From the NCBI GenBank assembly GCA_963790475.1, contig CAWBOS010000010.1, positions 896,001 to 960,000 on the forward strand: a DNA stretch of 64,000 bases, read 5' to 3'. The first letter of the stretch is position 1, and each line of letters begins with the position of its first letter. Below the pieces are notes generated by a model, which was not told the origin of the DNA, did not search any database, and saw only the letters and a list, made by a program, of their open reading frames with translations. This document shows, piece after piece, positions 1-64,000 of the stretch. This DNA is from an uncultured delta proteobacterium. Its GTDB lineage: Bacteria; Desulfobacterota; RBG-13-43-22. The translations under genes were made by a program, and so were the position numbers.

Positions 1-171
1 ACAGGCCGGGAAACGAACCGAGTCTGGGTCAAGATGAACAAATGGCAATCGGTCAATCGACGGGAGGTTCGTTGTGTTATGAATCTCCAATGGTTCAGAA
101 GGCAAAGGTTGACCTTTCTAGGTGACTTCATCCAGAGGCAACTACCTCTTGAACTGAAATTCAGTCGCTAA
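1..171 (+). CDS. C-terminal fragment of a group II intron-encoded reverse transcriptase/maturase (partial, not in ORF track)
   Basis: Open frame ...WQSVNRREVRCVMNLQWFRRQRLTFLGDFIQRQLPLELKFSR* resembles the end of En-minus maturases and stops immediately before domain V. Confidence 0.6.
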   Translation, partial: TGRETNRVWVKMNKWQSVNRREVRCVMNLQWFRRQRLTFLGDFIQRQLPLELKFSR

Positions 172-249
172 TCGAAGAGCGGCTTACCTGGCCGGTACGA
201 GCCGTTCTGTTGGGAGGGGGTAGGCCTTCTCGGCTACCTCCTACCAGAT
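1..249 (+). mobile_element. 3' end of a group II intron (IEP C-terminus, domain V, domain VI); 5' part lies outside the window
   Basis: Domain V-like hairpin AGAGCGGCTT-ACC-TGGCC-GGT-AC-GAGCCGTTCT at about 176-208 (AGC triad, AC bulge). Domain VI-like GGGGTAGGCC...GGCTACCTCCTACCAGAT ends in AY at 249, directly after an ORF stop at 169-171. Confidence 0.8.
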
Positions 250-442
250 TAAAGGGAATAAACATGGGTACTTCATGTTGATATTTGACATAAGGATCGC
301 CAAATTCCATGACCACTTTATTTTCTTCGAGCCTTGTACCAATCAGAATATAAAGTGTCAAAATTGTGTTTACAACTATATCCGATAGACTGAAAGTTTG
401 ACACCATAGATATATTATCAATGCGAAATATATTGGATGTCT

Positions 443-2417
443 GTACGCAGTAACAACTGTTTACACTTACGGGTTAAAGTCCCGTCCGGGGAGTTGTCCG
501 TTCACCCCGGTAGATCAAGGGAGCGGCGTTCGGGTAACCGGGGGTCGTAAGTTCCCAATTGGCAAAGCCACAGGCCGTAATGGAAATGAACCAATAGGTA
601 GCCTCGTAAATATAAAGTGAAGATGCCGACCCAGTGGACATATGGGGAAGGCCGATGTTAAGGGCTTGGAAAACGGAAGCAGCCTTTGAGATCTTCCGGG
701 GTAGCAAGGACGGCATGCGGTGGAAGATAAACAGTCCAGTGCTGGAGACCCGATGAGGTGATGGAAGAGGAACATCAACCGATACGTATAAGGAGACGAA
801 ATCGTATTGGGCCGTATCGGGAGTCGGAGGGGTTCATAGTACCGCTTGAGGGCAAGGGACAACAAAACCCGGCCCGAGGGAAGGGACCCTGCTTTGTTCA
901 AGTAACCGAAGAGTGGAGGGAGAGGGGATTGCAGCGATGCTAACAACCCCGGAAAGTATCAGGACACTACAGAGGAAGCTCTACCGGAAGGCCAAGCAGG
1001 AGAAAGCCTATCGTTTCTACGCCTTATATGACAAGGTGTACCGGGCGGACATTCTCAGTCATGCCTACAGTCTTGTCCGGGCCAATAAAGGGAGCGCCGG
1101 AATAGACGGAGTTACCTTTGAGGCTATCGAGACGGAAGAAGGGATAACCGCCTTTATGGCGGAGTTGGAAGAAGCACTGAAGAGCAAGACTTATCGACCG
1201 GACCCGGTAAAGCGGGTGATGATACCCAAGGCCAACGGTGACAAAAGGCCATTGGGTATACCGACGATACGGGACCGGGTAGCCCAGATGGCCGTAAAGC
1301 TGGTCATCGAACCGATCTTTGAAGCAGACTTTTGCGACAGCTCATACGGGTTTAGGCCCAGGAAGTCAGCCCACGACGCCGTTGATGATGTAGCCTCGGC
1401 CATGCATAGAGGGTACACGGAGATCATCGACGCCGATCTGAGCAAATACTTCGATACCATTCCCCACGCCAACCTCCTGGCTGTAGTTGCCGAGCGGATC
1501 AGTGATGGTGAGATATTGCGCATCATCAAGATGTGGCTCAAAGCCCCGGTCATGGAAGTGGACCAGGATGGAAAGAAAAAGAACATCGGCGGTGGCAAGG
1601 AAAACCGTCAAGGCACCCCGCAAGGGGGGGTAATCTCACCAATATTGGCGAACCTGTACCTGCATCTAATGGACAGGATATGGGAACGGCATCAGTTGGA
1701 GAAGAAACTCGGGGCACGGATCGTGCGCTATGCGGACGATATTGTTGTCCTCTGCCGGTGCGGAACCGAACGCCCGATGCAGATGCTGCGACGGATACTG
1801 GCGAAACTGGGGCTTACCCTGAACGAGGCCAAGACGAAGACCGTCAATGCCTACAAAGGGAGTTACAACTTCCTTGGATATACGATCCGGATGGGACGGA
1901 GCAATAGAACGGGGAAGTACTACCCTCACGTCCAACCTTCAAAGAAAGCCATACAATCTATCAAAGACCGAGTGACGGCAATTACGGATCGATCCCGAAC
2001 CATTATGCCTATCGAGTGGGTGGTGAATGAAGTTAACGCCACCGTGCGGGGATGGGTCGGCTACTTTCATTACCGCAATTGCAGTACCACACTGGCTCGG
2101 ATACGGGGGCATGTGGAAGAGCGGTTGATCACACACCTGCGAAAGCGGCACAAGGTCAGAGATAGAAAGATGGGGTATCTCAGGTTCAAACGAAGGGCGC
2201 TATACGAGAAGTACGGTCTCTACAAGGTGCCGACTTCGGCGGGCTGGACAAAGCGCATGCCCTGCGGTGAAGGACATCGGAAAGCCGTGTGCGGGAAAAC
2301 CGCATGCACGGTTTGATGAGGGAGGGCTGGCCCCGGCTGACCACTATAGCTCGTAGTAGATGCGTGCATCGGAAAGACCAAAAGTGGCACCAGTCAGGTT
2401 CCAGCTCTCTACTCTAC
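443..2417 (+). mobile_element. Complete group II intron with RT/maturase ORF
   Basis: Begins GTACG and ends CTCTACTCTAC. Domain V AAGCCGTGTGCGGGAAAACCGCATGCACGGTTT at about 2282-2314. EBS1 GGACAT (636-641, loop of CCCA/TGGG stem) pairs with IBS1 ATGTCT (437-442). Removing it restores the host reading frame. Confidence 0.93.
937..2316 (+). CDS. ltrA: Group II intron reverse transcriptase/maturase, no endonuclease domain
   Basis: RT motifs RPLGIPTIRDR, SYGFRP, GTPQGGVISPILANLYL, RYADD, FLGY and maturase GWVGYF. ATG at 937. Confidence 0.95.
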   Translation: MLTTPESIRTLQRKLYRKAKQEKAYRFYALYDKVYRADILSHAYSLVRANKGSAGIDGVTFEAIETEEGITAFMAELEEALKSKTYRPDPVKRVMIPKANGDKRPLGIPTIRDRVAQMAVKLVIEPIFEADFCDSSYGFRPRKSAHDAVDDVASAMHRGYTEIIDADLSKYFDTIPHANLLAVVAERISDGEILRIIKMWLKAPVMEVDQDGKKKNIGGGKENRQGTPQGGVISPILANLYLHLMDRIWERHQLEKKLGARIVRYADDIVVLCRCGTERPMQMLRRILAKLGLTLNEAKTKTVNAYKGSYNFLGYTIRMGRSNRTGKYYPHVQPSKKAIQSIKDRVTAITDRSRTIMPIEWVVNEVNATVRGWVGYFHYRNCSTTLARIRGHVEERLITHLRKRHKVRDRKMGYLRFKRRALYEKYGLYKVPTSAGWTKRMPCGEGHRKAVCGKTACTV

Positions 2418-2588
2418 TATTATTCCTAATAGACCTTCTTTTTTAATTTCTTCCGATTGAAATCATCACATAAGCAAGTCTGTAAAAGGAATAATAGTTC
2501 TTTAACACTCGAGTCATTAGATTTGTGAATCTTATACTGATCAGGTAGCTATGCTATCCTTTGATCGAATAGATGCATTTCTTTCTCC

Positions 2589-2635
2589 TCAGGGTCAACA
2601 CCCAAACCAATTTTCCGGTCGGGTGTTGACCCTGA
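2589..2635 (-). terminator. Strong hairpin downstream of the small sigma54-linked operon
   Basis: 15-bp perfect inverted repeat TCAGGGTCAACACCC / GGGTGTTGACCCTGA, 29 nt after the 2664 stop. Confidence 0.6.
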
Positions 2636-2663
2636 TTGAATAGTTAGATGATATAAAATTGTT

Positions 2664-2903
2664 TCAACAGTTTTCATTGGTTGGCTTGGAACAGGTAGAG
2701 TCGAATAGATATTCCCTGGTTACCATCGTCCCCAGTATAATTACGCCGACGCCGAGAAAACCCATCCCCCAACCCACATCGGCCAGGAAGGCTACTGCTA
2801 TCCAAATGAAAAACAAACCCCAGCCAACTTCATCTAACTTCAGGGCTAATTTTTTTTTTCGGGCAGCCTTGAAGTCCTGAGTATTGTTATTTGTCTCCAA
2901 CAT
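2664..2903 (-). CDS. Small membrane protein (2 TM), unknown function
   Basis: GGAGG RBS before ATG 2903; two hydrophobic segments (GWGLFFIWIAVAFL, GMGFLGVGVIILG). Confidence 0.7.
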   Translation of the reverse strand: MLETNNNTQDFKAARKKKLALKLDEVGWGLFFIWIAVAFLADVGWGMGFLGVGVIILGTMVTREYLFDSTCSKPTNENC

Positions 2904-3150
2904 GACCTTCCTCCTTTTTGGTTTCTTTGGGTCTCTCATCAGTGCCGCGACACCCCTTCATCATATCCCGCATCATTTCAGCGCAAGAGAAGCCGCAGCA
3001 ATCCCCCTTTTTCTCCGTGACCTTCTTCATCATCTCTGTACAAAGTGAGCCGATCCCTTGTTGACCGAACATCTTTTGCATCATCTCTGCCATGGGGGTG
3101 TCCTCTAAGCAGGTAGTGAAATCTTTTTGATTCTGAACTTTTTCCGCCAT
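2887..3150 (-). CDS. Small Met/Cys-rich protein, unknown function
   Basis: GGAGG RBS before ATG 3150; repeated C/M-x-E-M-M units (MAEMMQKM, CTEMMKK, CCGFSCAEMMRDMM). Confidence 0.7.
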   Translation of the reverse strand: MAEKVQNQKDFTTCLEDTPMAEMMQKMFGQQGIGSLCTEMMKKVTEKKGDCCGFSCAEMMRDMMKGCRGTDERPKETKKEEGHVGDK

Positions 3151-3192
3151 TTTATTACCTCCGTTTTGTTTTTGTCTTTGCAGATCTAAAGA

Positions 3193-3207
3193 GCAGGAAG
3201 TATGCCA
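3193..3207 (-). promoter_or_regulatory. Sigma54 (-24/-12) promoter
   Basis: TGGCATACTTCCTGC has GG and GC at the consensus spacing, 43 nt upstream of ATG 3150. Confidence 0.7.
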
Positions 3208-3317
3208 TACGGAGGATCTGGACCGATGATATTGAAAGCCATCTTCTAACTTGTTGAAAATATAAATTTTACACTGATGGCCGCTTAAAAAAAGAGAAAG
3301 AGGTGTATTAGGATTGA

Positions 3318-3362
3318 TTACCGATGGCAATGAAATCGATCGTCAGACATTACCATTGGTAA
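3318..3362. promoter_or_regulatory. Candidate enhancer (UAS) pair for a sigma54 activator
   Basis: Two related palindromes, TTACCGATGGCAA (3318-3330) and TTACCATTGGTAA (3350-3362), 32 nt apart and 110-155 nt upstream of the -24 box. Confidence 0.5.
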
Positions 3363-3476
3363 CAACTTCAATGGCCAAATCCTTCTATGAAAGGGTTAGA
3401 GTGGAGAAAGAAAGATAGTCCTTGGAAAGAAAGAGTGAGGAAGGAAAGACAGAAGGGGTCGTGGTTCAATAATGAA

Positions 3477-4503
3477 TCATACCGATTTTTCCGGTTTGGG
3501 AAGGTTCCAACGTTTTCGTTTCTCCCACAGGTTCTTCCGGCTGATCCCTAGAATCTCAGCGATTTGTTCTTCGGAGTGATCCGTCTGCAGGGCCAGGATG
3601 GACTCCTTGGCATATTCCTCAACGGACACAAAATTTCCGGAACTCCATGAGGCGTCCTTTTTGGCGAGCAGTTTTGGTGGGAGCTGTTCCGGGCGTATGG
3701 GATTCCCTTCGTCGGTGAGGTGTAAGGCATATTCGATCACATTTTCCATCTCTCTCACATTTCCGGGCCAGGAGTAGTTCATGAATATCTTGAGGGTTTC
3801 AGATGAGACCCCCGTCAGGTTGCGGGAATGGGTGTCACAAAGACGCTGGAGAAGGTGAGTGGCTAGCGGAGGAATATCCTCCTTTCTTTTGCGAAGCGGG
3901 GGCAGAAAAATGGGGATCACATTTAAACGGAAAAAAAGGTCTTCCCGGAATACCCCTTCGCGGATCGCCTCTTCCAGATTCCGGTTTGTTGCCGAGATGA
4001 TCCGGACATCAAATTTTCTGTCGGAGTTAAAGACAACGGCCCGTGTAATAAGCTCCTTCCCGGTACCGGATTCTCCAAAGATCAATACCGAGCTCATGGT
4101 GGAAGCCACCCTTTCAATAAGCCTAAAGATCGCTTTCATCTCCTTGGACTGGGTTACGATATTATTAAACCGGGCCTGACGTTCTATTTCCCGCCGCAGT
4201 GTGACGCACTCCTCGGAAAGCCGGATCTGTTCGGTCACGTTGCGAACAACCTCCACAGCCCCGATAATCTTCCCTTTCTTATCCTTGAAGGGGCCTGAAA
4301 AAACCTCCATCCATAGAATGTTGCCGTCCGGCAGTTGAATGTCCCGAAGGGCTTTTTTGGGTTTCCCGTCTTTGATGACCTCCAGGATAATACAATTTTC
4401 ACAGGGCTCCTGCCGTCCACGATAAGCCTCATAGCACTTGGCACCGATGTTGGACCCGTATATCTGCTGGACGGCCTCGTTCTGGAATATGACTATCCGG
4501 TAA
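3477..4503 (-). pseudogene. PAS-domain sigma54-dependent Fis-family activator with internal AAA+ deletion and no start codon
   Basis: PAS (KCYEAYRGRQEPCENC), Walker A GESGTGKE, FREDLFFRL, WPGNVRE and HTH are present. The GAFTGA loop and Walker B are absent (NSDR joins KFDVRIISATN). The frame is open upstream of 4310 without a start. Confidence 0.8.
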
Positions 4504-4700
4504 ATTAGCCGATCATAAAAAAAGTGACAAATGAAAACAAAAAGATTATGCCATATTTAAATAAGTTAGTGACTCTTCCCTATTATTTATAGGCTATTAA
4601 CTTCTCCTGACTCAAGAAGGGGAGGGTGTCCAATGTAATTGGACTAACCCCGTTGCCCGATTGAAGTAAAAATGTGAGACTCTGGTTTTAAAACAACCTA

Positions 4701-5036
4701 TCATAAAGGCTCAACGCGGCAGGGGACATAGCGATGCAGCGGCGTGGCCGCCACCCGGTCACGATGGGTAATTTTTGTCAGCCGGTTCACATTGGCTCCG
4801 TATTTTTTCCCGTCATAGATCAACCCGAATCCATGCGGTAGAATCACCTGGCCTTTTCTTGTTCCGTCGGCAACCTCGATTTCAATGGTCTCTTTACCGG
4901 CCTCGGTGAGACGGTGAACGATCTGTCCATCCTTAAGTCCCCTGGCCTCGGCATCTCCCGGGTGCATGAGCAGCGTACAGGCCCTTCGTCCTTCATTCCA
5001 GCCAGGGTCCCTCATATCCTCCTTGTCTTTCGCCAT
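4701..5036 (-). pseudogene. Isolated C-terminal molybdopterin dinucleotide-binding domain of a Mo/W-bisPGD oxidoreductase
   Basis: MHPGDAEARGLKDG...G.V.LPHGFG...NVNRLT; catalytic domains absent. Confidence 0.7.
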
Positions 5037-5169
5037 ACAATGTAAATCTATTTATTTTAGTAAAGGAAATCAATATGATTTTTTCACTCGAATTATTCAT
5101 CAAAACTAATAATTGACATCCCGTTGAATTAATGGTTAAAAATATATAATAATTCAAGGAGGCTATTAA

Positions 5170-6447
5170 ATGGCCGATATTCTGGCCTTTGTGCTGGCCG
5201 GGGGTAGGGTGGATGAACTTAGCGTTCTTACCTTTGACCGGCCTAAATCCGCTTTGCCTTTTGCCGGCAATTTCCGGGTGATCGATTTCGCCCTCAGCAA
5301 TCTAATGCATGCCCGGATAAGGCGGGTGGGGATCTTGTCTCAATATCGGTCCACTTCTTTGATCAACCATATCGGCACCGGGGCCTCTTGGGATATGACC
5401 GGGCGCCGACGTCAGGTAACCCTGCTTCCCCCATCCACCGGACAAAAAAATTCCGACTGGTATAAAGGGACGGCCGATGCCGTGGCCCAAAATCTGGATT
5501 TTATTAATGAGAATAATCCGGACCTGGTCTTGATTCTTTCCGGAGACCATATCTATCGAATGGATTATCAGCGACTAATCCAGTTTCACGAGGACCATAA
5601 GGCCGATGTCACTGCCGGCTTTATCAAAGTTCCCCCCGAAGAGGCCCATCGCTTTGGTCTGGGGGTGATGGAAGAAAAAGAGGGGCGGCCGGGTGGACGA
5701 TTGAGGTCCTATCAGGAGAAACCCGCAACGCCTCAATCCCAGTGGGCCTCTTTGACCATCTATCTTTTTAAGACCGAGGTCCTAATTGAAATTCTCAAAC
5801 AAACCCAGGCCCGCAGCGAAGGAATTGAATTCGGCCGTGATATCTTTCCCTCGCTGGTTCGGCAATTCCGGGTTTTCGGATATATCTTTTCCGGATACTG
5901 GGGCTATACCCGTACCCTGGATGAATATTGGCAAACGCATATGGATCTGTTTGGGACGGACACCAAGATCAATCTGAAGCAATGGCAAATTCGTACCAAT
6001 CTGGAACATGAACGGATTCGGGAACGTCAACCGGCGGTGATTGGACCTGACGCCGACTTGAACCAGGTTCTATTGACGCACGGCTGCCGGGTGGAGGGTA
6101 CGGTCAAAAGGAGTATTCTGTTTCCCGGAGTTCAAATTGAACCAAGGGCGGTGGTAGAAGATTCCATCCTCTTTTTTGATACGGTTGTTGAATCCGGGGC
6201 CAAGGTAATAAAAACACTTACCGACATCGGGGTCAGAATCGGAGAGGACGCCCGGATCGGGGACCGGGGCAAGGTCATAGCCAATCGGGCCTCTCCCCAA
6301 CTTCTATTTTCCGGGTTGACGGTAATAGGGCGGAAAACCTCTCTGCCTTCCCGGATAAGGGTAGGAGGCAATTGTATCCTTTATCCCTTTTTGGAAGAAA
6401 ATTCTTTTGAATCAATGGAGATTCCTTCCGGAGCGACTGTGTCATGA
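5170..6447 (+). CDS. ADP-glucose pyrophosphorylase-like subunit (GlgD-like/divergent GlgC)
   Basis: WYKGTADAV, LSGDHIY, EKP and hexapeptide C-terminus, but the N-terminal motif reads LAGGRVDEL instead of LAGGxGxRL. Confidence 0.8.
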   Translation: MADILAFVLAGGRVDELSVLTFDRPKSALPFAGNFRVIDFALSNLMHARIRRVGILSQYRSTSLINHIGTGASWDMTGRRRQVTLLPPSTGQKNSDWYKGTADAVAQNLDFINENNPDLVLILSGDHIYRMDYQRLIQFHEDHKADVTAGFIKVPPEEAHRFGLGVMEEKEGRPGGRLRSYQEKPATPQSQWASLTIYLFKTEVLIEILKQTQARSEGIEFGRDIFPSLVRQFRVFGYIFSGYWGYTRTLDEYWQTHMDLFGTDTKINLKQWQIRTNLEHERIRERQPAVIGPDADLNQVLLTHGCRVEGTVKRSILFPGVQIEPRAVVEDSILFFDTVVESGAKVIKTLTDIGVRIGEDARIGDRGKVIANRASPQLLFSGLTVIGRKTSLPSRIRVGGNCILYPFLEENSFESMEIPSGATVS

Positions 6448-7701
6448 GCAATACCCTGGTTATGTTATTAGCCGGAGGGGAAGGCAGCCGGTTGAATGTC
6501 CTGGTCGAGGCCCGGGCCAAACCCGCCGTGCCCTTTGGCGGGATCTATCGGATTATTGATTTCACTTTAAGCAACATTATGAATTCGGGACTGGAACGGG
6601 TAGGAGTTCTGACCCAGTACAAGCCCCTTTCATTGATGACTCATATCGGTTCGGGAAAAGCCTGGGATTTCGAAGGCCGAAACCGGGGCATTAAAATTCT
6701 TCCTCCCCATACCGGCGAAAAAGATTCGGACTGGTACAAAGGCACGGCCGATGCCTTGCGTCAAAACATGGAATATCTGAAGCGTTATGATCCGGAACAA
6801 ATCCTGATTGTTTCCGGCGATCACATCTATTACATGGATTATGCCCCGATGATCGCCTTCCATAAGCAAAACCGGGCCGATTTAACCGTAGCCATGATGG
6901 AGGTTCCCAGAGACCAACTGGTTCATTTCGGGACTGCCCAGGTGAACGGGCAGGGTCGAATCAAAGATTGGGAAGAAAAACCCAACAAGCCCAAGGGGAC
7001 TCTGGCTTCCCTGGGCATTTATGTTTTCCGGACGTCCTATTTACTGAAAGCGCTTCAGGAACCGAAGGCCATGGATTTTGGCCGGGACCTTATCCCCTCG
7101 GTTATCAAAAAGGATCGTGTTTTTGCCTATTCTTTTTCCGGGTACTGGCGGGATGTAGGGACCTTGTCTTTTTATTATCAGGCTCACTTGGATCTCTTGA
7201 AATCCGGATCAGGGCTGAATCCTGAGGCCTGGAGGGTGCAAACCAATTTGGAAGAAGAAGGATTGAAAGGGGACCGCCCGGCGGTTATCCTTCAAAAAAA
7301 TGCGCGAGGTGGTTCGATCTTATCTTTCGGCCGATACCATCATTGAAGGCCGGGTAGAAGGATCGGTTCTTTCCCCCGGAGTCCGGGTGGGCAAAGGGGC
7401 CCAGGTGTTAAATTCCATCCTAATGCATGACTGTCAGGTAGAGGCCGAAGCCCATCTGGATCGAGTGATTGTTGATAAAAAGGTCCGCATAGGACAAAAG
7501 GCCTCCATCATCGGCCAGGCGGAACTGCCTAACCGGGAATTTCCCGGGCAGTTAAAAGAAGGTTTAACTTTGATCGGGAAAGGAGCGTCTATCCCTCCAA
7601 AGATCAAGATTCAGGGTAATACCATTATCTTCCCCTCAGTCGAAGAAGGGGATTTTTCCGGGTTGGTAATGGACGAAGGAGAAACGGTGAGGAAAAGATA
7701 G
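6444..7701 (+). CDS. glgC: Glucose-1-phosphate adenylyltransferase (frameshift near 7300)
   Basis: LAGGEGSRL, RAKPAVPFGG, SGDHIY, EEKP, YWRDVGT. The beta-helix continues in ORF 7300..7701 after an A-run. Confidence 0.88.
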
Positions 7702-7776
7702 AATCATTTTGGATCAGATTGCGGATTTCGAAAAGAAGAAATATTTTTGTACTAAAGTGAAAAAACAGGGGGAATC

Positions 7777-9054
7777 ATGAACAAGAAGGCAATCATATTC
7801 ATAACCGTATTAATGAGTATTTTCTTGACCCGGCTGGCGGTTGCGGAAGAATGGGATCTGAAGACCTGCCTGGACATCGGGCTAAAGCAAAATCCAACGA
7901 TTCGTGCCGCCTTGAAAGGGATTGACGCGGCGGAGGCTCGGGTAAAGCAGAGCCAGTCGACTTATTATCCCTATTTGTTTGTTGAAACCGATTACAACCG
8001 TTTTGACAACCAGAGTTCCCTGAACAGTATCTCTTCATTGAATCAGGGCCCTAACGAGCTCACCACCTATTTTTTTGGTGTGTCTCAGAATATTTACGAT
8101 TTTGGGCGCCGGGAGTACAAGGTACAGACTTCGAAGGAGGATTTAAAGACCTTTCAATGGAGCTTGAGGGATGTCCGGCTTACGGTGATTGATAATATTC
8201 GTCAAGCCTATTACGGGGTTTTACTGAGCCAACGGGCGTTAAAAGTCAGCCAGGAAGATTTAAAACGAACCCGGGACCATTTTCTACAAGCCCAGGGTTT
8301 TTACCAGGTTGGGTTGAAGGCCAAGATAGATGTAACCCAGGCTGAGGTGACGGTCATCACCGCCCAAAAGGCCTTGCTTCAGGCGGAGAGCAATGTGCAG
8401 TTGGCCTGGGTTACCCTGGCGGCTGCCATGGGTTTGGATCAACCTAAGGGCCACACCCTAAAGGACGACTTGGAAGGTGGTCGGGTGGACTGGAAACTGG
8501 AAGATCTTCAGAAGGAGGCCCTGGAGAAGGATCCGCTATTAAACCGGTTCAGGGTTATTGTCAAATTTTGGGAGGCTCAGGAACAAGAGGCCAAGAGTGA
8601 GTTTTTGCCTACTCTGACCGGCACGGCCAAATACGGATGGAACAACGGCACCAATTATTCCAATGACCAAACCTGGAATGTGGGATTGCAATTGAACCTC
8701 CCGATATTTTCCGGGTTTCTGAGAAGGTCCAAGTTGGCTGAAATTCGGGCCTCTCTGAGCCAGTCCAAGGCCAACGAAGAGATTCAGAGACTGCAAGTCC
8801 TCAGTAATCTTCAAAACCAGTTTCTCAATCTAGGGTTGGCGGAAAAACAGATCGATGTAGCCAAGGAGTCCCTGCGGAGTGCCAGTGAGAATTTGGATCT
8901 GGCCGAGGGACGTTATAAGGCCGGCGTGGGGAATATGTTAGATGTTACCGATGCCCGAAGCTCTTTTCTTCAAGCCGAGACCGATTACAACCAGGCCTTT
9001 TATAACAATATCACCGCCCGCTATAAGGTTGATAGGGCCGTCGGGAGAGAATAA
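7777..9054 (+). CDS. TolC-family outer membrane efflux protein
   Basis: Signal peptide, two OEP repeats, LNLPIFSG and RYKAGVG...DVTDA motifs. Confidence 0.9.
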   Translation: MNKKAIIFITVLMSIFLTRLAVAEEWDLKTCLDIGLKQNPTIRAALKGIDAAEARVKQSQSTYYPYLFVETDYNRFDNQSSLNSISSLNQGPNELTTYFFGVSQNIYDFGRREYKVQTSKEDLKTFQWSLRDVRLTVIDNIRQAYYGVLLSQRALKVSQEDLKRTRDHFLQAQGFYQVGLKAKIDVTQAEVTVITAQKALLQAESNVQLAWVTLAAAMGLDQPKGHTLKDDLEGGRVDWKLEDLQKEALEKDPLLNRFRVIVKFWEAQEQEAKSEFLPTLTGTAKYGWNNGTNYSNDQTWNVGLQLNLPIFSGFLRRSKLAEIRASLSQSKANEEIQRLQVLSNLQNQFLNLGLAEKQIDVAKESLRSASENLDLAEGRYKAGVGNMLDVTDARSSFLQAETDYNQAFYNNITARYKVDRAVGRE

Positions 9055-9232
9055 GTGCCCTGGGATTTTTTTCGAAGGATTATTTCATAAATAGGGTTTG
9101 AGGATTCGAAGATTGTATAGAAAAGCGGGCCATAGGAAATGCAATATTACAACATTACAACTTGGGGTCCGGAGCCTATCGCCCTCCTTAAATCTCTTCT
9201 TTTACGGCCGCTTTTTAAATTTCAATGAACTA

Positions 9233-11104
9233 TTAAGCCGCCCGAAAAGTCATTTTTAATTCATAGACCCCTTGTTCATTTTGCCGTTTTATATCAAATC
9301 CCATCTTCTCGAATAATCGGAGCATCGGTCTGTTTTCCACCAGGACCTCGGCGGTGAACCCCAGCAAGCCGTCCCGTTTGGCCAGATAGGTTAGATAAGT
9401 CAGCAATTCCATCCCGATTCCCTGTCCCTGATAATCATCACGGGTAGCCTGGGCGACTTCAGCGGTGTGATTTTTAGGGTTTATGAAATACTGCCCTATT
9501 CCGACGACTTTCTCCATCTCTCCTTCTTTGACACAGGCCAGGATGAGCATTTCCTGGGTGTGATCGATAATCACAAATTCCTGAAGCCTTTCGTGGGGCA
9601 TGTCCTGGCGAAAAGAAATAAATCGACGATAAAGGCTTTGGTCGGAGAGGGAATAAAAAAAATCTTTTAACAGGGGCTCATCGCTGATTCTTACGGGGCG
9701 GAGAAAAAGCTGCAGTCCATTGGGGGTGGTCCGATAGATCTCCAGATGTTCGGGATATTCTCCTCTGACACCGGGGATAAAGGCTTGGTCCCGATAGATC
9801 AGATTGGCCTCTTTGGCCTTTTCGATCAACCAGGGGCGAAAATCAGGATGGGCAATGGAGATCAAGGCCATGGCCCGTTCCCGGATGTTTTTCCCCAGAA
9901 GGTAGGCGATACCATATTCCGTTACCACATAATGAATGTCTCCGCGGATAAGGGTAACCCCGGCGCCTTCCCGCAGAAAAGGAACGATACGGGACACCTT
10001 CCCCCATTCGGCCGTTGATTGAATAGCCAGGATACTTTTTCCACCCGGGGCGAGAACGGCTCCGCGCATGAAATCCGCCTGCCCGCCGATACCGCTGTAG
10101 AAAGTCTTACCCAGGGACTCGGCGGTGACCTGCCCGGTCAGATCGATCTCCAGGGCGCTGTTGATGGCGGTCATGTTATTTTGCTGGGCAATGATCAGAG
10201 GGTTATTGGTATAGTCAATATTACGGAATTCAATGCTGGGGTTGTCATGGATGAACTCATACGTTTTCTGATGCCCCATACAGAAGGTGGCCACGGTTTT
10301 CCCCCGGTTTCGGCTTTTTCGGCTGTTGTCGATCACCCCCTTTTTTATTAATTCTATGACCCCATCGGTCAACAATTCGGTGTGAACGCCCAGATGTTTT
10401 TTCTCTTTAAAACTGTCCAAAATGGCATTGGGCAGGCTTCCGTAGCCCACCTGAATGGTATCGCCGTCCTGGACCAGGCGGGCTATGTATTTCCCGATCT
10501 GACGGGCCGTTTCATCAGGGGCAACCGCTTCATATTCCAGCAGGGGTTCATCCCGGCAAATGATGAAATCGATATCTTCAATATGGACAAAGCCGTCTCC
10601 GTGAACCCGAGGCATGTGGGTGTTGACCTGGGCGATAACCGATGAAGCATTTTCCACAGCAGCCTTGACAATATCCACGCTGACTCCGACGCTCATGAAG
10701 CCATGACTATCCGGCGGTGAAGTCTGGATCATGGCCACATTGATGGGGACCAGACCCCGGCGAAACATTTCGGGAACATTGGATAGAAAGATAGGCGTAT
10801 AATCCGCCAGACCCCGATTTACCGCCTCCCGGGAATTATTTCCGACAAAGAAGGAGTTATGTCGAAAATTGTTTTTGAATTTTTCTTCGGTATAGGGAGC
10901 AACCCCCAGGGTCCAGACATGGAGAACTTCCGCATCATAGAAAGCCTTGGGGTTTGATTCCACAAAGCGGATCAGGGCCTGGACCAGATACTGGGGTTCC
11001 CCGCAGGCGGTACTGATAAAGATGCGGTCGCCCCGATGGATATGACCGAAGATTTCTTCCTCGGAGACGAATTTCTTCGGATATTTTTTTTCCATTTCCT
11101 CCAT
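9233..11104 (-). CDS. Acetyl-CoA hydrolase/CoA-transferase fused to C-terminal GNAT acetyltransferase
   Basis: IQVGYGSLP, SGIGGQADFMRGA, VVTEYGIA, then GNAT motifs YQGQGIG and ENRPMLRLFEK. Confidence 0.9.
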   Translation of the reverse strand: MEEMEKKYPKKFVSEEEIFGHIHRGDRIFISTACGEPQYLVQALIRFVESNPKAFYDAEVLHVWTLGVAPYTEEKFKNNFRHNSFFVGNNSREAVNRGLADYTPIFLSNVPEMFRRGLVPINVAMIQTSPPDSHGFMSVGVSVDIVKAAVENASSVIAQVNTHMPRVHGDGFVHIEDIDFIICRDEPLLEYEAVAPDETARQIGKYIARLVQDGDTIQVGYGSLPNAILDSFKEKKHLGVHTELLTDGVIELIKKGVIDNSRKSRNRGKTVATFCMGHQKTYEFIHDNPSIEFRNIDYTNNPLIIAQQNNMTAINSALEIDLTGQVTAESLGKTFYSGIGGQADFMRGAVLAPGGKSILAIQSTAEWGKVSRIVPFLREGAGVTLIRGDIHYVVTEYGIAYLLGKNIRERAMALISIAHPDFRPWLIEKAKEANLIYRDQAFIPGVRGEYPEHLEIYRTTPNGLQLFLRPVRISDEPLLKDFFYSLSDQSLYRRFISFRQDMPHERLQEFVIIDHTQEMLILACVKEGEMEKVVGIGQYFINPKNHTAEVAQATRDDYQGQGIGMELLTYLTYLAKRDGLLGFTAEVLVENRPMLRLFEKMGFDIKRQNEQGVYELKMTFRAA

Positions 11105-11217
11105 TGCGCCCTTTTCCGCTCTCGATGGCCATGGATAGTTCCTTATTGAGATCCTTGCAGGGAACGAGGTTCAATCGAACCCCGCAAGGGATTTATTAAA
11201 TCTTTAACCTTTAAAAA

Positions 11218-11352
11218 TTGACGGCTTCATAAAAAGTCGTCACCCCGGCGAAAGCCGGGGTCCAGGAAACTTTGACTACTTAAAACACTGGATTCCGGCT
11301 TTCGCCGGAATGACATACTGTTGGTTTTTACGACTTTTTACCAGTTCATCAA
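11218..11352. repeat. REP/RPE-like palindromic intergenic element
   Basis: GTCACCCCGGCGAAAGCCGGGGTCCAG and CTGGATTCCGGCTTTCGCCGGAATGAC inside TAAAAAGTCG / CGACTTTTTA arms; partial second copy at 48763-48812. Confidence 0.8.
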
Positions 11353-11390
11353 AAGTTCTCTTTTCTCGTTTGAAGGGCCGATTCGGATAA

Positions 11391-12602
11391 TTATTTCCTT
11401 AGGTTTTCAATAACCGAAGCCACGCCAAGCCCACCACCGCAGCAGGAAGAGAAGAAAGCATATTTCCCCCCCCGCCGGGCCATTTCCTTCATGGCGAACA
11501 TGCAGATTCTTGCTCCGGAGGCCCCGTTGGGATGACCGAAGGCGATCGCTCCGCCCAGCGGGTTCCATTTGTTCATGTCCACTTTGGAACCGGTCTGCTT
11601 TTCCAGCTCCTTAATGACAGCCAGGTTCTGAACAGCAAAGGCCTCGTTGCATTCCAAAATATCGATGTCGGACAGTTTTAAGCCGGCCCGTTTCAGGGCC
11701 TTGGGTACGGCATAGGCCGGGGCAATACCCATGATCCTGGGATCGACACCGGCTTCGGCCCCTGCCAGCCATTTGGCATAAGGCTGATAACCGTATTCCT
11801 TGGCTTTTTCAGCGCTCATCATGAGCACGAAACCCGAACCGTCGTTCTGTCCGGAGGAATTGCCGGCGGTTACCGTCCCCCCTTCTTTGAAGGCCGGGGG
11901 CAGCTTGGCCATGACATCCAGCCTGGATTCCGGGCGGACATGTTCATCGACCTTAAAGACCACTTCGGGGGTCTTTCTGGTGGCCGGGAAAACTACCGGA
12001 ACGATCTCATCAACAAATTTTCCCGCTTCCATGGCCGCTTTGGCCCTCATTTGGCTGTTATAGGCAAATTCATCGGAGGCCTCACGGGGTATGTTGTACA
12101 TGCCCTGCAGATTTTCGGCCGTAATGCCCATGCCTATGTTTTCATCCGTGACCGGCGAAAGTTGCAGTCGGAGAGGGGAGGGCGGAATCAGTTTGTAGGG
12201 GGGATTGGACATCGAGAACTTGACCGGCAACTGGCTGTAGGATTCCATACCGCCGGCAATTATCACATCCGCTTGATTGGCCAAAATTTTCCAGGCGGCA
12301 TGATTGATCGAATCAATGGCCGAACCACATTGCATTTCAATATAGGAGGCCGGTGTTTCATAACCAAGACCCGCATCAAGGGTGGCCCAGCGGGCCGGGT
12401 TCATGGCCCTCGAACAATGGGCGGCACTGCCCAGAAAGACCGAGTCCACAACAACTCCCTTCTCCTTGATCTTGGCATTTTCCACAAGACCTCTGATTCC
12501 GATACCGGCCAGTTTTGAGGCCGGAATGTCTCTTAATGTTCCTCCCAAGCGACCAAAAGCCGTACGGGCGCCTTCAACAAATACCACTTCTCTTTGAGCC
12601 AT
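11391..12602 (-). CDS. Acetyl-CoA C-acyltransferase (thiolase family)
   Basis: QCGS active-site Cys, NEAFA, GGAIAFGHP, CCGGGLG; GGAG RBS before ATG 12602. Confidence 0.95.
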   Translation of the reverse strand: MAQREVVFVEGARTAFGRLGGTLRDIPASKLAGIGIRGLVENAKIKEKGVVVDSVFLGSAAHCSRAMNPARWATLDAGLGYETPASYIEMQCGSAIDSINHAAWKILANQADVIIAGGMESYSQLPVKFSMSNPPYKLIPPSPLRLQLSPVTDENIGMGITAENLQGMYNIPREASDEFAYNSQMRAKAAMEAGKFVDEIVPVVFPATRKTPEVVFKVDEHVRPESRLDVMAKLPPAFKEGGTVTAGNSSGQNDGSGFVLMMSAEKAKEYGYQPYAKWLAGAEAGVDPRIMGIAPAYAVPKALKRAGLKLSDIDILECNEAFAVQNLAVIKELEKQTGSKVDMNKWNPLGGAIAFGHPNGASGARICMFAMKEMARRGGKYAFFSSCCGGGLGVASVIENLRK

Positions 12603-12789
12603 ATTCTTTTCTCCTTTATAATAAATTGTGCCTGCCAGAATAATCGGCATTGCCTTTTTAATACTATCAATCGAATCAGGCAAAAATCAAGCAAAATCAC
12701 ATTAATGTTTATTGACAAATATCCCCTTTTCCAATATTAAAAAAAAATCGTCTCAATTTATACCGCCCATAAAGAAGGGAGAGGTCGTC

Positions 12790-13920
12790 ATGAAACAAAA
12801 AATGATCGTCGTTATTTCCATAGGAATCCTGCTCTGTCTACCTGATTTTTTGTCGGCCAAGGAGACTGTTAAAATCGGACTGATCACCCCCCTGACCGGG
12901 GATGTGAAAACTTTCGGCGAATCGGCCAAGAACGCCTTTACCATAGCCCTTGAGGACTACGCCAAAACCGGTAAGTACCAGATTGTTCCGGTTATCGCCG
13001 ACGACAGGAATGATCCCACAGAAGGGGCGAATGGGGCCTTAAAGCTGACCACCCAGGACAAGGTGGTAGCCATTGTCGGACCTTTGACCTCCAAAGTCGC
13101 CATCCCGGTCAGCGAGATCGCCGATAGAAACAAGGTTCCCATGGTCACCGGAACTGCTACCAACCCGAAGGTGACGATTTACGACGGAAAAAGAAAGTCC
13201 TATGTTTTTCGGGCTTGTTTCATCGACCCCTTTCAAGGCAGTGTGGCCGCCAATTTCGCCCTCAGTACCTTGAAAGAAAAAACTGCGGCGGTGCTCTATG
13301 ACCTCAGCAACGATTATTCCAAAGGTCTGGCCGAGGTTTTTAAGACCACCTTTGAAAAGGGCAAAGGCACCATTACGGCTTACGAATCTTACCAAAAGGA
13401 CGATGTTGATTTTTCAGCCCTGATCACCAAGGTGGGAGTCAAGAAACCAGACCTTATTTTCATCCCTGATTATTATAACAAGGTGGCCCTCATTGCCCGC
13501 CAGGTCAGAGAAAAAGGGCTGAAAGGCATCATGATAGGCGGGGATGGCTGGGATTCCCCGGAACTGGTGAAGATCGGCGGAAAGGCCGTGATCGGAGGTT
13601 ATTTCACCAACCATTATTCTCCAGAAAGAAAAGATAAAGTCGCCGAGGCCTTTATCAATAAATACAAACAAAAACACGGGCAGGTTCCGGATGCCCTGGG
13701 AGCCTTGTCCTACGATGCTACGGTGATTGTTCTGCAGGCTTTGGATAAGGCCAAAAAACCCACATCCGAAGAGATCCTCAAATCTCTGGCCGCCTTGAAA
13801 AATTTCATGGGGGTGACCGGTAAGATCAACTTTGACAAGAATGGGGATGCGGTTAAATCGGCAGTGGTGCTTAAGGTGGAAAAGGATGGTTTTAAATATA
13901 TTTCAACGGTAAATCCTTAG
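12790..13920 (+). CDS. livK: Branched-chain amino acid ABC transporter substrate-binding protein
   Basis: Signal peptide, IGLITPLTG, FRACFIDPFQG, GGDGWDS. Confidence 0.9.
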   Translation: MKQKMIVVISIGILLCLPDFLSAKETVKIGLITPLTGDVKTFGESAKNAFTIALEDYAKTGKYQIVPVIADDRNDPTEGANGALKLTTQDKVVAIVGPLTSKVAIPVSEIADRNKVPMVTGTATNPKVTIYDGKRKSYVFRACFIDPFQGSVAANFALSTLKEKTAAVLYDLSNDYSKGLAEVFKTTFEKGKGTITAYESYQKDDVDFSALITKVGVKKPDLIFIPDYYNKVALIARQVREKGLKGIMIGGDGWDSPELVKIGGKAVIGGYFTNHYSPERKDKVAEAFINKYKQKHGQVPDALGALSYDATVIVLQALDKAKKPTSEEILKSLAALKNFMGVTGKINFDKNGDAVKSAVVLKVEKDGFKYISTVNP

Positions 13921-13986
13921 TAGTTCGGAGTGATGAGTTCGGAGTTCGGAGTAAAAGACTGGTTTACCCGAACTCCGAACTCAAAC
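13921..13986. repeat. Heptamer tandem/inverted repeat (GAGTTCG)n...(CGAACTC)n
   Basis: Seen directly between livK and livH. Confidence 0.75.
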
Positions 13987-14021
13987 TTTACCCTAAACAA
14001 ATAAGCATAGGCAGGGAGGAA

Positions 14022-14908
14022 CCTGGAACTCTAAGCTACTCCTTCAGCAGTCCATCAACGGCCTTCAGCTCGGGCGGTATATGCCCTGATCGCCCTGGGC
14101 TACACTATGGTCTACGGGTATTGCGTCTGATCAATTTCGCCCATGGGGATATCTTTATGTTCGGGGCTTTCACGGCCTATTATTTATTGACTGACGGGCG
14201 GCTGCCTTTATATCTGGTCGTCATCATCACCATGTCCGTGACCGGCGCCCTCGGTGTTTTGGTTGAAAAAATCGCTTATAGGCCCTTGCGCAATGCCCCC
14301 AAAATCTCACTGCTGATTACCGCCGTAGGCGTATCCCTGTTTCTCGAATACTTCCTGGGCCTGGACAGTCTCTTTACCTCCAATTATATCGCCTTTCCGC
14401 GCCCTTTCGAGGTCATCGTCTACGAATTTCCGCTGTTCACCATCACCAATATCAGATCATGATATTTGCCTTGACCGGTATTTCTCTCTTCTTGCTCTAC
14501 CTTTTGATTTACAAAACCAAATACGGTAAAGCGATGCGGGCGGTATCCCATGACCAGGAAACCGCCTCCTTGATGGGCATTTCAGTGGACGGGATCATTT
14601 CCTTCACCTTCATGCTGGGTACCGCTCTGGCCGGGATCGGTGGTATCCTCTACGGCTTTGCTTATCCGCAGATCAACGTCTTCATGGGTATCATGCCGGG
14701 CATCAAGTCGTTCATTGCCGCTGTAGTGGGAGGTATCGGCCTCATACACGGGGCCGTGATCGGCGGGATACTGATCGGTATTTCGGAGGTCTATGTCTCG
14801 GCCTTTCTCTCCTCAACCCTGCGCGACGGGGTGATATTCATTATCCTCCTCCTCGTCCTTCTGCTGAGGCCGAACGGTCTTTTCGGAAAAAAGGTGGAAA
14901 AGGTATGA
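14022..14908 (+). CDS. livH: Branched-chain amino acid ABC permease (several frameshifts; start approximate)
   Basis: LLQQSINGLQLG / YALIALGYTMVYG / LINFAHGD / GKAMRAVS spread over shifted frames. Confidence 0.8.
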
Positions 14909-15870
14909 CCTTCCTTCGGGGAGCGGCCAGGTTCCTGATTTGTACGGCCATCCTCTATCTTTTGCTCAAAGGATTCTTTCTCTCCGGTTGGGTGACCGAC
15001 TATATTCAGCAGATTATCCTTCTGACTTTTATTGTAATCTTGAATGCCCTGGGACTGAATGTCATTTACGGGTATACCGGTCAATTTTCTCTGGGACAGG
15101 CCGCTTTTTACGGCCTGGGGGCCTATACCTCCGCCTACCTTTGTTCCGTTTTTCATATAGAACATTGGATCCCTTTTATTCCGGTGCTTTTACTGAGTGG
15201 ATTATTGGCCGGTCTCGTCGGTTACCTGATCGGACTTCCCATACTCCGTCTTAGGGACGATTTTCTGGCCATCGCTACCCTCAGCTTCGGTATCCTGGTC
15301 CGGGTCCTGCTGGATAATTCCGATCGCTTTATCGAAGTCCTGGGCGGTTCGCGGGGATTTGTCGGTCTGCCCAGGATAACCAACCTCGAATTGGCCCTTT
15401 TTATCAGCGCCTTTTTGATCCTGGTCACCCGAAACCTCATCTTTTCCAAATACGGCCTGTTCTGGCAATGTATCAAGGACGATGAACTGGCCTCGCAGGT
15501 CTTCGGCATCGATACGACCAGGATGAAGCTCCTGGCCTTCAGTTACGGATGTTTCCTGTCCGGTGTCGCCGGTTCCCTTTACGCCCAACTCTACACCTTT
15601 CTTCATCCTTCGAATTTTGATTTCCTCAAATCAATTGATTTTCTGATCATTGTCATCATCGGGGGCATGGGGAGCATCACCGGTACCCTCTTTGCCGGTC
15701 TGCTCTGGGTAGGCTTTATCGAAGGACTGCGCATCCTCCTGCCCGACCGGATGCTGGAACTGCGTTGGGTCATCATTCCCGTGTTTCTCATTTTATTGAT
15801 GATGTGGAGACCCGGCGGGCTTATTGCCCGGAAAGAATCCTCCCTTTTGGGAATCGCCGACGTACCATGA
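14905..15870 (+). CDS. livM: Branched-chain amino acid ABC permease
   Basis: GYTGQFSLGQAAFYGLGAY, LRLRDDFLAIATL, GGMGSITG. Confidence 0.9.
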   Translation: MTFLRGAARFLICTAILYLLLKGFFLSGWVTDYIQQIILLTFIVILNALGLNVIYGYTGQFSLGQAAFYGLGAYTSAYLCSVFHIEHWIPFIPVLLLSGLLAGLVGYLIGLPILRLRDDFLAIATLSFGILVRVLLDNSDRFIEVLGGSRGFVGLPRITNLELALFISAFLILVTRNLIFSKYGLFWQCIKDDELASQVFGIDTTRMKLLAFSYGCFLSGVAGSLYAQLYTFLHPSNFDFLKSIDFLIIVIIGGMGSITGTLFAGLLWVGFIEGLRILLPDRMLELRWVIIPVFLILLMMWRPGGLIARKESSLLGIADVP

Positions 15871-16637
15871 AAGCACTGGACCTAATCCTTTTAAAGAAGA
15901 CCTTCGGCGGTGTCGACGCCGTTGATGCCCTCTCTTTTTCGGTCGATGAGTTTGAAACCGTCGGTATCATCGGACCCAACGGGGCGGGAAAGACTACCGT
16001 GTTCAACCTGATCAGCGGCCTCTATCACCCGGATTCAGGTCGTATTGTTTATTTCGGTCGAGATGTCATTGGTCTGGCCCCCTTTCGTCTGGCCGGCCTC
16101 GGCCTGTCCCGAACCTTTCAAAACCTCCGTTTGTTCAAGACCCTGACGGTAGCCGAAAACATCAAGGCGCCGATCTTACGACGGGAAGGATACGGTCCCT
16201 GGAAGGCCGTTTTCCGGACGCGGGATTTTATGCGGCTGGAAAGGGCCGCGGAAAAGAAGATCGAAGAACTGCTGGCTTTTTTCCAGATGACCGGCAAAGA
16301 ATCCCTTTCTGCTGACAGCCTTCCCTACGGCGAACAGCGAAAACTGGAATTAGCCCGGGCCCTGGCCGGGGAGCCGAGGCTGCTGTTGATCGATGAACCG
16401 GGGGCCGGTATGAACCCCAAAGAAATCCAGGACCTGGTGGGGATTATTCGCCGGATAAAAACCCATTTCCGTTTGACTATCCTGCTCATTGAACATCAGA
16501 TGGGGCTGGTCATGAACGTCTCAGACCGGGTTGTGGTCATGGATTACGGCTGTAAAATCGCCGAAGGATTGCCGGCGGAAATCAAAAATAATAGAAAGGT
16601 CATCGAGGCCTATCTTGGGGAACCTAACCTATGCTGA
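15867..16637 (+). CDS. livG: Branched-chain amino acid ABC ATP-binding protein
   Basis: GPNGAGKTT, LPYGEQRKLELARAL, EAYLG. Confidence 0.9.
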   Translation: MKALDLILLKKTFGGVDAVDALSFSVDEFETVGIIGPNGAGKTTVFNLISGLYHPDSGRIVYFGRDVIGLAPFRLAGLGLSRTFQNLRLFKTLTVAENIKAPILRREGYGPWKAVFRTRDFMRLERAAEKKIEELLAFFQMTGKESLSADSLPYGEQRKLELARALAGEPRLLLIDEPGAGMNPKEIQDLVGIIRRIKTHFRLTILLIEHQMGLVMNVSDRVVVMDYGCKIAEGLPAEIKNNRKVIEAYLGEPNLC

Positions 16638-17353
16638 TGAAGATCTCCGATCTCCGGGTGACCTATGGAGTCATTAAGGCCATTGACGAAGTAAATGTTG
16701 AAGTGCAGCCGAGGGAGATAGTTTCGATCATCGGGGCCAATGGGGCAGGGAAAACCACCCTTCTGAAAACCATTGCCGGTCTTTTGCGGCCGGCAAAGGG
16801 CCAGATAGAATATCAGGGAGAAAATATCACCAAACAACGCCCGGACCGGATCGTCAGACTCGGTATCGGCCTGGTGCCGGAAGGCAGACGAGTCTTTCCG
16901 GATTTAACCGTAAAAGAAAACCTGGAGTTGGGCGCCTATGCCGTTTCCGGCAGATCGCTCCGCAAGGAATTACTTGAACTATCCCTGGCCACCTTCCCCC
17001 GATTACAAGAGCGGCTCAGACAGCCGGCCGGAACCCTGTCCGGAGGTGAACAACAGATGCTGGCTGTGGGTCGTGCCCTTATGGGCAATCCCGATCTGCT
17101 CCTCCTCGACGAACCGTCCATGGGACTTTCCCCCCTGGTAACCAGAGAAATATTCACCCTGATTAAAAAGATCAATGAGGAAAAAAGTATTTCTATGATT
17201 CTCGTGGAGCAAAACGCCCATCTGGCCCTTGATTATTCCCATCGGGCCTATGTACTGGAGTCCGGCCGGGTGGTTATGGAAGGGGAATCGGCGATGATCA
17301 AACGGAATCCGGCTGTCATCGATGCCTATCTCGGTTTCGAATCGGTAGAATAG
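16631..17353 (+). CDS. livF: Branched-chain amino acid ABC ATP-binding protein
   Basis: GANGAGKTT, VPEGRRVF, LSGGEQQMLA, LDEPSMGL. Confidence 0.92.
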   Translation: MLMKISDLRVTYGVIKAIDEVNVEVQPREIVSIIGANGAGKTTLLKTIAGLLRPAKGQIEYQGENITKQRPDRIVRLGIGLVPEGRRVFPDLTVKENLELGAYAVSGRSLRKELLELSLATFPRLQERLRQPAGTLSGGEQQMLAVGRALMGNPDLLLLDEPSMGLSPLVTREIFTLIKKINEEKSISMILVEQNAHLALDYSHRAYVLESGRVVMEGESAMIKRNPAVIDAYLGFESVE

Positions 17354-17432
17354 GACTTAACGGAAGGTTTACTTCCATTTGTCCTGGGAGCAAGGAGCCA
17401 AGGACGGTTGTCCTTCAGACGGAAGGAAGGGC

Positions 17433-17666
17433 TCAGATCCCCGGCAGTAAGGCACTCCAAGGGATGTCAGGATGTTTCTGGCGAAAAGATTTTGGAATAC
17501 GCTTGGCGGCTTCACCAAGAACTTCAAGACTTCTGATCACTGCATTGACGGTCTTTTTATCCTGTGAAAAAATTTCATAGGACATGCCTCCTGTGAATTC
17601 CTCGATGTCAGCAATGGAAGTTATGATATCGTTAAGGTAATCGGTGAGATCAAGCGCCTTAGACAT
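17433..17666 (-). pseudogene. HEPN/DUF86 (HepT-like) toxin, C-terminally truncated
   Basis: AVIRSLEVLGEAAKRIP...HPDIPW, then ends without the R-x4-H RNase motif. Confidence 0.8.
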
Positions 17667-17955
17667 ACTCTACCTCGGCCAGGATACGTTTGCCAATGGC
17701 TGGTTTGAGAGCTGAGGCCATAACCAGATCAACTTTGGCGCTCAGTTTGTCTTTAAGGTACTCACGCAGATCTAAAAAGTCGAAGAGGTCGATATCACGG
17801 CTGAAGGTTACAAGTATGTCGATGTCACTCTTTTTTCTTTGCCGCTCTCTGACGCAGGAACCGAAAAGTCCAAGTTGCCGGACCCCGTAGCGGGATTCCA
17901 TCTCCGGTTTGCTGCTTTTGATGATATTTATAATCTCACTTTTTCCCATAATCAT
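17659..17955 (-). CDS. Minimal nucleotidyltransferase (MntA-type antitoxin)
   Basis: GLFGS.VR....SDIDILV, KVDLV; overlaps the HEPN gene. Confidence 0.9.
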   Translation of the reverse strand: MIMGKSEIINIIKSSKPEMESRYGVRQLGLFGSCVRERQRKKSDIDILVTFSRDIDLFDFLDLREYLKDKLSAKVDLVMASALKPAIGKRILAEVEYV

Positions 17956-18051
17956 CCGCGACCGCTATGGTTTATAAGCTAATCATTTGACTTGCCTATG
18001 TAATATAGGATAATCCGGGTTTCCTGTCAATGTGATTTGACAACGACGATT

Positions 18052-18959
18052 TCACAACCTCGCCAGCTCTTCCTCGTAACTTTTTACCCAGCCATCGGCA
18101 CCGATATCGCGCATCAGTTCGATGGCTTTTCCCAGCTTTTCTTTGGCCTGGGCCAGGTCGCCCTTCTTCTTGAAGAATTCGGCGTAGAAGGCGTAGTCAA
18201 GGCCTAAATGCCATCTCATCTTATTTTTCGCATCAGCGGAGATCGCTTTTATTATCCAGTCTTCACTTTTTGAAAAATAAGAGGGGTTGGCATTCATCAG
18301 AATTTCGGCCATATATCGATTCAGAGTCCCCTCCTGAATCTTTATTTTATTTTGAATAATGGAGAAAGACAATGATGCCAGATCAAAAAAGTGTTCACCC
18401 GCGAACACCTTTGCCCTTAACATTGCTACCTTATTCAGGATCAACCAGCTTGGCATCACCTTTTTGTTTTCGAGTGCTGCGATAGAGTTCGCATAATAAG
18501 AGATGGCCTCTGGATAATTCCCTAATTGAAAGGAAACTTCACCCAGAAAGTAATTTCCTGCAACCAGCCACCAAAATTGATTTATATTCCGATTTACCTC
18601 GTTTCCCTTGAGAAGATTTGTCATCGCAGGCTCCCAACGCCCTTTCCCAAAACAGGAAATCCCATAGCCGGAATAAGCAAAGATCTTTAGTCTATGGTTC
18701 CCAAGATTGTAAACAACCTGGAAACCATTCTCCCGGAGTCGTGGCTCTGGGCCAATTCAATGATCGGTTCAATGGCCTTTTCTGCCTCATGGAAGTAATT
18801 CATCTCCAGGAAACGGAGTCCTAGATTAGTCCTGGCGTCTATGACTCTTTTTTGAATATCTTCGGTTTGAGGTAATTTATCAAGGCAGGAGATTGTTCTT
18901 TCGGTATATAAAATCGCTTCGTTAATCGAACTACTTTTGGTTGCTTTATGGGCAGCCAT
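18052..18959 (-). pseudogene. Fragmented TPR-containing C-terminal part of a large adenylate cyclase/AAA-TPR-type protein
   Basis: Two out-of-frame TPR-like pieces ending LGKAIELMRDIGADGWV; no N-terminal domains. Confidence 0.6.
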
Positions 18960-19141
18960 TCTTGAATGCTCGGCAGATAATAGCTTTAGTAATCAATAGA
19001 GGATCGTAGGCAAAGGAAACGGCTGCATGCCCGGATGGATCTTTTGAGTATTGAATCCTGGCCATAAATTGTCTCAAGATTCTAAGGGGAAGAGTTAAAA
19101 GAACATAACTACTGACGATTGAACAGCATAACCGACTAATT

Positions 19142-19184
19142 TGTCAATAAAATTATTGACAGCAAATGTTTTTAATATTATACT
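19142..19184 (+). promoter_or_regulatory. Sigma70 promoter of the hisI-hisG operon with overlapping palindrome
   Basis: TTGACA (19156) N17 TATACT (19179); TGTCAATAA-AA-TTATTGACA inverted repeat. Confidence 0.65.
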
Positions 19185-19193
19185 TTAAGACTT

Positions 19194-19578
19194 ATGGAAA
19201 TTAAACTTAACTTCGAAAAAGGAAACGGCCTTCTTCCGGCCATTGCCCAGGACTGGATGACCGGACAGGTACTGATGATGGCCTTTATGAACCGGGAGGC
19301 CTGGGAAAAGACCTTGTCCACAGGGAAGGTCCACTACTGGAGCCGTTCCCGAAATGAACTGTGGTTTAAAGGCGGCACTTCCGGGCATGTTCAGGAAGTC
19401 AAGGAAATCCTCATTGACTGTGATGGGGATACTATCCTGTTGAAAGTGGATCAAATAGGCGGGGGGAGCCTGTCATACAGGCTATAAGAGTTGTTTTTTT
19501 CAGAAAATTAAAGAAGACGGGACCGTGGAAGTTTGCGGCGAAAAAGCTTTCGATCCCGAGGAGGTCTATAAAAAGTGA
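19194..19578 (+). CDS. hisI: Phosphoribosyl-AMP cyclohydrolase (frameshift in G-run near 19465)
   Basis: YWSRSR..LW.KG.TSG, DCDGD, then [10 protein letters not shown] in the shifted frame. Confidence 0.9.
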
Positions 19579-20447
19579 ACCTTCTAAAACTGGGCATCCC
19601 CAAGGGGAGCCTTCAGGAAGCAACCATCAATCTGTTTACAAAATCAGGCTGGAAGATCAATCTCAACGGCCGGAATTATTTTCCGGAAATCGATGACCCG
19701 GAAATCCAATGCTCCATTTGCCGGGCACAGGAGATGTCCCGCTATGTGGAAAACGGGACCATTGATGTAGGTCTGACCGGGAAAGATTGGACCCTGGAAA
19801 ACAATTCCAAGGTCAAAGTAGTGGCCGATCTTTTGTATTCCAAGGTCAGCCATCGTCCGGCCCGCTGGGTCCTGGCCGTGGCCAATGACTCAAAGTATAA
19901 AAAAATCGAGGACCTGAGCGGGAAAAAAATCGCCACCGAGTTAGTTAATTTTACCCGTCGGTATTTTACCGAAAAAGGCATTCCCGTGCAGGTTGAGTTC
20001 TCCTGGGGGGCCACAGAGGGTAAAATAATTTCCGGTCTGGCTGATGCCATTGTAGAGGTGACTGAGACCGGCAGCACCATCCGGGCCCATGGTTTGAAAA
20101 TTATCCACGAATTGATGCAATCCAATACCCAGATCATCGCCAGCCGGGACTCCTGGAAGGACCCCTGGAAAAAAGAAAAAATCAAACAGATTGTTTTGTT
20201 ATTGCAGGGTGCCTTAAGGGCCGAAAAGATGGTTGGCCTTAAAATGAATGTCCCGGCCAACAAACTCAAGGACGTGGTGGCCATCCTTCCCAGTCTGAAT
20301 GCCCCGACTATCGCTAATCTTTATAACAGCGACTGGTTGTCGGTGGAGACCGTGGTCGAGGAATCTCAGGTCAGGGAATTGATTCCTCAATTGATTCACC
20401 GGGGTGCTGAAGGGATCATTGAATATCCGCTGAATAAATTGATTTGA
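19575..20447 (+). CDS. hisG: ATP phosphoribosyltransferase (long form)
   Basis: [28 protein letters not shown]-terminal regulatory domain. Confidence 0.95.
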
Positions 20448-20534
20448 AACGTTAAAAACGTTCGTCGTTTCCCGCCAGGGTCTGGATTCGGCGTTCGTCG
20501 AAATAAGAAAATCCGATAGATTCATCAAGAATAG

Positions 20535-21389
20535 TTGAGAGGGAAAATCCTTATGATAACGGCCACTGACTTTGGGTTAAACAAGGGCGATACTCATGGG
20601 GTTAACGCTGAAGACCAAATCCCGCCTTTGGCGAGAAAATCCGAACGGAAAATCGGATGGATCGTTTTCTTTTTGCTGTTGGCCTTCTTTACGGCCTGTT
20701 CCACTTCCCAGCAACGGAAGGATGATGCCGTAACCCGTATGCGCTTAGGAAATTCAATGCTCCGGGAAGGGCGTCCCACCCAGGCCCTGGCCGAATTGGT
20801 CAAAGCTAATGACCTGGACCCGAATAATCCGGTTATACGCAATGTCTTGGGCATAGCCTATTTGGAAAAAGGCATGGTCCGGCAGGCCATTAACCAATTC
20901 GAGAAGGCCCTTTACCTGGATCCCGGCTATGTAGAGGTCCATAATAATCTGGGAACGGCCCTGCTCCGGGACCAAAGGGTGAAGGAGGCCATTGCCGAAT
21001 TTAACAAGGCCCTGGAAGATCCTATGTATACTACCCCGCATTTTGCTCAATATAATTTGGGACAAGCCTATTTTGCTTTGAAGGATTTTGAGCAGGCCCG
21101 GGAACACTATCAGGAGGCTGTTAAACTTTCCCCGAACTACAGTCTGGCCTATCATGGTCTGGGCCTGGCCTGGAAAGCTTTGGGCAATATGAAGGAGGCC
21201 AGCGAAGCCCTGAAAAAAGCTATCGAGTACGCCCCGAAATTCGCCCAAGCCCATTATGATCTGGGAGAAGTCCTGGTCGAATTAAAACAAACTTCCCTGG
21301 CCGTTTTGGCCTTTCGGGAGGTGGTCAACCTGGTTCCTGAAAGTGAGTTAGGGGAAAAGGCCCAACAAAGGTTAAAAGAATTGAAATGA
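20535..21389 (+). CDS. TPR lipoprotein, PilF/PilW-like (start uncertain)
   Basis: Lipobox FTAC followed by multiple TPR repeats (NNLGTAL, YNLGQAY). Confidence 0.8.
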   Translation: MRGKILMITATDFGLNKGDTHGVNAEDQIPPLARKSERKIGWIVFFLLLAFFTACSTSQQRKDDAVTRMRLGNSMLREGRPTQALAELVKANDLDPNNPVIRNVLGIAYLEKGMVRQAINQFEKALYLDPGYVEVHNNLGTALLRDQRVKEAIAEFNKALEDPMYTTPHFAQYNLGQAYFALKDFEQAREHYQEAVKLSPNYSLAYHGLGLAWKALGNMKEASEALKKAIEYAPKFAQAHYDLGEVLVELKQTSLAVLAFREVVNLVPESELGEKAQQRLKELK

Positions 21390-22066
21390 GAGTCAACGGA
21401 TTCGAATGCGCCTCGGTCTCCAAACGGGCCCGGGAAATAACCCCTTTTATTGCCATGGATGTCCTGGAAACGGCCCAGCTTATGGAGCGGTCGGGGGATT
21501 CGATCATTCATCTTGAAGTAGGAGAACCGGATTTCGATACCCCGGAGTGCATTAAGGAGGCCGCGATCCGGGCCTTGAAAGAAGGAAAAACCCACTATAC
21601 CGACAGCCGGGGAATCATTGAACTCAGGGAGGCAATATCCGCCCACTATTTCCGGCAGTACCGGGTCAGTGTCTCTCCGGATCAAATTATCATTACTTCC
21701 GGAACCTCGCCGGCCATGTTCATGGTCTTTTCGGCCCTCTTGGAACCCGGCCAGGAAATTATTATTTCCGATCCCCATTATGCCTGTTACCCTAATTTCA
21801 TCCAATTCGCTCAGGGAAAACCGGTCAAGGTTCAAGTCCGGGAAGAAGATGGTTTTCAATACTATCCGGAGGAAATCAAAAAACGTATAGGATCTAACAC
21901 CAAAGGGATTTTCATCAATTCCCCATCCAATCCCACCGGAACGCTTCTGTCGGAGGATCGGATGAAGGGGTTGGCCCGATATGAACCTTATATTATTTCG
22001 GATGAGGAAGGAATGAAACGTCTTCAGGTTTATTTGAACCGGGAAGACTACAAATCGATCTCATGA
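21386..22066 (+). pseudogene. Class I/II PLP aminotransferase (AspC-like) with large in-frame internal deletion
   Basis: GEPDFDTP, NSPSNPTG and IISDE join directly to the C-terminal EGMKRL; the PLP-lysine region is missing. Confidence 0.8.
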
Positions 22067-22647
22067 TCATACGTTCAGCGGAGTTTGTAAAAAGCGGATT
22101 GAAACCCGGTCATTATCCTAAAACCACCCTCCCGGAAATCGCTTTTGCCGGTCGTTCCAATGTGGGCAAATCCTCCCTGATCAATACCTTATTGAGGAGG
22201 AAGGCCCTGGTGCGGACCAGCCGCACACCCGGTCAAACTCGTACCTTGAATTTTTTTTCGATCAATGATACTTTTATGCTGGTTGACCTGCCGGGGTATG
22301 GTTTTTCCCGGGCGTCCAAGGAGGTGATTGAGAACTATCAGGAGTCCATTAAAACCTATCTAAAGACAAGAAGTAATTTGGCTTTGGTGGTCTTGTTGCT
22401 GGATATTCGCCGTGTCCCCAGCCAAGAGGATAAGGCCTTTTTTCAATTGATCGGGACTTGCGGTTTGGAATACTTGATTGTCCTGACCAAATCAGACACC
22501 CTGGGTCGGGGTTCATGGAAAAAGGCCCGGAAGGACATCATTGATGGCTTGGAAGATCCGCAGGGCGAAGCTATCTTTTTTTCAGCCAAAACCGGCCAGG
22601 GCCGCGAAGAGATTTGGGCCGAAATTGAAGGCCGACTCAACCGATAA
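22063..22647 (+). CDS. engB: Ribosome biogenesis GTPase YihA/YsxC
   Basis: GRSNVGKSS, SRTPGQT, DLPGYG, TKSD. Confidence 0.95.
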   Translation: MIIRSAEFVKSGLKPGHYPKTTLPEIAFAGRSNVGKSSLINTLLRRKALVRTSRTPGQTRTLNFFSINDTFMLVDLPGYGFSRASKEVIENYQESIKTYLKTRSNLALVVLLLDIRRVPSQEDKAFFQLIGTCGLEYLIVLTKSDTLGRGSWKKARKDIIDGLEDPQGEAIFFSAKTGQGREEIWAEIEGRLNR

Positions 22648-22687
22648 CCCATTTATTCTTAAGTAGAACCATTTGAAGGGAGTTTTT

Positions 22688-23338
22688 ATGAAATCACAAA
22701 AGAAACCGGTTATGGCCATTGGCTTAGGCTTTTTAATTTTTTTCCTCTTTTCCGCCTTTGCCATGGCCGCCCCCCCGGACAACTTTACCTGTAAAATGAC
22801 TTTTATGGGCATGTCTTTGCCCATGGCCAAAATGGGGAATAAGTCCCGTGTGGAAAATGTAATGTTTGGCGGTCTGGTGACCATAAGTTACATGGACCAA
22901 AAGAAGAGCGTCACCATGAATACCAAAAACAAGACCTATTTCGAACAGGCAACTCAAGAGAGGGTTCCTTCGATTTATAACCCCAATGTGGTCATTGATA
23001 AGAAGAAGATCGGGTCGGATACCATAGACGGGCATCCCTGTGTCAAGTACAATGCGGTTTTTTATAACAAAGACAACCCGCAGGATAAATTCACCTCCGT
23101 TCTTTGGGAGGCCCAGGATTTGGGAGGATTGCCCATTAAAAACGAAGTGGTCATTCCTGAAAACAAAAGAAGGGAAGGGGGCCCGGATAAAGTTACTTCC
23201 GAAATGAAAGAGATCAAAATCGGTGCCGCCACGGCCGCCATGTTTGAAGTCCCCAAGGATTACAAGAAAGTCAGCAGCATGAGCGAAGTCATGGGCGGGG
23301 ATATGCGGGAAATGATGAAAAAGATGCAAAAAAAGTAA
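22688..23338 (+). CDS. Secreted DUF4412-like protein
   Basis: Signal peptide; G.DTIDGHPCVKY, FEVPKDYKK. Confidence 0.7.
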   Translation: MKSQKKPVMAIGLGFLIFFLFSAFAMAAPPDNFTCKMTFMGMSLPMAKMGNKSRVENVMFGGLVTISYMDQKKSVTMNTKNKTYFEQATQERVPSIYNPNVVIDKKKIGSDTIDGHPCVKYNAVFYNKDNPQDKFTSVLWEAQDLGGLPIKNEVVIPENKRREGGPDKVTSEMKEIKIGAATAAMFEVPKDYKKVSSMSEVMGGDMREMMKKMQKK

Positions 23339-23395
23339 AACAGGAAGACGTTCGTTAATCGATTTTCATCAGTCTTATTGGAGTGAAGAGGTTTT

Positions 23396-23791
23396 ATGAT
23401 TCGTCCTCTGACCGTATTCTTTTTTTTATTGACCATGATGATTTCTTTGTTGCTTATTTCCTCCTGCGGTACGGGAAAAACCTATCATAAGGGTCCCGTG
23501 AAGGACTACCCTGATTCTTTGGTGGAAAAGTCAAATACCTGGCGGGGCGGGGCTATCGGGGCCCCTTTAGGAAGCCCCATAGAAGGAAAGATAAAAGAAA
23601 TTTCCAACCAGGCCTCGCGCGAAGCGGCCCGGGAAGGAAGACCGGTGGCTTATCTAAGCCTTGATGGATTTCAACGAGTGGAGACTTATCCGGTAGGTAA
23701 AGGCGGATCGACCAAATGCCGTTTAGTCCGAGAGCAAATATTTCAGGAGGGCAAGTTGATTCGGGATGAAATAAAGGAATTTTGTCAATAA
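23396..23791 (+). CDS. Lipoprotein, unknown function
   Basis: Lipobox ISSC, glycine-zipper-like GGAIGAPLG. Confidence 0.65.
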   Translation: MIRPLTVFFFLLTMMISLLLISSCGTGKTYHKGPVKDYPDSLVEKSNTWRGGAIGAPLGSPIEGKIKEISNQASREAAREGRPVAYLSLDGFQRVETYPVGKGGSTKCRLVREQIFQEGKLIRDEIKEFCQ

Positions 23792-23800
23792 TTCAAAAAA

Positions 23801-23881
23801 GTGACCAGTGACAGGTGACAAGAAAAAACCCTTTAAGCTCCCAATGGTACTTCCTGTCACTTGTCACTTTCCACTTGTCAC
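23801..23881. repeat. Heptamer tandem/inverted repeat (GTGACAA-like / TTGTCAC)
   Basis: Between convergent genes; may act as a terminator. Confidence 0.7.
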
Positions 23882-23885
23882 ATAC

Positions 23886-25037
23886 TTAAAGAGATTCCAG
23901 CAATAATTCAGTCAGATCCTTAACGACAATCTGATCTTCTTTTCCGGTCCCTTTGCGGCTGTCTTCAAAAAGGCTGATGCAATAAGGGCAGGCCGTGGCA
24001 AAAACTTCGGCCCCGCGGTCGGCAGCTTCCACCATCTTCTTGTCTGAAAACCGTTGTTCCGGATGGGTTTCCATCCAGATCCGTCCCCCGCCTCCGCCGC
24101 AGCAAAGACTGAAGGCTTTATTCTGGGCAAATTCCATCAACTCCAGATCGGGTATGGCCCGTAGTAGGTCCCGGGGGTCTTCAAAAAGATCATTATGCCG
24201 GCCGAGGTAGCAGGGGTCATGATAGATAACTTTCTTAGCCATGGATTTTTTAGGGGTCAACTTCTCCTCACGAATCAATTTGGTTAAAAACTGAGCGTAA
24301 TGCTGTACTTCAAAATCTCCACCTAATTCTTTGTATTCTTTTGTAAAAGTAGTATAACAATGAGGAGACGTGGTGATGATCTTCTTGACCCCCTTTCCCT
24401 TATAAAGGGCGATATTTTGTTCGGCAATTTTCGAAAATAAGCCTTCATCGCCTATTTTACGGACTGATTCCCCGCAACAGGCCTCTTCATTGCCGATAAT
24501 ACCAAAACTGACCCCGGCCGCTTTTAGTAATTGAACAATAGACTTGGCGATCTTCTGACTCCGTTGCTCAAAAGCCGAAGTGCAGCAGATGAAGAGAAAA
24601 TATTCGGTATCAGGTCCGAAAATGGGTACATCCAGACCTTCGGTCCAATTGATTCTTTTGGTCTTATCTTCGGTCCAGGGATTACCCTGACTGTGAACGC
24701 TGCCCAGAATCGGACGAAGACCCTGAGGGATGGCCCCGGTCTCGGCAATCATGCTGCGCATGGAGCGAATGACATCAACAATTTTTACCTGACGGGGACA
24801 ATTACGGACACAGAGGTTGCACGTGGTACAGGCAAACAGAATATCGTCGGATTCATATCCTTCCATGCCTAATTGACCCATCCGGATGAGTTTCCGGACG
24901 TCAAAAGGGGATCCCTCCACCACACGCCCCCAGGGACAAAGGCCGGCACAGAGTCCGCATTGCATACAGTGATTCAAGGTATCTCCACCTGTGGCTACAA
25001 TAGCCTGATTGACTTCAATAAAGGGGGTTACCGACAT
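23886..25037 (-). CDS. HdrD/GlpC-like Fe-S oxidoreductase (2x[4Fe-4S] + 2 CCG domains)
   Basis: CMQCGLCAGLCP, CTTCNLCVRNCP, CCGE, YHDPCYLGR, CCGGGGG, ACPYC. Confidence 0.9.
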   Translation of the reverse strand: MSVTPFIEVNQAIVATGGDTLNHCMQCGLCAGLCPWGRVVEGSPFDVRKLIRMGQLGMEGYESDDILFACTTCNLCVRNCPRQVKIVDVIRSMRSMIAETGAIPQGLRPILGSVHSQGNPWTEDKTKRINWTEGLDVPIFGPDTEYFLFICCTSAFEQRSQKIAKSIVQLLKAAGVSFGIIGNEEACCGESVRKIGDEGLFSKIAEQNIALYKGKGVKKIITTSPHCYTTFTKEYKELGGDFEVQHYAQFLTKLIREEKLTPKKSMAKKVIYHDPCYLGRHNDLFEDPRDLLRAIPDLELMEFAQNKAFSLCCGGGGGRIWMETHPEQRFSDKKMVEAADRGAEVFATACPYCISLFEDSRKGTGKEDQIVVKDLTELLLESL

Positions 25038-25314
25038 AAAAACAAACTCCTTTCTTTTAATTAATAAATCCTCATCCTATAAGTAATTTTTAGACATTAA
25101 TTTATATAAGCGGTATGAATAACATGCTGGCCAAAGAAAATCAATTTGTAAAAAATTCCTTTGATATTTTTTGTAAGCAGTTTATAATACCACCCGTTGT
25201 AGAATTTATTTTTAACCTCCCAACCCGTAGTATTTGGGTCGGTTGAAAGAAAAAAATCTCTATCCCCCTCAAAAAACTCAAAATTAAAATATATTTTGAA
25301 AAAGGAATCAGGTC

Positions 25315-27503
25315 ATGACCTCTCAAACTTCCCCGCTCGTGTTGACTCCCAACGCTAAAATTGTCTTAGACAAGCGTTATCTCAAGAAAGATATCCAAGG
25401 TCAGGTAATCGAAAAACCGGAGGATATGTTCCGCCGTGTTGCTCGGGTGGTGGCCTTGGCCGATGCCCTTTATGGGAAGGAAGACCAAACCCCGAAGACC
25501 GAAGAAGAGTTCTTTCAGGTCATGACCCGTTTGGAATTTTTACCCAATTCTCCCACCCTGATGAATGCCGGGCGGTCTTTAGGCCAACTGTCGGCTTGCT
25601 TTGTCCTGCCGGTCGAGGATTCCATTGACAGTATCTTCGAAGCCATTAAGCAAACCGCCATTATCCACAAAAGCGGCGGGGGAACCGGTTTTTCCTTTTC
25701 CAGGATCCGCCCCGAGAAAGATATGGTTAAATCCACCCACGGTATTTCCAGCGGTCCTATTTCCTTCATGACTGTTTTTGATGTGGCCACGGAAACCATT
25801 AAACAGGGTGGGACCCGAAGGGGGGCCAATATGGGTCTGCTGCGGGTAGACCACCCGGATATAGAAAAATTTATCGAAGCCAAAATACAGACTGACCGGT
25901 TGAATAATTTTAATATTTCGGTTTTAATCACGGACTCTTTTATGGAAGCCTTAGAAAATAAACAAGAATACAACCTGATTAATCCCCACACCGGTCTAAA
26001 GAGCCGGTTCGGTTTCAGCGCAGGCTATCTTTGACAAGATCGTCGATTCGGCCTGGAGGAGCGGGGAGCCGGGAGTGGTATTTATCGACCGGATCAACAG
26101 GGACAACCCTACACCGCACCTGGGCCCCATAGAAGCCACCAATCCCTGCGGTGAACAGCCGCTACTGCCTTACGAGTCCTGCAATCTGGGGTCGATCAAT
26201 CTCTCTCGGATTGTTAAGAAAGGAGAGATTGATTATGTTCGACTTAAAACCCTGGTTCATACCGCCATTCATTTTTTAGATAACGTCATTGATGTTAATA
26301 AATACCCCTTGCCCAAGATTGAAAAGATGAGCAAAGGGAATAGAAAAATCGGGCTGGGCGTTATGGGGTTCGCCGATATGTTGATCCAGCTGAATATCCC
26401 TTACGATACGCCACAGGCCGTGGAAATCGCCGAAAAGGTAATGAGTGTCATCGAAACCGAGTCCGGCCTGGCCTCCGAAAAATTGGCCGCGGAAAGAGGA
26501 AATTTTCCTAATTTCGAGAGTAGCGTCTTCGATCGACCCGAAAGAAATATTTCCGGAATGCGCAACGCTACCACCACAACGATCGCCCCCACCGGGACAA
26601 TCAGCATAATCGCCGGTGCCTCCAGCGGGATTGAACCCTTGTTTGCCGTGTCTTATTACCGGACGGTTTTGGATGGGACCCAAATGGTCGAGGTCAACCC
26701 ATTTTTCAAAAAAATAGCCAAAGAAAAAGGTTTCTATTCCCCGCAACTGATGGAACAGATTGCCCGAGAAGGTTCAATCCGGAACATTCCGGACATTCCC
26801 GAGGATATTAATGCCCTTTTTGCGACCTCTCACGATATCAGCCCGGAAAGCCATATTCAAATTCAAGCTGCTTTTCAAAAATACACGGACAATGCGGTTT
26901 CCAAAACCATTAATTTTCCTCATGAGGCCACACCGGAAGATGTCCAAAATGCCTATTTAACCGCCTACCATCTGGGGTGCAAGGGGGTGACTATCTATCG
27001 TTACGGCAGCCGTGAGACTCAGGTATTGAATCTTACAAAAAGTACTGACAGTTCCAAGATCAGTCCCCGGTCACGCCCGACCCGGACCCTGGGGATTACC
27101 GAACGAATCTCCACCGGCTGCGGCAAACTCTATGTGACTATTAATTCAGACGAAAAGGGTATTTGTGAGGTTTTCGCCCAGATGGGTAAAACCGGGGGGT
27201 GCGCCTCTTCTCAGATTGAGGCCACCGGGAGATTGATTTCCTTAGCCTTACGGTCCGGGGTCAGCCTGCCCTCGATCCTGAAACAGATTTCCGGGAATCC
27301 GCTGTCCATCTCCCACCTGGGGGAACGGCCATCAAGTCCTTTCCTGCCCGGATGCCATTAGCCGGGTGATCATCAACTATACGCAGTCCAAGATAGAAGA
27401 TGAAGACCGGGTGATGGGCTCCTGTCCGGATTGTGGGGGCCAGGTGGTCCATGAAAACGGCTGCCTGACCTGTCATTCCTGTGGGTTTTCGAGGTGTAGT
27501 TAA
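25315..27503 (+). CDS. nrdJ: Adenosylcobalamin-dependent class II ribonucleotide reductase with C-terminal TSCPD/Zn-ribbon (frameshifts near 26000 and 27290)
   Basis: [42 protein letters not shown], terminal CPDCG...[10 protein letters not shown]. Confidence 0.92.
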
Positions 27504-27505
27504 GA

Positions 27506-27582
27506 AAGGTATGAGGTTCAAGGTCTTGTGGTTAAGGGTTTTTGCTGTGCCCATAAACCGTAAACCTTGGACCGTAAACCAT
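27506..27582. repeat. Heptamer tandem/inverted repeat (AAGGTNN / NNACCTT family)
   Basis: Same unit family as 46815-46893. Confidence 0.65.
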
Positions 27583-27615
27583 ATCCTTTTAAACTTTTAC
27601 CCCTAACGAGGATTT

Positions 27616-28357
27616 ATGCAAATACCCGTCATCGATACCCACGTTCATTTGGATCAATTAATTAATCCGGATGACGCCATCCAGGAGGCTCGAATAGCCG
27701 GCCTTTCCGGTCTAATAGCCGTAGGATTGGATATCGCCTCTAATGAAAAAATCCTCTCTTTTTCCAAACGATATGGCGGAGTTGTTTTTCCCGCCATCGG
27801 ATATCATCCCTGGAATATAACTATTTCCGGAATTAGAAACAACTTGGAGTTTATCGAAAAACACTTGGACGAGGCCGTCGCCATCGGCGAGGTGGGATTG
27901 GATTTTAAAATTTCCTTGGCCAGGGAGATCCAGCAGGGCGTTTTTGAGGAAATCTTGGACCTGGCCTGGAAAAGAAATAAGCCGGTCATTGTTCATTCCC
28001 GACTGTCCCACGAAGAATCCTTTGAATCGGTCCGAAAACACAATCTGAAAAAAGCGGTTTTCCACTGGTATAGCGGCCCGATAGACATCTTAAAGGAGTT
28101 GCTGTTAATGGGTTATTATATTTCAGCCACCCCAGCCCTTAATTACAGTCCCAAGCATCGGGAGGCCGTAATCGCCGCGCCGTTGAAACAAATATTAATC
28201 GAGACCGATGCCCCGACCGCCTATCAAGGCCTTGTTTCCACACCGGCCCTGGTGTTAGCAAACACTTAAAGAACTTTCAAGAATTAAAGGAATTGATATC
28301 GAAGAGGCGGCCCGGAAGACCACCCAAAACGCCCGGGATTTTTTCGGCATCGTTTGA
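27616..28357 (+). CDS. tatD: TatD-family hydrolase (frameshift near 28260)
   Basis: IDTHVHL, GYHP, IGEVGLD, VFHWY, IETDAP; C-terminus TTQNARDFFG in the shifted frame. Confidence 0.88.
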
Positions 28358-28358
28358 T

Positions 28359-29255
28359 ATGTCCGCTCTCTATCCTGCCAAATCCTATCTTGATTTAAAG
28401 GCCATTGCGATTTTGTTGTTCCTCTGCTTCTTATGGGGCGGAAATATGGTGGCCATCAAATTCAGCATCCGGGGGGTGGAACCGATTTTTGCCGCCGGGC
28501 TTCGTTCCCTAATTGCCTCGGGATTAATGCTCTTATGGATGGGCTATCAAAAAGAACCCCTCTTTCCCAGGTCTTTTAAAAAGTTCCACGCCCTGGTTGT
28601 CGGTTTTCTTTTTGGGGTTGAGTTCTGTTTTATCTATCTGGCCATGCGTTATACTTTTGCCGGTCGCGCTTATGTCTTCTTGTATACCGCCCCTTTTGGG
28701 GTCGCTCTGGGGGCCCATTTTCTGCTCACCGGGGACCGACTCACCTGGCGGCGCCTGGGTGGTTTATCTCTGGCTTTTATGGGCCTGGTCATTGTTTTTT
28801 CCGAAGGTATTTTTCGTTATTCAGCCGATGTATTATTCGGAGATTTTCTGATGATTTTGGCCGCCCTGGCCTGGGCGGCCACTACTGTTTACATCAAACG
28901 TTTTTTCACCCAGGACTGTACCCCGTTTCAGACCCTTTTGTACCAACTTCTGTTTTCGATTCCGGTCTTGTTTCTTTTAAGTTTTATCCTGGAAAAAGAT
29001 CCGATTCGCGCTATTGATCTAACGATTATACTTTCTCTTTTTTATCAGACCATCATTGTGGCCTTCTTAAGTTATTGGGCCTGGTTTTATCTGATCCATA
29101 TTTATCCGGTAACCGCCTTGTCGGCCTTTTCTTTTTTCACCCCCATTTTCGGGGTGTTTCTGAGCAGTCTACTGTTGAATGAGCCCCTGAGTATAGGGTT
29201 ATTGATTTCCCTGGCCCTGGTTTCTGTTGGAATATATTGGGTCAATAAACGTTAA
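28359..29255 (+). CDS. DMT/EamA family transporter
   Basis: About 10 TM segments, LWGGN, FFTPIFGV. Confidence 0.9.
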   Translation: MSALYPAKSYLDLKAIAILLFLCFLWGGNMVAIKFSIRGVEPIFAAGLRSLIASGLMLLWMGYQKEPLFPRSFKKFHALVVGFLFGVEFCFIYLAMRYTFAGRAYVFLYTAPFGVALGAHFLLTGDRLTWRRLGGLSLAFMGLVIVFSEGIFRYSADVLFGDFLMILAALAWAATTVYIKRFFTQDCTPFQTLLYQLLFSIPVLFLLSFILEKDPIRAIDLTIILSLFYQTIIVAFLSYWAWFYLIHIYPVTALSAFSFFTPIFGVFLSSLLLNEPLSIGLLISLALVSVGIYWVNKR

Positions 29256-29267
29256 GGAGGATTTCAG

Positions 29268-29717
29268 ATGGAAAACGAACCCCTCATCATCACCTGTCCA
29301 CGGTGCGGGACCAAGAATCGCATTCCGAAGAACCGCCTGGCCGAAAAGCCCATTTGCGGCAAATGCCGTACCCCCCTTCCTACTCAACCCCCTTTGGATC
29401 ACCCGGTCGAGGTCACTGATCAAACCTTCCAACGGGAAGTCCTGTCTTTTCCGGGATCGGTGGTCCTGGATTGCTGGGCCCCCTGGTGCGGTCCTTGCAA
29501 GATGGTGGCCCCCATCCTTGATCAGTTGGCCAAAGAATATGCCGGCCGAATCAAATTCGCCAAATTAAATACCGATGAAAATCAGCGGACCGCCGGACAA
29601 TTTTCCATCCAGAGCATCCCGACTCTACTTTTCTTTAAAGGGGGGAAACTGATCAACCGCCAGGTTGGCGCCTTGCCTAAAGGGGAAATTGAAAGACAGT
29701 TGCGGTCTTTTTTATAG
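29268..29717 (+). CDS. trxC: Thioredoxin 2 with N-terminal Zn finger
   Basis: CPRC...CGKC plus WCGPCK. Confidence 0.93.
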   Translation: MENEPLIITCPRCGTKNRIPKNRLAEKPICGKCRTPLPTQPPLDHPVEVTDQTFQREVLSFPGSVVLDCWAPWCGPCKMVAPILDQLAKEYAGRIKFAKLNTDENQRTAGQFSIQSIPTLLFFKGGKLINRQVGALPKGEIERQLRSFL

Positions 29718-29747
29718 AGACCAGTGAAAAATCGCCTTTCGACTTGC

Positions 29748-29786
29748 TTGACCTGAGTTTTTATTTAGGCTATACTTCGGATATCC
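29748..29786 (+). promoter_or_regulatory. Promoter/operator of mazEF
   Basis: TTGACC N17 TATACT, overlapped by the imperfect palindrome GGCTATAC-TTC-GGATATCC. Confidence 0.55.
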
Positions 29787-29801
29787 ATAGGAGGTGAAAA
29801 T

Positions 29802-30050
29802 ATGGTCACGAAGATTCAGAAATGGGGAAACAGTCAAGGGTTACGTTTGGCCAGACAGGTGCTTGCGGAAGCCCACCTTTCTGTCGGAGACAACGTGGAT
29901 GTAGCCGCACGTGATGGTATAATTGTTATTGCCCCCGTAGTGTGCATCCGGGGAAAAAAGAACCTGAAAGACCTGGTATCGCGCATACCCGAGGGTTACA
30001 AATCCCGGGAAATGGATTGGGGTCCAAAGGTCGGAAATGAGGTTTGGTAA
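29802..30050 (+). CDS. mazE: AbrB/MazE antitoxin
   Basis: KIQKWGNSQGLRL, DWGPKVGNEVW. Confidence 0.9.
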   Translation: MVTKIQKWGNSQGLRLARQVLAEAHLSVGDNVDVAARDGIIVIAPVVCIRGKKNLKDLVSRIPEGYKSREMDWGPKVGNEVW

Positions 30051-30386
30051 TTGAGATCCTACGTTCCGAGAAAAGGGGACTACATTGCCGTTACCTTTGA
30101 TCCTCAGTCTGGTCATGAGCAAAAAGGCCGCCGACCCGCCCTGGTTGTAAGTAACACTCTTTTTAACGAAGGAACGGGATTGGCCATTGTCTGTCCCTTA
30201 ACCAACACCGATCGGAACTTTCCCTTTCATGTGGCCATTCTAAACAACCAGGATGTGAAAGGATTCGTCATGGTAGAACAAGTCAAGTCTATCGATTTTC
30301 ATGCCCGCAAGGTCAAGTTTATTGGAAAAGCTTCGGAAAGGTTGCTTAACGAAGTCCTCTCCATACTGGATGCGTGCCTTTATTAA
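30051..30386 (+). CDS. mazF: PemK/MazF endoribonuclease toxin
   Basis: FDPQSGHEQKGRRPALVVS, VCPLT, EQVKSID. Confidence 0.92.
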   Translation: MRSYVPRKGDYIAVTFDPQSGHEQKGRRPALVVSNTLFNEGTGLAIVCPLTNTDRNFPFHVAILNNQDVKGFVMVEQVKSIDFHARKVKFIGKASERLLNEVLSILDACLY

Positions 30387-30515
30387 AGGGCCAGATGTTG
30401 ACATCATAGCACAAAACCTGGCCCCGTTGATGTCTTCCGCCCTTAACTGTCTTGAGAACATGGCTGACCTAACAATTCCGTTGAGGGAAAAGGGACTAAA
30501 CAATTATAAGTTCGA

Positions 30516-31616
30516 GTGAGTGACAGGATGACTGGCGAAATTGAAGGGATTAACCGCCCTCTAGTTGTGTTGTTTGGAGCGGGAGCCTCACACGGAGCAC
30601 GTGACGGTTCGAGACCGCCCCTTGGACAGGAACTCATTCATCATCTGCTTAATATTTACAACGGTATAAAGGCTGACCGTAAGGAAGCGTTTAAATGGTT
30701 CTTTGAATACTATGAGAAAGAAGCTAAGGGCCTCATTGAAAAACTCAAAGAATCGGCATCGCAGAAAAAAAACTACGAAACTTTTTTGTCCGAATATCGA
30801 AAGCAAGTTGGAAACAACAATTTCCGAGATGACGAAATAGTTAAAGTTCTCACGAAGCTCTTAGCGGCGAGCATGGTTTCGTTTTGGCTTTGGCCCCAAC
30901 TAGAGCCGGCCTTAACGGAGTTTCCATTTTTTGAACAAAGGGACCGTTACGATGATCTGATCCATTCCGTGAAGTTGGGTAAGTTGCAATTCCCTATGGA
31001 AAAAATTGTTTTTGTTACCCCCAACTATGATGTTCTTTTTGAGCAGTCGCTAATACGAGCGGGCTTGTTTCAAGAACCGAAAAGAGTGCTTTCATGGCCA
31101 AAAACAAGCGAAAGTGATGCGCTCCTGTTGAAGATTCATGGATCGGCAAATTGGGTTGGGAACATGGGGGATCATGGTTTCCTTGATTCAAACAAACCTA
31201 TACCTATTGGGATGACCCAAACGTCGAATTCAGATGAATATTCAAATAGTTTTTCCAACTGGAACCAGGGTTTTGATCATCTTGTCGATCTGGGAAATGA
31301 AATCATCATGGCCCATTACACAATCGACAAACCCGGTCACGTTAACTTGGGACTTATTGAGCACATTCGTAACAGAGCCATCCAGTACGTCCAAAGATGT
31401 GAACAGGCCATTCTCCTTGGAATCCATCTGGAAGAACGGCGGGATGCAGACCCCTGTCTTTTTGAGATCCTCACTGAACTTAGGAAATGCAGGAAACGCG
31501 GTGTTCCGGTAACTTATGTCGGGATTGATGGAGCGGAGGCCGAAAAGGCAAAAAGCGAATACAAGTTCAAAATATTAACAGAAGGTTTCTCTGGATTTCT
31601 TGAATCTTTAAGATAG
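30516..31616 (+). CDS. SIR2-like domain protein
   Basis: VLFGAGASH, VTPNYD and LLKIHGSANW are SIR2_2-type signatures. Confidence 0.8.
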   Translation: MSDRMTGEIEGINRPLVVLFGAGASHGARDGSRPPLGQELIHHLLNIYNGIKADRKEAFKWFFEYYEKEAKGLIEKLKESASQKKNYETFLSEYRKQVGNNNFRDDEIVKVLTKLLAASMVSFWLWPQLEPALTEFPFFEQRDRYDDLIHSVKLGKLQFPMEKIVFVTPNYDVLFEQSLIRAGLFQEPKRVLSWPKTSESDALLLKIHGSANWVGNMGDHGFLDSNKPIPIGMTQTSNSDEYSNSFSNWNQGFDHLVDLGNEIIMAHYTIDKPGHVNLGLIEHIRNRAIQYVQRCEQAILLGIHLEERRDADPCLFEILTELRKCRKRGVPVTYVGIDGAEAEKAKSEYKFKILTEGFSGFLESLR

Positions 31617-31711
31617 AGAGCTTTAAGAATCTAAGCGACTAATGGGGGGAAAAAAGACTCAAATAACTCGTTAAAAAAATTTATCTTTAAAAAAGGAAAG
31701 AGACAAAATTA

Positions 31712-32566
31712 ATGAAAAGTTTCAAGTGGATTACTGCTCAACACAAGATCCTGTTTGTTATGGTTTGTATTGTAATTTTATCCGGCTGTGCGGGTCTTCA
31801 AACCCCGGGTAAGCCAACAGCCGTGCCGGAGTTCCGACCCGGAATCCCGGCAGGGTACTTGCCGGGCACCGCACTTCCCAACAGCCTGGCCTTGATTCCC
31901 CAACCTCCGGCAACAGGGTCCGCTGCTTTGGCAATGGATGAGGAAACGTACCGCAAAACCCGCGCCTTTCGCGGTACACCGCGCTGGGATCTGGCAACTC
32001 AAGACGCTGAACTGAAATTTCCGGAGGCGGCCGGGACTTTTTCCTGCGCCATTAAGGCCCCAATCACTGAAAAAGATACACCCCGTCTATATATGCTTCT
32101 GCGCCGTTCCCTCATGGATGCCGGACTTTCCACTTATAGGGCCAAGAATCAATACAAACGAATTCGTCCTTTCGTTGTATATCAGCAAGCCAGTTGTACC
32201 CCTGATGAAGAAAAAAAACTGATGACCGACGGTTCCTATCCTTCGGGTCATTCTTCGCTGGGTTGGGCTTGGGCGCTTATCCTGAGTGAGATCGACCCCG
32301 AACATTCCGATGCCATACTGGCCAGGGGCAGGGCATTCTGTGAAAGCCGTGTGGTTTGCGGCGTTCATTGGCAGAGCGATGTGATCGAAGGGCGATTTAT
32401 AGGAGCGAGTACCGTCTCCAGGTTACATGCCGATCCAGTCTTCCGGGCAGATATAGAGGCCGCCAAGGCCGAACTGGCAGCCCTCCGTGCTAAAGAGCTG
32501 AAACCCATTCGGGATTGTCAGGCGGAAGCCAAGGCCATGGCCCTGCAGCCGCCCATAGCACCATAG
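31712..32566 (+). CDS. Class A nonspecific acid phosphatase (PAP2) lipoprotein
   Basis: Lipobox LSGC, KNQYKRIRP, SYPSGH, SRVVCGVHWQSDV. Confidence 0.92.
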   Translation: MKSFKWITAQHKILFVMVCIVILSGCAGLQTPGKPTAVPEFRPGIPAGYLPGTALPNSLALIPQPPATGSAALAMDEETYRKTRAFRGTPRWDLATQDAELKFPEAAGTFSCAIKAPITEKDTPRLYMLLRRSLMDAGLSTYRAKNQYKRIRPFVVYQQASCTPDEEKKLMTDGSYPSGHSSLGWAWALILSEIDPEHSDAILARGRAFCESRVVCGVHWQSDVIEGRFIGASTVSRLHADPVFRADIEAAKAELAALRAKELKPIRDCQAEAKAMALQPPIAP

Positions 32567-32664
32567 CACCATAGCCGGCCAACCAAATCTTGGCCGGCGA
32601 GCGTTGAAAACTTCCGGTTTAATGCTTTTTCTCTGAAGAATATTAAAGGGGAGAATCAATCTTT

Positions 32665-32696
32665 GAGGCTTCCAGCCATTGATTGCCGGAAGCCTC
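32665..32696. terminator. Hairpin between convergent phosphatase and AOR genes
   Basis: GAGGCTTCC...GGAAGCCTC inverted repeat. Confidence 0.5.
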
Positions 32697-32795
32697 AAAC
32701 CCGGGGATTCACCAAAGCAGTCGATTAGTAAAACTAGTAAAGACGTGTGAAATTATCGTTTTTTCCTGACTTGGGTCTTTGATTGGATAACCGCT

Positions 32796-34984
32796 TTAAG
32801 CGTCCAGCAGAGCAGCAATCCTTGTTTTTGTTTCTTCGTTCAGAAAACCCCATAACCCTATTTTTTTTAAGGTATCTATCGTGGGGATTCCGGAATCGGT
32901 CCAACCCCGTTCCTGATAATAGATCTGAATCAACTTGCGAAGCTGTTTTTTCCTGATGTTCATCAGGATTTCCCGTTTTTCTGAAAGATTCATGGCCGAG
33001 ATCTCCGAGAGGGGTTTCTCCAATATCCTGCTTAGTTCGTTGTCATTATAATCCATTTCTGCGGCATAAATTTGGTCATCGGTCGGTCCTATGGCCCGGT
33101 CGGGTATCCAATCGTGTTCCCCGGTGGTTTTTCCATAGGTCATTACGTTCATGATCCGCTGGAGATTGATATCTCGATCCGTTTGCTCGAAGATCTTTTC
33201 CCAGGTCATGTCCGTTCCCAGCATGCCGTTATAGAATTCGGCATAGATTTCCTGAGAAGCGGGATTGATGTATTTGTCTCCATCCTTTGTCTTTTCCGAT
33301 TCGGGATTGAAAACGTCCACCCAGGGGAGTTTGCACAGACCCAGGTTGTCATTTCCCAGGCGCACCCGGGGATAGGTAATCAAGGCCTTGGCCCTGGCCT
33401 CAAAAGTGGGAAAGGCCCCGAGTAGATCCACCTTGATGAGCCAGGCGGCGGCATGATGGGCCCCGATATCGCTGGCCGCCGCGTAGGAACCCTGCATGGA
33501 CAAAGACCGGTGGGTGCGGTAAAGCGAGAAGGGAAGCCCTTTGGTGTGCATGGCGAAGCGGCCAATTTCTTGTAAAGGAGCCGTCTTTCCGGTTCTCTGG
33601 GCATATTTTTCGGCTATCCAGTTGATTAATTCAATCATTCCCTTGCCGGCGGTTTCTGCCAATTCGTTTTCCTTACGGGCAATTTGATGGATAAAGTTCA
33701 GGGCCGCTTTTTCATCGCCCCAGTTCAGTTTAAATCCGTTGGTATCCTCTTCGGTCAGATATCCCCTTTGAAAGCATTCCATGATTAAGGCCATAATGAC
33801 GGCCACGGTAATGGTATCCATACCGTAGTTGTCGCAGTGCCAGTTGGCTTCCATGATAAATTCGGGATTCCACATGCCGAGGTTGGAACCGAATCCGGCG
33901 GCTGTTTCATATTCCGGTCCATCCACCCAGACCCGCTCTTGGCGTGGACCGGTGGTCAGGGTCACGCAGCCCCCTTTGGTGCATCTCAGGTTACATCCCG
34001 GAAAACATCCATCCATACCCCGATGCTCAAACAATCGCTCGGCATAGGTCGAGCCGCATATCTGCCCGGCCTGCGGGTCTGATCCAAACTGATAATTTTT
34101 TACCGGCAGGGACTGATAGGCCTCTTGATTCATAAAAGAAATCAGACCGGCCGAGCCCTTACGGGACATCTGCAAGGAATTGGGATCGACTTCCTTGACG
34201 ACTTTGTGTAGCCGGGCTCCGGCCTTTTTCACCCTCTCCCAATCATGGGCGCCGTAGGGATTTTCCCCCTGGGGATATTCGGCCAGGATGACGATGGCCC
34301 GGATATGCTTATCCATCATCACCGAACCCAGACCGGTCCTCCCGGCCTGTTTGGTCCTGAAAATCCCTCTGGTCCCGTCAACCGGTTTGGTGGGATCATA
34401 ATAATGGCTGTTGATACACCCATAGGTCGTGTTGGCCGCCCCAATACCGGTGGAAACAAAGACGATATTTTTTTTAGCATAACCTCGGCTCGTAAAATCA
34501 TCGACGATGGATTTTTCCAATTCAAAGACCTGATCAATGAGCAGGTGCCGGAGTCGATGGTGATTTCGTTTTTAAAACCGTCAATGACTATCATGACCTC
34601 TTTCGAGGCCTTCCCGGAAATTTCCAGGGCATCAAATCCGGCGTATTTGAGAAAGGCTCCGAAATGCCCTCCGAAATTGGAAACTCCCGCTATATGGGTG
34701 ATAGGCGATAGCGATATGGCCATACATTTGCTGGTGCCGGGGAACTGAGGAATCCCCCCGAGAGGTCCGGGAGAAAAGATTAAAGGGTTTTCCGGATCAT
34801 AGGCCGATGTTTTTGAGGTTATGCGCCGGTGAAGAAAATATAGCCCCAGTCCCCGGCCGCCTATAAAGAAATCTCTTATTTTCGGATCCAGTTTTTGGAT
34901 ATTGATATCACCGGTGTTTATATCGATGGAAAGTGTCTGATTGGAATATCCGTGATCAAGCTGAGGTTTGGTATAGCGCATCAT
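32796..34984 (-). CDS. Aldehyde:ferredoxin oxidoreductase family (W/Mo), frameshift near 34540
   Basis: FIGGRGLG, GGHFGAFLKYAGFDAL, QAGRTGLG, C...C...C cluster, GPEYET, DNYGMD, YYQERGW. Confidence 0.9.
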
Positions 34985-35262
34985 TATTAATAATAAGCTC
35001 CTTTTTTTAAGTTGTTATAATTGGATGGGGCGAGTATAAGATAGAGAGGAAAGGGGAGTCAAGGAGAAAATGGGGAAAAATCAGGGAGAAAAATCAGGCC
35101 GGGTAGGGATGATCTGGAGGGCGCTTGAAGAGAAAAATAATTGTCGATATTAAAGGAAGGCACCGGGTGATTATTCTGCGGCGGAATCGCCGGGGTCCTT
35201 GGACCCTTCCGGATGATTAATAAAGGACCTTGAAGAAAGGTGCCTTCTAAGGGGAATGAAAG

Positions 35263-35616
35263 ATGATCGATAAAAACAGAATAAAGAGAGAATACAAACA
35301 GACTGTACCCCCGATGGGTGTTTATCAAATAAAAAATTTAGTCAATGGGAAAATTCTTGTCGGAAGCAGCAAAAACTTACCCGGAAAAATCAACAGCCAT
35401 CGATTTCAGCTTAAGATGGGCTCCCATAGGAATAGGGCGCTTCAGAAAGACTATACCTCTTTTGGCGAGGAAAATTTTTCTTTCGAGGTCCTGGATCATC
35501 TTGAACCCCAAGAAGATCCTAAATATGATTACTCCATTGAGTTAGAGGTTCTGGAGAAAATGTGGTTGGAAAGACTTCAACCTTATGATGAGCGGGGATA
35601 TCATAGAAAAAAATGA
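35263..35616 (+). CDS. GIY-YIG nuclease-family small protein
   Basis: MGVYQIKN...ILVGSS...LQKD...FSFEVL. Confidence 0.8.
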   Translation: MIDKNRIKREYKQTVPPMGVYQIKNLVNGKILVGSSKNLPGKINSHRFQLKMGSHRNRALQKDYTSFGEENFSFEVLDHLEPQEDPKYDYSIELEVLEKMWLERLQPYDERGYHRKK

Positions 35617-35681
35617 CCCTCGCCGGGAAATCGGGATGTTGAGTTGAGACGGAATTTTTAAAAAGGCAGCCTTCCGGTACT

Positions 35682-36824
35682 TTAAAGCCCCAAGGGTTTG
35701 AAAAATTCCTGTTCAAAGAGTCGGGAGAATTCTCCCGGGTGAGGAGGGATATAAGTTTCAGCCATTAATCTGATCCTCCGGGCCTGAAGGATAAATCTTT
35801 CCCGTCCTTTTATTCTGGCTTGTTCAATCCCGGCCCAATCTTTACCAATTTTGAATTTTCTGATCGCTGAGACAATTTCCGGATAAAGCGACCGGCGAAG
35901 GCCTTTTAAATTGGAAAGATAGAAACCCAGAGAGCCTGTTTTTTTCTCTCGGATGATAAATTTCAGGGTTCCTCCGGAATGAGTATCGGCCAGAAGGTCC
36001 TTCAGGGTCCGCAAATATAACTCGATTCGGCTGAGGGGAAAATGGGCCAGTAATGATCGCCACAAGCCTTGAGGAAAGGATCGGTCTCTGGCTTCTCCCA
36101 ATTCGTGGAATAAAATGGTTTCCAATTCGGACTGGACTATCGATTCCATTTGTCTATCCGGAGGAAGAGATGGATTCCAGCCGTAATAGCCAAGGGCCAT
36201 GTCCGTTCCCTCCCTCTCCAATTGTTCCAATTCCTGAATCTTGGACCACAGGAAAAAACGTAAAGGGTCCAGACGAATAACGATGGTCTTTCCTCGCTTC
36301 AGAGCCGGGGCCGGGGATAGGTCACAGGCCAAGTCCCGGTCCAGTATGATAATGGTAAAGCCATCAAGCAGGCGTTTTTCCTTGACCGTTCCCAGGAAGA
36401 AAGTGGGTTTCAAGCCCCGGCCGTAACCCGACCCGTAATAGAGCCCGGCCGGCATCAGATATTGATTAACGATTTTATTATTCAGATAATTAACGGTATG
36501 TCCGTTTACCCTGATCGGTTCATAAGGGGAGTCGAGGCAATTGAGCCACAGGGTTTCCTGGCCATCGATCCAATTTAAGAGTTGAACTTTGTCGGTGGGA
36601 TTCCAGGGGGGATTTTTTTGTTCCCAGTTGTATTGGTCTTTCAAACGAAGGAAAAGTCCGCATACAGAAAAAAGACCGCTGTGATGGGCGTTGGATATGT
36701 CGCAATTTTTACGAATAGCCGGCAGGATTTCTTTGAGGATCTTGTCCCTGCCGTTCGAAAGGTCAAATTTTTGTTCCAGGTCGGGCATAAGGCCTTCAAT
36801 AAAATCCTTGACGTTTGCTGCCAT
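35682..36824 (-). CDS. Conserved hypothetical protein (Sfum_1244-like)
   Basis: NCDISNA...SVCGLFLRL, KPTFFL, HELGE metal-site-like motif. Confidence 0.7.
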   Translation of the reverse strand: MAANVKDFIEGLMPDLEQKFDLSNGRDKILKEILPAIRKNCDISNAHHSGLFSVCGLFLRLKDQYNWEQKNPPWNPTDKVQLLNWIDGQETLWLNCLDSPYEPIRVNGHTVNYLNNKIVNQYLMPAGLYYGSGYGRGLKPTFFLGTVKEKRLLDGFTIIILDRDLACDLSPAPALKRGKTIVIRLDPLRFFLWSKIQELEQLEREGTDMALGYYGWNPSLPPDRQMESIVQSELETILFHELGEARDRSFPQGLWRSLLAHFPLSRIELYLRTLKDLLADTHSGGTLKFIIREKKTGSLGFYLSNLKGLRRSLYPEIVSAIRKFKIGKDWAGIEQARIKGRERFILQARRIRLMAETYIPPHPGEFSRLFEQEFFKPLGL

Positions 36825-36883
36825 ATCTTAGTAATTTTAATTCCGATCTGCAAGCAAGAAATTCGTATGGGAAAGAAGGCTTG

Positions 36884-37831
36884 ATGAAAAAAGGAATCTA
36901 TTTTCTTGCCGGGGTGTTTTTTTTATGTTCTGGAATATTCACCCCTTTTTCCCTCCAAGCCAGGGAACCGGGAAGGTCCCTACAAGTGGTCTGCACGATC
37001 CTCCCGGTATATATTCTGACCCTTAACGTGGTCGGTCAGATCCCGGGTGTTCAGGTGAAACTGCTCTTACCTCCCCAACAAGGTTGTCCCCATGATTACG
37101 ATTTGACCCCGAGCGATTTGATTAAATTATCACAGGCCGATCTTATCGTGGCCAACGGATTAGGGATGGAGGAATTCTTGGGGAAAATTTTAAAACAACC
37201 CAACCTTCAGACTCGGGTCATTTTGGCGGCCGAGAAGGTGGAGCCAATCCATAATCAACAGATACCGAAGCCTTTACATTTTAAAGAAAAAAAGGGCGAA
37301 GCGGAGCACCACCATGAGGGGTCTGTTAACGGACATGCCTGGGTCAGTCCGAAAGCGGCCGCATTGATGACCCGGACGATTGCCCAGGGGTTGGCCCTGC
37401 AAGATCCCTCTCATGCCCGGGAATTTCGTTTCAATGCGGAACAGTATTCAAAAAAACTGGAAGCCCTGGCCCAGGAAATGACCGATTGGGTTTCCCGGGC
37501 CCGGAATAAGAACTGCCTTGCCTTTCATGATATTTTGGCCTATCTGGCCCGTGATATCGGACTAAATCTCATCGGGGTTATTGAATCCTATCCAGGTCTG
37601 GAACCTTCTCCGAAGGATATGGTCAGACTGATCAAAATACTCAGAGAGCAACGAGTCGCGGCTATCTTTTCAGAACCCCAGTATTCTGATAAAGTGGTCA
37701 AGGTGCTTTCCCGGGAATCCGGGGTTCCATTTTTTGAGCTGGATCCGGTGGCTACCGGGAAGCCGGCGGCCGATACTTATGAAAAGAGCATGAGGAAAAA
37801 TTTTGAAGTCTTGAAAAAGGCCCTGAAATGA
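36884..37831 (+). CDS. znuA: Zn/Mn ABC transporter substrate-binding protein
   Basis: PHDYDLTP, NGLGME, His-rich loop, HAWVSP, FHD. Confidence 0.88.
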   Translation: MKKGIYFLAGVFFLCSGIFTPFSLQAREPGRSLQVVCTILPVYILTLNVVGQIPGVQVKLLLPPQQGCPHDYDLTPSDLIKLSQADLIVANGLGMEEFLGKILKQPNLQTRVILAAEKVEPIHNQQIPKPLHFKEKKGEAEHHHEGSVNGHAWVSPKAAALMTRTIAQGLALQDPSHAREFRFNAEQYSKKLEALAQEMTDWVSRARNKNCLAFHDILAYLARDIGLNLIGVIESYPGLEPSPKDMVRLIKILREQRVAAIFSEPQYSDKVVKVLSRESGVPFFELDPVATGKPAADTYEKSMRKNFEVLKKALK

Positions 37832-37964
37832 CCACTAACCAGGAATTAAACCTCGGGAATTTAGAGGCCAAAAAAAGGAATCCTCTTTTCTTTCGGGTTC
37901 TGTATTCTGACCCCTTACTCCTAGTCCTTTGGTCTAAAAGGACTGAATAGGCCTAGCTGTTATT

Positions 37965-38744
37965 ATGAGCCAGGATCACCCACCTTCTCCCGACACCGCC
38001 ATTGAAATCAGAAATTTAGGGGTTTGTCTGCGTAAGATCGATATCCTAACCGAGGTTAATTGCTCCATCCCTGTCCGCAGAACGACAGCCGTTATCGGGC
38101 CTAATGGGGCGGGAAAGACCACTCTGCTTTTGGCTATTCTCGGATTGGTTCCTTATACCGGGAGCATTGATTTTAATTTATTTAAGAAAGGCCGTCCTTC
38201 CATAGGCTATGTACCGCAGCGTTTAGAATTTGACCGGGGCCTGCCTTGCACCGTTGAAGATCTGATGGCTACTTCGATCTGCCGAAAGGCCCTCTGGTTG
38301 GGGAAAAAACAAAAGATCAAAGACCAGGTGCACATCGGACTGGAAAGGGTAGGGGCCGAGGGGTTAAAAAATAGGTTTATAGGCAAACTCTCCGGCGGGG
38401 AATTACAGAGGGTCCTGTTGGCTATGGCCATGGAGGGGAACCCGTCCATCTTGCTTTTAGATGAGCCGACGGCCGGAATTGACGCCCCGGGAGAACAACT
38501 GTTTTGTGATCTCCTGGCCGACATCCAGACTCAAGCCGACTTGACCGTAATCTTGATCTCCCATGACCTTTCCGTGGTCTCCAATCATGCCCAACATGTG
38601 ATCTGTTTAAATAAGACGGTCCGTTGTTCCGGAGGCCTGAACACCCTGACCGAAGAGAACCTGCTGAAGACTTTTGGACTGCATGTTCAAATATATCCTC
38701 ACAGTCACGGCCCCCATCAATCTCAAAATATTTTGAATCCCTGA
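37965..38744 (+). CDS. znuC: Zn/Mn ABC transporter ATPase
   Basis: GPNGAGKTT, GYVPQ, LSGGELQRVLLA, SHDL. Confidence 0.88.
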   Translation: MSQDHPPSPDTAIEIRNLGVCLRKIDILTEVNCSIPVRRTTAVIGPNGAGKTTLLLAILGLVPYTGSIDFNLFKKGRPSIGYVPQRLEFDRGLPCTVEDLMATSICRKALWLGKKQKIKDQVHIGLERVGAEGLKNRFIGKLSGGELQRVLLAMAMEGNPSILLLDEPTAGIDAPGEQLFCDLLADIQTQADLTVILISHDLSVVSNHAQHVICLNKTVRCSGGLNTLTEENLLKTFGLHVQIYPHSHGPHQSQNILNP

Positions 38745-38747
38745 ATT

Positions 38748-39596
38748 ATGGAACCCTTTTTTCAATCGCTCTATTCTTTTCTGCAGACCGCAATCCCCTT
38801 TGAATGGGCTCAATTCGATTTTGTCTGGCGGGCAATCGGGGCCATGTTGATCATAGCTCCTTTGTGCGCTGTCTTGGGAGTTCATGTCGTCAATTTTCGT
38901 ATGGCTTTTTTTTCCGATGCCATCAGCCATTCCACTTTTGCCGGCGTGGCCTTGGGGGTCCTCTTAGGAGTAAATCCTTCTATTACCTTAATCGGTTTTG
39001 GGATACTGGCCGGACTAAGCATCACCCTGTTCAAGGGACGATCAGACTTATCGTCAGACACAGTGATCAGCGTCATTCTTTCGGCTACGGTTGCCTTAGG
39101 GATTACCGTGCTCTACGCCCAGAAGGAAACCCGCAATCTGGAGACCTATCTCTACGGAACCGTTTTGACCATCAGCGATTGGGAATTATTTCTTTTGCTG
39201 ATGATCGGGATCCTGGTTTTTATCATTATGGGTTTTTTATTCAATCATTTGTTTTTAATAAGCCTTAATCCCCACCTGGCCGCCTCCCGTGGGATTCCGG
39301 TAACGGTGTTAGAATACGGCTTTGCCCTGATTCTGGCCGTCGTGGTTACTTTCAGTATTCGGGCCATAGGACTTTTTTTGGTCACGGCTATGCTGGTCGT
39401 GCCGGCGGCAACAGCCAGAAACCTGGCCGCTGGTATGTCCAGCTTATTCTGGTTGGCCCTGATTTGTGCCCTGACCTCCGGTATTGCCGGCATCCTGTTC
39501 TCTTTTTATTGGGATACACCAGCCGGAGCCAGTGCCATTTTGGTCGGTTGCCTTTTATTTCTTATATCCTGGCTCAAGGTGCGCTGGTTTCAATAA
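38748..39596 (+). CDS. znuB: Zn/Mn ABC transporter permease
   Basis: RMAFFSDAISHS, YLYG, VPAATAR. Confidence 0.88.
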   Translation: MEPFFQSLYSFLQTAIPFEWAQFDFVWRAIGAMLIIAPLCAVLGVHVVNFRMAFFSDAISHSTFAGVALGVLLGVNPSITLIGFGILAGLSITLFKGRSDLSSDTVISVILSATVALGITVLYAQKETRNLETYLYGTVLTISDWELFLLLMIGILVFIIMGFLFNHLFLISLNPHLAASRGIPVTVLEYGFALILAVVVTFSIRAIGLFLVTAMLVVPAATARNLAAGMSSLFWLALICALTSGIAGILFSFYWDTPAGASAILVGCLLFLISWLKVRWFQ

Positions 39597-39610
39597 AGAC
39601 TTTTTTTCAT

Positions 39611-39639
39611 TTGACAAGAAAAAGCATTTCGAGTATTTT
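39611..39639 (+). promoter_or_regulatory. Sigma70 promoter of the tRNA pair
   Basis: TTGACA N17 TATTTT. Confidence 0.55.
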
Positions 39640-39649
39640 TAAAGATTGA

Positions 39650-39724
<75 letters not shown>

Positions 39725-39747
39725 AAAAACAGGATTCCCATCTGAAA

Positions 39748-39823
39748 GGCGGCATAGCCAAGTGGCTAAGGCAGCGGTCTGCAAAACCGTTATTCACCGG
39801 TTCGAGTCCGGTTGCCGCCTCCA
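39748..39823 (+). tRNA. tRNA-Cys (GCA)
   Basis: GGCGGCA...CTGCAAA anticodon loop...GGTTCGAGTCC...TGCCGCCTCCA. Confidence 0.97.
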
Positions 39824-39856
39824 TTTTTTGATCCGGCTCCAGCCTTCCTTCAATAC

Positions 39857-40702
39857 ATGAAATCTATTAGAGCCCTGACATTAATTATCCTTTTTTTATT
39901 ATTTTCTTCCTCATTGGGGGGACAAGAAAAGCCTAATCAAGCGCCTGTCCTTTGGCAAACCCTTTCTCCGGGCCTTTCCTTTTTTCGTTGGGAAGTTCGC
40001 TCTGCCAATAATTCGATTGATAATACTCTCGTTGTCCTCCGTATTGACCCCGAGCTTTGGTCATTTCGGGTTTTTTTTGACCGAGAGCCTAAAACGGTCA
40101 AGGAATGGCAACAGAGTACCCGGGCCACCGTAACCTGCAACGGCGGATACTATCGGGAAAATTTTCAACCGGCCGGAAGGATTTTAGTGAATGGAACGTC
40201 CCTGGGTCCAAACAAAAACCGGCATATGAAAGGAATGTTTCTCTCCGAACCCAAGAAGGGGTTTGAACATCTCCCTAAAGCGACCTTGATTGATTTGAAG
40301 GACATTAACAGCGAGGAAAGAATTTCCTCCTACGAGCAGGGGATTCAATCCTTTCCGATCCTTTTGGATCCCGCAGGGCAGGTTCGAGTTAATCCGAGTA
40401 ATTTCCAGGCCAATAGAACGGTCCTGGCCCAGGATCATTCCGGGAATATTTATATTTTGATAACGGAGAAGCCTTCTTTTACTCTTTATGATTTTGGTAA
40501 TTATTTAAAAGGGTTGCCGTTTAGATTCCAATTCATTTTAAATCTGGATGGAGGATTGCGTACCCAATTAATGATTCAGGCCAAAGGGTTTAAATATCTT
40601 TTCCCCGGTCAGGGGGAAGGAAGAGGGAACCCCCTCCTGTTTTTCCCGGAGCCGGTTAAACTCCCTTCGGTGATCGGCCTTTTTCCGCGAGGTCCTCATT
40701 GA
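39857..40702 (+). CDS. Phosphodiester glycosidase (NAGPA/DUF2233) family protein
   Basis: Signal peptide, NGGYY, QSFP, NRTVLA, LNLDGG. Confidence 0.75.
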   Translation: MKSIRALTLIILFLLFSSSLGGQEKPNQAPVLWQTLSPGLSFFRWEVRSANNSIDNTLVVLRIDPELWSFRVFFDREPKTVKEWQQSTRATVTCNGGYYRENFQPAGRILVNGTSLGPNKNRHMKGMFLSEPKKGFEHLPKATLIDLKDINSEERISSYEQGIQSFPILLDPAGQVRVNPSNFQANRTVLAQDHSGNIYILITEKPSFTLYDFGNYLKGLPFRFQFILNLDGGLRTQLMIQAKGFKYLFPGQGEGRGNPLLFFPEPVKLPSVIGLFPRGPH

Positions 40703-41346
40703 ACCAGGTGTTTATTATCGGATTCGGAAAGTTCGGGAAATTGGCGCTGACCCAGGGGGCTCGTTTGTGGGAAAAGGCGCGGGTCTGGATTATTGATTCC
40801 CGGCCGGAAGCTTTAATCAAACCGGACCCCGAACCTTTTTCGGCGATACGGGTTTTGGCCGACGGCCCTCAATTTTTAACCCAGTATCAAGGATGGATTG
40901 GGGATGAAGATTGGATCATCCCCGCCCTGCCGGTTCACCTGGCCTGGAACTGGCTGGGGCTAAATATAAAATTTCCGAAAGACGCTCGAACCATAATACC
41001 GCCAAAAAGTTTTGGTCGGGGTTTGCCTTTTCATCAAGTCAGCACCCAAGCCCTTTTCCTGAGTTATGCCGACTTTTTGTGTCCCGAAAACTGTCCCGCC
41101 CCACTCCACAGCTGTTTTAAGACCAAAGAAAAAAGGGCTGTTCCCCTCTGGAAATTGATAGCCAATAGACGGTGTCCGACCGGCACCCTGAAGGTGATTG
41201 AAAGTCGGCAAATTGCACCTGGAGTCGGGGGGTATGCTTTTAGGGAGTTAAGAAAAATCCGGGACCTGGCCCTGAAGGCTGATCCTCCTTTTTTTGTGGG
41301 TACGGCCTGCCGTTGTCACGGGGTGGTTAATGGGGTGACCTGGTAG
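40699..41346 (+). CDS. Hypothetical protein with Rossmann-like N-terminus and Cys cluster
   Basis: IIGFGKFG, CPENCPAP..SC, TACRCHGV. Confidence 0.7.
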   Translation: MNQVFIIGFGKFGKLALTQGARLWEKARVWIIDSRPEALIKPDPEPFSAIRVLADGPQFLTQYQGWIGDEDWIIPALPVHLAWNWLGLNIKFPKDARTIIPPKSFGRGLPFHQVSTQALFLSYADFLCPENCPAPLHSCFKTKEKRAVPLWKLIANRRCPTGTLKVIESRQIAPGVGGYAFRELRKIRDLALKADPPFFVGTACRCHGVVNGVTW

Positions 41347-41530
41347 AACAGGGGTTAAGTGCGGGCATCAGAAGTCAGTACTTTCTTAAATAAAATGTAT
41401 GAAGACGCAGGATAAGATTGCCGGTTTTTCTTGACTTACCGCAAGGAGAATGATAATCGATTATTATTAATAATTTCGTTTTTTTAAAGGGCCTTCGAAT
41501 TTGTTACGAGAGACAGAAAGGAGCAGAACG

Positions 41531-42019
41531 ATGGTATCTAATAAGGGTTTAAAGGTATGGGGATGGACTATAGTCTGTATTGGTTTATTGGGGTTCATGC
41601 TGGGTTGTGGGAGTGTCCTGCAGGAACAAAAAAAGGAATCTTCTACCGGAATGACAACTCCCCCGTCCCAAGGCGCCAAAAAACTGGATCGACCTGATGC
41701 CAGATATTACGATTTTGAAGATATCCAGATCCCCAACGAACTCAAGTTGGATACCAAAAATTCGCGAGTTTTTCAATCTCCCAACCTGATGGCCGGGGTC
41801 CTGGTTTTTGATGGTTATGTGGAAGTGAAATCCTTGACCAATTTTTTTAAAGACGCCATGGCCAAGGACAACTGGCAGGCCAAAGGTAGTTTTAAATTAC
41901 CCCCTAAGACGGTTTTGCTGTTTGAAAAAAAGAACAAAAGGAGTGTCTTTTTTATTGAAGAAACCATGTTCAATACCCACGTTGAAATTTGGATGATCCC
42001 AACCCAGGAGGGAGTGTAG
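41531..42019 (+). CDS. Lipoprotein, unknown function
   Basis: Lipobox MLGC; YYDFEDIQIP. Confidence 0.7.
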   Translation: MVSNKGLKVWGWTIVCIGLLGFMLGCGSVLQEQKKESSTGMTTPPSQGAKKLDRPDARYYDFEDIQIPNELKLDTKNSRVFQSPNLMAGVLVFDGYVEVKSLTNFFKDAMAKDNWQAKGSFKLPPKTVLLFEKKNKRSVFFIEETMFNTHVEIWMIPTQEGV

Positions 42020-42113
42020 AAGGAACAGCAAACCTCGAAAATGTAACAGATGCGATTGACTTGAGGCCAATGCTAAAGTTAAGGCTGAAAATGATAGGAA
42101 AGAATAAGACCCT

Positions 42114-43334
42114 ATGAGTCCTCTGCTTAAAGACCGGCATATCGTTTTGGGGATCAGCGGCGGGATAGCCGCTTATAAGGCCGTTGAACTGTTGCGCCGT
42201 CTTTCGGATGAAGAAGCCCAGGTGGCGGTGGTCATGACTCGAAACGCCCAACGGTTCATCACCCCTTTGACTTTTCAGGCCTTGACTCCTTATGGGGTCT
42301 ACTGCGATCTTTTCGATTCTTATCGTCCCGGGGCCATGGATCACATCCAATTGGCCGGATGGGCGGACCTGATCGTTCTGGCTCCAGCCACAGCCAACTT
42401 GATCGCCAAAGCAACTCACGGCCTGGCGGATGATCTGCTTTCCACCTTCCTTTTGGCTTGTCCGGCCCCCAAGTTATTTTGTCCGGCCATGAATGTTCGG
42501 ATGTTCGAAAACCCGGTTGTCCAGGCCAATTTAAGTTCACTAAAAAAATATGGGAATCGAGTTTTGGAACCTTCCTCTGGTCCTTTGGCTTGCGGACAGA
42601 CCGGGCCGGGACGTTTGCCGGACCCGGAGACTATCATCGAAGAGGTCCTCGGACTGCTCTCTCCTCAAGATCTGAAAGGGGAAAAGGTTTTAATCACCGC
42701 CGGTTGTACCTGGGAAGCTATTGATCCGGTTCGATTCATTGCCAACCCTTCCACCGGCAAGATGGGGTTTTCTTTGGCCCGGATGGCGCGCAGGCGGGGT
42801 GCCCAGGTTACCTTGATTACCGGCCCTACCCACCTGGAATCGGTGCCCGGTGTTTCTACCATCCGGGTAACCTCGGCCCTGGAAATGGAAAAAAAGGTTT
42901 GGAAGGCTTTCCCCCAAGCCACCATAGTAATCAAGGCAGCGGCCGTTTCCGATTATCGCCCTCAGACAGTTGTCCCCCATAAGATCAAAAAGAAGGGGCA
43001 AACCCAACTCCATTTGACCTTAATCCAAAACCCGGATATCCTTCGCCGGTTGGGAAGAAATAAAAAAAATCAATTTCTGGTAGGTTTTGCCGCCGAAACT
43101 GACGATCTCATTAATAATGCCCTTCAAAAGTTGAAAGAAAAAAACCTGGATATGATCGTGGCCAACCCCATCGGAAAGCCGGATGCCGGTTTTGGCTGGG
43201 ATACGAATCAGGTCCTTTTACTTTTTCCCGATGGAAAAACCAAGTCATTGCCGGTGATGCTCAAGGATGAAGTGGCCGGGCTCATTTTCGACAATATTCT
43301 CCATCACCAAAAAAAGAAACCCGGAAAATCGTAA
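42114..43334 (+). CDS. coaBC: Bifunctional phosphopantothenoylcysteine decarboxylase/ligase
   Basis: GGIAAYKA, APATAN, PAMN, DPVRFIAN.STGKMG, GFAAET. Confidence 0.96.
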   Translation: MSPLLKDRHIVLGISGGIAAYKAVELLRRLSDEEAQVAVVMTRNAQRFITPLTFQALTPYGVYCDLFDSYRPGAMDHIQLAGWADLIVLAPATANLIAKATHGLADDLLSTFLLACPAPKLFCPAMNVRMFENPVVQANLSSLKKYGNRVLEPSSGPLACGQTGPGRLPDPETIIEEVLGLLSPQDLKGEKVLITAGCTWEAIDPVRFIANPSTGKMGFSLARMARRRGAQVTLITGPTHLESVPGVSTIRVTSALEMEKKVWKAFPQATIVIKAAAVSDYRPQTVVPHKIKKKGQTQLHLTLIQNPDILRRLGRNKKNQFLVGFAAETDDLINNALQKLKEKNLDMIVANPIGKPDAGFGWDTNQVLLLFPDGKTKSLPVMLKDEVAGLIFDNILHHQKKKPGKS

Positions 43335-44044
43335 TGGGTCCAGGTCCTGATCAAGCCAACCTCGGCCGGTTCGTAGGACAGCTCAAAGAATATTTTGAAT
43401 TCCAAAAAAGCCGGGGGAAGCAATTTTTTCCTAAGTCTGAAAAAAATCCAGATGCCCCCATTCTCAGGGTGGACACACATGGACAGTACCAGTCTTTCGC
43501 GGCCTTATCCCGGGCCATCGTTGAATGTCAAAATTGCCTTCTGGCCCGAAATCGAAGGCAAGCCGTCCCTGGACAGGGCCCCCAAAATTCACGTTTGATG
43601 TTTATTGGGGAAGGTCCGGGTTTTGAAGAAGACCAAAAAGGCCGTCCTTTTGTCGGCCCGGCAGGCCAACTGTTGACGAAGATGATCCAGGCGATTAACT
43701 TGTCCCGGGAGGAAGTCTACATTACTAATGTCGTTAAATGCCGACCCCCGGAGAACCGTGTCCCTTTTGATAGTGAGATTGAGGTTTGCCGATCATTCCT
43801 GGAAGAAGAGATTCGTCTGGTTGATCCCCGAATCCTTGTGCCCCTGGGTAGTTGTGCGGCCCAAACCTTAACCCGATCAAAAAAGAAGATATCCGACTTG
43901 CGCGGCCACACATTGGATTTCAAGGGCAGGCGGCTCATAGCCACCTATCACCCGGCGTATCTCCTCAGAAACCCTGGGGCCAAAAGAGAGGCCTGGGAAG
44001 ACCTGAAAAGGGTAAGGCGGGAGTATGATGGATTGGAAAAATAA
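43334..44044 (+). CDS. Uracil-DNA glycosylase family 4
   Basis: CQNC, GEGPGFEED, KCRPPENR, YHPAYLLR. Confidence 0.93.
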   Translation: MGPGPDQANLGRFVGQLKEYFEFQKSRGKQFFPKSEKNPDAPILRVDTHGQYQSFAALSRAIVECQNCLLARNRRQAVPGQGPQNSRLMFIGEGPGFEEDQKGRPFVGPAGQLLTKMIQAINLSREEVYITNVVKCRPPENRVPFDSEIEVCRSFLEEEIRLVDPRILVPLGSCAAQTLTRSKKKISDLRGHTLDFKGRRLIATYHPAYLLRNPGAKREAWEDLKRVRREYDGLEK

Positions 44045-45470
44045 ATTGCGGAATGCGGATTGCGGATTGCTGAGTAACCGGTACTGGATATCAGATACCG
44101 GATTCCGACCCCGGTCTGTTATCGGGCATCAGACATCGGGTACCGATCATCTTTTTTCGTCATTCATTCCCCATCCCTCGTCCGTCATTAGCGTCCTTCT
44201 TTTCATCGGGATTTTATTGTCATTCGTTTGTTCTGCTCAATCCGCTGAAAAACCACCCATCTATGTCATTACCATTGCCAGCTCCATAAACCCTCCCGTG
44301 GCCGATTTTATCAATAGGGCCATTGCCAAGGCGGAAAAAGACAAAGCAGCCGCTTTGGTCATCCAATTGGATACCCCCGGAGGACTGGATACTTCGATGA
44401 GGGCCATCGTCCAGGGGATATTGAACGCCCAAATTCCGGTTTTGGTCTTTGTCGCCCCCAGCGGGGCCCGCGCGGCCTCGGCCGGGGTCGTGATCGTCCT
44501 GGCGGCTGACTTGGCGGCCATGTCCCCAGGAACCAATATCGGGGCCGCCCATCCGGTCAATGTGGGCGGGAAAGATATCGATAAAACCATGGCCCAAAAG
44601 GTGGAAAAGGACATGGTGGCCTATGTCCGCAGTATCGCCGATCAACGGCAGCGAAATGCCGACTGGGCTGAAGCGGCGGTTTTAAAAAGTGAATCCATCA
44701 CGGCTGAAAAGGCCTTGGAATTAAAAGTGATTGATCTGATCGCCAAGGACCTAACGGATTTGCTGGAAAAGGCCGATGGCCGGCAGATTACCACCTCCAA
44801 GCAGCCCAAAACCATAAAGACCAAAGGATTACCGGTTATTCACCTCAAAGAAAATTTTCGAGACCGTATTCTTCGGACCATCAGTGACCCCAATATCGCT
44901 TATGTCCTGATGATGCTGGGGATGATGGGTATCTTTTTTGAATTAATTCACCCCGGGGGTATTTTCCCTGGAGTCATCGGCGGAATTTCTCTGATCTTGG
45001 CCTTCTTTGCCCTGTCAACTTTGCCGGTCAATTACGCCGGGATCCTCTTAATCCTTTTGTCTATTATTTTTTTTATTGCCGAGGTTAAGGTGATCAGCCA
45101 TGGTTTGTTGACCATTGCCGGAATCTTTTCTTTGACCCTCGGCTCTCTGATGTTATTTAAAACAACGGAGGGACAAATGGGGCTTTCTCTTCAGATTCTG
45201 ATTACCACAGTTCTGGTTATCTCTGCATTTTTTATCCTGGTCATTTCCCTGGCCGTCAAGGCCTACCGGCGGAAGCCCCAGACCGGGGACCAGGGAATTT
45301 TGAAGGAGGTCGGGCGGGTGCATCAAAAGATTGCTCCCGGTCATCCCGGCAAAGTGTTCGTTCATGGAGAAATCTGGAATGCAATCTCCGATGAAATTTG
45401 TGAACCGGGAGAAATGGTGGAGGTGGTGGGCTTGGAGCACCTGTTGTTGAAAGTGAAACGAAAGATATAG
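44025..45470 (+). CDS. nfeD: NfeD-family membrane-bound serine protease
   Basis: LDTPGGL, ARAASAG, IGAAHPV, GEIWNA; adjacent to an SPFH gene. Confidence 0.9.
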   Translation: MMDWKNKLRNADCGLLSNRYWISDTGFRPRSVIGHQTSGTDHLFSSFIPHPSSVISVLLFIGILLSFVCSAQSAEKPPIYVITIASSINPPVADFINRAIAKAEKDKAAALVIQLDTPGGLDTSMRAIVQGILNAQIPVLVFVAPSGARAASAGVVIVLAADLAAMSPGTNIGAAHPVNVGGKDIDKTMAQKVEKDMVAYVRSIADQRQRNADWAEAAVLKSESITAEKALELKVIDLIAKDLTDLLEKADGRQITTSKQPKTIKTKGLPVIHLKENFRDRILRTISDPNIAYVLMMLGMMGIFFELIHPGGIFPGVIGGISLILAFFALSTLPVNYAGILLILLSIIFFIAEVKVISHGLLTIAGIFSLTLGSLMLFKTTEGQMGLSLQILITTVLVISAFFILVISLAVKAYRRKPQTGDQGILKEVGRVHQKIAPGHPGKVFVHGEIWNAISDEICEPGEMVEVVGLEHLLLKVKRKI

Positions 45471-45587
45471 GGAATAAAATCAAAAAAGGGAGAAGAATGA
45501 GGCCTGATAAGAACTCTGGGCGACATTAGGTCTTCGGAAATCCACAATTAATATCCAAAATCCACAACCAAAAGAGAGGAGTCTATC

Positions 45588-46352
45588 ATGTACACCCTGG
45601 CTGCCATTGTCGTTTTATTGATCTTTTTTTTAAGCAGCGCTGTACGCATTTTAAACGAATATGAAAGAGGTGTTATTTTCCGCTTAGGTAGAATACTGGG
45701 GGCCAAAGGACCGGGTTTGATTCTCCTGATTCCCATTATTGACAAAATGATTAAAGTGGATCTACGAACGGTGACCATGGATGTACCTCCGCAGGATGTC
45801 ATTACCCGCGACAATGTCTCGGTTAAAGTCAATGCTGTAGTCTACTTCCGGGTCATGGATGCCGTAAAGGCCACGATTGAAGTTCAGCAATATCTTTACG
45901 CCACTTCTCAATTGGCCCAGACTACGTTGCGAAGTGTCTGCGGTCAGGCGGAGTTGGATAAGATCCTGTCGGAACGGGAAAAAGTCAATACGGAAATTCA
46001 AGAGATCCTGGATATGCATACCGATCCCTGGGGAATAAAGGTGACGGTCGTCGAAGTCAAACAGATTGACTTGCCGCAGGAAATGCAGCGGGCCATGGCT
46101 AAACAGGCCGAGGCCGAACGGGAACGTAGGGCCAAGGTCATCAATGCCGAAGGGGAGTTCCAGGCCGCCTCGCGGATGGCCGATGCCGCCGGCATCATTG
46201 AGGCCCACCCGATTGCCCTTCAACTTCGCTATCTCCAGACCTTACGAGAAGTGGCTTCGGAACATAATTCAACGACCCTTTTCCCCATCCCCATTGATCT
46301 ATTTAAGCCGTTTTTAAAAATGGCGGAATTAGCCGAACCAAAAAAAGGGTAG
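45588..46352 (+). CDS. SPFH/band 7 (slipin) protein
   Basis: [38 protein letters not shown]. Confidence 0.95.
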
Positions 46353-46476
46353 GGGAGAAAGCTGGAATACTTTTTGGCTCAAAAATCAAAGTTAAAAAGC
46401 CCTTTGTTATCCCACTTTTAACTTTGTGATTTGAGCCGCAAGGATATACTATATAATTCAAAGGAGAAGATTGAAT

Positions 46477-46806
46477 ATGGCTAAAAAAGAAAGGGCTGAG
46501 AAAAAAGAAAAACCCCTGGAGAAAATGACGGCCAAGGAACTACGCGATGTGGCCATGACCATTCCTGAGATATCCGGTGTTTATGGAATGAATAAAGAGG
46601 AAGTCCTGACGGCCGTCAAAAAGGCCCGTGGAATTAAAGAAACCCCGGTTAAGAAAGGGGACCGATCCATGCGCCAGTTGAAAGAAAAGGTCAAGGAATT
46701 ACGGGGAAAGAAACTTGAATATCAAGAGAAAAACGATAAAAAAGCGGTCAATCAATTGAGACGCCGGATCGGGCGGCTGAAGAAGAAGACCCGGAAGGCA
46801 GCCTAA
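46477..46806 (+). CDS. Small basic protein with Rho-N-like domain
   Basis: LEKMTAKELR...GMNKEE, Lys-rich. Confidence 0.7.
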   Translation: MAKKERAEKKEKPLEKMTAKELRDVAMTIPEISGVYGMNKEEVLTAVKKARGIKETPVKKGDRSMRQLKEKVKELRGKKLEYQEKNDKKAVNQLRRRIGRLKKKTRKAA

Positions 46807-46814
46807 TACATAAA

Positions 46815-46893
46815 AAGGTCCAAGGTTTAAGGTTAAAGGTTAAAAGGAAAACCACAAAACCATAAAACCTTAAACCTTGGACCTTAAACCTTA
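46815..46893. repeat. Heptamer tandem/inverted repeat (AAGGTTA)n...(TAAACCT)n
   Basis: Seen directly. Confidence 0.75.
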
Positions 46894-46903
46894 GGACGTA
46901 TTT

Positions 46904-48178
46904 GTGAAAACCCTTTCTATCCCCTACGGCGCTATAACCCTGCCACTTCAAATCCCCGAAGAACATTGGGGAGAGCTTCTTGCGCCTTTGGAAGTCCATC
47001 CCGTTTCTTTTGAAAATGGATTACTGCGAGCAATCGAAAACCCGCTGGATTCCCCTTCTTTGACTGAATTTCTGAAGGGCTGCCGATCATTGCTGGTTCT
47101 TATTAATGACGAGACCCGGCCAACCCCGACCGGCCGGGTTTTGGAATTTCTCTGGTCTGAAATTTCCGCCTGCCCAATGAAGATCATGGTGGCCACCGGG
47201 ACTCACAAAAGAAGCAGCGAAGAAGGTTGCCGAGGTATCTTTGGTCCCTTATGGGAGGAAGTCAACAAAAGGCTCCTGTTTCATGACTGCCGGCAGGAAG
47301 GAGGGATGATCTTTCTTGGAGAAACCTCCAGAGGGACAAGAGTCCTGGTCAATCAAGAGATTATGTTGGCCGATCGATTGCTGGTCATCGGTTCCGTGGA
47401 GCCCCATTACTTCGCCGGCTATACCGGCGGGCGAAAAGGTGTTATCCCCGGCGTGGCTGCCTATTCGACCATAGTGGCCAATCATTCTCTGGCTATGGAT
47501 CTAAACGCCCGGCCCCTCCGTCTGGCAGGCAACCCGGTCCATGAAGACCTGGAAGAGGCCTTGCGTTTATTGACCATCCCTCCCATCTTCTCCTTGATGC
47601 TGGTTTTGACCCCGGAGCACCAACTCTATGCCGCTTACAGTGGATCGATACCGGAAACCTTGGTTCAGGCCGCTCAACAGGCCGATGAGGTCTTTACCCT
47701 CCCTTTTCAACAAAAAGCGGATATCTTAATCAGCGTGGTATTACCCCCTTTGGATCTCGATCTTTATCAATCTCAAAAGCCGATTGAACATGGTAAAATA
47801 GCCTTAAAGGATGATGGAATCCTGATTCTGGTCATGCCCTGTCCTCAAGGGCCTGGGCCCGCTGATTTTCAATATCTGATGTTGCAGACCGGGAACCCGG
47901 AGAAAGCCAGGGCTTTGCTTGAACAACCTTACCGCTTGGGCGACCATCGCATAACCCGGAACTTGAGATTCCTGGAGCAGGGAGGGCAGGTCTGGGGTAT
48001 AACCGATCTAAATCCCCTTTTCTTATCTCAGACTTTTATCCGGCCCAGACCTTCGCTTCAAAAAGCGGTGGATATGGCCCTGGCCCAGAAAGGAAAGAAG
48101 GCCAAGGTGAGCGTCCTGCTTAACGCCGGCCTTTGTGTGCCGAAACAACAAATGGCCGGTTCTTTTCCGACCGGTTGA
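46904..48178 (+). CDS. larA: LarA-family nickel-pincer racemase/epimerase
   Basis: NDETRPTPT, ATGTH, EPHYFAGYTGGRK, NPVHED, DLYQSQK. Confidence 0.85.
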   Translation: MKTLSIPYGAITLPLQIPEEHWGELLAPLEVHPVSFENGLLRAIENPLDSPSLTEFLKGCRSLLVLINDETRPTPTGRVLEFLWSEISACPMKIMVATGTHKRSSEEGCRGIFGPLWEEVNKRLLFHDCRQEGGMIFLGETSRGTRVLVNQEIMLADRLLVIGSVEPHYFAGYTGGRKGVIPGVAAYSTIVANHSLAMDLNARPLRLAGNPVHEDLEEALRLLTIPPIFSLMLVLTPEHQLYAAYSGSIPETLVQAAQQADEVFTLPFQQKADILISVVLPPLDLDLYQSQKPIEHGKIALKDDGILILVMPCPQGPGPADFQYLMLQTGNPEKARALLEQPYRLGDHRITRNLRFLEQGGQVWGITDLNPLFLSQTFIRPRPSLQKAVDMALAQKGKKAKVSVLLNAGLCVPKQQMAGSFPTG

Positions 48179-48254
48179 GTGATCGAATAAAGGCACTTAA
48201 TCCCTCATGGGCCAGGCGGCTGCCCTTCTTTTCCTCTCCCTTATTTCGATCATT

Positions 48255-48762
48255 TTAGTCGTACCCTATCGACCAGTTCTGCCAAATCGAGAACTTTGAG
48301 CTGATCCTCCCGACCTTCGACTTAATCGCGTTGTCCAACATCCTGGCGCATTGGGGACAGGCCACCGCTATGATCTCAGTTGCGGTCTCCAGGGCCTCCC
48401 GGACGCGGACGCGGGCCGGACGGTCTTCCCCCGGCCCGATGATGTCGGTAAGAGAGCTTTGAAAAACGTCCCCCTTTGCCCAATTTCTGCGTCAGACTCA
48501 AATTTTAATCCTCGAAATACTAAATGTATTCCTGTGGTTAAAATTTTCGTCTTCCTTGACCTTGAACAAAATTAAACGTTTTTCAAAGGTCTCGGTAAAG
48601 AAGTTACCCCCGCCTCCTCCGCATCAAAAGGCATTTCCCTTATTCCGGCGCATTTCTATGAATTCGAGGCCGGGGATACTTTTTAATATTTCGCGTAGGG
48701 GCCCATAAATTTGATTGTGCCGACCCAGACAACACGGATCATGATAAGTCACCTTGGCTCGC
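48255..48762 (-). pseudogene. C-terminal CCG-domain remnant of an HdrD-like Fe-S protein with in-frame UGA and MITE insertion
   Basis: KVTYHDPCCLGRHN...NAF-UGA-CGGGGGNFFT|DIIG...VACPQC once 48452-48593 and one TSD copy are removed. Confidence 0.75.
48452..48593. mobile_element. 142-bp MITE with terminal inverted repeats and 5-bp target duplication
   Basis: GAGAGCTTTGAAAAACGT...ACGTTTTTCAAAGGTCTC; GGTAA repeated at 48447-48451 and 48594-48598. Confidence 0.85.
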
Positions 48763-48807
48763 TTGGCCCCCCGGCTTTCACCGGGGGGACGACTTTTTAC
48801 TGGACCT

Positions 48808-49572
48808 TCATTCTTTCTTTCTTGGATAATAGTTGGCCAGCATAGGATTGGGATCAACATAAGCCCCAATACTTGAGATGGGATACTTGAAGCCGATTTT
48901 CCCTAAAATGGCCAAGCCCTCGATGGCCCGATCCATATCCGAGGGCGGCAAGGCGATAACGATCTCCTCATCTTTTACCTGCCCCATGGAGCGTTCCCCG
49001 TAACAAGGAATAGCCAGGGAAGGTTTCCCGGTATTATAACATTGACCCAGCGAATCGACACAGGCTCCTTCTCCAATAAAATGAAACTCGAATCGCTCAT
49101 AATGAACCTTTTGCAGTCCGCACATCAGCATCATGAGCTGTGCCGGATTACCGTAAATCAGGATAACCTCCGGATCAAGGTTACCCTTGGCCAGAGGACC
49201 TATGACGATCGCCTCCCCGGGCGGAATCCTGGGGTAATCGTCCTGTTGCCTCCGACCTTCCTCAACCGATGGCATCCAGGTCCGGGAAAGCATTTTGGCT
49301 TCCTGCATCATAGCTTTCTCATCGGTAGCCAGCAGCCCGTGAATGCGTTTACAGCGTTCCCCGATGTTGTCTTCACTGGTCAATCCGATGGTTAAACCTC
49401 CGACTCTGGCCATAAAGGGGATCTGACAAAACATGGCGGGTCGGGTCCAGTGCATGACTCCCGGAACACTCTCCAATTCAGCGGACTTTTCAAAACGTCT
49501 ATAGCCGAGCGGTTCGCTTGAAAGACAGAGTTTTTCCTTTAATATTTTGCTTTTTTCAGCCCAGTTTTCCAT
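48808..49572 (-). CDS. DUF169 family protein
   Basis: FCQ, DPEVILIYGNPAQLM, GEGAC, PCYGER. Confidence 0.85.
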   Translation of the reverse strand: MENWAEKSKILKEKLCLSSEPLGYRRFEKSAELESVPGVMHWTRPAMFCQIPFMARVGGLTIGLTSEDNIGERCKRIHGLLATDEKAMMQEAKMLSRTWMPSVEEGRRQQDDYPRIPPGEAIVIGPLAKGNLDPEVILIYGNPAQLMMLMCGLQKVHYERFEFHFIGEGACVDSLGQCYNTGKPSLAIPCYGERSMGQVKDEEIVIALPPSDMDRAIEGLAILGKIGFKYPISSIGAYVDPNPMLANYYPRKKE

Positions 49573-49711
49573 AGCTCTTCTCCTTTGTTCCTCATTTTAA
49601 GTAACGTTATTCTTAATTTTCCATAGCTTAGAAATGATGGAATTTTTACCAAGCCGTTAAAAATAGTTCTGTCTGTCATTGGTATAATAATCTAAAATCC
49701 TCAGGATCAAC

Positions 49712-50242
49712 CTAGTCGACGGCCTGAGGAACAAGGCAGAACGTTGTAATCTGGTCGAAGCCGCTGTGACCACCGCCCTCTGTTCCCGAGACGACAACGG
49801 CATCGGCCCCAGCCTGCTCGGCTTTCCTGGCGTGTTTTACAGTGGAGCATACGTGAATCACCTTGATACCGGCTCTTTTTAGGATAGGGGTGTAAACTGC
49901 CGGGTTACCTTGAGAAACGATAGCCACCGGTATCCGCTCACTGAGTCCGACTTTCAGGCATTGATCACTGAAGTCCCGGTCCAGTCCGGGGACACCGACT
50001 ACGAAATTAACCACAAAAAGTTTATCCGTTAATTTTCGAAATTTTTTAATCTGTTCCCTGAGTCGTTCTCCTGTTTCAAGGACATCGGTAGTTACTGTTT
50101 GAAACCCGGCATTCGGCCCAATGGTGCCGAGCGCTCCGGCTTCGGAGACGGCAGCTGCGAGATCGGCATCCGTGATCCAAGCCATAGGCGCCAGCACAAT
50201 GGGGTAGGTGATCCCTAACATTTCAGTGATTCTGGTTTTCAT
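49712..50242 (-). pseudogene. Nitronate monooxygenase/FabK-like flavoprotein, 3'-truncated
   Basis: MKTRITEMLGITYPIVLAPM...GTEGGGH; stops at LVPQAVD, about half the usual length. Confidence 0.8.
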
Positions 50243-50457
50243 TTATCTGATCCTTTTTAGAGAGCAAAAGGATTTATTGACCGAGGTGATGCCTCAAAAG
50301 CCCTTAAATACCGGTTCCCTTTTCTCCTGGAAAGCTTTCGCTCCTTCTTTGAAATCTTCACTTTCAAATTGAGGTCGGACAAATTGCTTAAATTCTCTCT
50401 CGGCCTGTGCTACCGGAGTGTCCATTATTTTGTACATCCCGTATTTAATGATCCTTA

Positions 50458-52442
50458 GCCCATCTTCCGCAGTTTGGAGAAAAAATCAAGAAAAACGTGA
50501 TGAATTTTTAGGAATTGTTAAATGATTTCAAATCCTGATCTTTGAAAATTGGATGTAGTGAAGACCACCCCCTTGCCAGGTGCTGTGGGAACGGAGATAA
50601 TGGGGTTATGTATCTCCGGCGTGCAACCAAAAAGAAAGGTGGAGCGGAGTACGAGAGCTGGCTTTTAGTTGAGTCGGTCCGTACTGCCCGAGGGCCCCGT
50701 CAGCGAGTAGTGGCGACGATAGGGAAACTTCCTGGCCTTGATCGGGAAGAGCGGATAGGTTGGGAGGAGATCGGACGGATTCTTTCCGGAAAGCCTCTAC
50801 CTGGACCTGAACTGTTTGAGCAGGGGGAAGACCCCCCATCTTGGGCCACGGTCAATATCCATGGCGTAAGCGTCGAGCGACTCAGAGGCTTCGGCGATGT
50901 CTATTTGGGGTTGCTTTTGTGGAACAAACTGGGGCTTGCCAGGTTCTGCCGAGATCATATTCCTTCCAACCGGGAAGAGATTCCTTGGTCGATCATGGCG
51001 TCTATTTTAGTTCTTGGACGCTTTTGCGCCCCATCGTCGGAATTACAGATGGCCGAGTTTTGGTATGGCCAGACGGCCTTAGACGATCTGCTGGGAGTGG
51101 CCGACTATAAGATCAATGAGGATCGGCTTTATCGTGCCCTGGATGCCTTGCTTCCCCACAAGGATGCCTTAAGCCGTCACCTTCAGGAGCGTTATGGGGA
51201 ACTGTTCGGCAGTAGCTTTGATTTTTTGTTTTATGACATAACCTCCACCTATTTTGAGGGGACCGCCAAGGGCAATGCCCAGGCCAAGAGGGGTTACAGC
51301 CGGGACAGTCGTCCAGATTGTCCCCAGGTCTGCATCGGCCTGGTGGCCACCCGAGAGGGCTTTCCCATAGCCTTTGAGGTTTTTGACGGCAATCGACCGG
51401 ATGTTACGACGACCCAAGAGATGGTTCAGATGATGGAGGCCAAATACGGCCAAGCCAACCGGATCTGGGTTATGGATCGCGGCATGGTGAGTGAGGAGAA
51501 TCTGGAGTTTATGCGCAAAGTCGGTGCCCGCTATTTGGTCGGCACCCCAAAAGTGATGCTGAAGAAGTTTGAGCAGCAGCTTTTCGAACAGAACTGGGAA
51601 GCGGTCCAACCTGATGTTGAGGTCAAGCTCTGTTGCTCGCCGGAAGGAACGGATGAAATCTTTGTCCTGTGCCGGTCTCAAGGCCGGAAGGAGAAAGAAA
51701 ACGCCATTCTAAACCACTTTTTGACCCGACTGGAAAGCCAACTGGATCACCTGGCCCGCCAGGCCGAAACCGGCAAGCTCCGAGACAAGCAGAAAGTCGA
51801 GCGGAGAATAGGGCGACTGCTGGAACAAAATAAACGTGCGGCCTCGTTGTTCAATATTACAGTCATAGAGACCGGTACCGGAAAAGACGCACCGCTTTCC
51901 CTAGAAGTCAAGAAGAACGAACAACGGCAACAGTGGGCCTTGGAGACCGGCGGTAGCTACATCCTGCGCACCAACTGGACCGAAAGTGACCCGAAAGTCC
52001 TATGGAATACCTACATCCAACTGACGGAAGTGGAAGATTCATTCCGTACCGAGAAACATGATCTGGGAATGCGACCGATCTTCCATCAAAAACAGGAACG
52101 GACCCAGGCTCATATCCTGGTCTGCTTCTTGGCGCTGACTATGTGGCGAACGCTCCAGCAATGGATGAAAGCCTCGGGACTCGGTACCGCCCCAAGAAAG
52201 CTGTTGGAGGAGTTGCGGGAATTGAAATCTTTGGATGTGCTACTACCGGCGCGGGAGAGAACCCTCCGGCTCAGAATGGTGGCTACTCCCTCAAAGGAAC
52301 TCAAAGTGCTGCTTCAGAGATTGAAAATTCTGCTCCCCAACAAACCAAAAATTATTGAAAATGTAGTGAAGAAAATGCCCTAATTCTTGTCGTAACTATT
52401 TGATATCGCGTCTTCCATGCTTTCTAACTGCGGAAGATGGGC
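50458..52442 (+). mobile_element. IS1634-family insertion sequence
   Basis: Terminal IRs GCCCATCTTCCGCAGTT / AACTGCGGAAGATGGGC, flanked by TA (or TAG) duplication. Confidence 0.9.
50608..52383 (+). CDS. IS1634-family DDE transposase
   Basis: YDITSTYFEG, RGYSRD.RPD, VMDRGM, VEDSFR..K..L.MRPIFH. Confidence 0.93.
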   Translation: MYLRRATKKKGGAEYESWLLVESVRTARGPRQRVVATIGKLPGLDREERIGWEEIGRILSGKPLPGPELFEQGEDPPSWATVNIHGVSVERLRGFGDVYLGLLLWNKLGLARFCRDHIPSNREEIPWSIMASILVLGRFCAPSSELQMAEFWYGQTALDDLLGVADYKINEDRLYRALDALLPHKDALSRHLQERYGELFGSSFDFLFYDITSTYFEGTAKGNAQAKRGYSRDSRPDCPQVCIGLVATREGFPIAFEVFDGNRPDVTTTQEMVQMMEAKYGQANRIWVMDRGMVSEENLEFMRKVGARYLVGTPKVMLKKFEQQLFEQNWEAVQPDVEVKLCCSPEGTDEIFVLCRSQGRKEKENAILNHFLTRLESQLDHLARQAETGKLRDKQKVERRIGRLLEQNKRAASLFNITVIETGTGKDAPLSLEVKKNEQRQQWALETGGSYILRTNWTESDPKVLWNTYIQLTEVEDSFRTEKHDLGMRPIFHQKQERTQAHILVCFLALTMWRTLQQWMKASGLGTAPRKLLEELRELKSLDVLLPARERTLRLRMVATPSKELKVLLQRLKILLPNKPKIIENVVKKMP

Positions 52443-53079
52443 TAGACTTAAGGGGGCAAGTTTTAACAGTCGTTCGGCCCATTCTTTGGCTGTATCCATA
52501 AGCTTTTCATTGGCCACCACTTTGTTGACCAGACCGACTTCATAGGCCTTTTGAGCGTTAAACCAGGTCCCCAACAAGTAGAATTCCATACTTTGCTTAA
52601 AGGTCATATAAGGACGGTATTCAATAATTCCGCCTACCCTGCCTGCTCTTCCCTCAGGGAAGCCGAATTGCGCATCTTCGGCTGCGACCGTAAGGTCGCA
52701 CCCCCGAATGGCCAGACCGGAACCGGCTCCCATGGCCAATCCATGTACAGCGCCAATGATTGGTTTTAACACCTGGGTTCCGTTTGCCGGATAGCACTTA
52801 CGAACCGTCCCTGGCTCCAAGGCTCCCGGAGTTATATCCGCACCACCACAAAAAGCCTTTCCGGCACCACTAAGGATAGCCACGCGGGCCTCAGGGTCTT
52901 GCTCAAAACGATCCCAGGATTGACTCAGCGCAGCCACCATTTCATTGTTGATAGCATTCAATTTTTCGGGACGATTCAGGGTAATATAGGAAATCTGATT
53001 TCTTACTTCATAAAGAATCACATCGGCCATACCCTTCTCCTTCTTCTTCCGACCTTATTCCAAAATCGAGGTAAACCTC

Positions 53080-54102
53080 CTATACCGGCCAGGGTATCTC
53101 GCCCAGGGCCATTCGGCACAAATCGGTGATAAAAATTTTCGGAAGCCCGACCCTTGCAGTGGGCCGGCGCATCACAGCATCACAGATCGGGCATATGGTT
53201 ATCAGGGCCTCGGCCCCGGAATCTAAGGCATCCTGGACATTCTTGGTCTGCATATCCATAGCCAGGTCTTTATTGACGCCGATAGCGGGGCCACTGCAGC
53301 ACACGGCATCCAGGCCGTCATACCGTCTGGAAACGTGCTCCGCACCGATCAGGCCGAAGATTTCATCCAACCAGATATCCTGCTCCCGTATCCAGCGCAC
53401 CGCACAATTTGGCTGGTAGGCCACTTTCTTATTTAACCTGGTAAGGTCTTTTTGGTTTTTTTGGAGATAATCCCGCAGGTATTCGAACAGATGGTAATAC
53501 TTGAAAGGGACGGGTATTCCAAGTTCCTTGGCCTTCACATGGGCCAGGACATATCCCTCATTATGGATATAGACGATCTCCTTCTCCAATTCCGCTAATT
53601 TTTCAATCACCTGGCGGCCAAACCGCTCGGCGAAACTCTCTCCACCCATATGCACCATGCCGACCAGGGACATGTATTGCCCCCCTCGTACCACGGTCAG
53701 TCCTTTGAATAACCGACTCTCCACAGTCCCTTCTGGAAATTGCTTGAATTCAAAGCCATCAAAAGAAAGCGCCGGCTTATCCGGATCTCCTGCTATCACC
53801 TGACTATCGGTTTGGCCTTCCTCAAATCTCTTGGCCCGATCGGAGAGCATCGGTTTGGCATTGAGGACTAAGGGACTGGTTCCGATCTTCTCCTGCATTT
53901 TAAAAATCAGATTAGCCGGATCCGCGCCGGTGGGGCAGTTGTCAAAACAGGTGTTACAGGTGATGCAATTGTTCAGGATATCCGCGGGCTTCCCCTCCAT
54001 GAGCCGTTTTATTTCGCTTACCGCCTTGTCTTTATCATAGTTGACATAACGACATTTTACCAGACAATCACCGCATAAATCACATTTTGAAGCATTCCAC
54101 AT
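53080..54102 (-). CDS. Fe-S protein (2 ferredoxin motifs + CCG-type domain)
   Basis: CDLCGDCLVKC, CITCNTCFDNCP, YQPNC, VCCSG, ICPIC. Confidence 0.85.
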   Translation of the reverse strand: MWNASKCDLCGDCLVKCRYVNYDKDKAVSEIKRLMEGKPADILNNCITCNTCFDNCPTGADPANLIFKMQEKIGTSPLVLNAKPMLSDRAKRFEEGQTDSQVIAGDPDKPALSFDGFEFKQFPEGTVESRLFKGLTVVRGGQYMSLVGMVHMGGESFAERFGRQVIEKLAELEKEIVYIHNEGYVLAHVKAKELGIPVPFKYYHLFEYLRDYLQKNQKDLTRLNKKVAYQPNCAVRWIREQDIWLDEIFGLIGAEHVSRRYDGLDAVCCSGPAIGVNKDLAMDMQTKNVQDALDSGAEALITICPICDAVMRRPTARVGLPKIFITDLCRMALGEIPWPV

Positions 54103-54138
54103 TTTCCACCTCCGTTAGATTTTTGATGGTTTTTATAT

Positions 54139-55011
54139 TCAACTGGGACCCGTCTCAATTCCTATCTGGGCTAAGTATTCCATAAATCTCAAGCTCAATT
54201 CTTCAGGGCTTCCTTCAAATAATTCCTTGTTTTTTTCAGCCAACCCCCCCGACATAATCTGCCACATCCGGTCCTCGGCTGAAAGACTGGTATCGGGCGT
54301 AAAAATTCGTTTAGGCCTTGGCTTGGGTATTTTGATATTCAGCAATTCTACCTTGGTCTGTCCTAGGGTGTCTTCCGGCGATATGTTCAGACCTTTTTCC
54401 TTTATTCTGTTGATTTCGGTCTTCAGGGCGGATAAGAGGCAGGGCAGGGTGGAGTATCGCGGTTCATTCAAGCTTTCCTCTAGAGTGAGCAGGGCCGGAA
54501 GGGGAACCACGATCCTTTCCCTGTAGCCCTTTTCCAATTTTTTTTCCAACACCAGCTGCTTCTTCTCAATAAGCAAATCGAGTTTGGTTACCCGGGAAAC
54601 GATCGGCAGGTTCAGCCGGTCCGCTATCACGTATCCGGTCTGACCTCCAAAGTTGTCCATCGATCCGTGTCCGCAGAGGATGAGGTCTATGTCCATTTTA
54701 CGACACCAAGCCGCCAGGAGAACACCAATCGCATAGCCGTCCGGATTATTAACGGAGGATTCAATAATTGAGGCCTCATCAGCCCCGAGGGATAAACAAT
54801 GCCGTATTAAATTTTCTGCGGAAGGAGAGGATAGGGCGATCAGAAAGACCTTGCCCGATCCATTCGTCTCTTTCAAGCTCACCGCCGCTTCGACGGCGAC
54901 CAGATCGGAGGGGTGAACCGTATAAATAAGATCTTCCGGGTCGATCCGTCCGTCGTCGAAGCTGATGATATTCGGATCTGGAAAAAAATGGAGGCAGACA
55001 ATGATATTCAT
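54139..55011 (-). CDS. fixA: Electron transfer flavoprotein beta subunit
   Basis: AVEAAVSLKE, LGADEA, LILCG..S.D...GQTG, NEPRY. Confidence 0.88.
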   Translation of the reverse strand: MNIIVCLHFFPDPNIISFDDGRIDPEDLIYTVHPSDLVAVEAAVSLKETNGSGKVFLIALSSPSAENLIRHCLSLGADEASIIESSVNNPDGYAIGVLLAAWCRKMDIDLILCGHGSMDNFGGQTGYVIADRLNLPIVSRVTKLDLLIEKKQLVLEKKLEKGYRERIVVPLPALLTLEESLNEPRYSTLPCLLSALKTEINRIKEKGLNISPEDTLGQTKVELLNIKIPKPRPKRIFTPDTSLSAEDRMWQIMSGGLAEKNKELFEGSPEELSLRFMEYLAQIGIETGPS

Positions 55012-55122
55012 TTATAAGCTTTCAGCGATCAGCATTCAGACGTCAGGAAAACAACAGATAGCTCCTTGCTCATTACTGGGTGCTCGAAAAAACGAGAAAC
55101 GAGTAATCAGTAACGAAACTTT

Positions 55123-55803
55123 CTATGGCATTTTCGCTCCCAGCTCCTTTCTGGCTTGTTTGGCTTCATCCGACCTGAGCCAGGAGATATAATCGGGACG
55201 TTTCCGGGCGCGAAAAATAAGGTTGCTGAACAGATCCGCCCAGAAGGCCAGAGGTTTTAAGGTTTTTTCAAACTCGGGATTAAATGAAGCCCACCCACGA
55301 ACATGTTCTTCCGACCGGAAGAGGTTCATGCCCGCTCAACGATACGGTCTGGTCTCAAGGGTCCCGCCGATCTCACTGTAGGTATAACCAACAATGGGCT
55401 CAGGCTGCACCGAAAGGATGTCCTCGTCCTTCATTTCAATAACGATGGGTTCTCCGCAGTCCAGACAAATGGCATCAAGCCGTACATGCTTTCCGGGGAA
55501 GAGCCAGCGAACCGCCAGCGCTTCGAATCCTCACTGGGCGAACCATTTTGGTTCACCGTCTATGGTGATGCGGTATTGGGTGGGTTGGTTGTTGAAGGGA
55601 GGGAAAGAGGCAATCCAGTCCGTCTGGGGGTGGACCCAACCGGGCACCCCGGAAGTCATCAGGTCATGGACCAATTGACGCCCTTCTTCCATCCCGATCC
55701 CCAGGTCCTTGGCCAGTTCGGTATGATGGGGGGCCTGACCGGTTTTGATGAAACGTTGCATGATGTTGTAAAACGCCCGATCCATTAAAGCGAGATCTGC
55801 CAT
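55123..55803 (-). CDS. MerB-like organometallic lyase-fold selenoprotein with two putative Sec residues (226 aa)
   Basis: ORFs 55531..55803 and 55123..55329 share one frame, separated only by UGA at 55533-55531 (WFAQ-U-GFEAL) and 55338-55336 (RPYR-U-AGMNLFRSEEH). The 64 intervening codons are open and include CLDCGEP. AGGAGG RBS; a SECIS-like hairpin follows each UGA. Confidence 0.85.
55297..55335 (-). promoter_or_regulatory. Bacterial SECIS-like hairpin after second UGA
   Basis: GCGGGCAUG-AACC-UCUUCC-GGUC-GGAAGA-A-CAUGUUCGU: lower stem, internal loop, upper stem and G-containing apical loop. Confidence 0.8.
55498..55524 (-). promoter_or_regulatory. Bacterial SECIS-like hairpin after first UGA
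   Basis: GAAG-C-GCUGGCG-GUU-CGCUGGC-U-CUUC, beginning 7 nt after the UGA. Confidence 0.7.
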
Positions 55804-55828
55804 GTTGGTATCCTCCTTTTATAAAAAT

Positions 55829-55989
55829 AAGGGTTTAAGGTGCAAGGTACAGGGTTTAAAGTAAAAACCAGTGGTAACTTGGAGTACTGGAGTGATGGAG
55901 TACCGGAGTATTGGTCTGAAAAACCCGGTACTTCAAATTTTCAATATACCAATATCCTGTGTTCCAACACTCCCATACTCCATTACTCG
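55829..55989. repeat. Composite 7-mer and 8-mer (GGAGTAYT / ATACTCC) inverted tandem repeats
   Basis: Seen directly between fixX and the MerB-like gene. Confidence 0.7.
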
Positions 55990-55998
55990 CCTCCCGAT

Positions 55999-56268
55999 CT
56001 ACCCGTATCGCAGACATACTCCGTATCCCCCGCGGGGATAACTCCATTCAATAGCTTGGTTTTCGCAGGTGATGCGGCAGGCACCGCATTCCACACAACC
56101 TTGCCAGGAAAAAACAATTTCGCCCTGGCTCAGTACATAATTCTTAACCGGGCAAACATACAGACAAGGTTGATGGACGCAGGTAGAGCAACGTGATCGG
56201 TCGATCTTAATGTGCGGAGACAGATCGACCTTGAATCGTACTCGGGTTAATTTTTCTTCTATGTCCAT
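55999..56268 (-). CDS. fixX: Ferredoxin-like protein FixX
   Basis: CSTC...CLYVCP, GCVECGAC, WSYPRGGYGV. Confidence 0.9.
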   Translation of the reverse strand: MDIEEKLTRVRFKVDLSPHIKIDRSRCSTCVHQPCLYVCPVKNYVLSQGEIVFSWQGCVECGACRITCENQAIEWSYPRGGYGVCLRYG

Positions 56269-57614
56269 AGAATTGCCCGTACCCCCTGAAGGATATCTTT
56301 AAACAATCGAGACTTAGGAATTTTCCCTTTGGTGGTCTCCCGCATTATGGATAGAATATTTTTTCTCGGCTCCCCATTGACACGATAAAAACGGTGGGCT
56401 ATTTCACAGGCCAAATCAGGGTACGCTTTATACAACCTGGGATTGGAAAGGAATTCCGGGACACGGCGAAAGGTTTTAAGGTCTTGGAGTACAAAGCTCT
56501 TCTCCAGCAATTCCAGGTAATAAGCCATTTGCCGTTTAGAAAAATCTCTGTTCTTCTTGGCCCGGATGACGGTTTTGGCCGCCGCCAGACCGGAGGCAAT
56601 GGCTAAATTCATCCCTTCCAGTGTAATACCTGTCGAGCAGACGAAGCCGGCCGCGTCCCCGGAAAAGAGGACTCCGTTCCCATACAGTTTGGGCAGGGCT
56701 TTATAACCGCCTTCAGGAATCAGATGCCCGGAATATTCTTTCAGGATTGCGTTTTTTATTTTGTTTTCAATAAAGGGCTGGGTTTTAAATTTTTCCATAA
56801 GGTCGGCAATGGACAATTTCTTTTTTTGCAGGGCCTCCAAATTGGCCACGACGCCAATCGAAAGGCTTGAAAGGTTGGTATAAAGAAATCCGCCTCCTTC
56901 CACTCCCTGAGTACATTCACCCAGAAAAAGATGGGCCAGCCCTTCTTTGGGTTTCAGCTCGAAACGTTGGTTAATGATTTCTTCAGGAAGGGTCAAGACC
57001 TCCTTGGCCGCGACCGAGATATTCGAAGGGGACAAGGTCTTTCTAAAGCCGGACTTTTCAGCCAGAATCGAATTCACCCCGTCGGCCACGATAACCGCAT
57101 CCCCCAGCAGCAGGCCGTCGGACCTCGAGGTTTTGACCCCGGTTACCCTATTGTCCTCCAGCACCAGGTCAACCACGGTCGTTTCCGGAACGAGCAAGGC
57201 CCCTGCTTCCCTGGCCTTTTCGGCGTACCATCGGTCGAACCTGGATCTTAAGAGGGTAAAACCGTTATAGGGTTCTCTACCGAACCGATTATCCTGAAAG
57301 GTCGTGGAGAGGGATGAATCGGAAGTGAGAATCGTGGTCTGATATTTTGTAATAAAGCGTTCAACCGGGGCCTGGGTCCAATAATCTGGAATCAATTCGT
57401 TTAAGGCCGCGGAATAATGTAATACGCCGCCGAACATATTTTTCTGACCAGGTTCTTCAGCTCGTTCGAACAAAACACATTTCAGACCGGCCCGGGCCGC
57501 GGCCAGGGAGGCTGTAGTGCCAGCCGGACCGGCTCCCACCACAATTAAATCATATTTATCTTGCACCAGACTATCCCTTCGGCCGCTTTCCTGATCGGCG
57601 ACCGAGTCGGTCAT
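56259..57614 (-). CDS. fixC: FAD-dependent ETF:quinone oxidoreductase-like FixC
   Basis: VVGAGPAG, GQKNMFGG, GGGFLYTN, EYSGHLIPEGG, GDAAG. Confidence 0.92.
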   Translation of the reverse strand: MTDSVADQESGRRDSLVQDKYDLIVVGAGPAGTTASLAAARAGLKCVLFERAEEPGQKNMFGGVLHYSAALNELIPDYWTQAPVERFITKYQTTILTSDSSLSTTFQDNRFGREPYNGFTLLRSRFDRWYAEKAREAGALLVPETTVVDLVLEDNRVTGVKTSRSDGLLLGDAVIVADGVNSILAEKSGFRKTLSPSNISVAAKEVLTLPEEIINQRFELKPKEGLAHLFLGECTQGVEGGGFLYTNLSSLSIGVVANLEALQKKKLSIADLMEKFKTQPFIENKIKNAILKEYSGHLIPEGGYKALPKLYGNGVLFSGDAAGFVCSTGITLEGMNLAIASGLAAAKTVIRAKKNRDFSKRQMAYYLELLEKSFVLQDLKTFRRVPEFLSNPRLYKAYPDLACEIAHRFYRVNGEPRKNILSIMRETTKGKIPKSRLFKDILQGVRAILWT

Positions 57615-58581
57615 TGATCACCCTTATTAGTTCTACGGCGTCTCCCACCAGGCCCATATCCGAATATTTGAAGATATCCGCCGAGCGGTCTTTGTTGATG
57701 GCCACGATGGCCTTTGAATCTTTCATCCCCAGGACATGATAGATGGACCCTGATATTCCGCAGGCCACATAAAGATCAGGGGTCACTGTCGTACCGGTTT
57801 GTCCGACCAGGCATTTTCGTTCCGCCAGTTCGGCATCGACGGCCCCGAGGGAGGCCCCGGCCACCCCCCCTAACTTCCTGGCCAGCTCCCTGACCAGTTC
57901 GAAATTTTCCCGGCTGCCCAGCCCGCGCCCTCCGGAGATGATGATTTCAGCCTCGTCCAGGGTGATGGTTTCAGGGTCGGCCTTTATCTTGTCTGTGATT
58001 CGAAAATGCCTTTCCTCCTCGTTCAAACCGGGGTTGAAAACTTCCGCTATGATTTCCTTTTTGGGCCTGGTCCGTTTCTTATTAAAGGCGCCGGGGATAA
58101 TCGTAGCCATCTGAGGGGTCCCGTGGCGGCAAATAAAGGTGCCGGCTATCCGGCCGCCAAAGATAAGCCTGGTCTGCAGTAACAAACCCTCGTCGTTCAG
58201 AGAAAGATCAAGGCAGTCCATGATCAGCCCGGTTTTCAGTCTTGCCGCCAGCCGCCCGGCCAGGTCATTCCCGAAAAAAGTGGCTCCAAATAGAATAAAG
58301 CCCGGCCTTTTCTCAGCGCATATTCCGGAAAGGGACCGGGCATAAAGTTCCGGATCTTCGTTCACCAGCAGGGGATGTTCTAGAAAAAAGATCCGGTCCA
58401 CCCCGTAATCGGCCATGCCTTTAAGGGCCTCCCGGTTGGTTTCTCCGATTATCAAGGCCTGGAGTTCGCTGTTAAGTTTGGAGGCCAGATCCCTCCCTTT
58501 GTTCAGCACTTCCCGGGAGACCTCGGCAGCTTCTCCATTGCGCCACTCGACAAAAACCATGACGGATTTGTTTGAGTTCAC
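57571..58581 (-). CDS. fixB: Electron transfer flavoprotein alpha subunit
   Basis: ISGGRGLG, VGQTG..V.PDLYVACGISG, AINKD..ADIF. Confidence 0.92.
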   Translation of the reverse strand: MNSNKSVMVFVEWRNGEAAEVSREVLNKGRDLASKLNSELQALIIGETNREALKGMADYGVDRIFFLEHPLLVNEDPELYARSLSGICAEKRPGFILFGATFFGNDLAGRLAARLKTGLIMDCLDLSLNDEGLLLQTRLIFGGRIAGTFICRHGTPQMATIIPGAFNKKRTRPKKEIIAEVFNPGLNEEERHFRITDKIKADPETITLDEAEIIISGGRGLGSRENFELVRELARKLGGVAGASLGAVDAELAERKCLVGQTGTTVTPDLYVACGISGSIYHVLGMKDSKAIVAINKDRSADIFKYSDMGLVGDAVELIRVINDRLGRRSGKRPKG

Positions 58582-58702
58582 GGCTTATTGCAAGATTTTT
58601 ATTAAGGTTTAACTTTTTCTTGAAATAAGTTAATGCCACTGACCCACAATGACGCCCACAGACTTTTCCCACTGCGGAGTTTCGCAGGGGAAAACGACCG
58701 GG

Positions 58703-58728
58703 TACTGATTGACAGTCGTCAATCAGTA
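58703..58728. promoter_or_regulatory. Perfect palindrome, candidate repressor operator upstream of fixB
   Basis: TACTGATTGAC-AGTC-GTCAATCAGTA. Confidence 0.55.
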
Positions 58729-58798
58729 TAATTTATAGTCTGATCTTGTCTGTTTTTGTCCGTGGCAAAAAAATAATTAAGGCTTTGGTCTTATCCAT

Positions 58799-60754
58799 TC
58801 ACAATTTCCTGGCCGCCCGAGCGGCATCCCAGATCGAGTCCTGCAGTTTGCGCGGGGAATGGCAATGACCGATGTCATAGAGCTCTTTGATCTCACCCTT
58901 TAATGACCGGTATAAGGCGTTGTCCGATTTCCCGATATGGGCGTAAACAACCGTATCCACTCCTTCGATGCGTCTTTCTTCACCCGAGAGCACATGGCCG
59001 GCGATTACTGTATTCTCCCTGATCTCCTTGACCCTCGTCAGGGGGGTTATGACCACACCTTTCCTGGCCATTCGGGTATAAACAATGGCCAGGGTAGTGG
59101 CATCCAATTCACCGCCGGCATAAAGGGTGCGGATCAAAACCTCCACCTTTTTACCCCTGTCGGCCAAGAATTCGGCTGTGCCCAGGGCCTCTTCGTGGTG
59201 TTCATCGGCGATTATGACTACCTTATCTCCGACTTCGGCTTTCTCACTAAGCACCTTGCGAACCGTGACCAGGTTGGCACTCTGGTCCGTCTTTATACTG
59301 GGCAAAATTTCCACGGATCCCGTAGCCACGATAACCGCGTCGGGATTTTTTTCTCGGACCATCGCGGGGGTGACTGTCGTCCCCAGAACCACTTCCACCC
59401 CAAGCAGTTTCATCTGGTTTGAATAGTATCGGATGGCTTCGGCAAAATCGATTCGGCCTGGGATTTTGGTGGCGATATTCAACTGCCCACCAAGGGTTTC
59501 TTCCTTATCATAAAGCGTAACCTGATGGCCTCTCAGAGCGGCCACCCTGGCCGCCTCCAGTCCGGCCCCGCCGCCGCCGATGACCATTACCCTTTTCATT
59601 TTGGTTGCCGGGACAATGCCCATTCGCCCCTCTCTTCCCGCCTCGGGGTTGAGCGAGCAGCTTATGGGCCAATTTTTCTGGTAATACCCTATACAGGCCT
59701 GGTTGCAACCGATACATTTTCGGATCTCATCCAGCCGGCCTTCCTTGGCTTTTAGAGGCCATTGCGGGTCGCAGATCAGTGCCCTGGCCATGCCTATAAA
59801 GTCGGCCTGGTTATTCTCCAGAATCTGTTCGGCCTGAATGGGGTCGTTTATCCGTCCGTGACAGATGACCGGGATGTTGACCACTTCCTTGACTCCGACT
59901 GCCAGGTGAACAAAGCATCCCAGGGGGAAATACATGGGAGGAACGTGCCCGGAAAGGCCGGCGCAGACGCTCAAGTAGTCGATGTTACCGGTCTCCTCCA
60001 GCTTGGAGGCAATGACCCTGGCATCATCCAGGGTTAGTCCCCGGTTAATCAGCTCATCGGCCACCAATCTCATACCAACTGCGAAATCAGGACCCACCGA
60101 GGCCCGGACGGCCTCAAGGATTTCCCGGTGTATCTTCATCCGATTCTCCAGGCTGCCACCGTACTCGTCCTGCCGTCGGTTGGAAAGAGGGGACAGGAAG
60201 GAGACCAGAAGCATCCCCGCACCGACCGTGGACGAGATTTCTACCCCGTCAAACCCGACACTCTGCAGCCTCTTGGCTGCGTCGGCATAAGCCGACACCA
60301 CCTGCTGGATATGGTCGATTTCCATCTCATAGGGCGTGGAGTATTCAGGGGCCATCAACCCTCCGGGAAACTGTATCGGTGACGGCGCAAATCCCGTACC
60401 CCCGGTCAAGCTCCCATCGATTCTCGGTCCGGCATGCAGAAGCTGCCCAAATAACTTTGTTCCCTGATCATGCAAGGCCGTGGCTAGTCCCTCATAGGCG
60501 GGAAGAGAGCGGTCGTTCTGTATGGCCATAAAACCTCCGGCCGTACTCATCGCTCCCACCGCGTTCTGGCCTAATATGATTAAACCCACGCCGCCCTTAG
60601 CCCTGGCCAGGAAATATTGCAAGGCCCTTTCATTCGGTCCTTGATTTATCGGCCAGTATAACGGGACATGAGCGGAAAAAACGACCCGGTTCGGGATGGT
60701 CACATTGTGAATTTTCATGGGGGTGAATAGATACTTGAATTCTTGCGTTGCCAT
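58799..60754 (-). CDS. NADH:flavin oxidoreductase (OYE TIM barrel + 4Fe-4S + FAD domain; BaiCD/2,4-dienoyl-CoA reductase-like)
   Basis: RAKGGVGLI, FLSPLSNRRQDEYGGSLENR, CIGCNQAC, IGGGGAGLEAA. Confidence 0.9.
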   Translation of the reverse strand: MATQEFKYLFTPMKIHNVTIPNRVVFSAHVPLYWPINQGPNERALQYFLARAKGGVGLIILGQNAVGAMSTAGGFMAIQNDRSLPAYEGLATALHDQGTKLFGQLLHAGPRIDGSLTGGTGFAPSPIQFPGGLMAPEYSTPYEMEIDHIQQVVSAYADAAKRLQSVGFDGVEISSTVGAGMLLVSFLSPLSNRRQDEYGGSLENRMKIHREILEAVRASVGPDFAVGMRLVADELINRGLTLDDARVIASKLEETGNIDYLSVCAGLSGHVPPMYFPLGCFVHLAVGVKEVVNIPVICHGRINDPIQAEQILENNQADFIGMARALICDPQWPLKAKEGRLDEIRKCIGCNQACIGYYQKNWPISCSLNPEAGREGRMGIVPATKMKRVMVIGGGGAGLEAARVAALRGHQVTLYDKEETLGGQLNIATKIPGRIDFAEAIRYYSNQMKLLGVEVVLGTTVTPAMVREKNPDAVIVATGSVEILPSIKTDQSANLVTVRKVLSEKAEVGDKVVIIADEHHEEALGTAEFLADRGKKVEVLIRTLYAGGELDATTLAIVYTRMARKGVVITPLTRVKEIRENTVIAGHVLSGEERRIEGVDTVVYAHIGKSDNALYRSLKGEIKELYDIGHCHSPRKLQDSIWDAARAARKL

Positions 60755-60853
60755 AGTATCCCTCCTCTTTCACCAAAAAATTGGTTGTTCTCCCTCCTCG
60801 GATTCGTTCACCAGTAAGCTACCTAAGGCAATCTTAATAAATTGAAACCGCCT

Positions 60854-61351
60854 TCACGGAATCGCTTGAACGGTCCCTGAATCGTCCTCGAAGGAAAATA
60901 ATTTTTCGATAATATAGAGGACGTATTTTTCACAGGTATCTTTTGCTCTGCCTGATTCCCGGAATTTTTGGTACGCCCCGGGAACATTAAAATCCAGACC
61001 CAAAAGGCCCCGGCAGGTGATATCGCCGAATTGCCGGGTAAAATCATCAATCAAATTCCCGGCCTGAAGGCGGATATTATTTCTGGCCTCCTTGGCCTTT
61101 TCTTTGTCCGCCAGGGAACAACGATGCCGCAGTCCCAAACAGACGGCCGATGCGGAAACAGCACCGCAGGGGGCTTGTTGACGTCCGCTGATCCCCCCAT
61201 TGAAGGGAATGGCGGCCCAAAGAAGATCTTCATTGCCCAGATCGTAGCTTTCCCACATAACTTGCAGGACCGCCGGCCCTCAGTGATATCCTTTGTGCAA
61301 AAATTCCATGGTCTTCGTTTTTGCTTCTTCGAGCGAAATTTTAGTTGGCAT
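60854..61351 (-). CDS. C-GCAxxG-C-C family redox protein with putative Sec at codon 24
   Basis: ATG 61351 (AAGGA RBS): MPTKISLEEAKTKTMEFLHKGYH-U-GPAVLQV is in frame with MWES...PCGAVS...ITCRGLL...TCEKYV. Hairpin UCCUGCA-AGUUA-UGUGGGA follows the UGA. Confidence 0.82.
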
Positions 61352-61438
61352 ATTGAGCTTCCTTTCTATTAGATCTCTAACTGGTTGTTGAAACCGGGCA
61401 TCACGCCACTTGATGAATTTCTACGATTTCATAAAATT

Positions 61439-62245
61439 TTATTGATCGGCCAATTTGATCTTTTCCCTTAATTCCTCCACAGTCTTATTGAACCTCGGTT
61501 CAAAAAAAAGAAACTGATTGATGGGATATTTGGTGCTCTTCTCATGAGTTTCTTGTAATCCGATTAAGAAATTATCCAGTTTGCCGGCCGGCATGGTAAA
61601 AACCATTTCATCATCGCCGGCCATTCCCAATTGTCTGGCCCCCCGGCCCGGTATGACGTATCCGGCCTTGTCTTCAATCATCGGGGCGATCATTTCCCGG
61701 ACACAGGAGGCCCCGATGCTCGCCCAGGATTCTATAACTCCTCCTTCCGTGTAGATCATGGATTGAATCATCCTGGCCGTTTGAGCCGGATTGCCGTAAA
61801 TTAAAATAACATCAGGGTCCTGAATGATATCAGAATCCAAAGGAGATACCATCAAACCACGGGAAGAGAATTTTCTTTCGTCCATCAGAGATGAGGCCTT
61901 CTCTAAATTTTTTTTGGCGGCTTCACGATCCTTGATATACCCGGCATTAATCCTGAAATTGATCAGTTCTTCTTCTTTATTAAGATTTTTATTCAAGTCT
62001 CCCCAGCCAAAACTCATAAGAGCGGCAACACAATTAATGTCTTCGGGGGTAACAGCAAATGACCAGCCCCATTTCCGGGCGATGGTATTTATCTGGCAGA
62101 AGGCCATTTTCATCCCAAAAACAGCCGGGCGCCGCAAGGTGCTGGGGAGGTCGTTGACGTTATCAACAAATTTTATAGCTAAGGGATGTGTATGAACTCG
62201 CAAATATTTTTCAATGGTCTCGGCGGCCTTTTTAAAATCGGTCAT
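61439..62245 (-). CDS. DUF169 family protein
   Basis: FCQ, DINC, DPDVILIYGNPAQ, ASC, DDEMVF. Confidence 0.85.
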   Translation of the reverse strand: MTDFKKAAETIEKYLRVHTHPLAIKFVDNVNDLPSTLRRPAVFGMKMAFCQINTIARKWGWSFAVTPEDINCVAALMSFGWGDLNKNLNKEEELINFRINAGYIKDREAAKKNLEKASSLMDERKFSSRGLMVSPLDSDIIQDPDVILIYGNPAQTARMIQSMIYTEGGVIESWASIGASCVREMIAPMIEDKAGYVIPGRGARQLGMAGDDEMVFTMPAGKLDNFLIGLQETHEKSTKYPINQFLFFEPRFNKTVEELREKIKLADQ

Positions 62246-62310
62246 GGTTACCTCTCCTTCTTTTGAAATGATTGGCTTCTTATCTTCCCATGATGATTGG
62301 TATTATCGTC

Positions 62311-63480
62311 TTAAAGAAGCGATATTTCTCCGTTTTGAATGATATACCTTTGTTTTAATGCTTCGGGGTTCTCGCTGACACCTTTAAAGATATTCCTGGT
62401 AAGTTGGTTCTTGACCTCTTCAATCCGATGAGGCGGCTTTTCACCGACGGCGATCTGGGCCAATTCGGTAATATTGTAGATCTCCAGGCCGTGCTCGGCA
62501 GCCTTTTCCGATAAGGCGAAACATCCGGTACAACTGACAACGATGGTATCCGCCCCGGTTTCTTTGGCTTCCAGTACTCGTTTTTCGGCTATTTGTGAGG
62601 CCAATTGAGGGTTCCGACCGGATAGGGGGGAACCACAGCAGAGAGACTCTCTTCGATTGTGTTTCATTTCCACCAATTCTGTCCCCAGGAGTTTAAGGAG
62701 CCGACGCGGATTTTCATGAATTTCGGGTTTCATTTTTCGCCAGGCGCAGGAGTCATGAAAGGTGACCCGCCGATTAATAGGTTGGGGGAAGGTTATCTTT
62801 CCCGTTTGATGTTGTTCCAAAAGATAATCGACAATGTTTATATTTTTAATGGTGAATTCGGGAAGGAGCCGCGGATAGACCTCACCGATCATACGGTCAC
62901 ATCCCGGACAAAAAGTGACCATTTTTTCAACCCCTATTTTTTTTAGTTCTTCAAGGAGCTGTCGGCCTTTGAGGACGGCCTCTTCCTGTCCGAATAGATT
63001 ATTGACATATCCGCCACAGCAATATTTCATCCCCCCGATGATGGGCAGTTCTTTCAGTAACTTTGTTTTAGCCAGATCGTTATAGATATACGACAGACTG
63101 CATCCCAGGTAAAAAACCGTGTTTCCCGGTGAAGGATGGGGTTTGGTCTGGAGACTTTTTAATTTTTCCTCCTTTTCAAACTCAAGGCCGATCGACATAA
63201 GATTAAACGGGACTTCCTCGGTGATCAAGGATAAACAGGACACCCCTTTAGTTCGGGTTTTCTTTAATAAGATTTCTTTTCTAAGCTCTGAAGGGTTGGA
63301 TTGGGTCGGACAAATAATGTCGCAATAGGAGCACCCGGCGCAATTCCTGGCGACCACCTTTGACTCCATTGTTTCGATCATTTGAGAAATTTCCGCTGCC
63401 GCTTCATCCTGGGGCATTTCCAGAAAAGGACACCTCGTGAGGCATAATCCGCATCGTTGGCAATTTTCTTTGTTGAACAT
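62311..63480 (-). CDS. HdrD/GlpC-like Fe-S protein (ferredoxin + CCG domains)
   Basis: CQRCGLCLTRCP, CAGCSYCDIICP, YCCGG, FCPGC, FHDSC, LCCG, SCTGC. Confidence 0.88.
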   Translation of the reverse strand: MFNKENCQRCGLCLTRCPFLEMPQDEAAAEISQMIETMESKVVARNCAGCSYCDIICPTQSNPSELRKEILLKKTRTKGVSCLSLITEEVPFNLMSIGLEFEKEEKLKSLQTKPHPSPGNTVFYLGCSLSYIYNDLAKTKLLKELPIIGGMKYCCGGYVNNLFGQEEAVLKGRQLLEELKKIGVEKMVTFCPGCDRMIGEVYPRLLPEFTIKNINIVDYLLEQHQTGKITFPQPINRRVTFHDSCAWRKMKPEIHENPRRLLKLLGTELVEMKHNRRESLCCGSPLSGRNPQLASQIAEKRVLEAKETGADTIVVSCTGCFALSEKAAEHGLEIYNITELAQIAVGEKPPHRIEEVKNQLTRNIFKGVSENPEALKQRYIIQNGEISLL

Positions 63481-63617
63481 AATCTCCTCTATCCGTTTGT
63501 GTTTTTATTATACTTTGTTTGTTATCACTTGACGAACAAAAAGAAAAGTGGCATAAACGGCATTAAACGTCTCGTTTGCGTCATATTAGCTAAGAAATAC
63601 CCCCAAGAGAGATTATT

Positions 63618-64000
63618 ATGAAAAAAATTACCATATTGGCCCTCCATAACTGTTTTGCCTCAACAGTGATGAGTCCGATGGACGTATTTTTCATGGCCGG
63701 GCAACTTTGGAATTTCATATGTGGTCTTCCCCCGACCCCCTTCTTTGAAATCGAGATCGTCTCATTTGATGGAAAGCCGGTAAAGTGTCTTAATAATGTT
63801 TTTATACAACCACACCGGGCAATAGAGTATGTAGAAAAAACCGATTTAATCCTTATTCCAAGCATTGCCAACATTGAAAAGACCATTAAATACGGCGCCC
63901 AAGGGCTTCGTTGGCTTCAGCACCAATATCACCAAGGAGCAAGTATCGCCAGTGTTTGCACTGGTTCTTTCTACCTGGCCGAAACCGGTTTGTTGAATGA
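63618..64000 (+). CDS. GlxA-family (DJ-1/PfpI + AraC) transcriptional regulator, partial at window end (not in ORF track)
   Basis: MKKITILALHNCFASTVMSPMDVF...DLILIP...WLQHQYHQGASIASVCTGSFYLAETGLLN. Confidence 0.85.
   Translation, partial: MKKITILALHNCFASTVMSPMDVFFMAGQLWNFICGLPPTPFFEIEIVSFDGKPVKCLNNVFIQPHRAIEYVEKTDLILIPSIANIEKTIKYGAQGLRWLQHQYHQGASIASVCTGSFYLAETGLLN

What the first reader, a model, noticed from the sequence alone, without database searches (positions are those of the whole stretch)
48808..63480. Candidate undescribed anaerobic, selenium-dependent catabolic/redox gene cluster
Seen, as a co-oriented series: CCG Fe-S protein, DUF169, C-GCAxxG-C-C (UGA), OYE-type flavin reductase, fixB-fixC-fixX, MerB-like (2 UGA), fixA, second Fe-S protein, enoyl-CoA hydratase, NMO-like, second DUF169, and a CCG remnant with UGA. 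A GlxA regulator is divergent. The MerB-like gene lies between fixX and fixA, and fixA is moved to the end (canonical order is fixABCX). Inference: a pathway that couples a selenoprotein lyase and redox proteins to ETF electron flow, for an unknown substrate such as an organometal(loid), organosulfur compound or unsaturated acyl-CoA.
Basis: partly seen in the sequence, partly recalled or inferred. Interest (0 to 1): 0.75.

Follow-up and report, generated by a model that had tools for sequence, protein, structure and literature searches.

The report
Selenium-armed relative of mercury-cleaving enzyme
The gene cluster is a partly broken, local patchwork, but one gene in it belongs to a widespread, seemingly undescribed bacterial enzyme family that looks like the mercury-carbon-cleaving enzyme MerB with selenium in place of sulfur at one or both catalytic positions, and gene callers cut it short.

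Summary
The cluster is not conserved: among the 80 best of 410 GTDB loci of the MerB-like gene, none has the C-GCAxxG-C-C, FixC or GlxA gene, and 1 has DUF169. Only a small core recurs: a co-oriented OYE in 7 of 80, with ETF alpha/beta in 2. The real finding is the MerB-like gene. Its two UGAs align with MerB's catalytic Cys96 and Cys159, Asp99 is Glu (80 of 80), and the fold is MerB (Z 17.3). UGA156 is in 79 of 80 loci (the 80th is frameshifted) and UGA91 in 43 of 80 (Cys in 37). Each has a conserved SECIS-like hairpin. It scores far below the SaoL and MerB cut-offs, and I found no merA or merR nearby. Most likely: a seleno-lyase for a carbon-heteroatom bond, recycled by flavin reductases; substrate unknown. 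New variant of a known kind.

The parts
55123..55803 (-). MerB-fold double selenoprotein, 226 aa: U91, E94, C113 and U156 match MerB C96, D99, C117 and C159. Core of the finding.
   Evidence: Pfam MerB 62.9 bits; alignment to solved MerB; model pLDDT 95.8; fold match Z 17.3, rmsd 3.6 A over 194 residues to 5c17; codons in 80 loci
55531..55533 (-). UGA 1 (Sec91, MerB Cys96 position)
   Evidence: TGA in 43 of 80 loci, TGC/TGT in 37 of 80
55503..55519 (-). SECIS-like hairpin after UGA 1
   Evidence: 6-bp stem intact in 42 of 43 TGA genes vs 13 of 37 Cys genes, Fisher p 4e-10, not corrected for relatedness; consistent and compensatory pair changes among 24 distinct TGA-group sequences
55336..55338 (-). 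UGA 2 (Sec156, MerB Cys159 position)
   Evidence: TGA in 79 of 80 loci; the 80th (L079) is frameshifted with a TGA two codons earlier
55306..55323 (-). SECIS-like hairpin after UGA 2
   Evidence: Codons 161-166 fixed at 0.91-1.00 across phyla vs mean 0.57 at 52 other conserved codons; all 7 pairs kept in 68 of 79
60854..61351 (-). C-GCAxxG-C-C selenoprotein (stand-alone HUGP domain), UGA at 61280-61282
   Evidence: NF045501 HUGP/GUXX-star 245.9 bits, cut-off 325, profile 1-159 of 236; of 119 homologues 34 have Cys, 1 Trp and 84 start downstream of the site
58799..60754 (-). OYE/FadH-type FMN-4Fe-4S-FAD oxidoreductase
   Evidence: TIGR03997 614 bits, cut-off 793; best solved relative 6qkg NCR; 46-47% identical to OYEs directly upstream of the MerB-like gene in four Dehalococcoidia loci
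57571..58581 (-). ETF alpha (FixB-like)
   Evidence: Pfam ETF + ETF_alpha
56259..57614 (-). FixC-like flavoprotein (true start probably GTG near 57565; inferred)
   Evidence: NF007450 370.7 and NF007542 361.9 bits, both below cut-off
55999..56268 (-). FixX-like ferredoxin
   Evidence: NF011993 51.7 bits, cut-off 166
54139..55011 (-). ETF beta (FixA-like)
   Evidence: Pfam ETF
62311..63480 (-). Soluble Fer4 + CCG Fe-S protein 1
   Evidence: Pfam CCG, Fer4
61439..62245 (-). DUF169 protein 1
   Evidence: Pfam 148.8 bits; Atlas look-alikes are all DUF169
53080..54102 (-). Fer4 + CCG Fe-S protein 2 (24% identical to protein 1)
52443..53030 (-). Enoyl-CoA hydratase, 5' part, cut by the IS
   Evidence: Pfam ECH_1 positions 3-201 of 251
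50456..52444 (+). IS1634-family element (transposase ORF 50542-52383); single copy in the window
   Evidence: NF033559 332 bits vs cut-off 100; 19-nt inverted repeats; blastn
50294..50455 (-). Enoyl-CoA hydratase, 3' piece
   Evidence: matches the C-terminal ends of 16 NCBIfam hydratase models; the two pieces are in frame across the empty site
49712..50242 (-). Truncated NMO/FabK-like gene (176 aa)
   Evidence: Pfam NMO 2-190 of 331; TIGR03151 1-158 of 307
48808..49572 (-). DUF169 protein 2 (23% identical to protein 1)
48255..48797 (-). CCG-domain pseudogene remnant, TGA at 48624-48626, 142-bp MITE-like insert at 48452-48593
63618..64000 (+). GlxA/GbdR-type regulator, N-terminal part only (runs off the window)
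   Evidence: DJ-1_PfpI; GbdR 45.6 bits vs cut-off 480 on a fragment

Best explanation
The 14.7-kb stretch is a lineage-specific, mosaic catabolic island under a GlxA-type regulator, already decaying at its distal end. Inside it is a small unit that recurs in other phyla: an OYE-type flavo-Fe-S oxidoreductase, ETF alpha/beta, and a MerB-fold selenoprotein. SHOWN: that protein keeps the MerB fold and site layout, with Sec at the Cys159 position in essentially all members, Sec or Cys at the Cys96 position, and Glu for Asp99; each UGA has a conserved hairpin. INFERRED mechanism: as in MerB, the two chalcogen ligands grip a soft heteroatom of the substrate and the carboxylate protonates the leaving carbon, breaking a carbon-heteroatom bond. 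The heteroatom is more likely S, Se or a metalloid than Hg, because there is no mer context. The bound product or the oxidised Se-Se/Se-S pair is then cleared by a neighbouring flavin reductase (OYE here; F420-dependent LLM, nitroreductase or PrdB-like proteins elsewhere), the role MerA plays for MerB. ETF and FixCX would connect this to NADH, ferredoxin or quinone. Step confidences: genuine selenoprotein family about 0.95; cluster not conserved as a whole about 0.8; functional link to OYE about 0.55; bond-cleaving lyase on a non-mercury substrate about 0.4.
For: Sec: TGA at 156 in 79 of 80 and at 91 in 43 of 80 with Cys codons in the other 37; only 2 other in-frame stops in all aligned codons. 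In protein sets, 83 of 120 homologues have no residue at 156 (nearly all end just before it), 34 have W and 3 have C; of the 150 best 50%-cluster representatives 44 end at position 90 and 13 near 155. SECIS tests. Site mapping and fold; E94 in 80 of 80. MerB mechanism from PMC10114901 (passages). No merR hit, and the three merA-like hits lack MerA's C-terminal Cys pair, with the one scanned scoring 296 vs cut-off 454; the family is absent from 72,556 plasmids, best hit under 28% identity. OYE: 9 genes in 7 of 80 loci, each of the 7 loci with a co-oriented copy within 2.2 kb, in about 4 separate places of the quick tree plus the window; rough binomial p 0.018 for 4 of 5 lineages under an assumed null. 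OYE + ETF alpha + ETF beta + the MerB-like gene in L008 and L015. Broken genes and GC3 ranging 0.46-0.64 across the cluster.
Against: 73 of 80 loci have no OYE, and the commonest neighbour, the LLM family (33 genes in 29 of 80 loci, only 10 co-oriented within 2.5 kb), is abundant in these lineages anyway (recalled), so neighbours say little about the substrate. The window's OYE and ETF subunits are only 38-39% and 26-30% identical to those of L008/L015, so the core may be convergent. The window's hairpins are not more stable than synonymous shuffles (p 0.14-0.38), and mean folding energy after codon 91 does not differ between TGA and Cys genes (p 0.95); the SECIS case rests on conservation. 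No informative fusion was found. Only 80 of 410 loci were seen; 46 of 80 have 8 kb or more on both sides and 17 have under 2 kb on one side. Sec machinery in the host or in the 80 genomes was not shown (no tRNA-Sec in the window or loci). No activity data.
Confidence: 0.45

Rival explanations
1. The MerB-like selenoprotein is a true organomercurial lyase working outside mer operons, a hidden methylmercury demethylase.
For: MerB fold and equivalents of all four MerB signature residues. Selenium binds mercury very strongly and MerB without MerA is common (10.1101/2022.07.06.499078 and PMC8261052, passages). A carboxylate is kept at position 99.
Against: Asp99 is essential in MerB and variants are much less active (PMC10114901); here it is Glu in 80 of 80. 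No merA/merR in 80 loci, not on plasmids, NCBIfam MerB scores 24-31 vs cut-offs 193-200. Hg held by two selenolates would be hard to release (inference). Neighbours are catabolic enzymes.
Confidence: 0.17
2. The protein is not a lyase but a redox or metal(loid)-handling protein: the two selenols cycle as a diselenide or selenenylsulfide, or hold a soft metal for transfer.
For: Two adjacent chalcogens, Sec/Cys interchange at position 91 (11 changes on the quick tree), an added CxxC at 113-116 that is invariant in alignment A1 (Gly at 116 in 3 of 80 loci), and neighbours dominated by oxidoreductases.
Against: The invariant Glu at the proton-donor position and the intact MerB fold suggest protonolysis chemistry; there is no thioredoxin-type motif at the Sec sites.
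Confidence: 0.2
3. The island is a DgcAB-FixAB-like dehydrogenase/demethylase operon (OYE + CCG Fe-S protein + ETF + GbdR-type regulator), and the selenoprotein genes are passengers.
For: Same gene types, and ETF alpha before beta, as dgcAB_fixAB under GbdR (10.1101/2025.03.18.643870, passages); solved relatives include trimethylamine and histamine dehydrogenases; the best NCBIfam hit of the regulator fragment is GbdR.
Against: All these matches are distant (TMADH E 1e-48 vs NCR 3e-92; GbdR 46 of 480 bits); no DUF3483 domain on the CCG proteins; the OYE's closest relatives seen here (46-47%) lie directly upstream of the MerB-like gene, which argues against a passenger.
Confidence: 0.12
4. One reading: all genes from 63480 to 48808 form one conserved, anaerobic selenium-dependent pathway.
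For: Short intergenic gaps (36-217 bp) and one orientation; DUF169 directly upstream of the MerB-like gene twice in L024; OYE-ETF core in L008 and L015.
Against: 0 of 80 loci with the C-GCAxxG-C-C gene (profile search), FixC orthologue or GlxA; CCG in 2 of 80, on the opposite strand and over 6 kb away; NMO in 1 of 80, 8 kb away; three distal genes are broken in the window itself.
Confidence: 0.08
5. The UGAs are real stops (pseudogene, split gene) or Trp under another genetic code.
For: 34 of 120 database homologues show W at 156.
Against: UGA alternates with Cys codons, never TGG, in 80 genomic loci; homology and the open frame continue about 70 codons past it; TGA is the normal stop of 5 of 13 cluster genes, so W is best read as gene callers using code 4 (inference).
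Confidence: 0.02

Closest known systems
MerB organomercurial lyase (PF03243; PDB 3f0o, 5c17)
   Same: Fold (Z 15.6-17.3, TM about 0.6) and positions of the two metal ligands, the acid and Cys117.
   Different: 16-19% identity; Sec at both ligand positions, Glu for Asp99, added CxxC; no mer operon; far below the NCBIfam cut-offs.
SaoL, MerB-like selenoprotein of the SAO locus (NF040728; Haft and Gwadz, 10.1101/2022.07.06.499078)
   Same: MerB fold, Sec at the Cys159 position, outside mer operons, truncated in databases.
   Different: SaoL has one Sec in a CU motif, keeps Cys99/Asp102, and marks a nine-gene locus in 52 anaerobes (passages). This family has R-U (78 of 79), a second Sec in about half, Glu for Asp, 29-45 bits vs cut-off 140 in five members scanned, variable neighbours, and 410 hits in GTDB.
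HUGP/GUXX-star fusion selenoprotein (NF045501) and C-GCAxxG-C-C selenoproteins (PF09719)
   Same: The 60854-61351 protein has the HUGP motif and matches profile positions 1-159.
   Different: No GUXX-star half, single Sec; both kinds are already listed in Table 1 of PMC13188914, so this gene is not new.
dgcAB_fixAB with GbdR (dimethylglycine catabolism)
   Same: OYE + CCG Fe-S protein + ETF alpha/beta + GlxA-type regulator.
   Different: Adds FixCX, two selenoproteins, DUF169 and a hydratase; orthology to DgcA/DgcB not shown.
Mycofactocin-system OYE 2 and ETF (TIGR03997, NF038209, TIGR04503)
   Same: Best NCBIfam match for the window's OYE and for the three neighbour OYEs scanned (567-669 bits).
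   Different: All below cut-off 793; ETF hits 129/240 and 73/200.

Membership tests
MerB (organomercurial lyase) | MerB fold | tested here: met
   Z 17.3, rmsd 3.6, 194 aligned to 5c17; next unrelated row Z 5.2
MerB (organomercurial lyase) | Cys96, Asp99, Cys159, Cys117 (signature used in PMC8261052) | tested here: not met
   Sec91, Glu94, Sec156, Cys113
MerB (organomercurial lyase) | NCBIfam cut-off (NF009710 193; NF033555 200) | tested here: not met
   31.1 and 24.1 bits
MerB (organomercurial lyase) | mer operon context (merA, merR) | tested here: not met
   none among 19 window proteins scanned; one MerA and one MerR query against 80 loci found no true match; merT/merP not searched
MerB (organomercurial lyase) | Protonolysis of a C-Hg bond | not testable with these tools
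   needs an enzyme assay
SaoL | CU dipeptide at the Cys159 position, with Cys/Asp at 96/99 | tested here: not met
   residue before Sec156 is Arg in 78 of 79, Asn in 1; Glu at 94 in 80 of 80
SaoL | NF040728 cut-off 140 | tested here: not met
   37.9 bits; four relatives 29-45 bits
SaoL | Nine-gene SAO neighbourhood | tested here: not met
   no other Sao family hit among the 19 window proteins; the 80 loci were not scanned for Sao models
Bacterial selenoprotein (criteria of Haft and Gwadz) | At least ten examples, TGA at the site, homology running through it | tested here: met
   79 of 80 (site 156) and 43 of 80 with Cys in the rest (site 91)
Bacterial selenoprotein | SECIS hairpin just 3' of UGA | tested here: met
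   conservation tests positive; energy test on the window alone not significant
Bacterial selenoprotein | selABCD in the same genome; selenium in the protein | not testable with these tools
   only 64 kb of the host and 20-kb loci were available
HUGP/GUXX-star fusion (NF045501) | Cut-off 325 and C-terminal GUXX-star domain | tested here: not met
   245.9 bits, profile 1-159 of 236; no such motif in the frame after the stop
Mycofactocin-system OYE 2 (TIGR03997) | Cut-off 793 | tested here: not met
   614.2 bits
FixABCX | ETF beta, ETF alpha, FixC-like and FixX-like genes together | tested here: met
   all four present, though each is below the cut-off of the named enterobacterial model
FixABCX | Electron bifurcation | not tested
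   no reference alignment of bifurcating ETFs was built
DgcAB-FixAB | Orthology of the OYE to DgcA and of the CCG protein to DgcB (DUF3483) | tested here: inconclusive
   no DUF3483 hit; no DgcA model or named DgcA among the hits shown
IS1634 | Transposase above cut-off, terminal inverted repeats | tested here: met

The most novel reading that the evidence does not exclude
This family is a widespread, so far invisible seleno-lyase that breaks carbon-metal(loid) bonds, methylmercury included, in Dehalococcoidia, Binatota, Acidimicrobiia and Desulfobacterota, and hands the product to flavin or F420 reductases instead of MerA. merB surveys would miss it twice over: gene callers cut it at UGA, and filters demand Cys96/Asp99/Cys159. 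It would be a directly testable candidate for mer-independent demethylation.
Probability: 0.17. Interest if true: 0.9.

Novelty: new variant of a known kind. Interest (0 to 1): 0.62.

Why it matters
It adds a large candidate selenoprotein family (410 loci in one genome per species) with Sec at both catalytic positions of a known lyase fold. Table 1 of a May 2026 inventory of 119 families lists SaoL as the only MerB-like one (PMC13188914), and NCBIfam 20.0 has no model that it passes. Members are annotated as truncated 'organomercurial lyase' or hypothetical proteins, and mercury-cycle surveys screen MerB on Cys96/Asp99/Cys159 (PMC8261052, PMC12484752), so they are either mis-called or dropped. 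Natural Sec/Sec, Cys/Sec and Cys/Cys versions make the chemistry easy to test. The mechanism of mer-independent demethylation is described as only partly understood (PMC10114901). The cluster as a whole matters less: it looks like one lineage's decaying island.

Tried and rejected
Haft and Tolstoy 2025 (PMC12013261) is not held and was not found by two term searches; its families were seen only through the review's table and NCBIfam names. Deng et al. 2026 and the BSepDB family list were not seen, nor were any supplements; members of this family may be filed there under SaoL or as unvalidated candidates. Folding energy as a SECIS test was uninformative. The promoter/terminator scan gave chance-level counts (19 vs 15.7 and 20 vs 20.1 expected); a 10/12 site upstream of 63480 and hairpins at 58702-58729 and 48767-48788 are only leads, so co-transcription is untested. 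Rfam found nothing in the cluster. The search for longer, fused forms gave one 1576-aa protein with FN3-type domains and no functional clue; the C-terminal extension in L077/L078/L080 has no Pfam match. ARAGORN found no tRNA-Sec in the window or the loci. The Atlas gave only DUF169 look-alikes for DUF169; the MerB-like protein has no Atlas result. A plasmid search with the OYE gave 547 records under 39% identity and no informative name among the 25 shown. My first ORF clustering often picked antisense frames in GC-rich loci and was replaced by plus-strand chains and profile searches; Pfam was run on 134 neighbours, mostly cluster representatives, out of 282 chained ORFs. The tree is the quick version, leaves out L067 and L079, and has long outgroup branches, so it was used only to count roughly independent lineages. 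No complex prediction was run. Rejected: SaoL or MerB membership, UGA as Trp or stop, mycofactocin-system membership, and a conserved 13-gene pathway.

Full report
1. Observation. ORF listing, sequence reading and family scans confirm the genes and their order. Three things were missed. A 1989-bp IS1634 element (50456-52444; 19-nt inverted repeats; transposase 332 bits vs cut-off 100) sits in the enoyl-CoA hydratase; the hydratase tail at 50294-50455 matches the ends of hydratase models and is in frame with the 5' part across the empty site. The NMO/FabK-like gene ends after 176 aa with no room for the rest. The final CCG gene is a fragment with a 142-bp insert bounded by 17/18 inverted repeats and a 5-bp duplication. 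GC3 runs from 0.46-0.52 (regulator, CCG1, DUF169, HUGP) to 0.64 (OYE, ETF alpha), against 0.55-0.61 for six genes elsewhere in the window, in keeping with a patchwork. Promoter and terminator scans were at chance level. The host is probably a deltaproteobacterium, judging by source names of HUGP homologues.

2. The UGA codons. For the C-GCAxxG-C-C gene, 34 of 119 homologues have Cys at the UGA position, 1 has Trp and 84 are called from a downstream start; it is the HUGP half of NCBIfam NF045501 (245.9 bits, cut-off 325), a kind listed in Table 1 of PMC13188914 (section 7, parts 1-2 of 3 read). For the MerB-like gene, a protein search gave 432 relatives; among the best 120, site 91 is C 86, W 33, G 1, and site 156 is missing in 83, W in 34 and C in 3 (that search excludes proteins under 124 aa). 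Of the 150 best 50%-cluster representatives, 44 end at position 90 and 13 near 155. A GTDB scan found 410 relatives and returned the best 80. In these, codon 156 is TGA in 79 (the other is frameshifted with a TGA two codons earlier), and codon 91 is TGA in 43 and TGC/TGT in 37. After UGA156, codons 161-166 are fixed at 0.91-1.00 against a mean of 0.57 for 52 other conserved codons, and a 7-bp stem is whole in 68 of 79. After codon 91, a 6-bp stem is whole in 42 of 43 TGA genes but 13 of 37 Cys genes (p 4e-10, relatedness not corrected), with consistent and compensatory changes. Folding energy alone did not separate the groups, and the window's own hairpins were not significant against synonymous shuffles. 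Sec machinery could not be checked.

3. What the protein is. The alignment to solved MerB puts U91, E94, C113 and U156 on Cys96, Asp99, Cys117 and Cys159. The model (pLDDT 95.8) matches only MerB structures well (E 3e-9 to 2e-6; Z 15.6-17.3 for crystal structures, next unrelated row 5.2). Glu94 is in 80 of 80 loci and Arg precedes Sec156 in 78 of 79. It scores 37.9 on SaoL (cut-off 140) and 24-31 on MerB models (cut-offs 193-200); four relatives score alike. SaoL has a CU motif, keeps Cys/Asp at 96/99 and marks a nine-gene locus (10.1101/2022.07.06.499078; part 1 of 8 and passages seen). In the quick tree the family is one side of a long, fully supported branch against three plasmid MerBs; the window's nearest rows are from Binatia (72-77% identity), and Sec/Cys at site 91 changes about 11 times. 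SaoL was not in the tree.

4. Is the cluster conserved? In 80 loci (46 with 8 kb or more on both sides, 17 with under 2 kb on one side): C-GCAxxG-C-C 0, GlxA 0, FixC only three generic FAD hits, CCG 2 (opposite strand, over 6 kb away), NMO 1 (8 kb away), DUF169 1 (L024, directly upstream of both gene copies). Hydratases occur in 14 loci but only 2 of 15 genes are co-oriented within 2.5 kb. What recurs is the OYE: 9 genes in 7 loci, each locus with a co-oriented copy within 2.2 kb. Four Dehalococcoidia OYEs directly upstream are 46-47% identical to the window's; no plasmid OYE exceeded 39%. L008 and L015 have OYE, ETF alpha, ETF beta and the MerB-like gene together, the same four genes that in the window are spread around fixCX. 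These fall in about four lineages plus the window; a rough binomial gives p 0.018 under an assumed null. Other close neighbours are F420-type LLMs (33 genes in 29 loci, 10 co-oriented within 2.5 kb), cupins (5 loci, two lineages; one is a CDO_I match, the others weak Cupin_2), acyl-CoA dehydrogenases, a sulfite-oxidase-family enzyme, a PrdB/GrdB-like protein, a nitroreductase and a rhodanese. No merR was found and three merA-like hits are not MerA; the family is absent from 72,556 plasmids. Only two loci are labelled with Desulfobacterota families, 330 of 410 loci were not seen, and only this one gene was used as anchor.

5. Mechanism. In MerB the substrate is bound by Cys96 and Cys159 and the carbon is protonated by Asp99; MerA then removes and reduces the metal (PMC10114901, passages). 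I infer the same layout with selenolates and Glu: cleavage of a carbon-heteroatom bond, then clearing of the site by a flavin reductase, with ETF/FixCX as the electron link in this host. The lack of mer context and the catabolic, partly sulfur-related neighbours point away from mercury resistance, but do not name a substrate. The OYE lacks the usual His-x-x-His-x-Tyr of ene-reductases (motif recalled; alignment), as do the four Dehalococcoidia partners, so it need not be a C=C reductase. Rivals are a true organomercurial lyase (0.17), a redox or metal-transfer protein (0.2), a DgcAB-FixAB-like operon with passenger selenoproteins (0.12; 10.1101/2025.03.18.643870, passages), the whole-cluster pathway (0.08) and non-Sec readings (0.02).

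6. Novelty. Seven literature searches and passages of PMC9312934, PMC2398784, PMC12013277 and PMC13326102 showed no MerB-like selenoprotein other than SaoL; the last three do not mention MerB in their main text. Haft and Tolstoy 2025 could not be read; Deng et al. 2026, the BSepDB lists and all supplements were not seen, so a prior listing cannot be excluded. Two mercury surveys filter MerB on Cys96/Asp99/Cys159 (PMC8261052, PMC12484752; passages) and would drop this family.

7. Verdict. Observation partly confirmed; interpretation partly supported. The cluster alone would merit about 0.3; the double-Sec MerB-fold family raises the finding to about 0.62, a new variant of a known kind.

Noticed in passing
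window 476-2417 (+): Group II intron (Rfam RF02005, RF00029) with a reverse transcriptase/maturase ORF at 913-2316 (recognised by eye).
   Followed up: no
window 25315-27361, 32796-34984, 6444-7701, 21386-22066, 3477-4310: Several other genes look split or shortened (ribonucleotide reductase, aldehyde:ferredoxin oxidoreductase, a second glgC, an aminotransferase, a sigma-54 regulator; names recalled from the translations). Either genome decay or indel errors in the assembly.
   Followed up: no
window 46904-48178 (+): LarA-family nickel-pincer racemase (best LarAH6, 282 bits vs cut-off 500) converging on the end of the cluster.
   Followed up: no
window 23886-25037 (-): Intact CCG Fe-S gene, 54% identical over 56 aa to the remnant at 48255-48797 and with Cys where the remnant has TGA.
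   Followed up: partly
window 55836-55995: The 195-bp gap upstream of the MerB-like gene holds short imperfect inverted repeats (seen by eye); no second copy in the window.
   Followed up: partly
L024 7855-15304: Entotheonella locus with a tandem duplication of F420-type LLM, DUF169 and the MerB-like selenoprotein gene.
   Followed up: partly
L077, L078, L080 (about 9989-11110): Poriferisodalis/Microthrixaceae members have Gly at position 116 and a C-terminal extension of about 145 aa with no Pfam match.
   Followed up: partly
L036, L042, L056, L062, L076: A Dehalococcoidia clade has the gene next to a solute-binding/ABC transporter set (SBP_bac_11 in L076), probably for molybdate (recalled), in a conserved housekeeping region.
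   Followed up: no
L010 10782-11282: PrdB/GrdB-like ORF directly downstream of the MerB-like gene; possibly another selenoprotein.
   Followed up: no
proteins P0287, P0304, P0342, P0252, P0253: More distant MerB-like proteins of 153-159 aa also end about where the second Sec would be, hinting at further Sec-containing clades; their DNA was not seen.
   Followed up: no
window 39650-39823 (+): tRNA-Gly and tRNA-Cys.
   Followed up: no

Follow-up and report, generated by a model that had tools for sequence, protein, structure and literature searches.

A MerB-fold gene with two in-frame UGA codons, very probably a double selenoprotein of an uncatalogued family

The locus raises the question of whether two short open reading frames on the minus strand, placed by translation table 11 at 55531-55803 (90 aa) and 55123-55329 (68 aa), are separate pieces or parts of one gene, and what such a gene would encode. 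When positions 55123-55803 (minus strand) of the window, that is, the whole analysed stretch of 64,000 nucleotides, were read with TGA as selenocysteine (Sec, U), a single frame of 226 codons closed by TAG was obtained, with TGA at codons 91 (TGA1, 55531-55533) and 156 (TGA2, 55336-55338) as the only in-frame interruptions. This retranslation agrees with the sequence-only reading that came before the analysis, in which the two ORFs had been joined into one 226-codon frame. A Shine-Dalgarno-like GGAGG, read from the sequence, is located at 55812-55816 on the same strand, 8 nt before the ATG (55801-55803). Promoter and terminator scans, which are weak evidence either way, gave no signal around the gene, and no RNA data set matching the locus was found among the sequencing runs listed, none of which shared more than 0.28 of the sampled words and all of which were assembled contigs. 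On the evidence given below, 55123-55803 is very probably a genuine gene for a selenoprotein of MerB fold carrying two Sec residues and belonging to an uncatalogued family.

The translated protein matched PF03243 (MerB) with 62.9 bits against a cut-off of 27, over residues 71-185. An AlphaFold2 (AF2) model was obtained with a pLDDT of 89.8 and a pTM of 0.86, and in the Foldseek search ranks 1-11 were all MerB or MerB2 structures (E 3e-9 to 5e-6, TM 0.54-0.68), the next match following at E 0.075; as judged from the model, the predicted fold of the 226-residue protein is that of the organomercurial lyase MerB. In the alignment, from which the residue numbering was counted, U91, E94, C113 and U156 correspond to C96, D99, C117 and C159 of MerB, and by homology to MerB U91, E94 and U156 would lie close together in space. 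The sequence-only reading had proposed both the MerB-like nature of the protein and the correspondence of U91-G-F-E94 to C96xxD99 and of U156 to C159, and both proposals were borne out. TGA1 was assigned as Sec91, the equivalent of Cys96, from the translation, column conservation and the alignment to MerB, and TGA2 as Sec156, the equivalent of Cys159, from the translation and column conservation. E94 was found in 23/23 aligned relatives, in 80/80 further loci and in 119 of the 120 database homologues listed. C113 is present in all 80 of these loci and C116 in 70, with Gly in the other ten, giving a C113-x-x-C116 motif.

Among 101 related genomes, exactly two in-frame TGAs were present in 26 of the 31 matches listed. 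In the 23 full-length relatives that were aligned (46-92% protein identity), both TGAs occupy the same two columns without exception and sequence conservation runs on past both of them, while both columns are Cys in the two distant homologues of the same alignment (L033 and L034). A further 80 loci were drawn from three phyla (Deltaproteobacteria/Binatia, Dehalococcoidia and Acidimicrobiia); site 2 was TGA in all 80 and site 1 was TGA in 36 and Cys in 44, with no third residue at either site. All 101 family genes for which the DNA was read carry Sec at site 2, and three full-length database homologues (P0004, P0039 and P0042; 48-59% identity) have Cys at both sites. A Gly at site 1 was seen in one of the 120 database homologues listed. 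The ligand equivalent to Cys96 has been swapped between Sec and Cys several times within the family. The comparison of orthologues that the sequence-only reading had named as a check on its two Sec assignments therefore returned Sec or Cys at both sites, in the 23 relatives, the 80 loci and the Cys/Cys forms alike. With regard to the window's own letters, a contig of approximately 94% identity from another assembly (X5 record 14) covers both sites with no listed difference on either TGA, four differences not being displayed, and a second contig (X1 record 1) is identical across TGA2; these are assembled contigs rather than raw reads, and the best-matching one may be the source sample.

A hairpin follows each TGA, as had been claimed earlier from the window's letters, and both hairpins proved to be conserved across relatives. 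SECIS 1 (55498-55524, minus strand) starts 9 nt after TGA1 and consists of a 6-bp stem (GCUGGC/GCUGGC), a GGUUC loop and three lower pairs; of its nine pairs, the six core pairs are unbroken in 23/23 sequences, five being invariant and the sixth being GC in 22 and GU in one. SECIS 2 (55297-55335, minus strand) is a stem capped by a GGUC loop, the consensus core, columns 16-33, being located at 55306-55323, with a lower stem that extends the window's copy. The SECIS 2 stem comprises 6 bp in the window (CUUCCG...) and 7 bp in the family consensus (CUCUUCC/GGAAGAG); the outermost consensus pair (16-33) is C-A in the window, which is one of the 4/23 sequences in which this pair is broken. At pair 17-32, 20 of the 23 sequences have U-A and the other three have G-C, a compensatory change that shows in the protein as the paired replacements L161C and E166A. 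The loops of both hairpins begin with GGU, and the GGTC loop of SECIS 2 is present in 78 of the 80 further loci. Entropy at third codon positions averages 1.241 bits over the gene and falls to 0.585 bits in the first SECIS zone and to 0.354 bits in the second. The loci with Sec at both sites (U/U) and those with Cys at site 1 (C/U) are a natural control: the SECIS 1 stem is intact in 35/36 U/U genes against 16/44 C/U genes, although the peptide is nearly the same in both, while SECIS 2 is retained in U/U and C/U genes alike; hairpin 1 tracks the presence of TGA1. [quoted passage not shown]

The genome encodes the complete Sec machinery, all four components that the sequence-only reading had proposed to look for having been found: a tRNA-Sec (selC; 74.3 bits, anticodon TCA), selA (629 bits), selB (390 bits) and selD (394 bits), the last two on the window's own contig. 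The selD gene carries a TGA of its own and was used as a control for SECIS shape; its GU-A-S-K site was seen, and RNAfold returned a structure without a clean hairpin.

The nearest described relative in kind is SaoL, the MerB-like organometallic lyase selenoprotein of the SAO locus (Haft and Gwadz, bioRxiv 10.1101/2022.07.06.499078). As it is described there, SaoL shares with the present protein the MerB (PF03243) domain, Sec at the position of MerB Cys159, database entries truncated at the TGA and an occurrence outside mer operons in anaerobes. In the same account, however, the single Sec of SaoL lies in a CU dipeptide, the protein has an ordinary Cys99 and Asp102, and it is found mainly in Firmicutes, whereas here Sec is placed at both ligand sites, the second in an R-U dipeptide (S-U or A-U in paralogues), Glu94 takes the acid position, and the carriers are Deltaproteobacteria/Binatia, Dehalococcoidia and Acidimicrobiia. 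The protein scored 37.9 bits with the SaoL model NF040728 against a cut-off of 140, the best score genome-wide being 38.4 bits; no Sao family was found by the NCBIfam scan among the 14 window neighbours, and the nine-gene SAO-type cluster was absent from the Pfam content of the first 10 of 20 wide-flank loci. An identity with SaoL was rejected on the low score, the missing CU motif, the Glu in place of Asp and the lack of SAO neighbours. Of the SaoL precedent cited in the sequence-only reading, the general point that MerB-like selenoproteins are known stands, whereas a close kinship does not, SaoL being a separate family with one Sec in a CU motif.

Canonical MerB (plasmid R831b; PDB 3F0O, 3F2F, 3F2G and 1S6L) and Bacillus MerB2 (PDB 5C17) have the same fold, and in canonical MerB the ligand/acid/ligand triad and the buried Cys117 also find their equivalents here. 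The identity is, however, approximately 17-18%, both thiols are here selenols, Asp99 is Glu, and the gene lies outside any merA, merR, merT and merP context. The MerB signature is stated as Cys96, Asp99, Cys117 and Cys159 (PMC8261052), which here reads Sec91, Glu94, Cys113 and Sec156, so that the Cys117 equivalent alone is literally kept. The NCBIfam MerB models gave scores below their cut-offs (NF009710, 31.1 bits against 193; NF033555, 24.1 bits against 200), and an identity with canonical MerB was rejected on these scores, the Glu for Asp exchange and the lack of mer neighbours. The variant MerB homologues reported in 2021 likewise depart from C96/D99/C117/C159 and often occur without MerA, as presented in PMC8261052; in those variants residue 99 is Ser or residue 117 is altered, whereas here the Cys117 equivalent is kept, position 99 is Glu, and positions 96 and 159 are both Sec. 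The screen, as outlined in that paper, demanded Cys at 96 and 159, and truncated Sec forms would probably have gone unscored in it.

Two other double-Sec proteins, MbdU (NF045648) and the UxxU metal-binding protein (NF041115), are likewise thought to bind metals, according to the entries in PMC13188914. Their Sec residues are close together (CU or UxxU) in unrelated domains, whereas the two present here are 65 residues apart and would come together through the MerB fold; the protein gave no match to either model at E values up to 1. Among the 119 selenoprotein families catalogued in 2026, SaoL is the only MerB-like entry (PMC13188914). The double-Sec MerB-like family is distinct from canonical MerB and from SaoL and is absent from current selenoprotein catalogues. 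Its U/U and C/U forms were found at at least 518 loci among species-level genomes, and five genes of the family are present in the window's genome. With SaoL, which has one Sec, as the only MerB-like selenoprotein known, the present gene reveals a second and far more widespread branch; the use of selenols for both metal ligands of one active site would be unusual chemistry.

The gene is embedded, on the minus strand, in a set of electron-transfer genes. Upstream lie an OYE/FadH-type Fe-S flavoenzyme of 651 aa (58799-60754; PF00724, 196 bits; TIGR03997, 614 bits, below the cut-off of 793), an electron transfer flavoprotein alpha subunit (EtfA/FixB-like, 57571-58581; PF01012 and PF00766), a FixC-like FAD-dependent oxidoreductase (56259-57614; NF007450, 370.7 bits, below the cut-off of 466) and, directly upstream with a gap of 195 nt, a FixX-like ferredoxin (55999-56268; NF011993, 51.7 bits, below cut-off; Fer4 domains). 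Directly downstream, after a gap of 111 nt, follows an electron transfer flavoprotein beta subunit (EtfB/FixA-like, 54139-55011; Pfam and NCBIfam scans), and then an iron-sulfur protein with Fer4 and CCG domains (HdrD-like, 53080-54102; Pfam scan). Genes of acyl-CoA metabolism also belong to the window's context. The order fixX, MerB-like gene, etfB is kept at the loci of two close orthologues (L041 and L042). The ETF context is limited to one genus-level lineage, the paralogues and the members from other phyla being found in varied contexts, and OYE/FadH-type homologues adjoin the MerB-like gene in 6/80 other loci, in five of the six directly upstream, in Dehalococcoidia. No conserved operon partner was identified, the largest neighbour cluster covering 4/21 loci and, in the wider set, 11/80, the latter being an M20 peptidase that is mostly encoded on the other strand. 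Pfam and NCBIfam scans found no mer genes among the window's neighbours, and the best MerA-model score in the genome, 353.9 bits, stayed below the cut-off of 454.45, in line with the statement in the sequence-only reading that no mer operon is nearby. The genome does contain hgcA. HgcA co-occurrence with the family was 12/17 against 25/84 genomes overall and 11/16 against 2/5 within the window's own taxonomic family; the apparently positive overall signal is confounded by kinship and was not counted as support.

As to function, we favour, tentatively and at a little under even odds, a lyase action like that of MerB, in which a carbon-metal(loid) bond would be cleaved. In the mechanism envisaged, an organometal(loid) substrate would be bound through its soft metal(loid) atom, chelated by the two selenolates of Sec91 and Sec156, and Glu94, standing in for the proton donor Asp99, would protonate the leaving carbon, whereby the bond between carbon and metal(loid) would be broken; no mer operon would surround the gene, and the metal(loid) could be one other than mercury. 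Several observations speak against a lyase. There is neither a MerA above cut-off nor another conserved partner able to take away the bound metal, the acid residue is Glu instead of the Asp that defines MerB, and the context of electron-transfer genes (EtfAB, FixCX, OYE/FadH, HdrD-like) and acyl-CoA genes suits a redox role at least equally. A bis-selenolate would, moreover, grip Hg(II) very tightly, so that turnover with mercury is doubtful.

A more specific form of the lyase reading, which we consider rather unlikely, is that of an organometal(loid) lyase acting independently of mer, with selenolates that would perform chemistry beyond that of the thiol-based MerB. Examples would be an anaerobic methylmercury demethylase of hgcA-carrying methylators or an anaerobic lyase for C-As, C-Sn or C-Se bonds, perhaps linked in some lineages with an OYE/FadH-type flavoenzyme and with electron transfer through ETF. 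For the transformation of organometal(loid)s in anoxic sediments and groundwater, the family is a specific candidate.

A redox protein, in which Sec91 and Sec156 would form a reversible diselenide, possibly relayed to C113-x-x-C116, and would exchange reducing equivalents with EtfAB/FixCX and OYE/FadH-type enzymes, is an improbable alternative to the lyase. The position of the gene between fixX and etfB in the window and in the two close orthologues, with no promoter or terminator signal around it, is consistent with such a role, as are the OYE/FadH-type flavoenzymes adjoining it elsewhere, the conservation of the CxxC motif and the redox functions that most prokaryotic selenoproteins serve according to a 2026 review. 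However, the ETF context is confined to the one lineage, the fold, like the Cys/acid/Cys triad, belongs to a metal-binding lyase and is not thioredoxin-like, the invariant Glu94 is left unexplained by a pure dithiol or diselenide role, C116 is replaced by Gly in one eighth of the loci, and the C113 equivalent in MerB is described as buried and structural where PMC8261052 treats it.

Comparably doubtful is a protein for the binding or trafficking of soft metal(loid)s (e.g. Hg, Cu, Cd or As), in which the MerB scaffold would cleave no carbon-metal bond and would serve as a selenolate chelator for sequestration or hand-off. MerB is reported to bind other metals at its Hg site, and the D99S exchange to give copper binding, in the accounts of bioRxiv 10.1101/2022.07.06.499078 and PMC8261052. 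The exchange of Asp for Glu together with two selenol ligands would favour very tight binding, the five family genes of the genome would suit stoichiometric binders, there is no MerA above cut-off to accept a product, and MbdU and the UxxU protein provide catalogued precedents for double-Sec metal binding (PMC13188914, as listed there). Against this, an invariant acid at the proton-donor position points to a catalytic need and is not obviously a need of binding, Sec would be a costly and odd choice for a stoichiometric binder, and no conserved transporter or chaperone partner was found nearby.

Far weaker than any of these is the explanation that no selenoprotein is made at all, the TGAs being true stops in a decayed gene or between separate small ORFs, or being read as Trp, which is extremely improbable: standard gene callers do split or truncate the gene, of the 150 representatives listed 48 stop at query residues 89-91 and eight at 154-156, 33 of the 120 database homologues listed have W at both sites (W/W), and no Rfam SECIS family, of which the bacterial models are few, matched in the window (gathering scan) or in 55100-55830 (permissive scan), but these points are opposed by the fixed TGA columns at 46-92% identity with conservation beyond them, by Cys as the sole alternative at the DNA level, by the conserved hairpins, the first of which goes with TGA1, and by the complete Sec machinery. 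An alternative genetic code with TGA as a sense codon throughout was rejected, TGA terminating 15 of the 36 ORFs of at least 250 aa in the window and being, therefore, an ordinary stop elsewhere in it. One W/W database protein is 92% identical to a locus with TGA in the DNA at exactly those positions, and the W/W entries are therefore most likely, on this sequence comparison, products of gene calling under a TGA=Trp code. The sequence-only reading had held that Trp at the two sites, or homologues that are routinely separate proteins, would speak against Sec; Trp occurs there only superficially, in the probable TGA=Trp calls, and the homologues are not routinely split. In the databases, hundreds of proteins called 'organomercurial lyase' end early, at residue 155, or are broken in two at residue 90. 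Such mis-called entries distort merB surveys in the metagenomics of mercury cycling, and the selenoproteomes of Dehalococcoidia, Acidimicrobiia, Binatia and Desulfobacterota-type bacteria are under-counted.

Standard-code gene calling yields a pair of short ORFs (90 aa and 68 aa) within 55123-55803 (-). Read-through translation of the same stretch yielded the single 226-codon frame proposed in the sequence-only reading, ending in TAG and interrupted only by TGA at codons 91 (site 1; 55531-55533, -) and 156 (site 2; 55336-55338, -), with a GGAGG box 8 nt 5' of its ATG. TGA terminates 15 of the 36 window ORFs of at least 250 aa and is the commonest ordinary stop there, indicating that the organism does not read TGA as sense in general. 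The MerB-like gene encodes a genuine double-selenocysteine protein belonging to a large unrecognised family, and the sequence-only reading was correct both in its observation and in its core interpretation of a MerB-like protein with Sec at both catalytic Cys positions.

The read-through product was matched by the Pfam MerB family (PF03243) over residues 71-185 with 62.9 bits against a cut-off of 27, and fell far short of the NCBIfam cut-offs for SaoL (37.9 versus 140 bits) and MerB (31.1 versus 193 and 24.1 versus 200 bits). A confident AlphaFold2 model (mean pLDDT 89.8, pTM 0.86) was obtained using 23 family sequences as input, and a Foldseek search of the PDB with this model returned only MerB or MerB2 at ranks 1-11 (E 3e-9 to 5e-6, TM 0.54-0.68), the following match (E 0.075) being restricted to the N-terminal winged-helix-like part. 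HMMER alignments with MerB chains, in which MerB numbering was counted off the printed alignment, placed U91 (U, Sec read from TGA) at Cys96, E94 at Asp99, C113 at Cys117 and U156 at Cys159, bearing out the earlier mapping of U91, E94 and U156. The product is thus shown to have the MerB fold, its Cys/Asp/Cys positions being occupied by Sec/Glu/Sec and the acid residue being essentially invariant. In the available part of Christakis et al. (2021, PMC8261052), MerB is defined by C96, D99, C117 and C159, with variants limited to 99Ser and 117alt. SaoL, as described in the available part of Haft & Gwadz (bioRxiv 10.1101/2022.07.06.499078), carries a single Sec within a CU motif (161-162), along with Cys99 and Asp102, and belongs to a nine-gene SAO locus. 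In a 2026 review (PMC13188914) that catalogues 119 families or subfamilies of prokaryotic selenoproteins, SaoL (CU motif, one Sec) is the sole MerB-type entry across the whole of Table 1; the available part of a 2022 review (PMC9312934) contains one 'alkylmercury lyase MerB-like protein'. The family studied here differs from known MerB-like selenoproteins in Sec pattern, acid residue, context and distribution. As no MerB-like protein with two Sec or Glu99 was found in a full-text literature search covering openly accessible main texts, and no model in NCBIfam release 20.0 claims the product, the double-Sec MerB-like family is undescribed within that scope.

The gene lies on the (-) strand in the order HdrD-like, DUF169 protein, C_GCAxxG_C_C protein, OYE/FadH-type Fe-S flavoenzyme, EtfA, FixC, FixX, MerB-like gene, EtfB, Fer4+CCG protein and enoyl-CoA hydratase, followed by an IS1634-family transposase (50542-52383, +; 332 bits). 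The earlier remark that no mer operon is nearby holds for these neighbours, and profile searches of the genome found neither MerA nor SaoL above cut-off. By analogy with the established MerB mechanism, the two chalcogenolates (Sec91 and Sec156) would coordinate the metal in R-M, and protonation of the leaving carbon would fall to the Glu94 carboxylate; such a MerB-like lyase mechanism is a serious candidate, though held at slightly less than even confidence. Against it stand the absence of an evident product acceptor, the use of Glu as the acid, and the expectation that Hg(II) would be released only poorly from a bis-selenolate. One live rival, if an unlikely one, is a redox function of a diselenide, linked to ETF/OYE electron transfer. 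The EtfA-FixC-FixX-MerB-like-EtfB order recurs in two close orthologues only (91% and 81% identity), the approximately 50%-identical paralogues have varied, mostly acyl-CoA-related neighbours (first 10 of 20 wide-flank loci), and no neighbour family is common to more than 4 of 21 or more than 11 of 80 loci. The OYE/FadH-type neighbour does recur, at 39-46% identity to the window's enzyme, lying immediately 5' of the MerB-like gene in five Dehalococcoidia loci and 3' of it in a single Binatia locus, and these approximately three independent occurrences constitute a lead rather than a rule. Non-catalytic soft-metal binding is the other live rival and is likewise rather improbable. An HgcA homologue on the window's contig (C10:447409-448386; 438.6 bits, curated cut-off 275; no in-frame stop) makes the organism a putative mercury methylator, and co-occurrence of HgcA with the MerB-like family is confounded by kinship.

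When 101 related genomes were searched with read-through, the 31 matches listed fell in 21 genomes. Exactly two in-frame TGAs were present in 26 of these matches (44-91% identity); the remaining five comprised a pair of N-terminal fragments, a pair of distant Cys forms and a weak match with one TGA. Full-length genes (n = 23) were aligned with two distant homologues, leaving out a gene cut by a contig end (locus L031) and a 102-residue fragment (locus L046); both site columns held U in 23/23 full-length genes and C in 2/2 distant homologues. The L046 fragment (L046:6971-7279, on contig 7 of genome G020) is an N-terminal family fragment reaching no TGA, approximately 280 nt upstream of a full-length gene with TGA at both sites, which suggests a partial tandem duplication. 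With each species represented by one genome, a scan identified 518 stretches encoding relatives, the best 80 of which derived from Deltaproteobacteria/Binatia, Dehalococcoidia and Acidimicrobiia (two on the same contigs as loci L041 and L042). Among these 80, site 1 was TGA (36 U/U genes) or a Cys codon (44 C/U genes) and never anything else, and site 2 was TGA in all. On a 101-gene tree built after masking both sites, at least six state changes were required at site 1, two of them forced by well-supported branches. The genome itself holds four family genes and a fifth, distant MerB-like gene, all with TGA at both ligand sites, including those at C12:1018390-1019004, C1:164337-164942, C12:163928-164584 and around C6:349561-349872 (L138:1915-2607); the distant gene has a U-x-x-D motif (U-A-A-D, with Asp as in MerB) versus U-G-F-E.

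Each UGA was confirmed to be followed by its own hairpin, both being conserved across the 23 aligned genes. SECIS1 comprises a 6-bp stem, a GGUYN loop and three lower pairs; its six core pairs are unbroken in 23/23, five being invariant and the sixth G-C in 22 and G-U in one. The SECIS2 consensus is a 7-bp stem (CUCUUCC/GGAAGAG) with a GGUC loop. At pair 17-32, 20 sequences have U-A and three have G-C, a compensatory change accompanied in the protein by coupled L161C and E166A, and the outermost pair 16-33 is broken in 4/23, including the window's copy, where C-A leaves a 6-bp core. Third-codon-position entropy was 0.585 bits after TGA1 and 0.354 bits after TGA2 (11-codon zones) versus 1.241 for the whole gene, ranking 17th and 4th lowest of 215 windows. 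The C/U genes are a natural control for SECIS1: their peptide after site 1 is almost the same as in U/U genes, yet the loop GU is often lost, and all six stem pairs are intact in only 16/44 versus 35/36 U/U genes, a contrast partly confounded phylogenetically since the two groups differ in taxonomy. Those C/U genes that fall within U/U-rich clades retain the stem, which would be expected if the switch was recent. SECIS2 remains intact in U/U and C/U genes alike, 34/36 and 44/44, respectively, having the GGTC loop.

The selenocysteine machinery sought in the genome was found in full: tRNA-Sec (74.3 bits, anticodon TCA), selA (629 bits), selB (390 bits) and selD (394 bits, carrying its own TGA). 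Since contamination of the genome bin is estimated at 9.68%, it is relevant that selB and selD lie on the window's own contig. The intact selA lies on a very short contig (C20:490-1848), and a second copy (C13:443305-444664), matching in four pieces of which one contains TAA, has either decayed or been misassembled. Among matching contigs (not raw reads), X5 record 14, from another sequencing run, spans both TGAs with 37 differences in 611 bases, none of those listed falling on a TGA and four not being displayed. X1 record 1 shows no difference across TGA2, and the similarity of many unrelated contigs is confined to approximately 34 bases of SECIS2. That the gene is not a selenoprotein, as the two separate standard-code ORFs would have it, is exceedingly improbable beside the machinery and the conserved sites and hairpins.

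Of the 120 top-ranking database proteins, 80 carry Cys at site 1 and terminate at the residue preceding site 2, 33 have Trp at both sites (W/W), three have Cys at both, one is C/W, one has Gly at site 1 and ends at site 2, and two are unscorable at site 2. Locus L067 has TGA in its DNA opposite both Trp residues of a W/W protein that shares 92% identity with it, from which we infer that the W/W proteins come from gene calling under a TGA=Trp code. Of the 150 matches listed by an exhaustive search of representatives, 48 stop at query residue 89-91, eight stop at 154-156 and six start at 159, the pattern characteristic of a gene cut at two TGAs. The TGA2 truncations are annotation artefacts, as the full-length W/W calls most probably are, and both would mislead merB surveys. 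The 80 truncations (within P0005-P0121) are 154-156 residues long, some being named 'organomercurial lyase' or 'Alkylmercury lyase'.

Elsewhere in the window, the C_GCAxxG_C_C gene (60854-61351, -) contains an in-frame TGA (61280-61282) in an H-U-G-P motif upstream of the standard-called 134-aa ORF, with a hairpin 3' of this TGA; it scores 187.6 bits against the NCBIfam HUGP/GUXX-star selenoprotein model, below the cut-off of 325, and is probably a second selenoprotein gene of the same run, ending at the next TGA. The intergenic region separating fixX from the MerB-like gene (55880-55988) contains four tandem 8-nt TGGAGTAN-like units and an imperfect inverted copy approximately 50-70 nt away, which could form a long hairpin with 25-28 bp arms of 79-84% complementarity. 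The transposase has flanking ORFs at 49712-50242 and 52380-53030 (-) and lies between an enoyl-CoA hydratase ORF limited to positions 3-201 of a 251-position profile and a nitronate-monooxygenase-like ORF limited to the first 190 positions of 331; in the orthologous locus L041 the two genes are adjacent and the nitronate monooxygenase is full length. Group II intron RNA domains were detected at 476-711 and 2280-2417 (+) (RF02005, 76.5 bits; RF00029, 50.7 bits).
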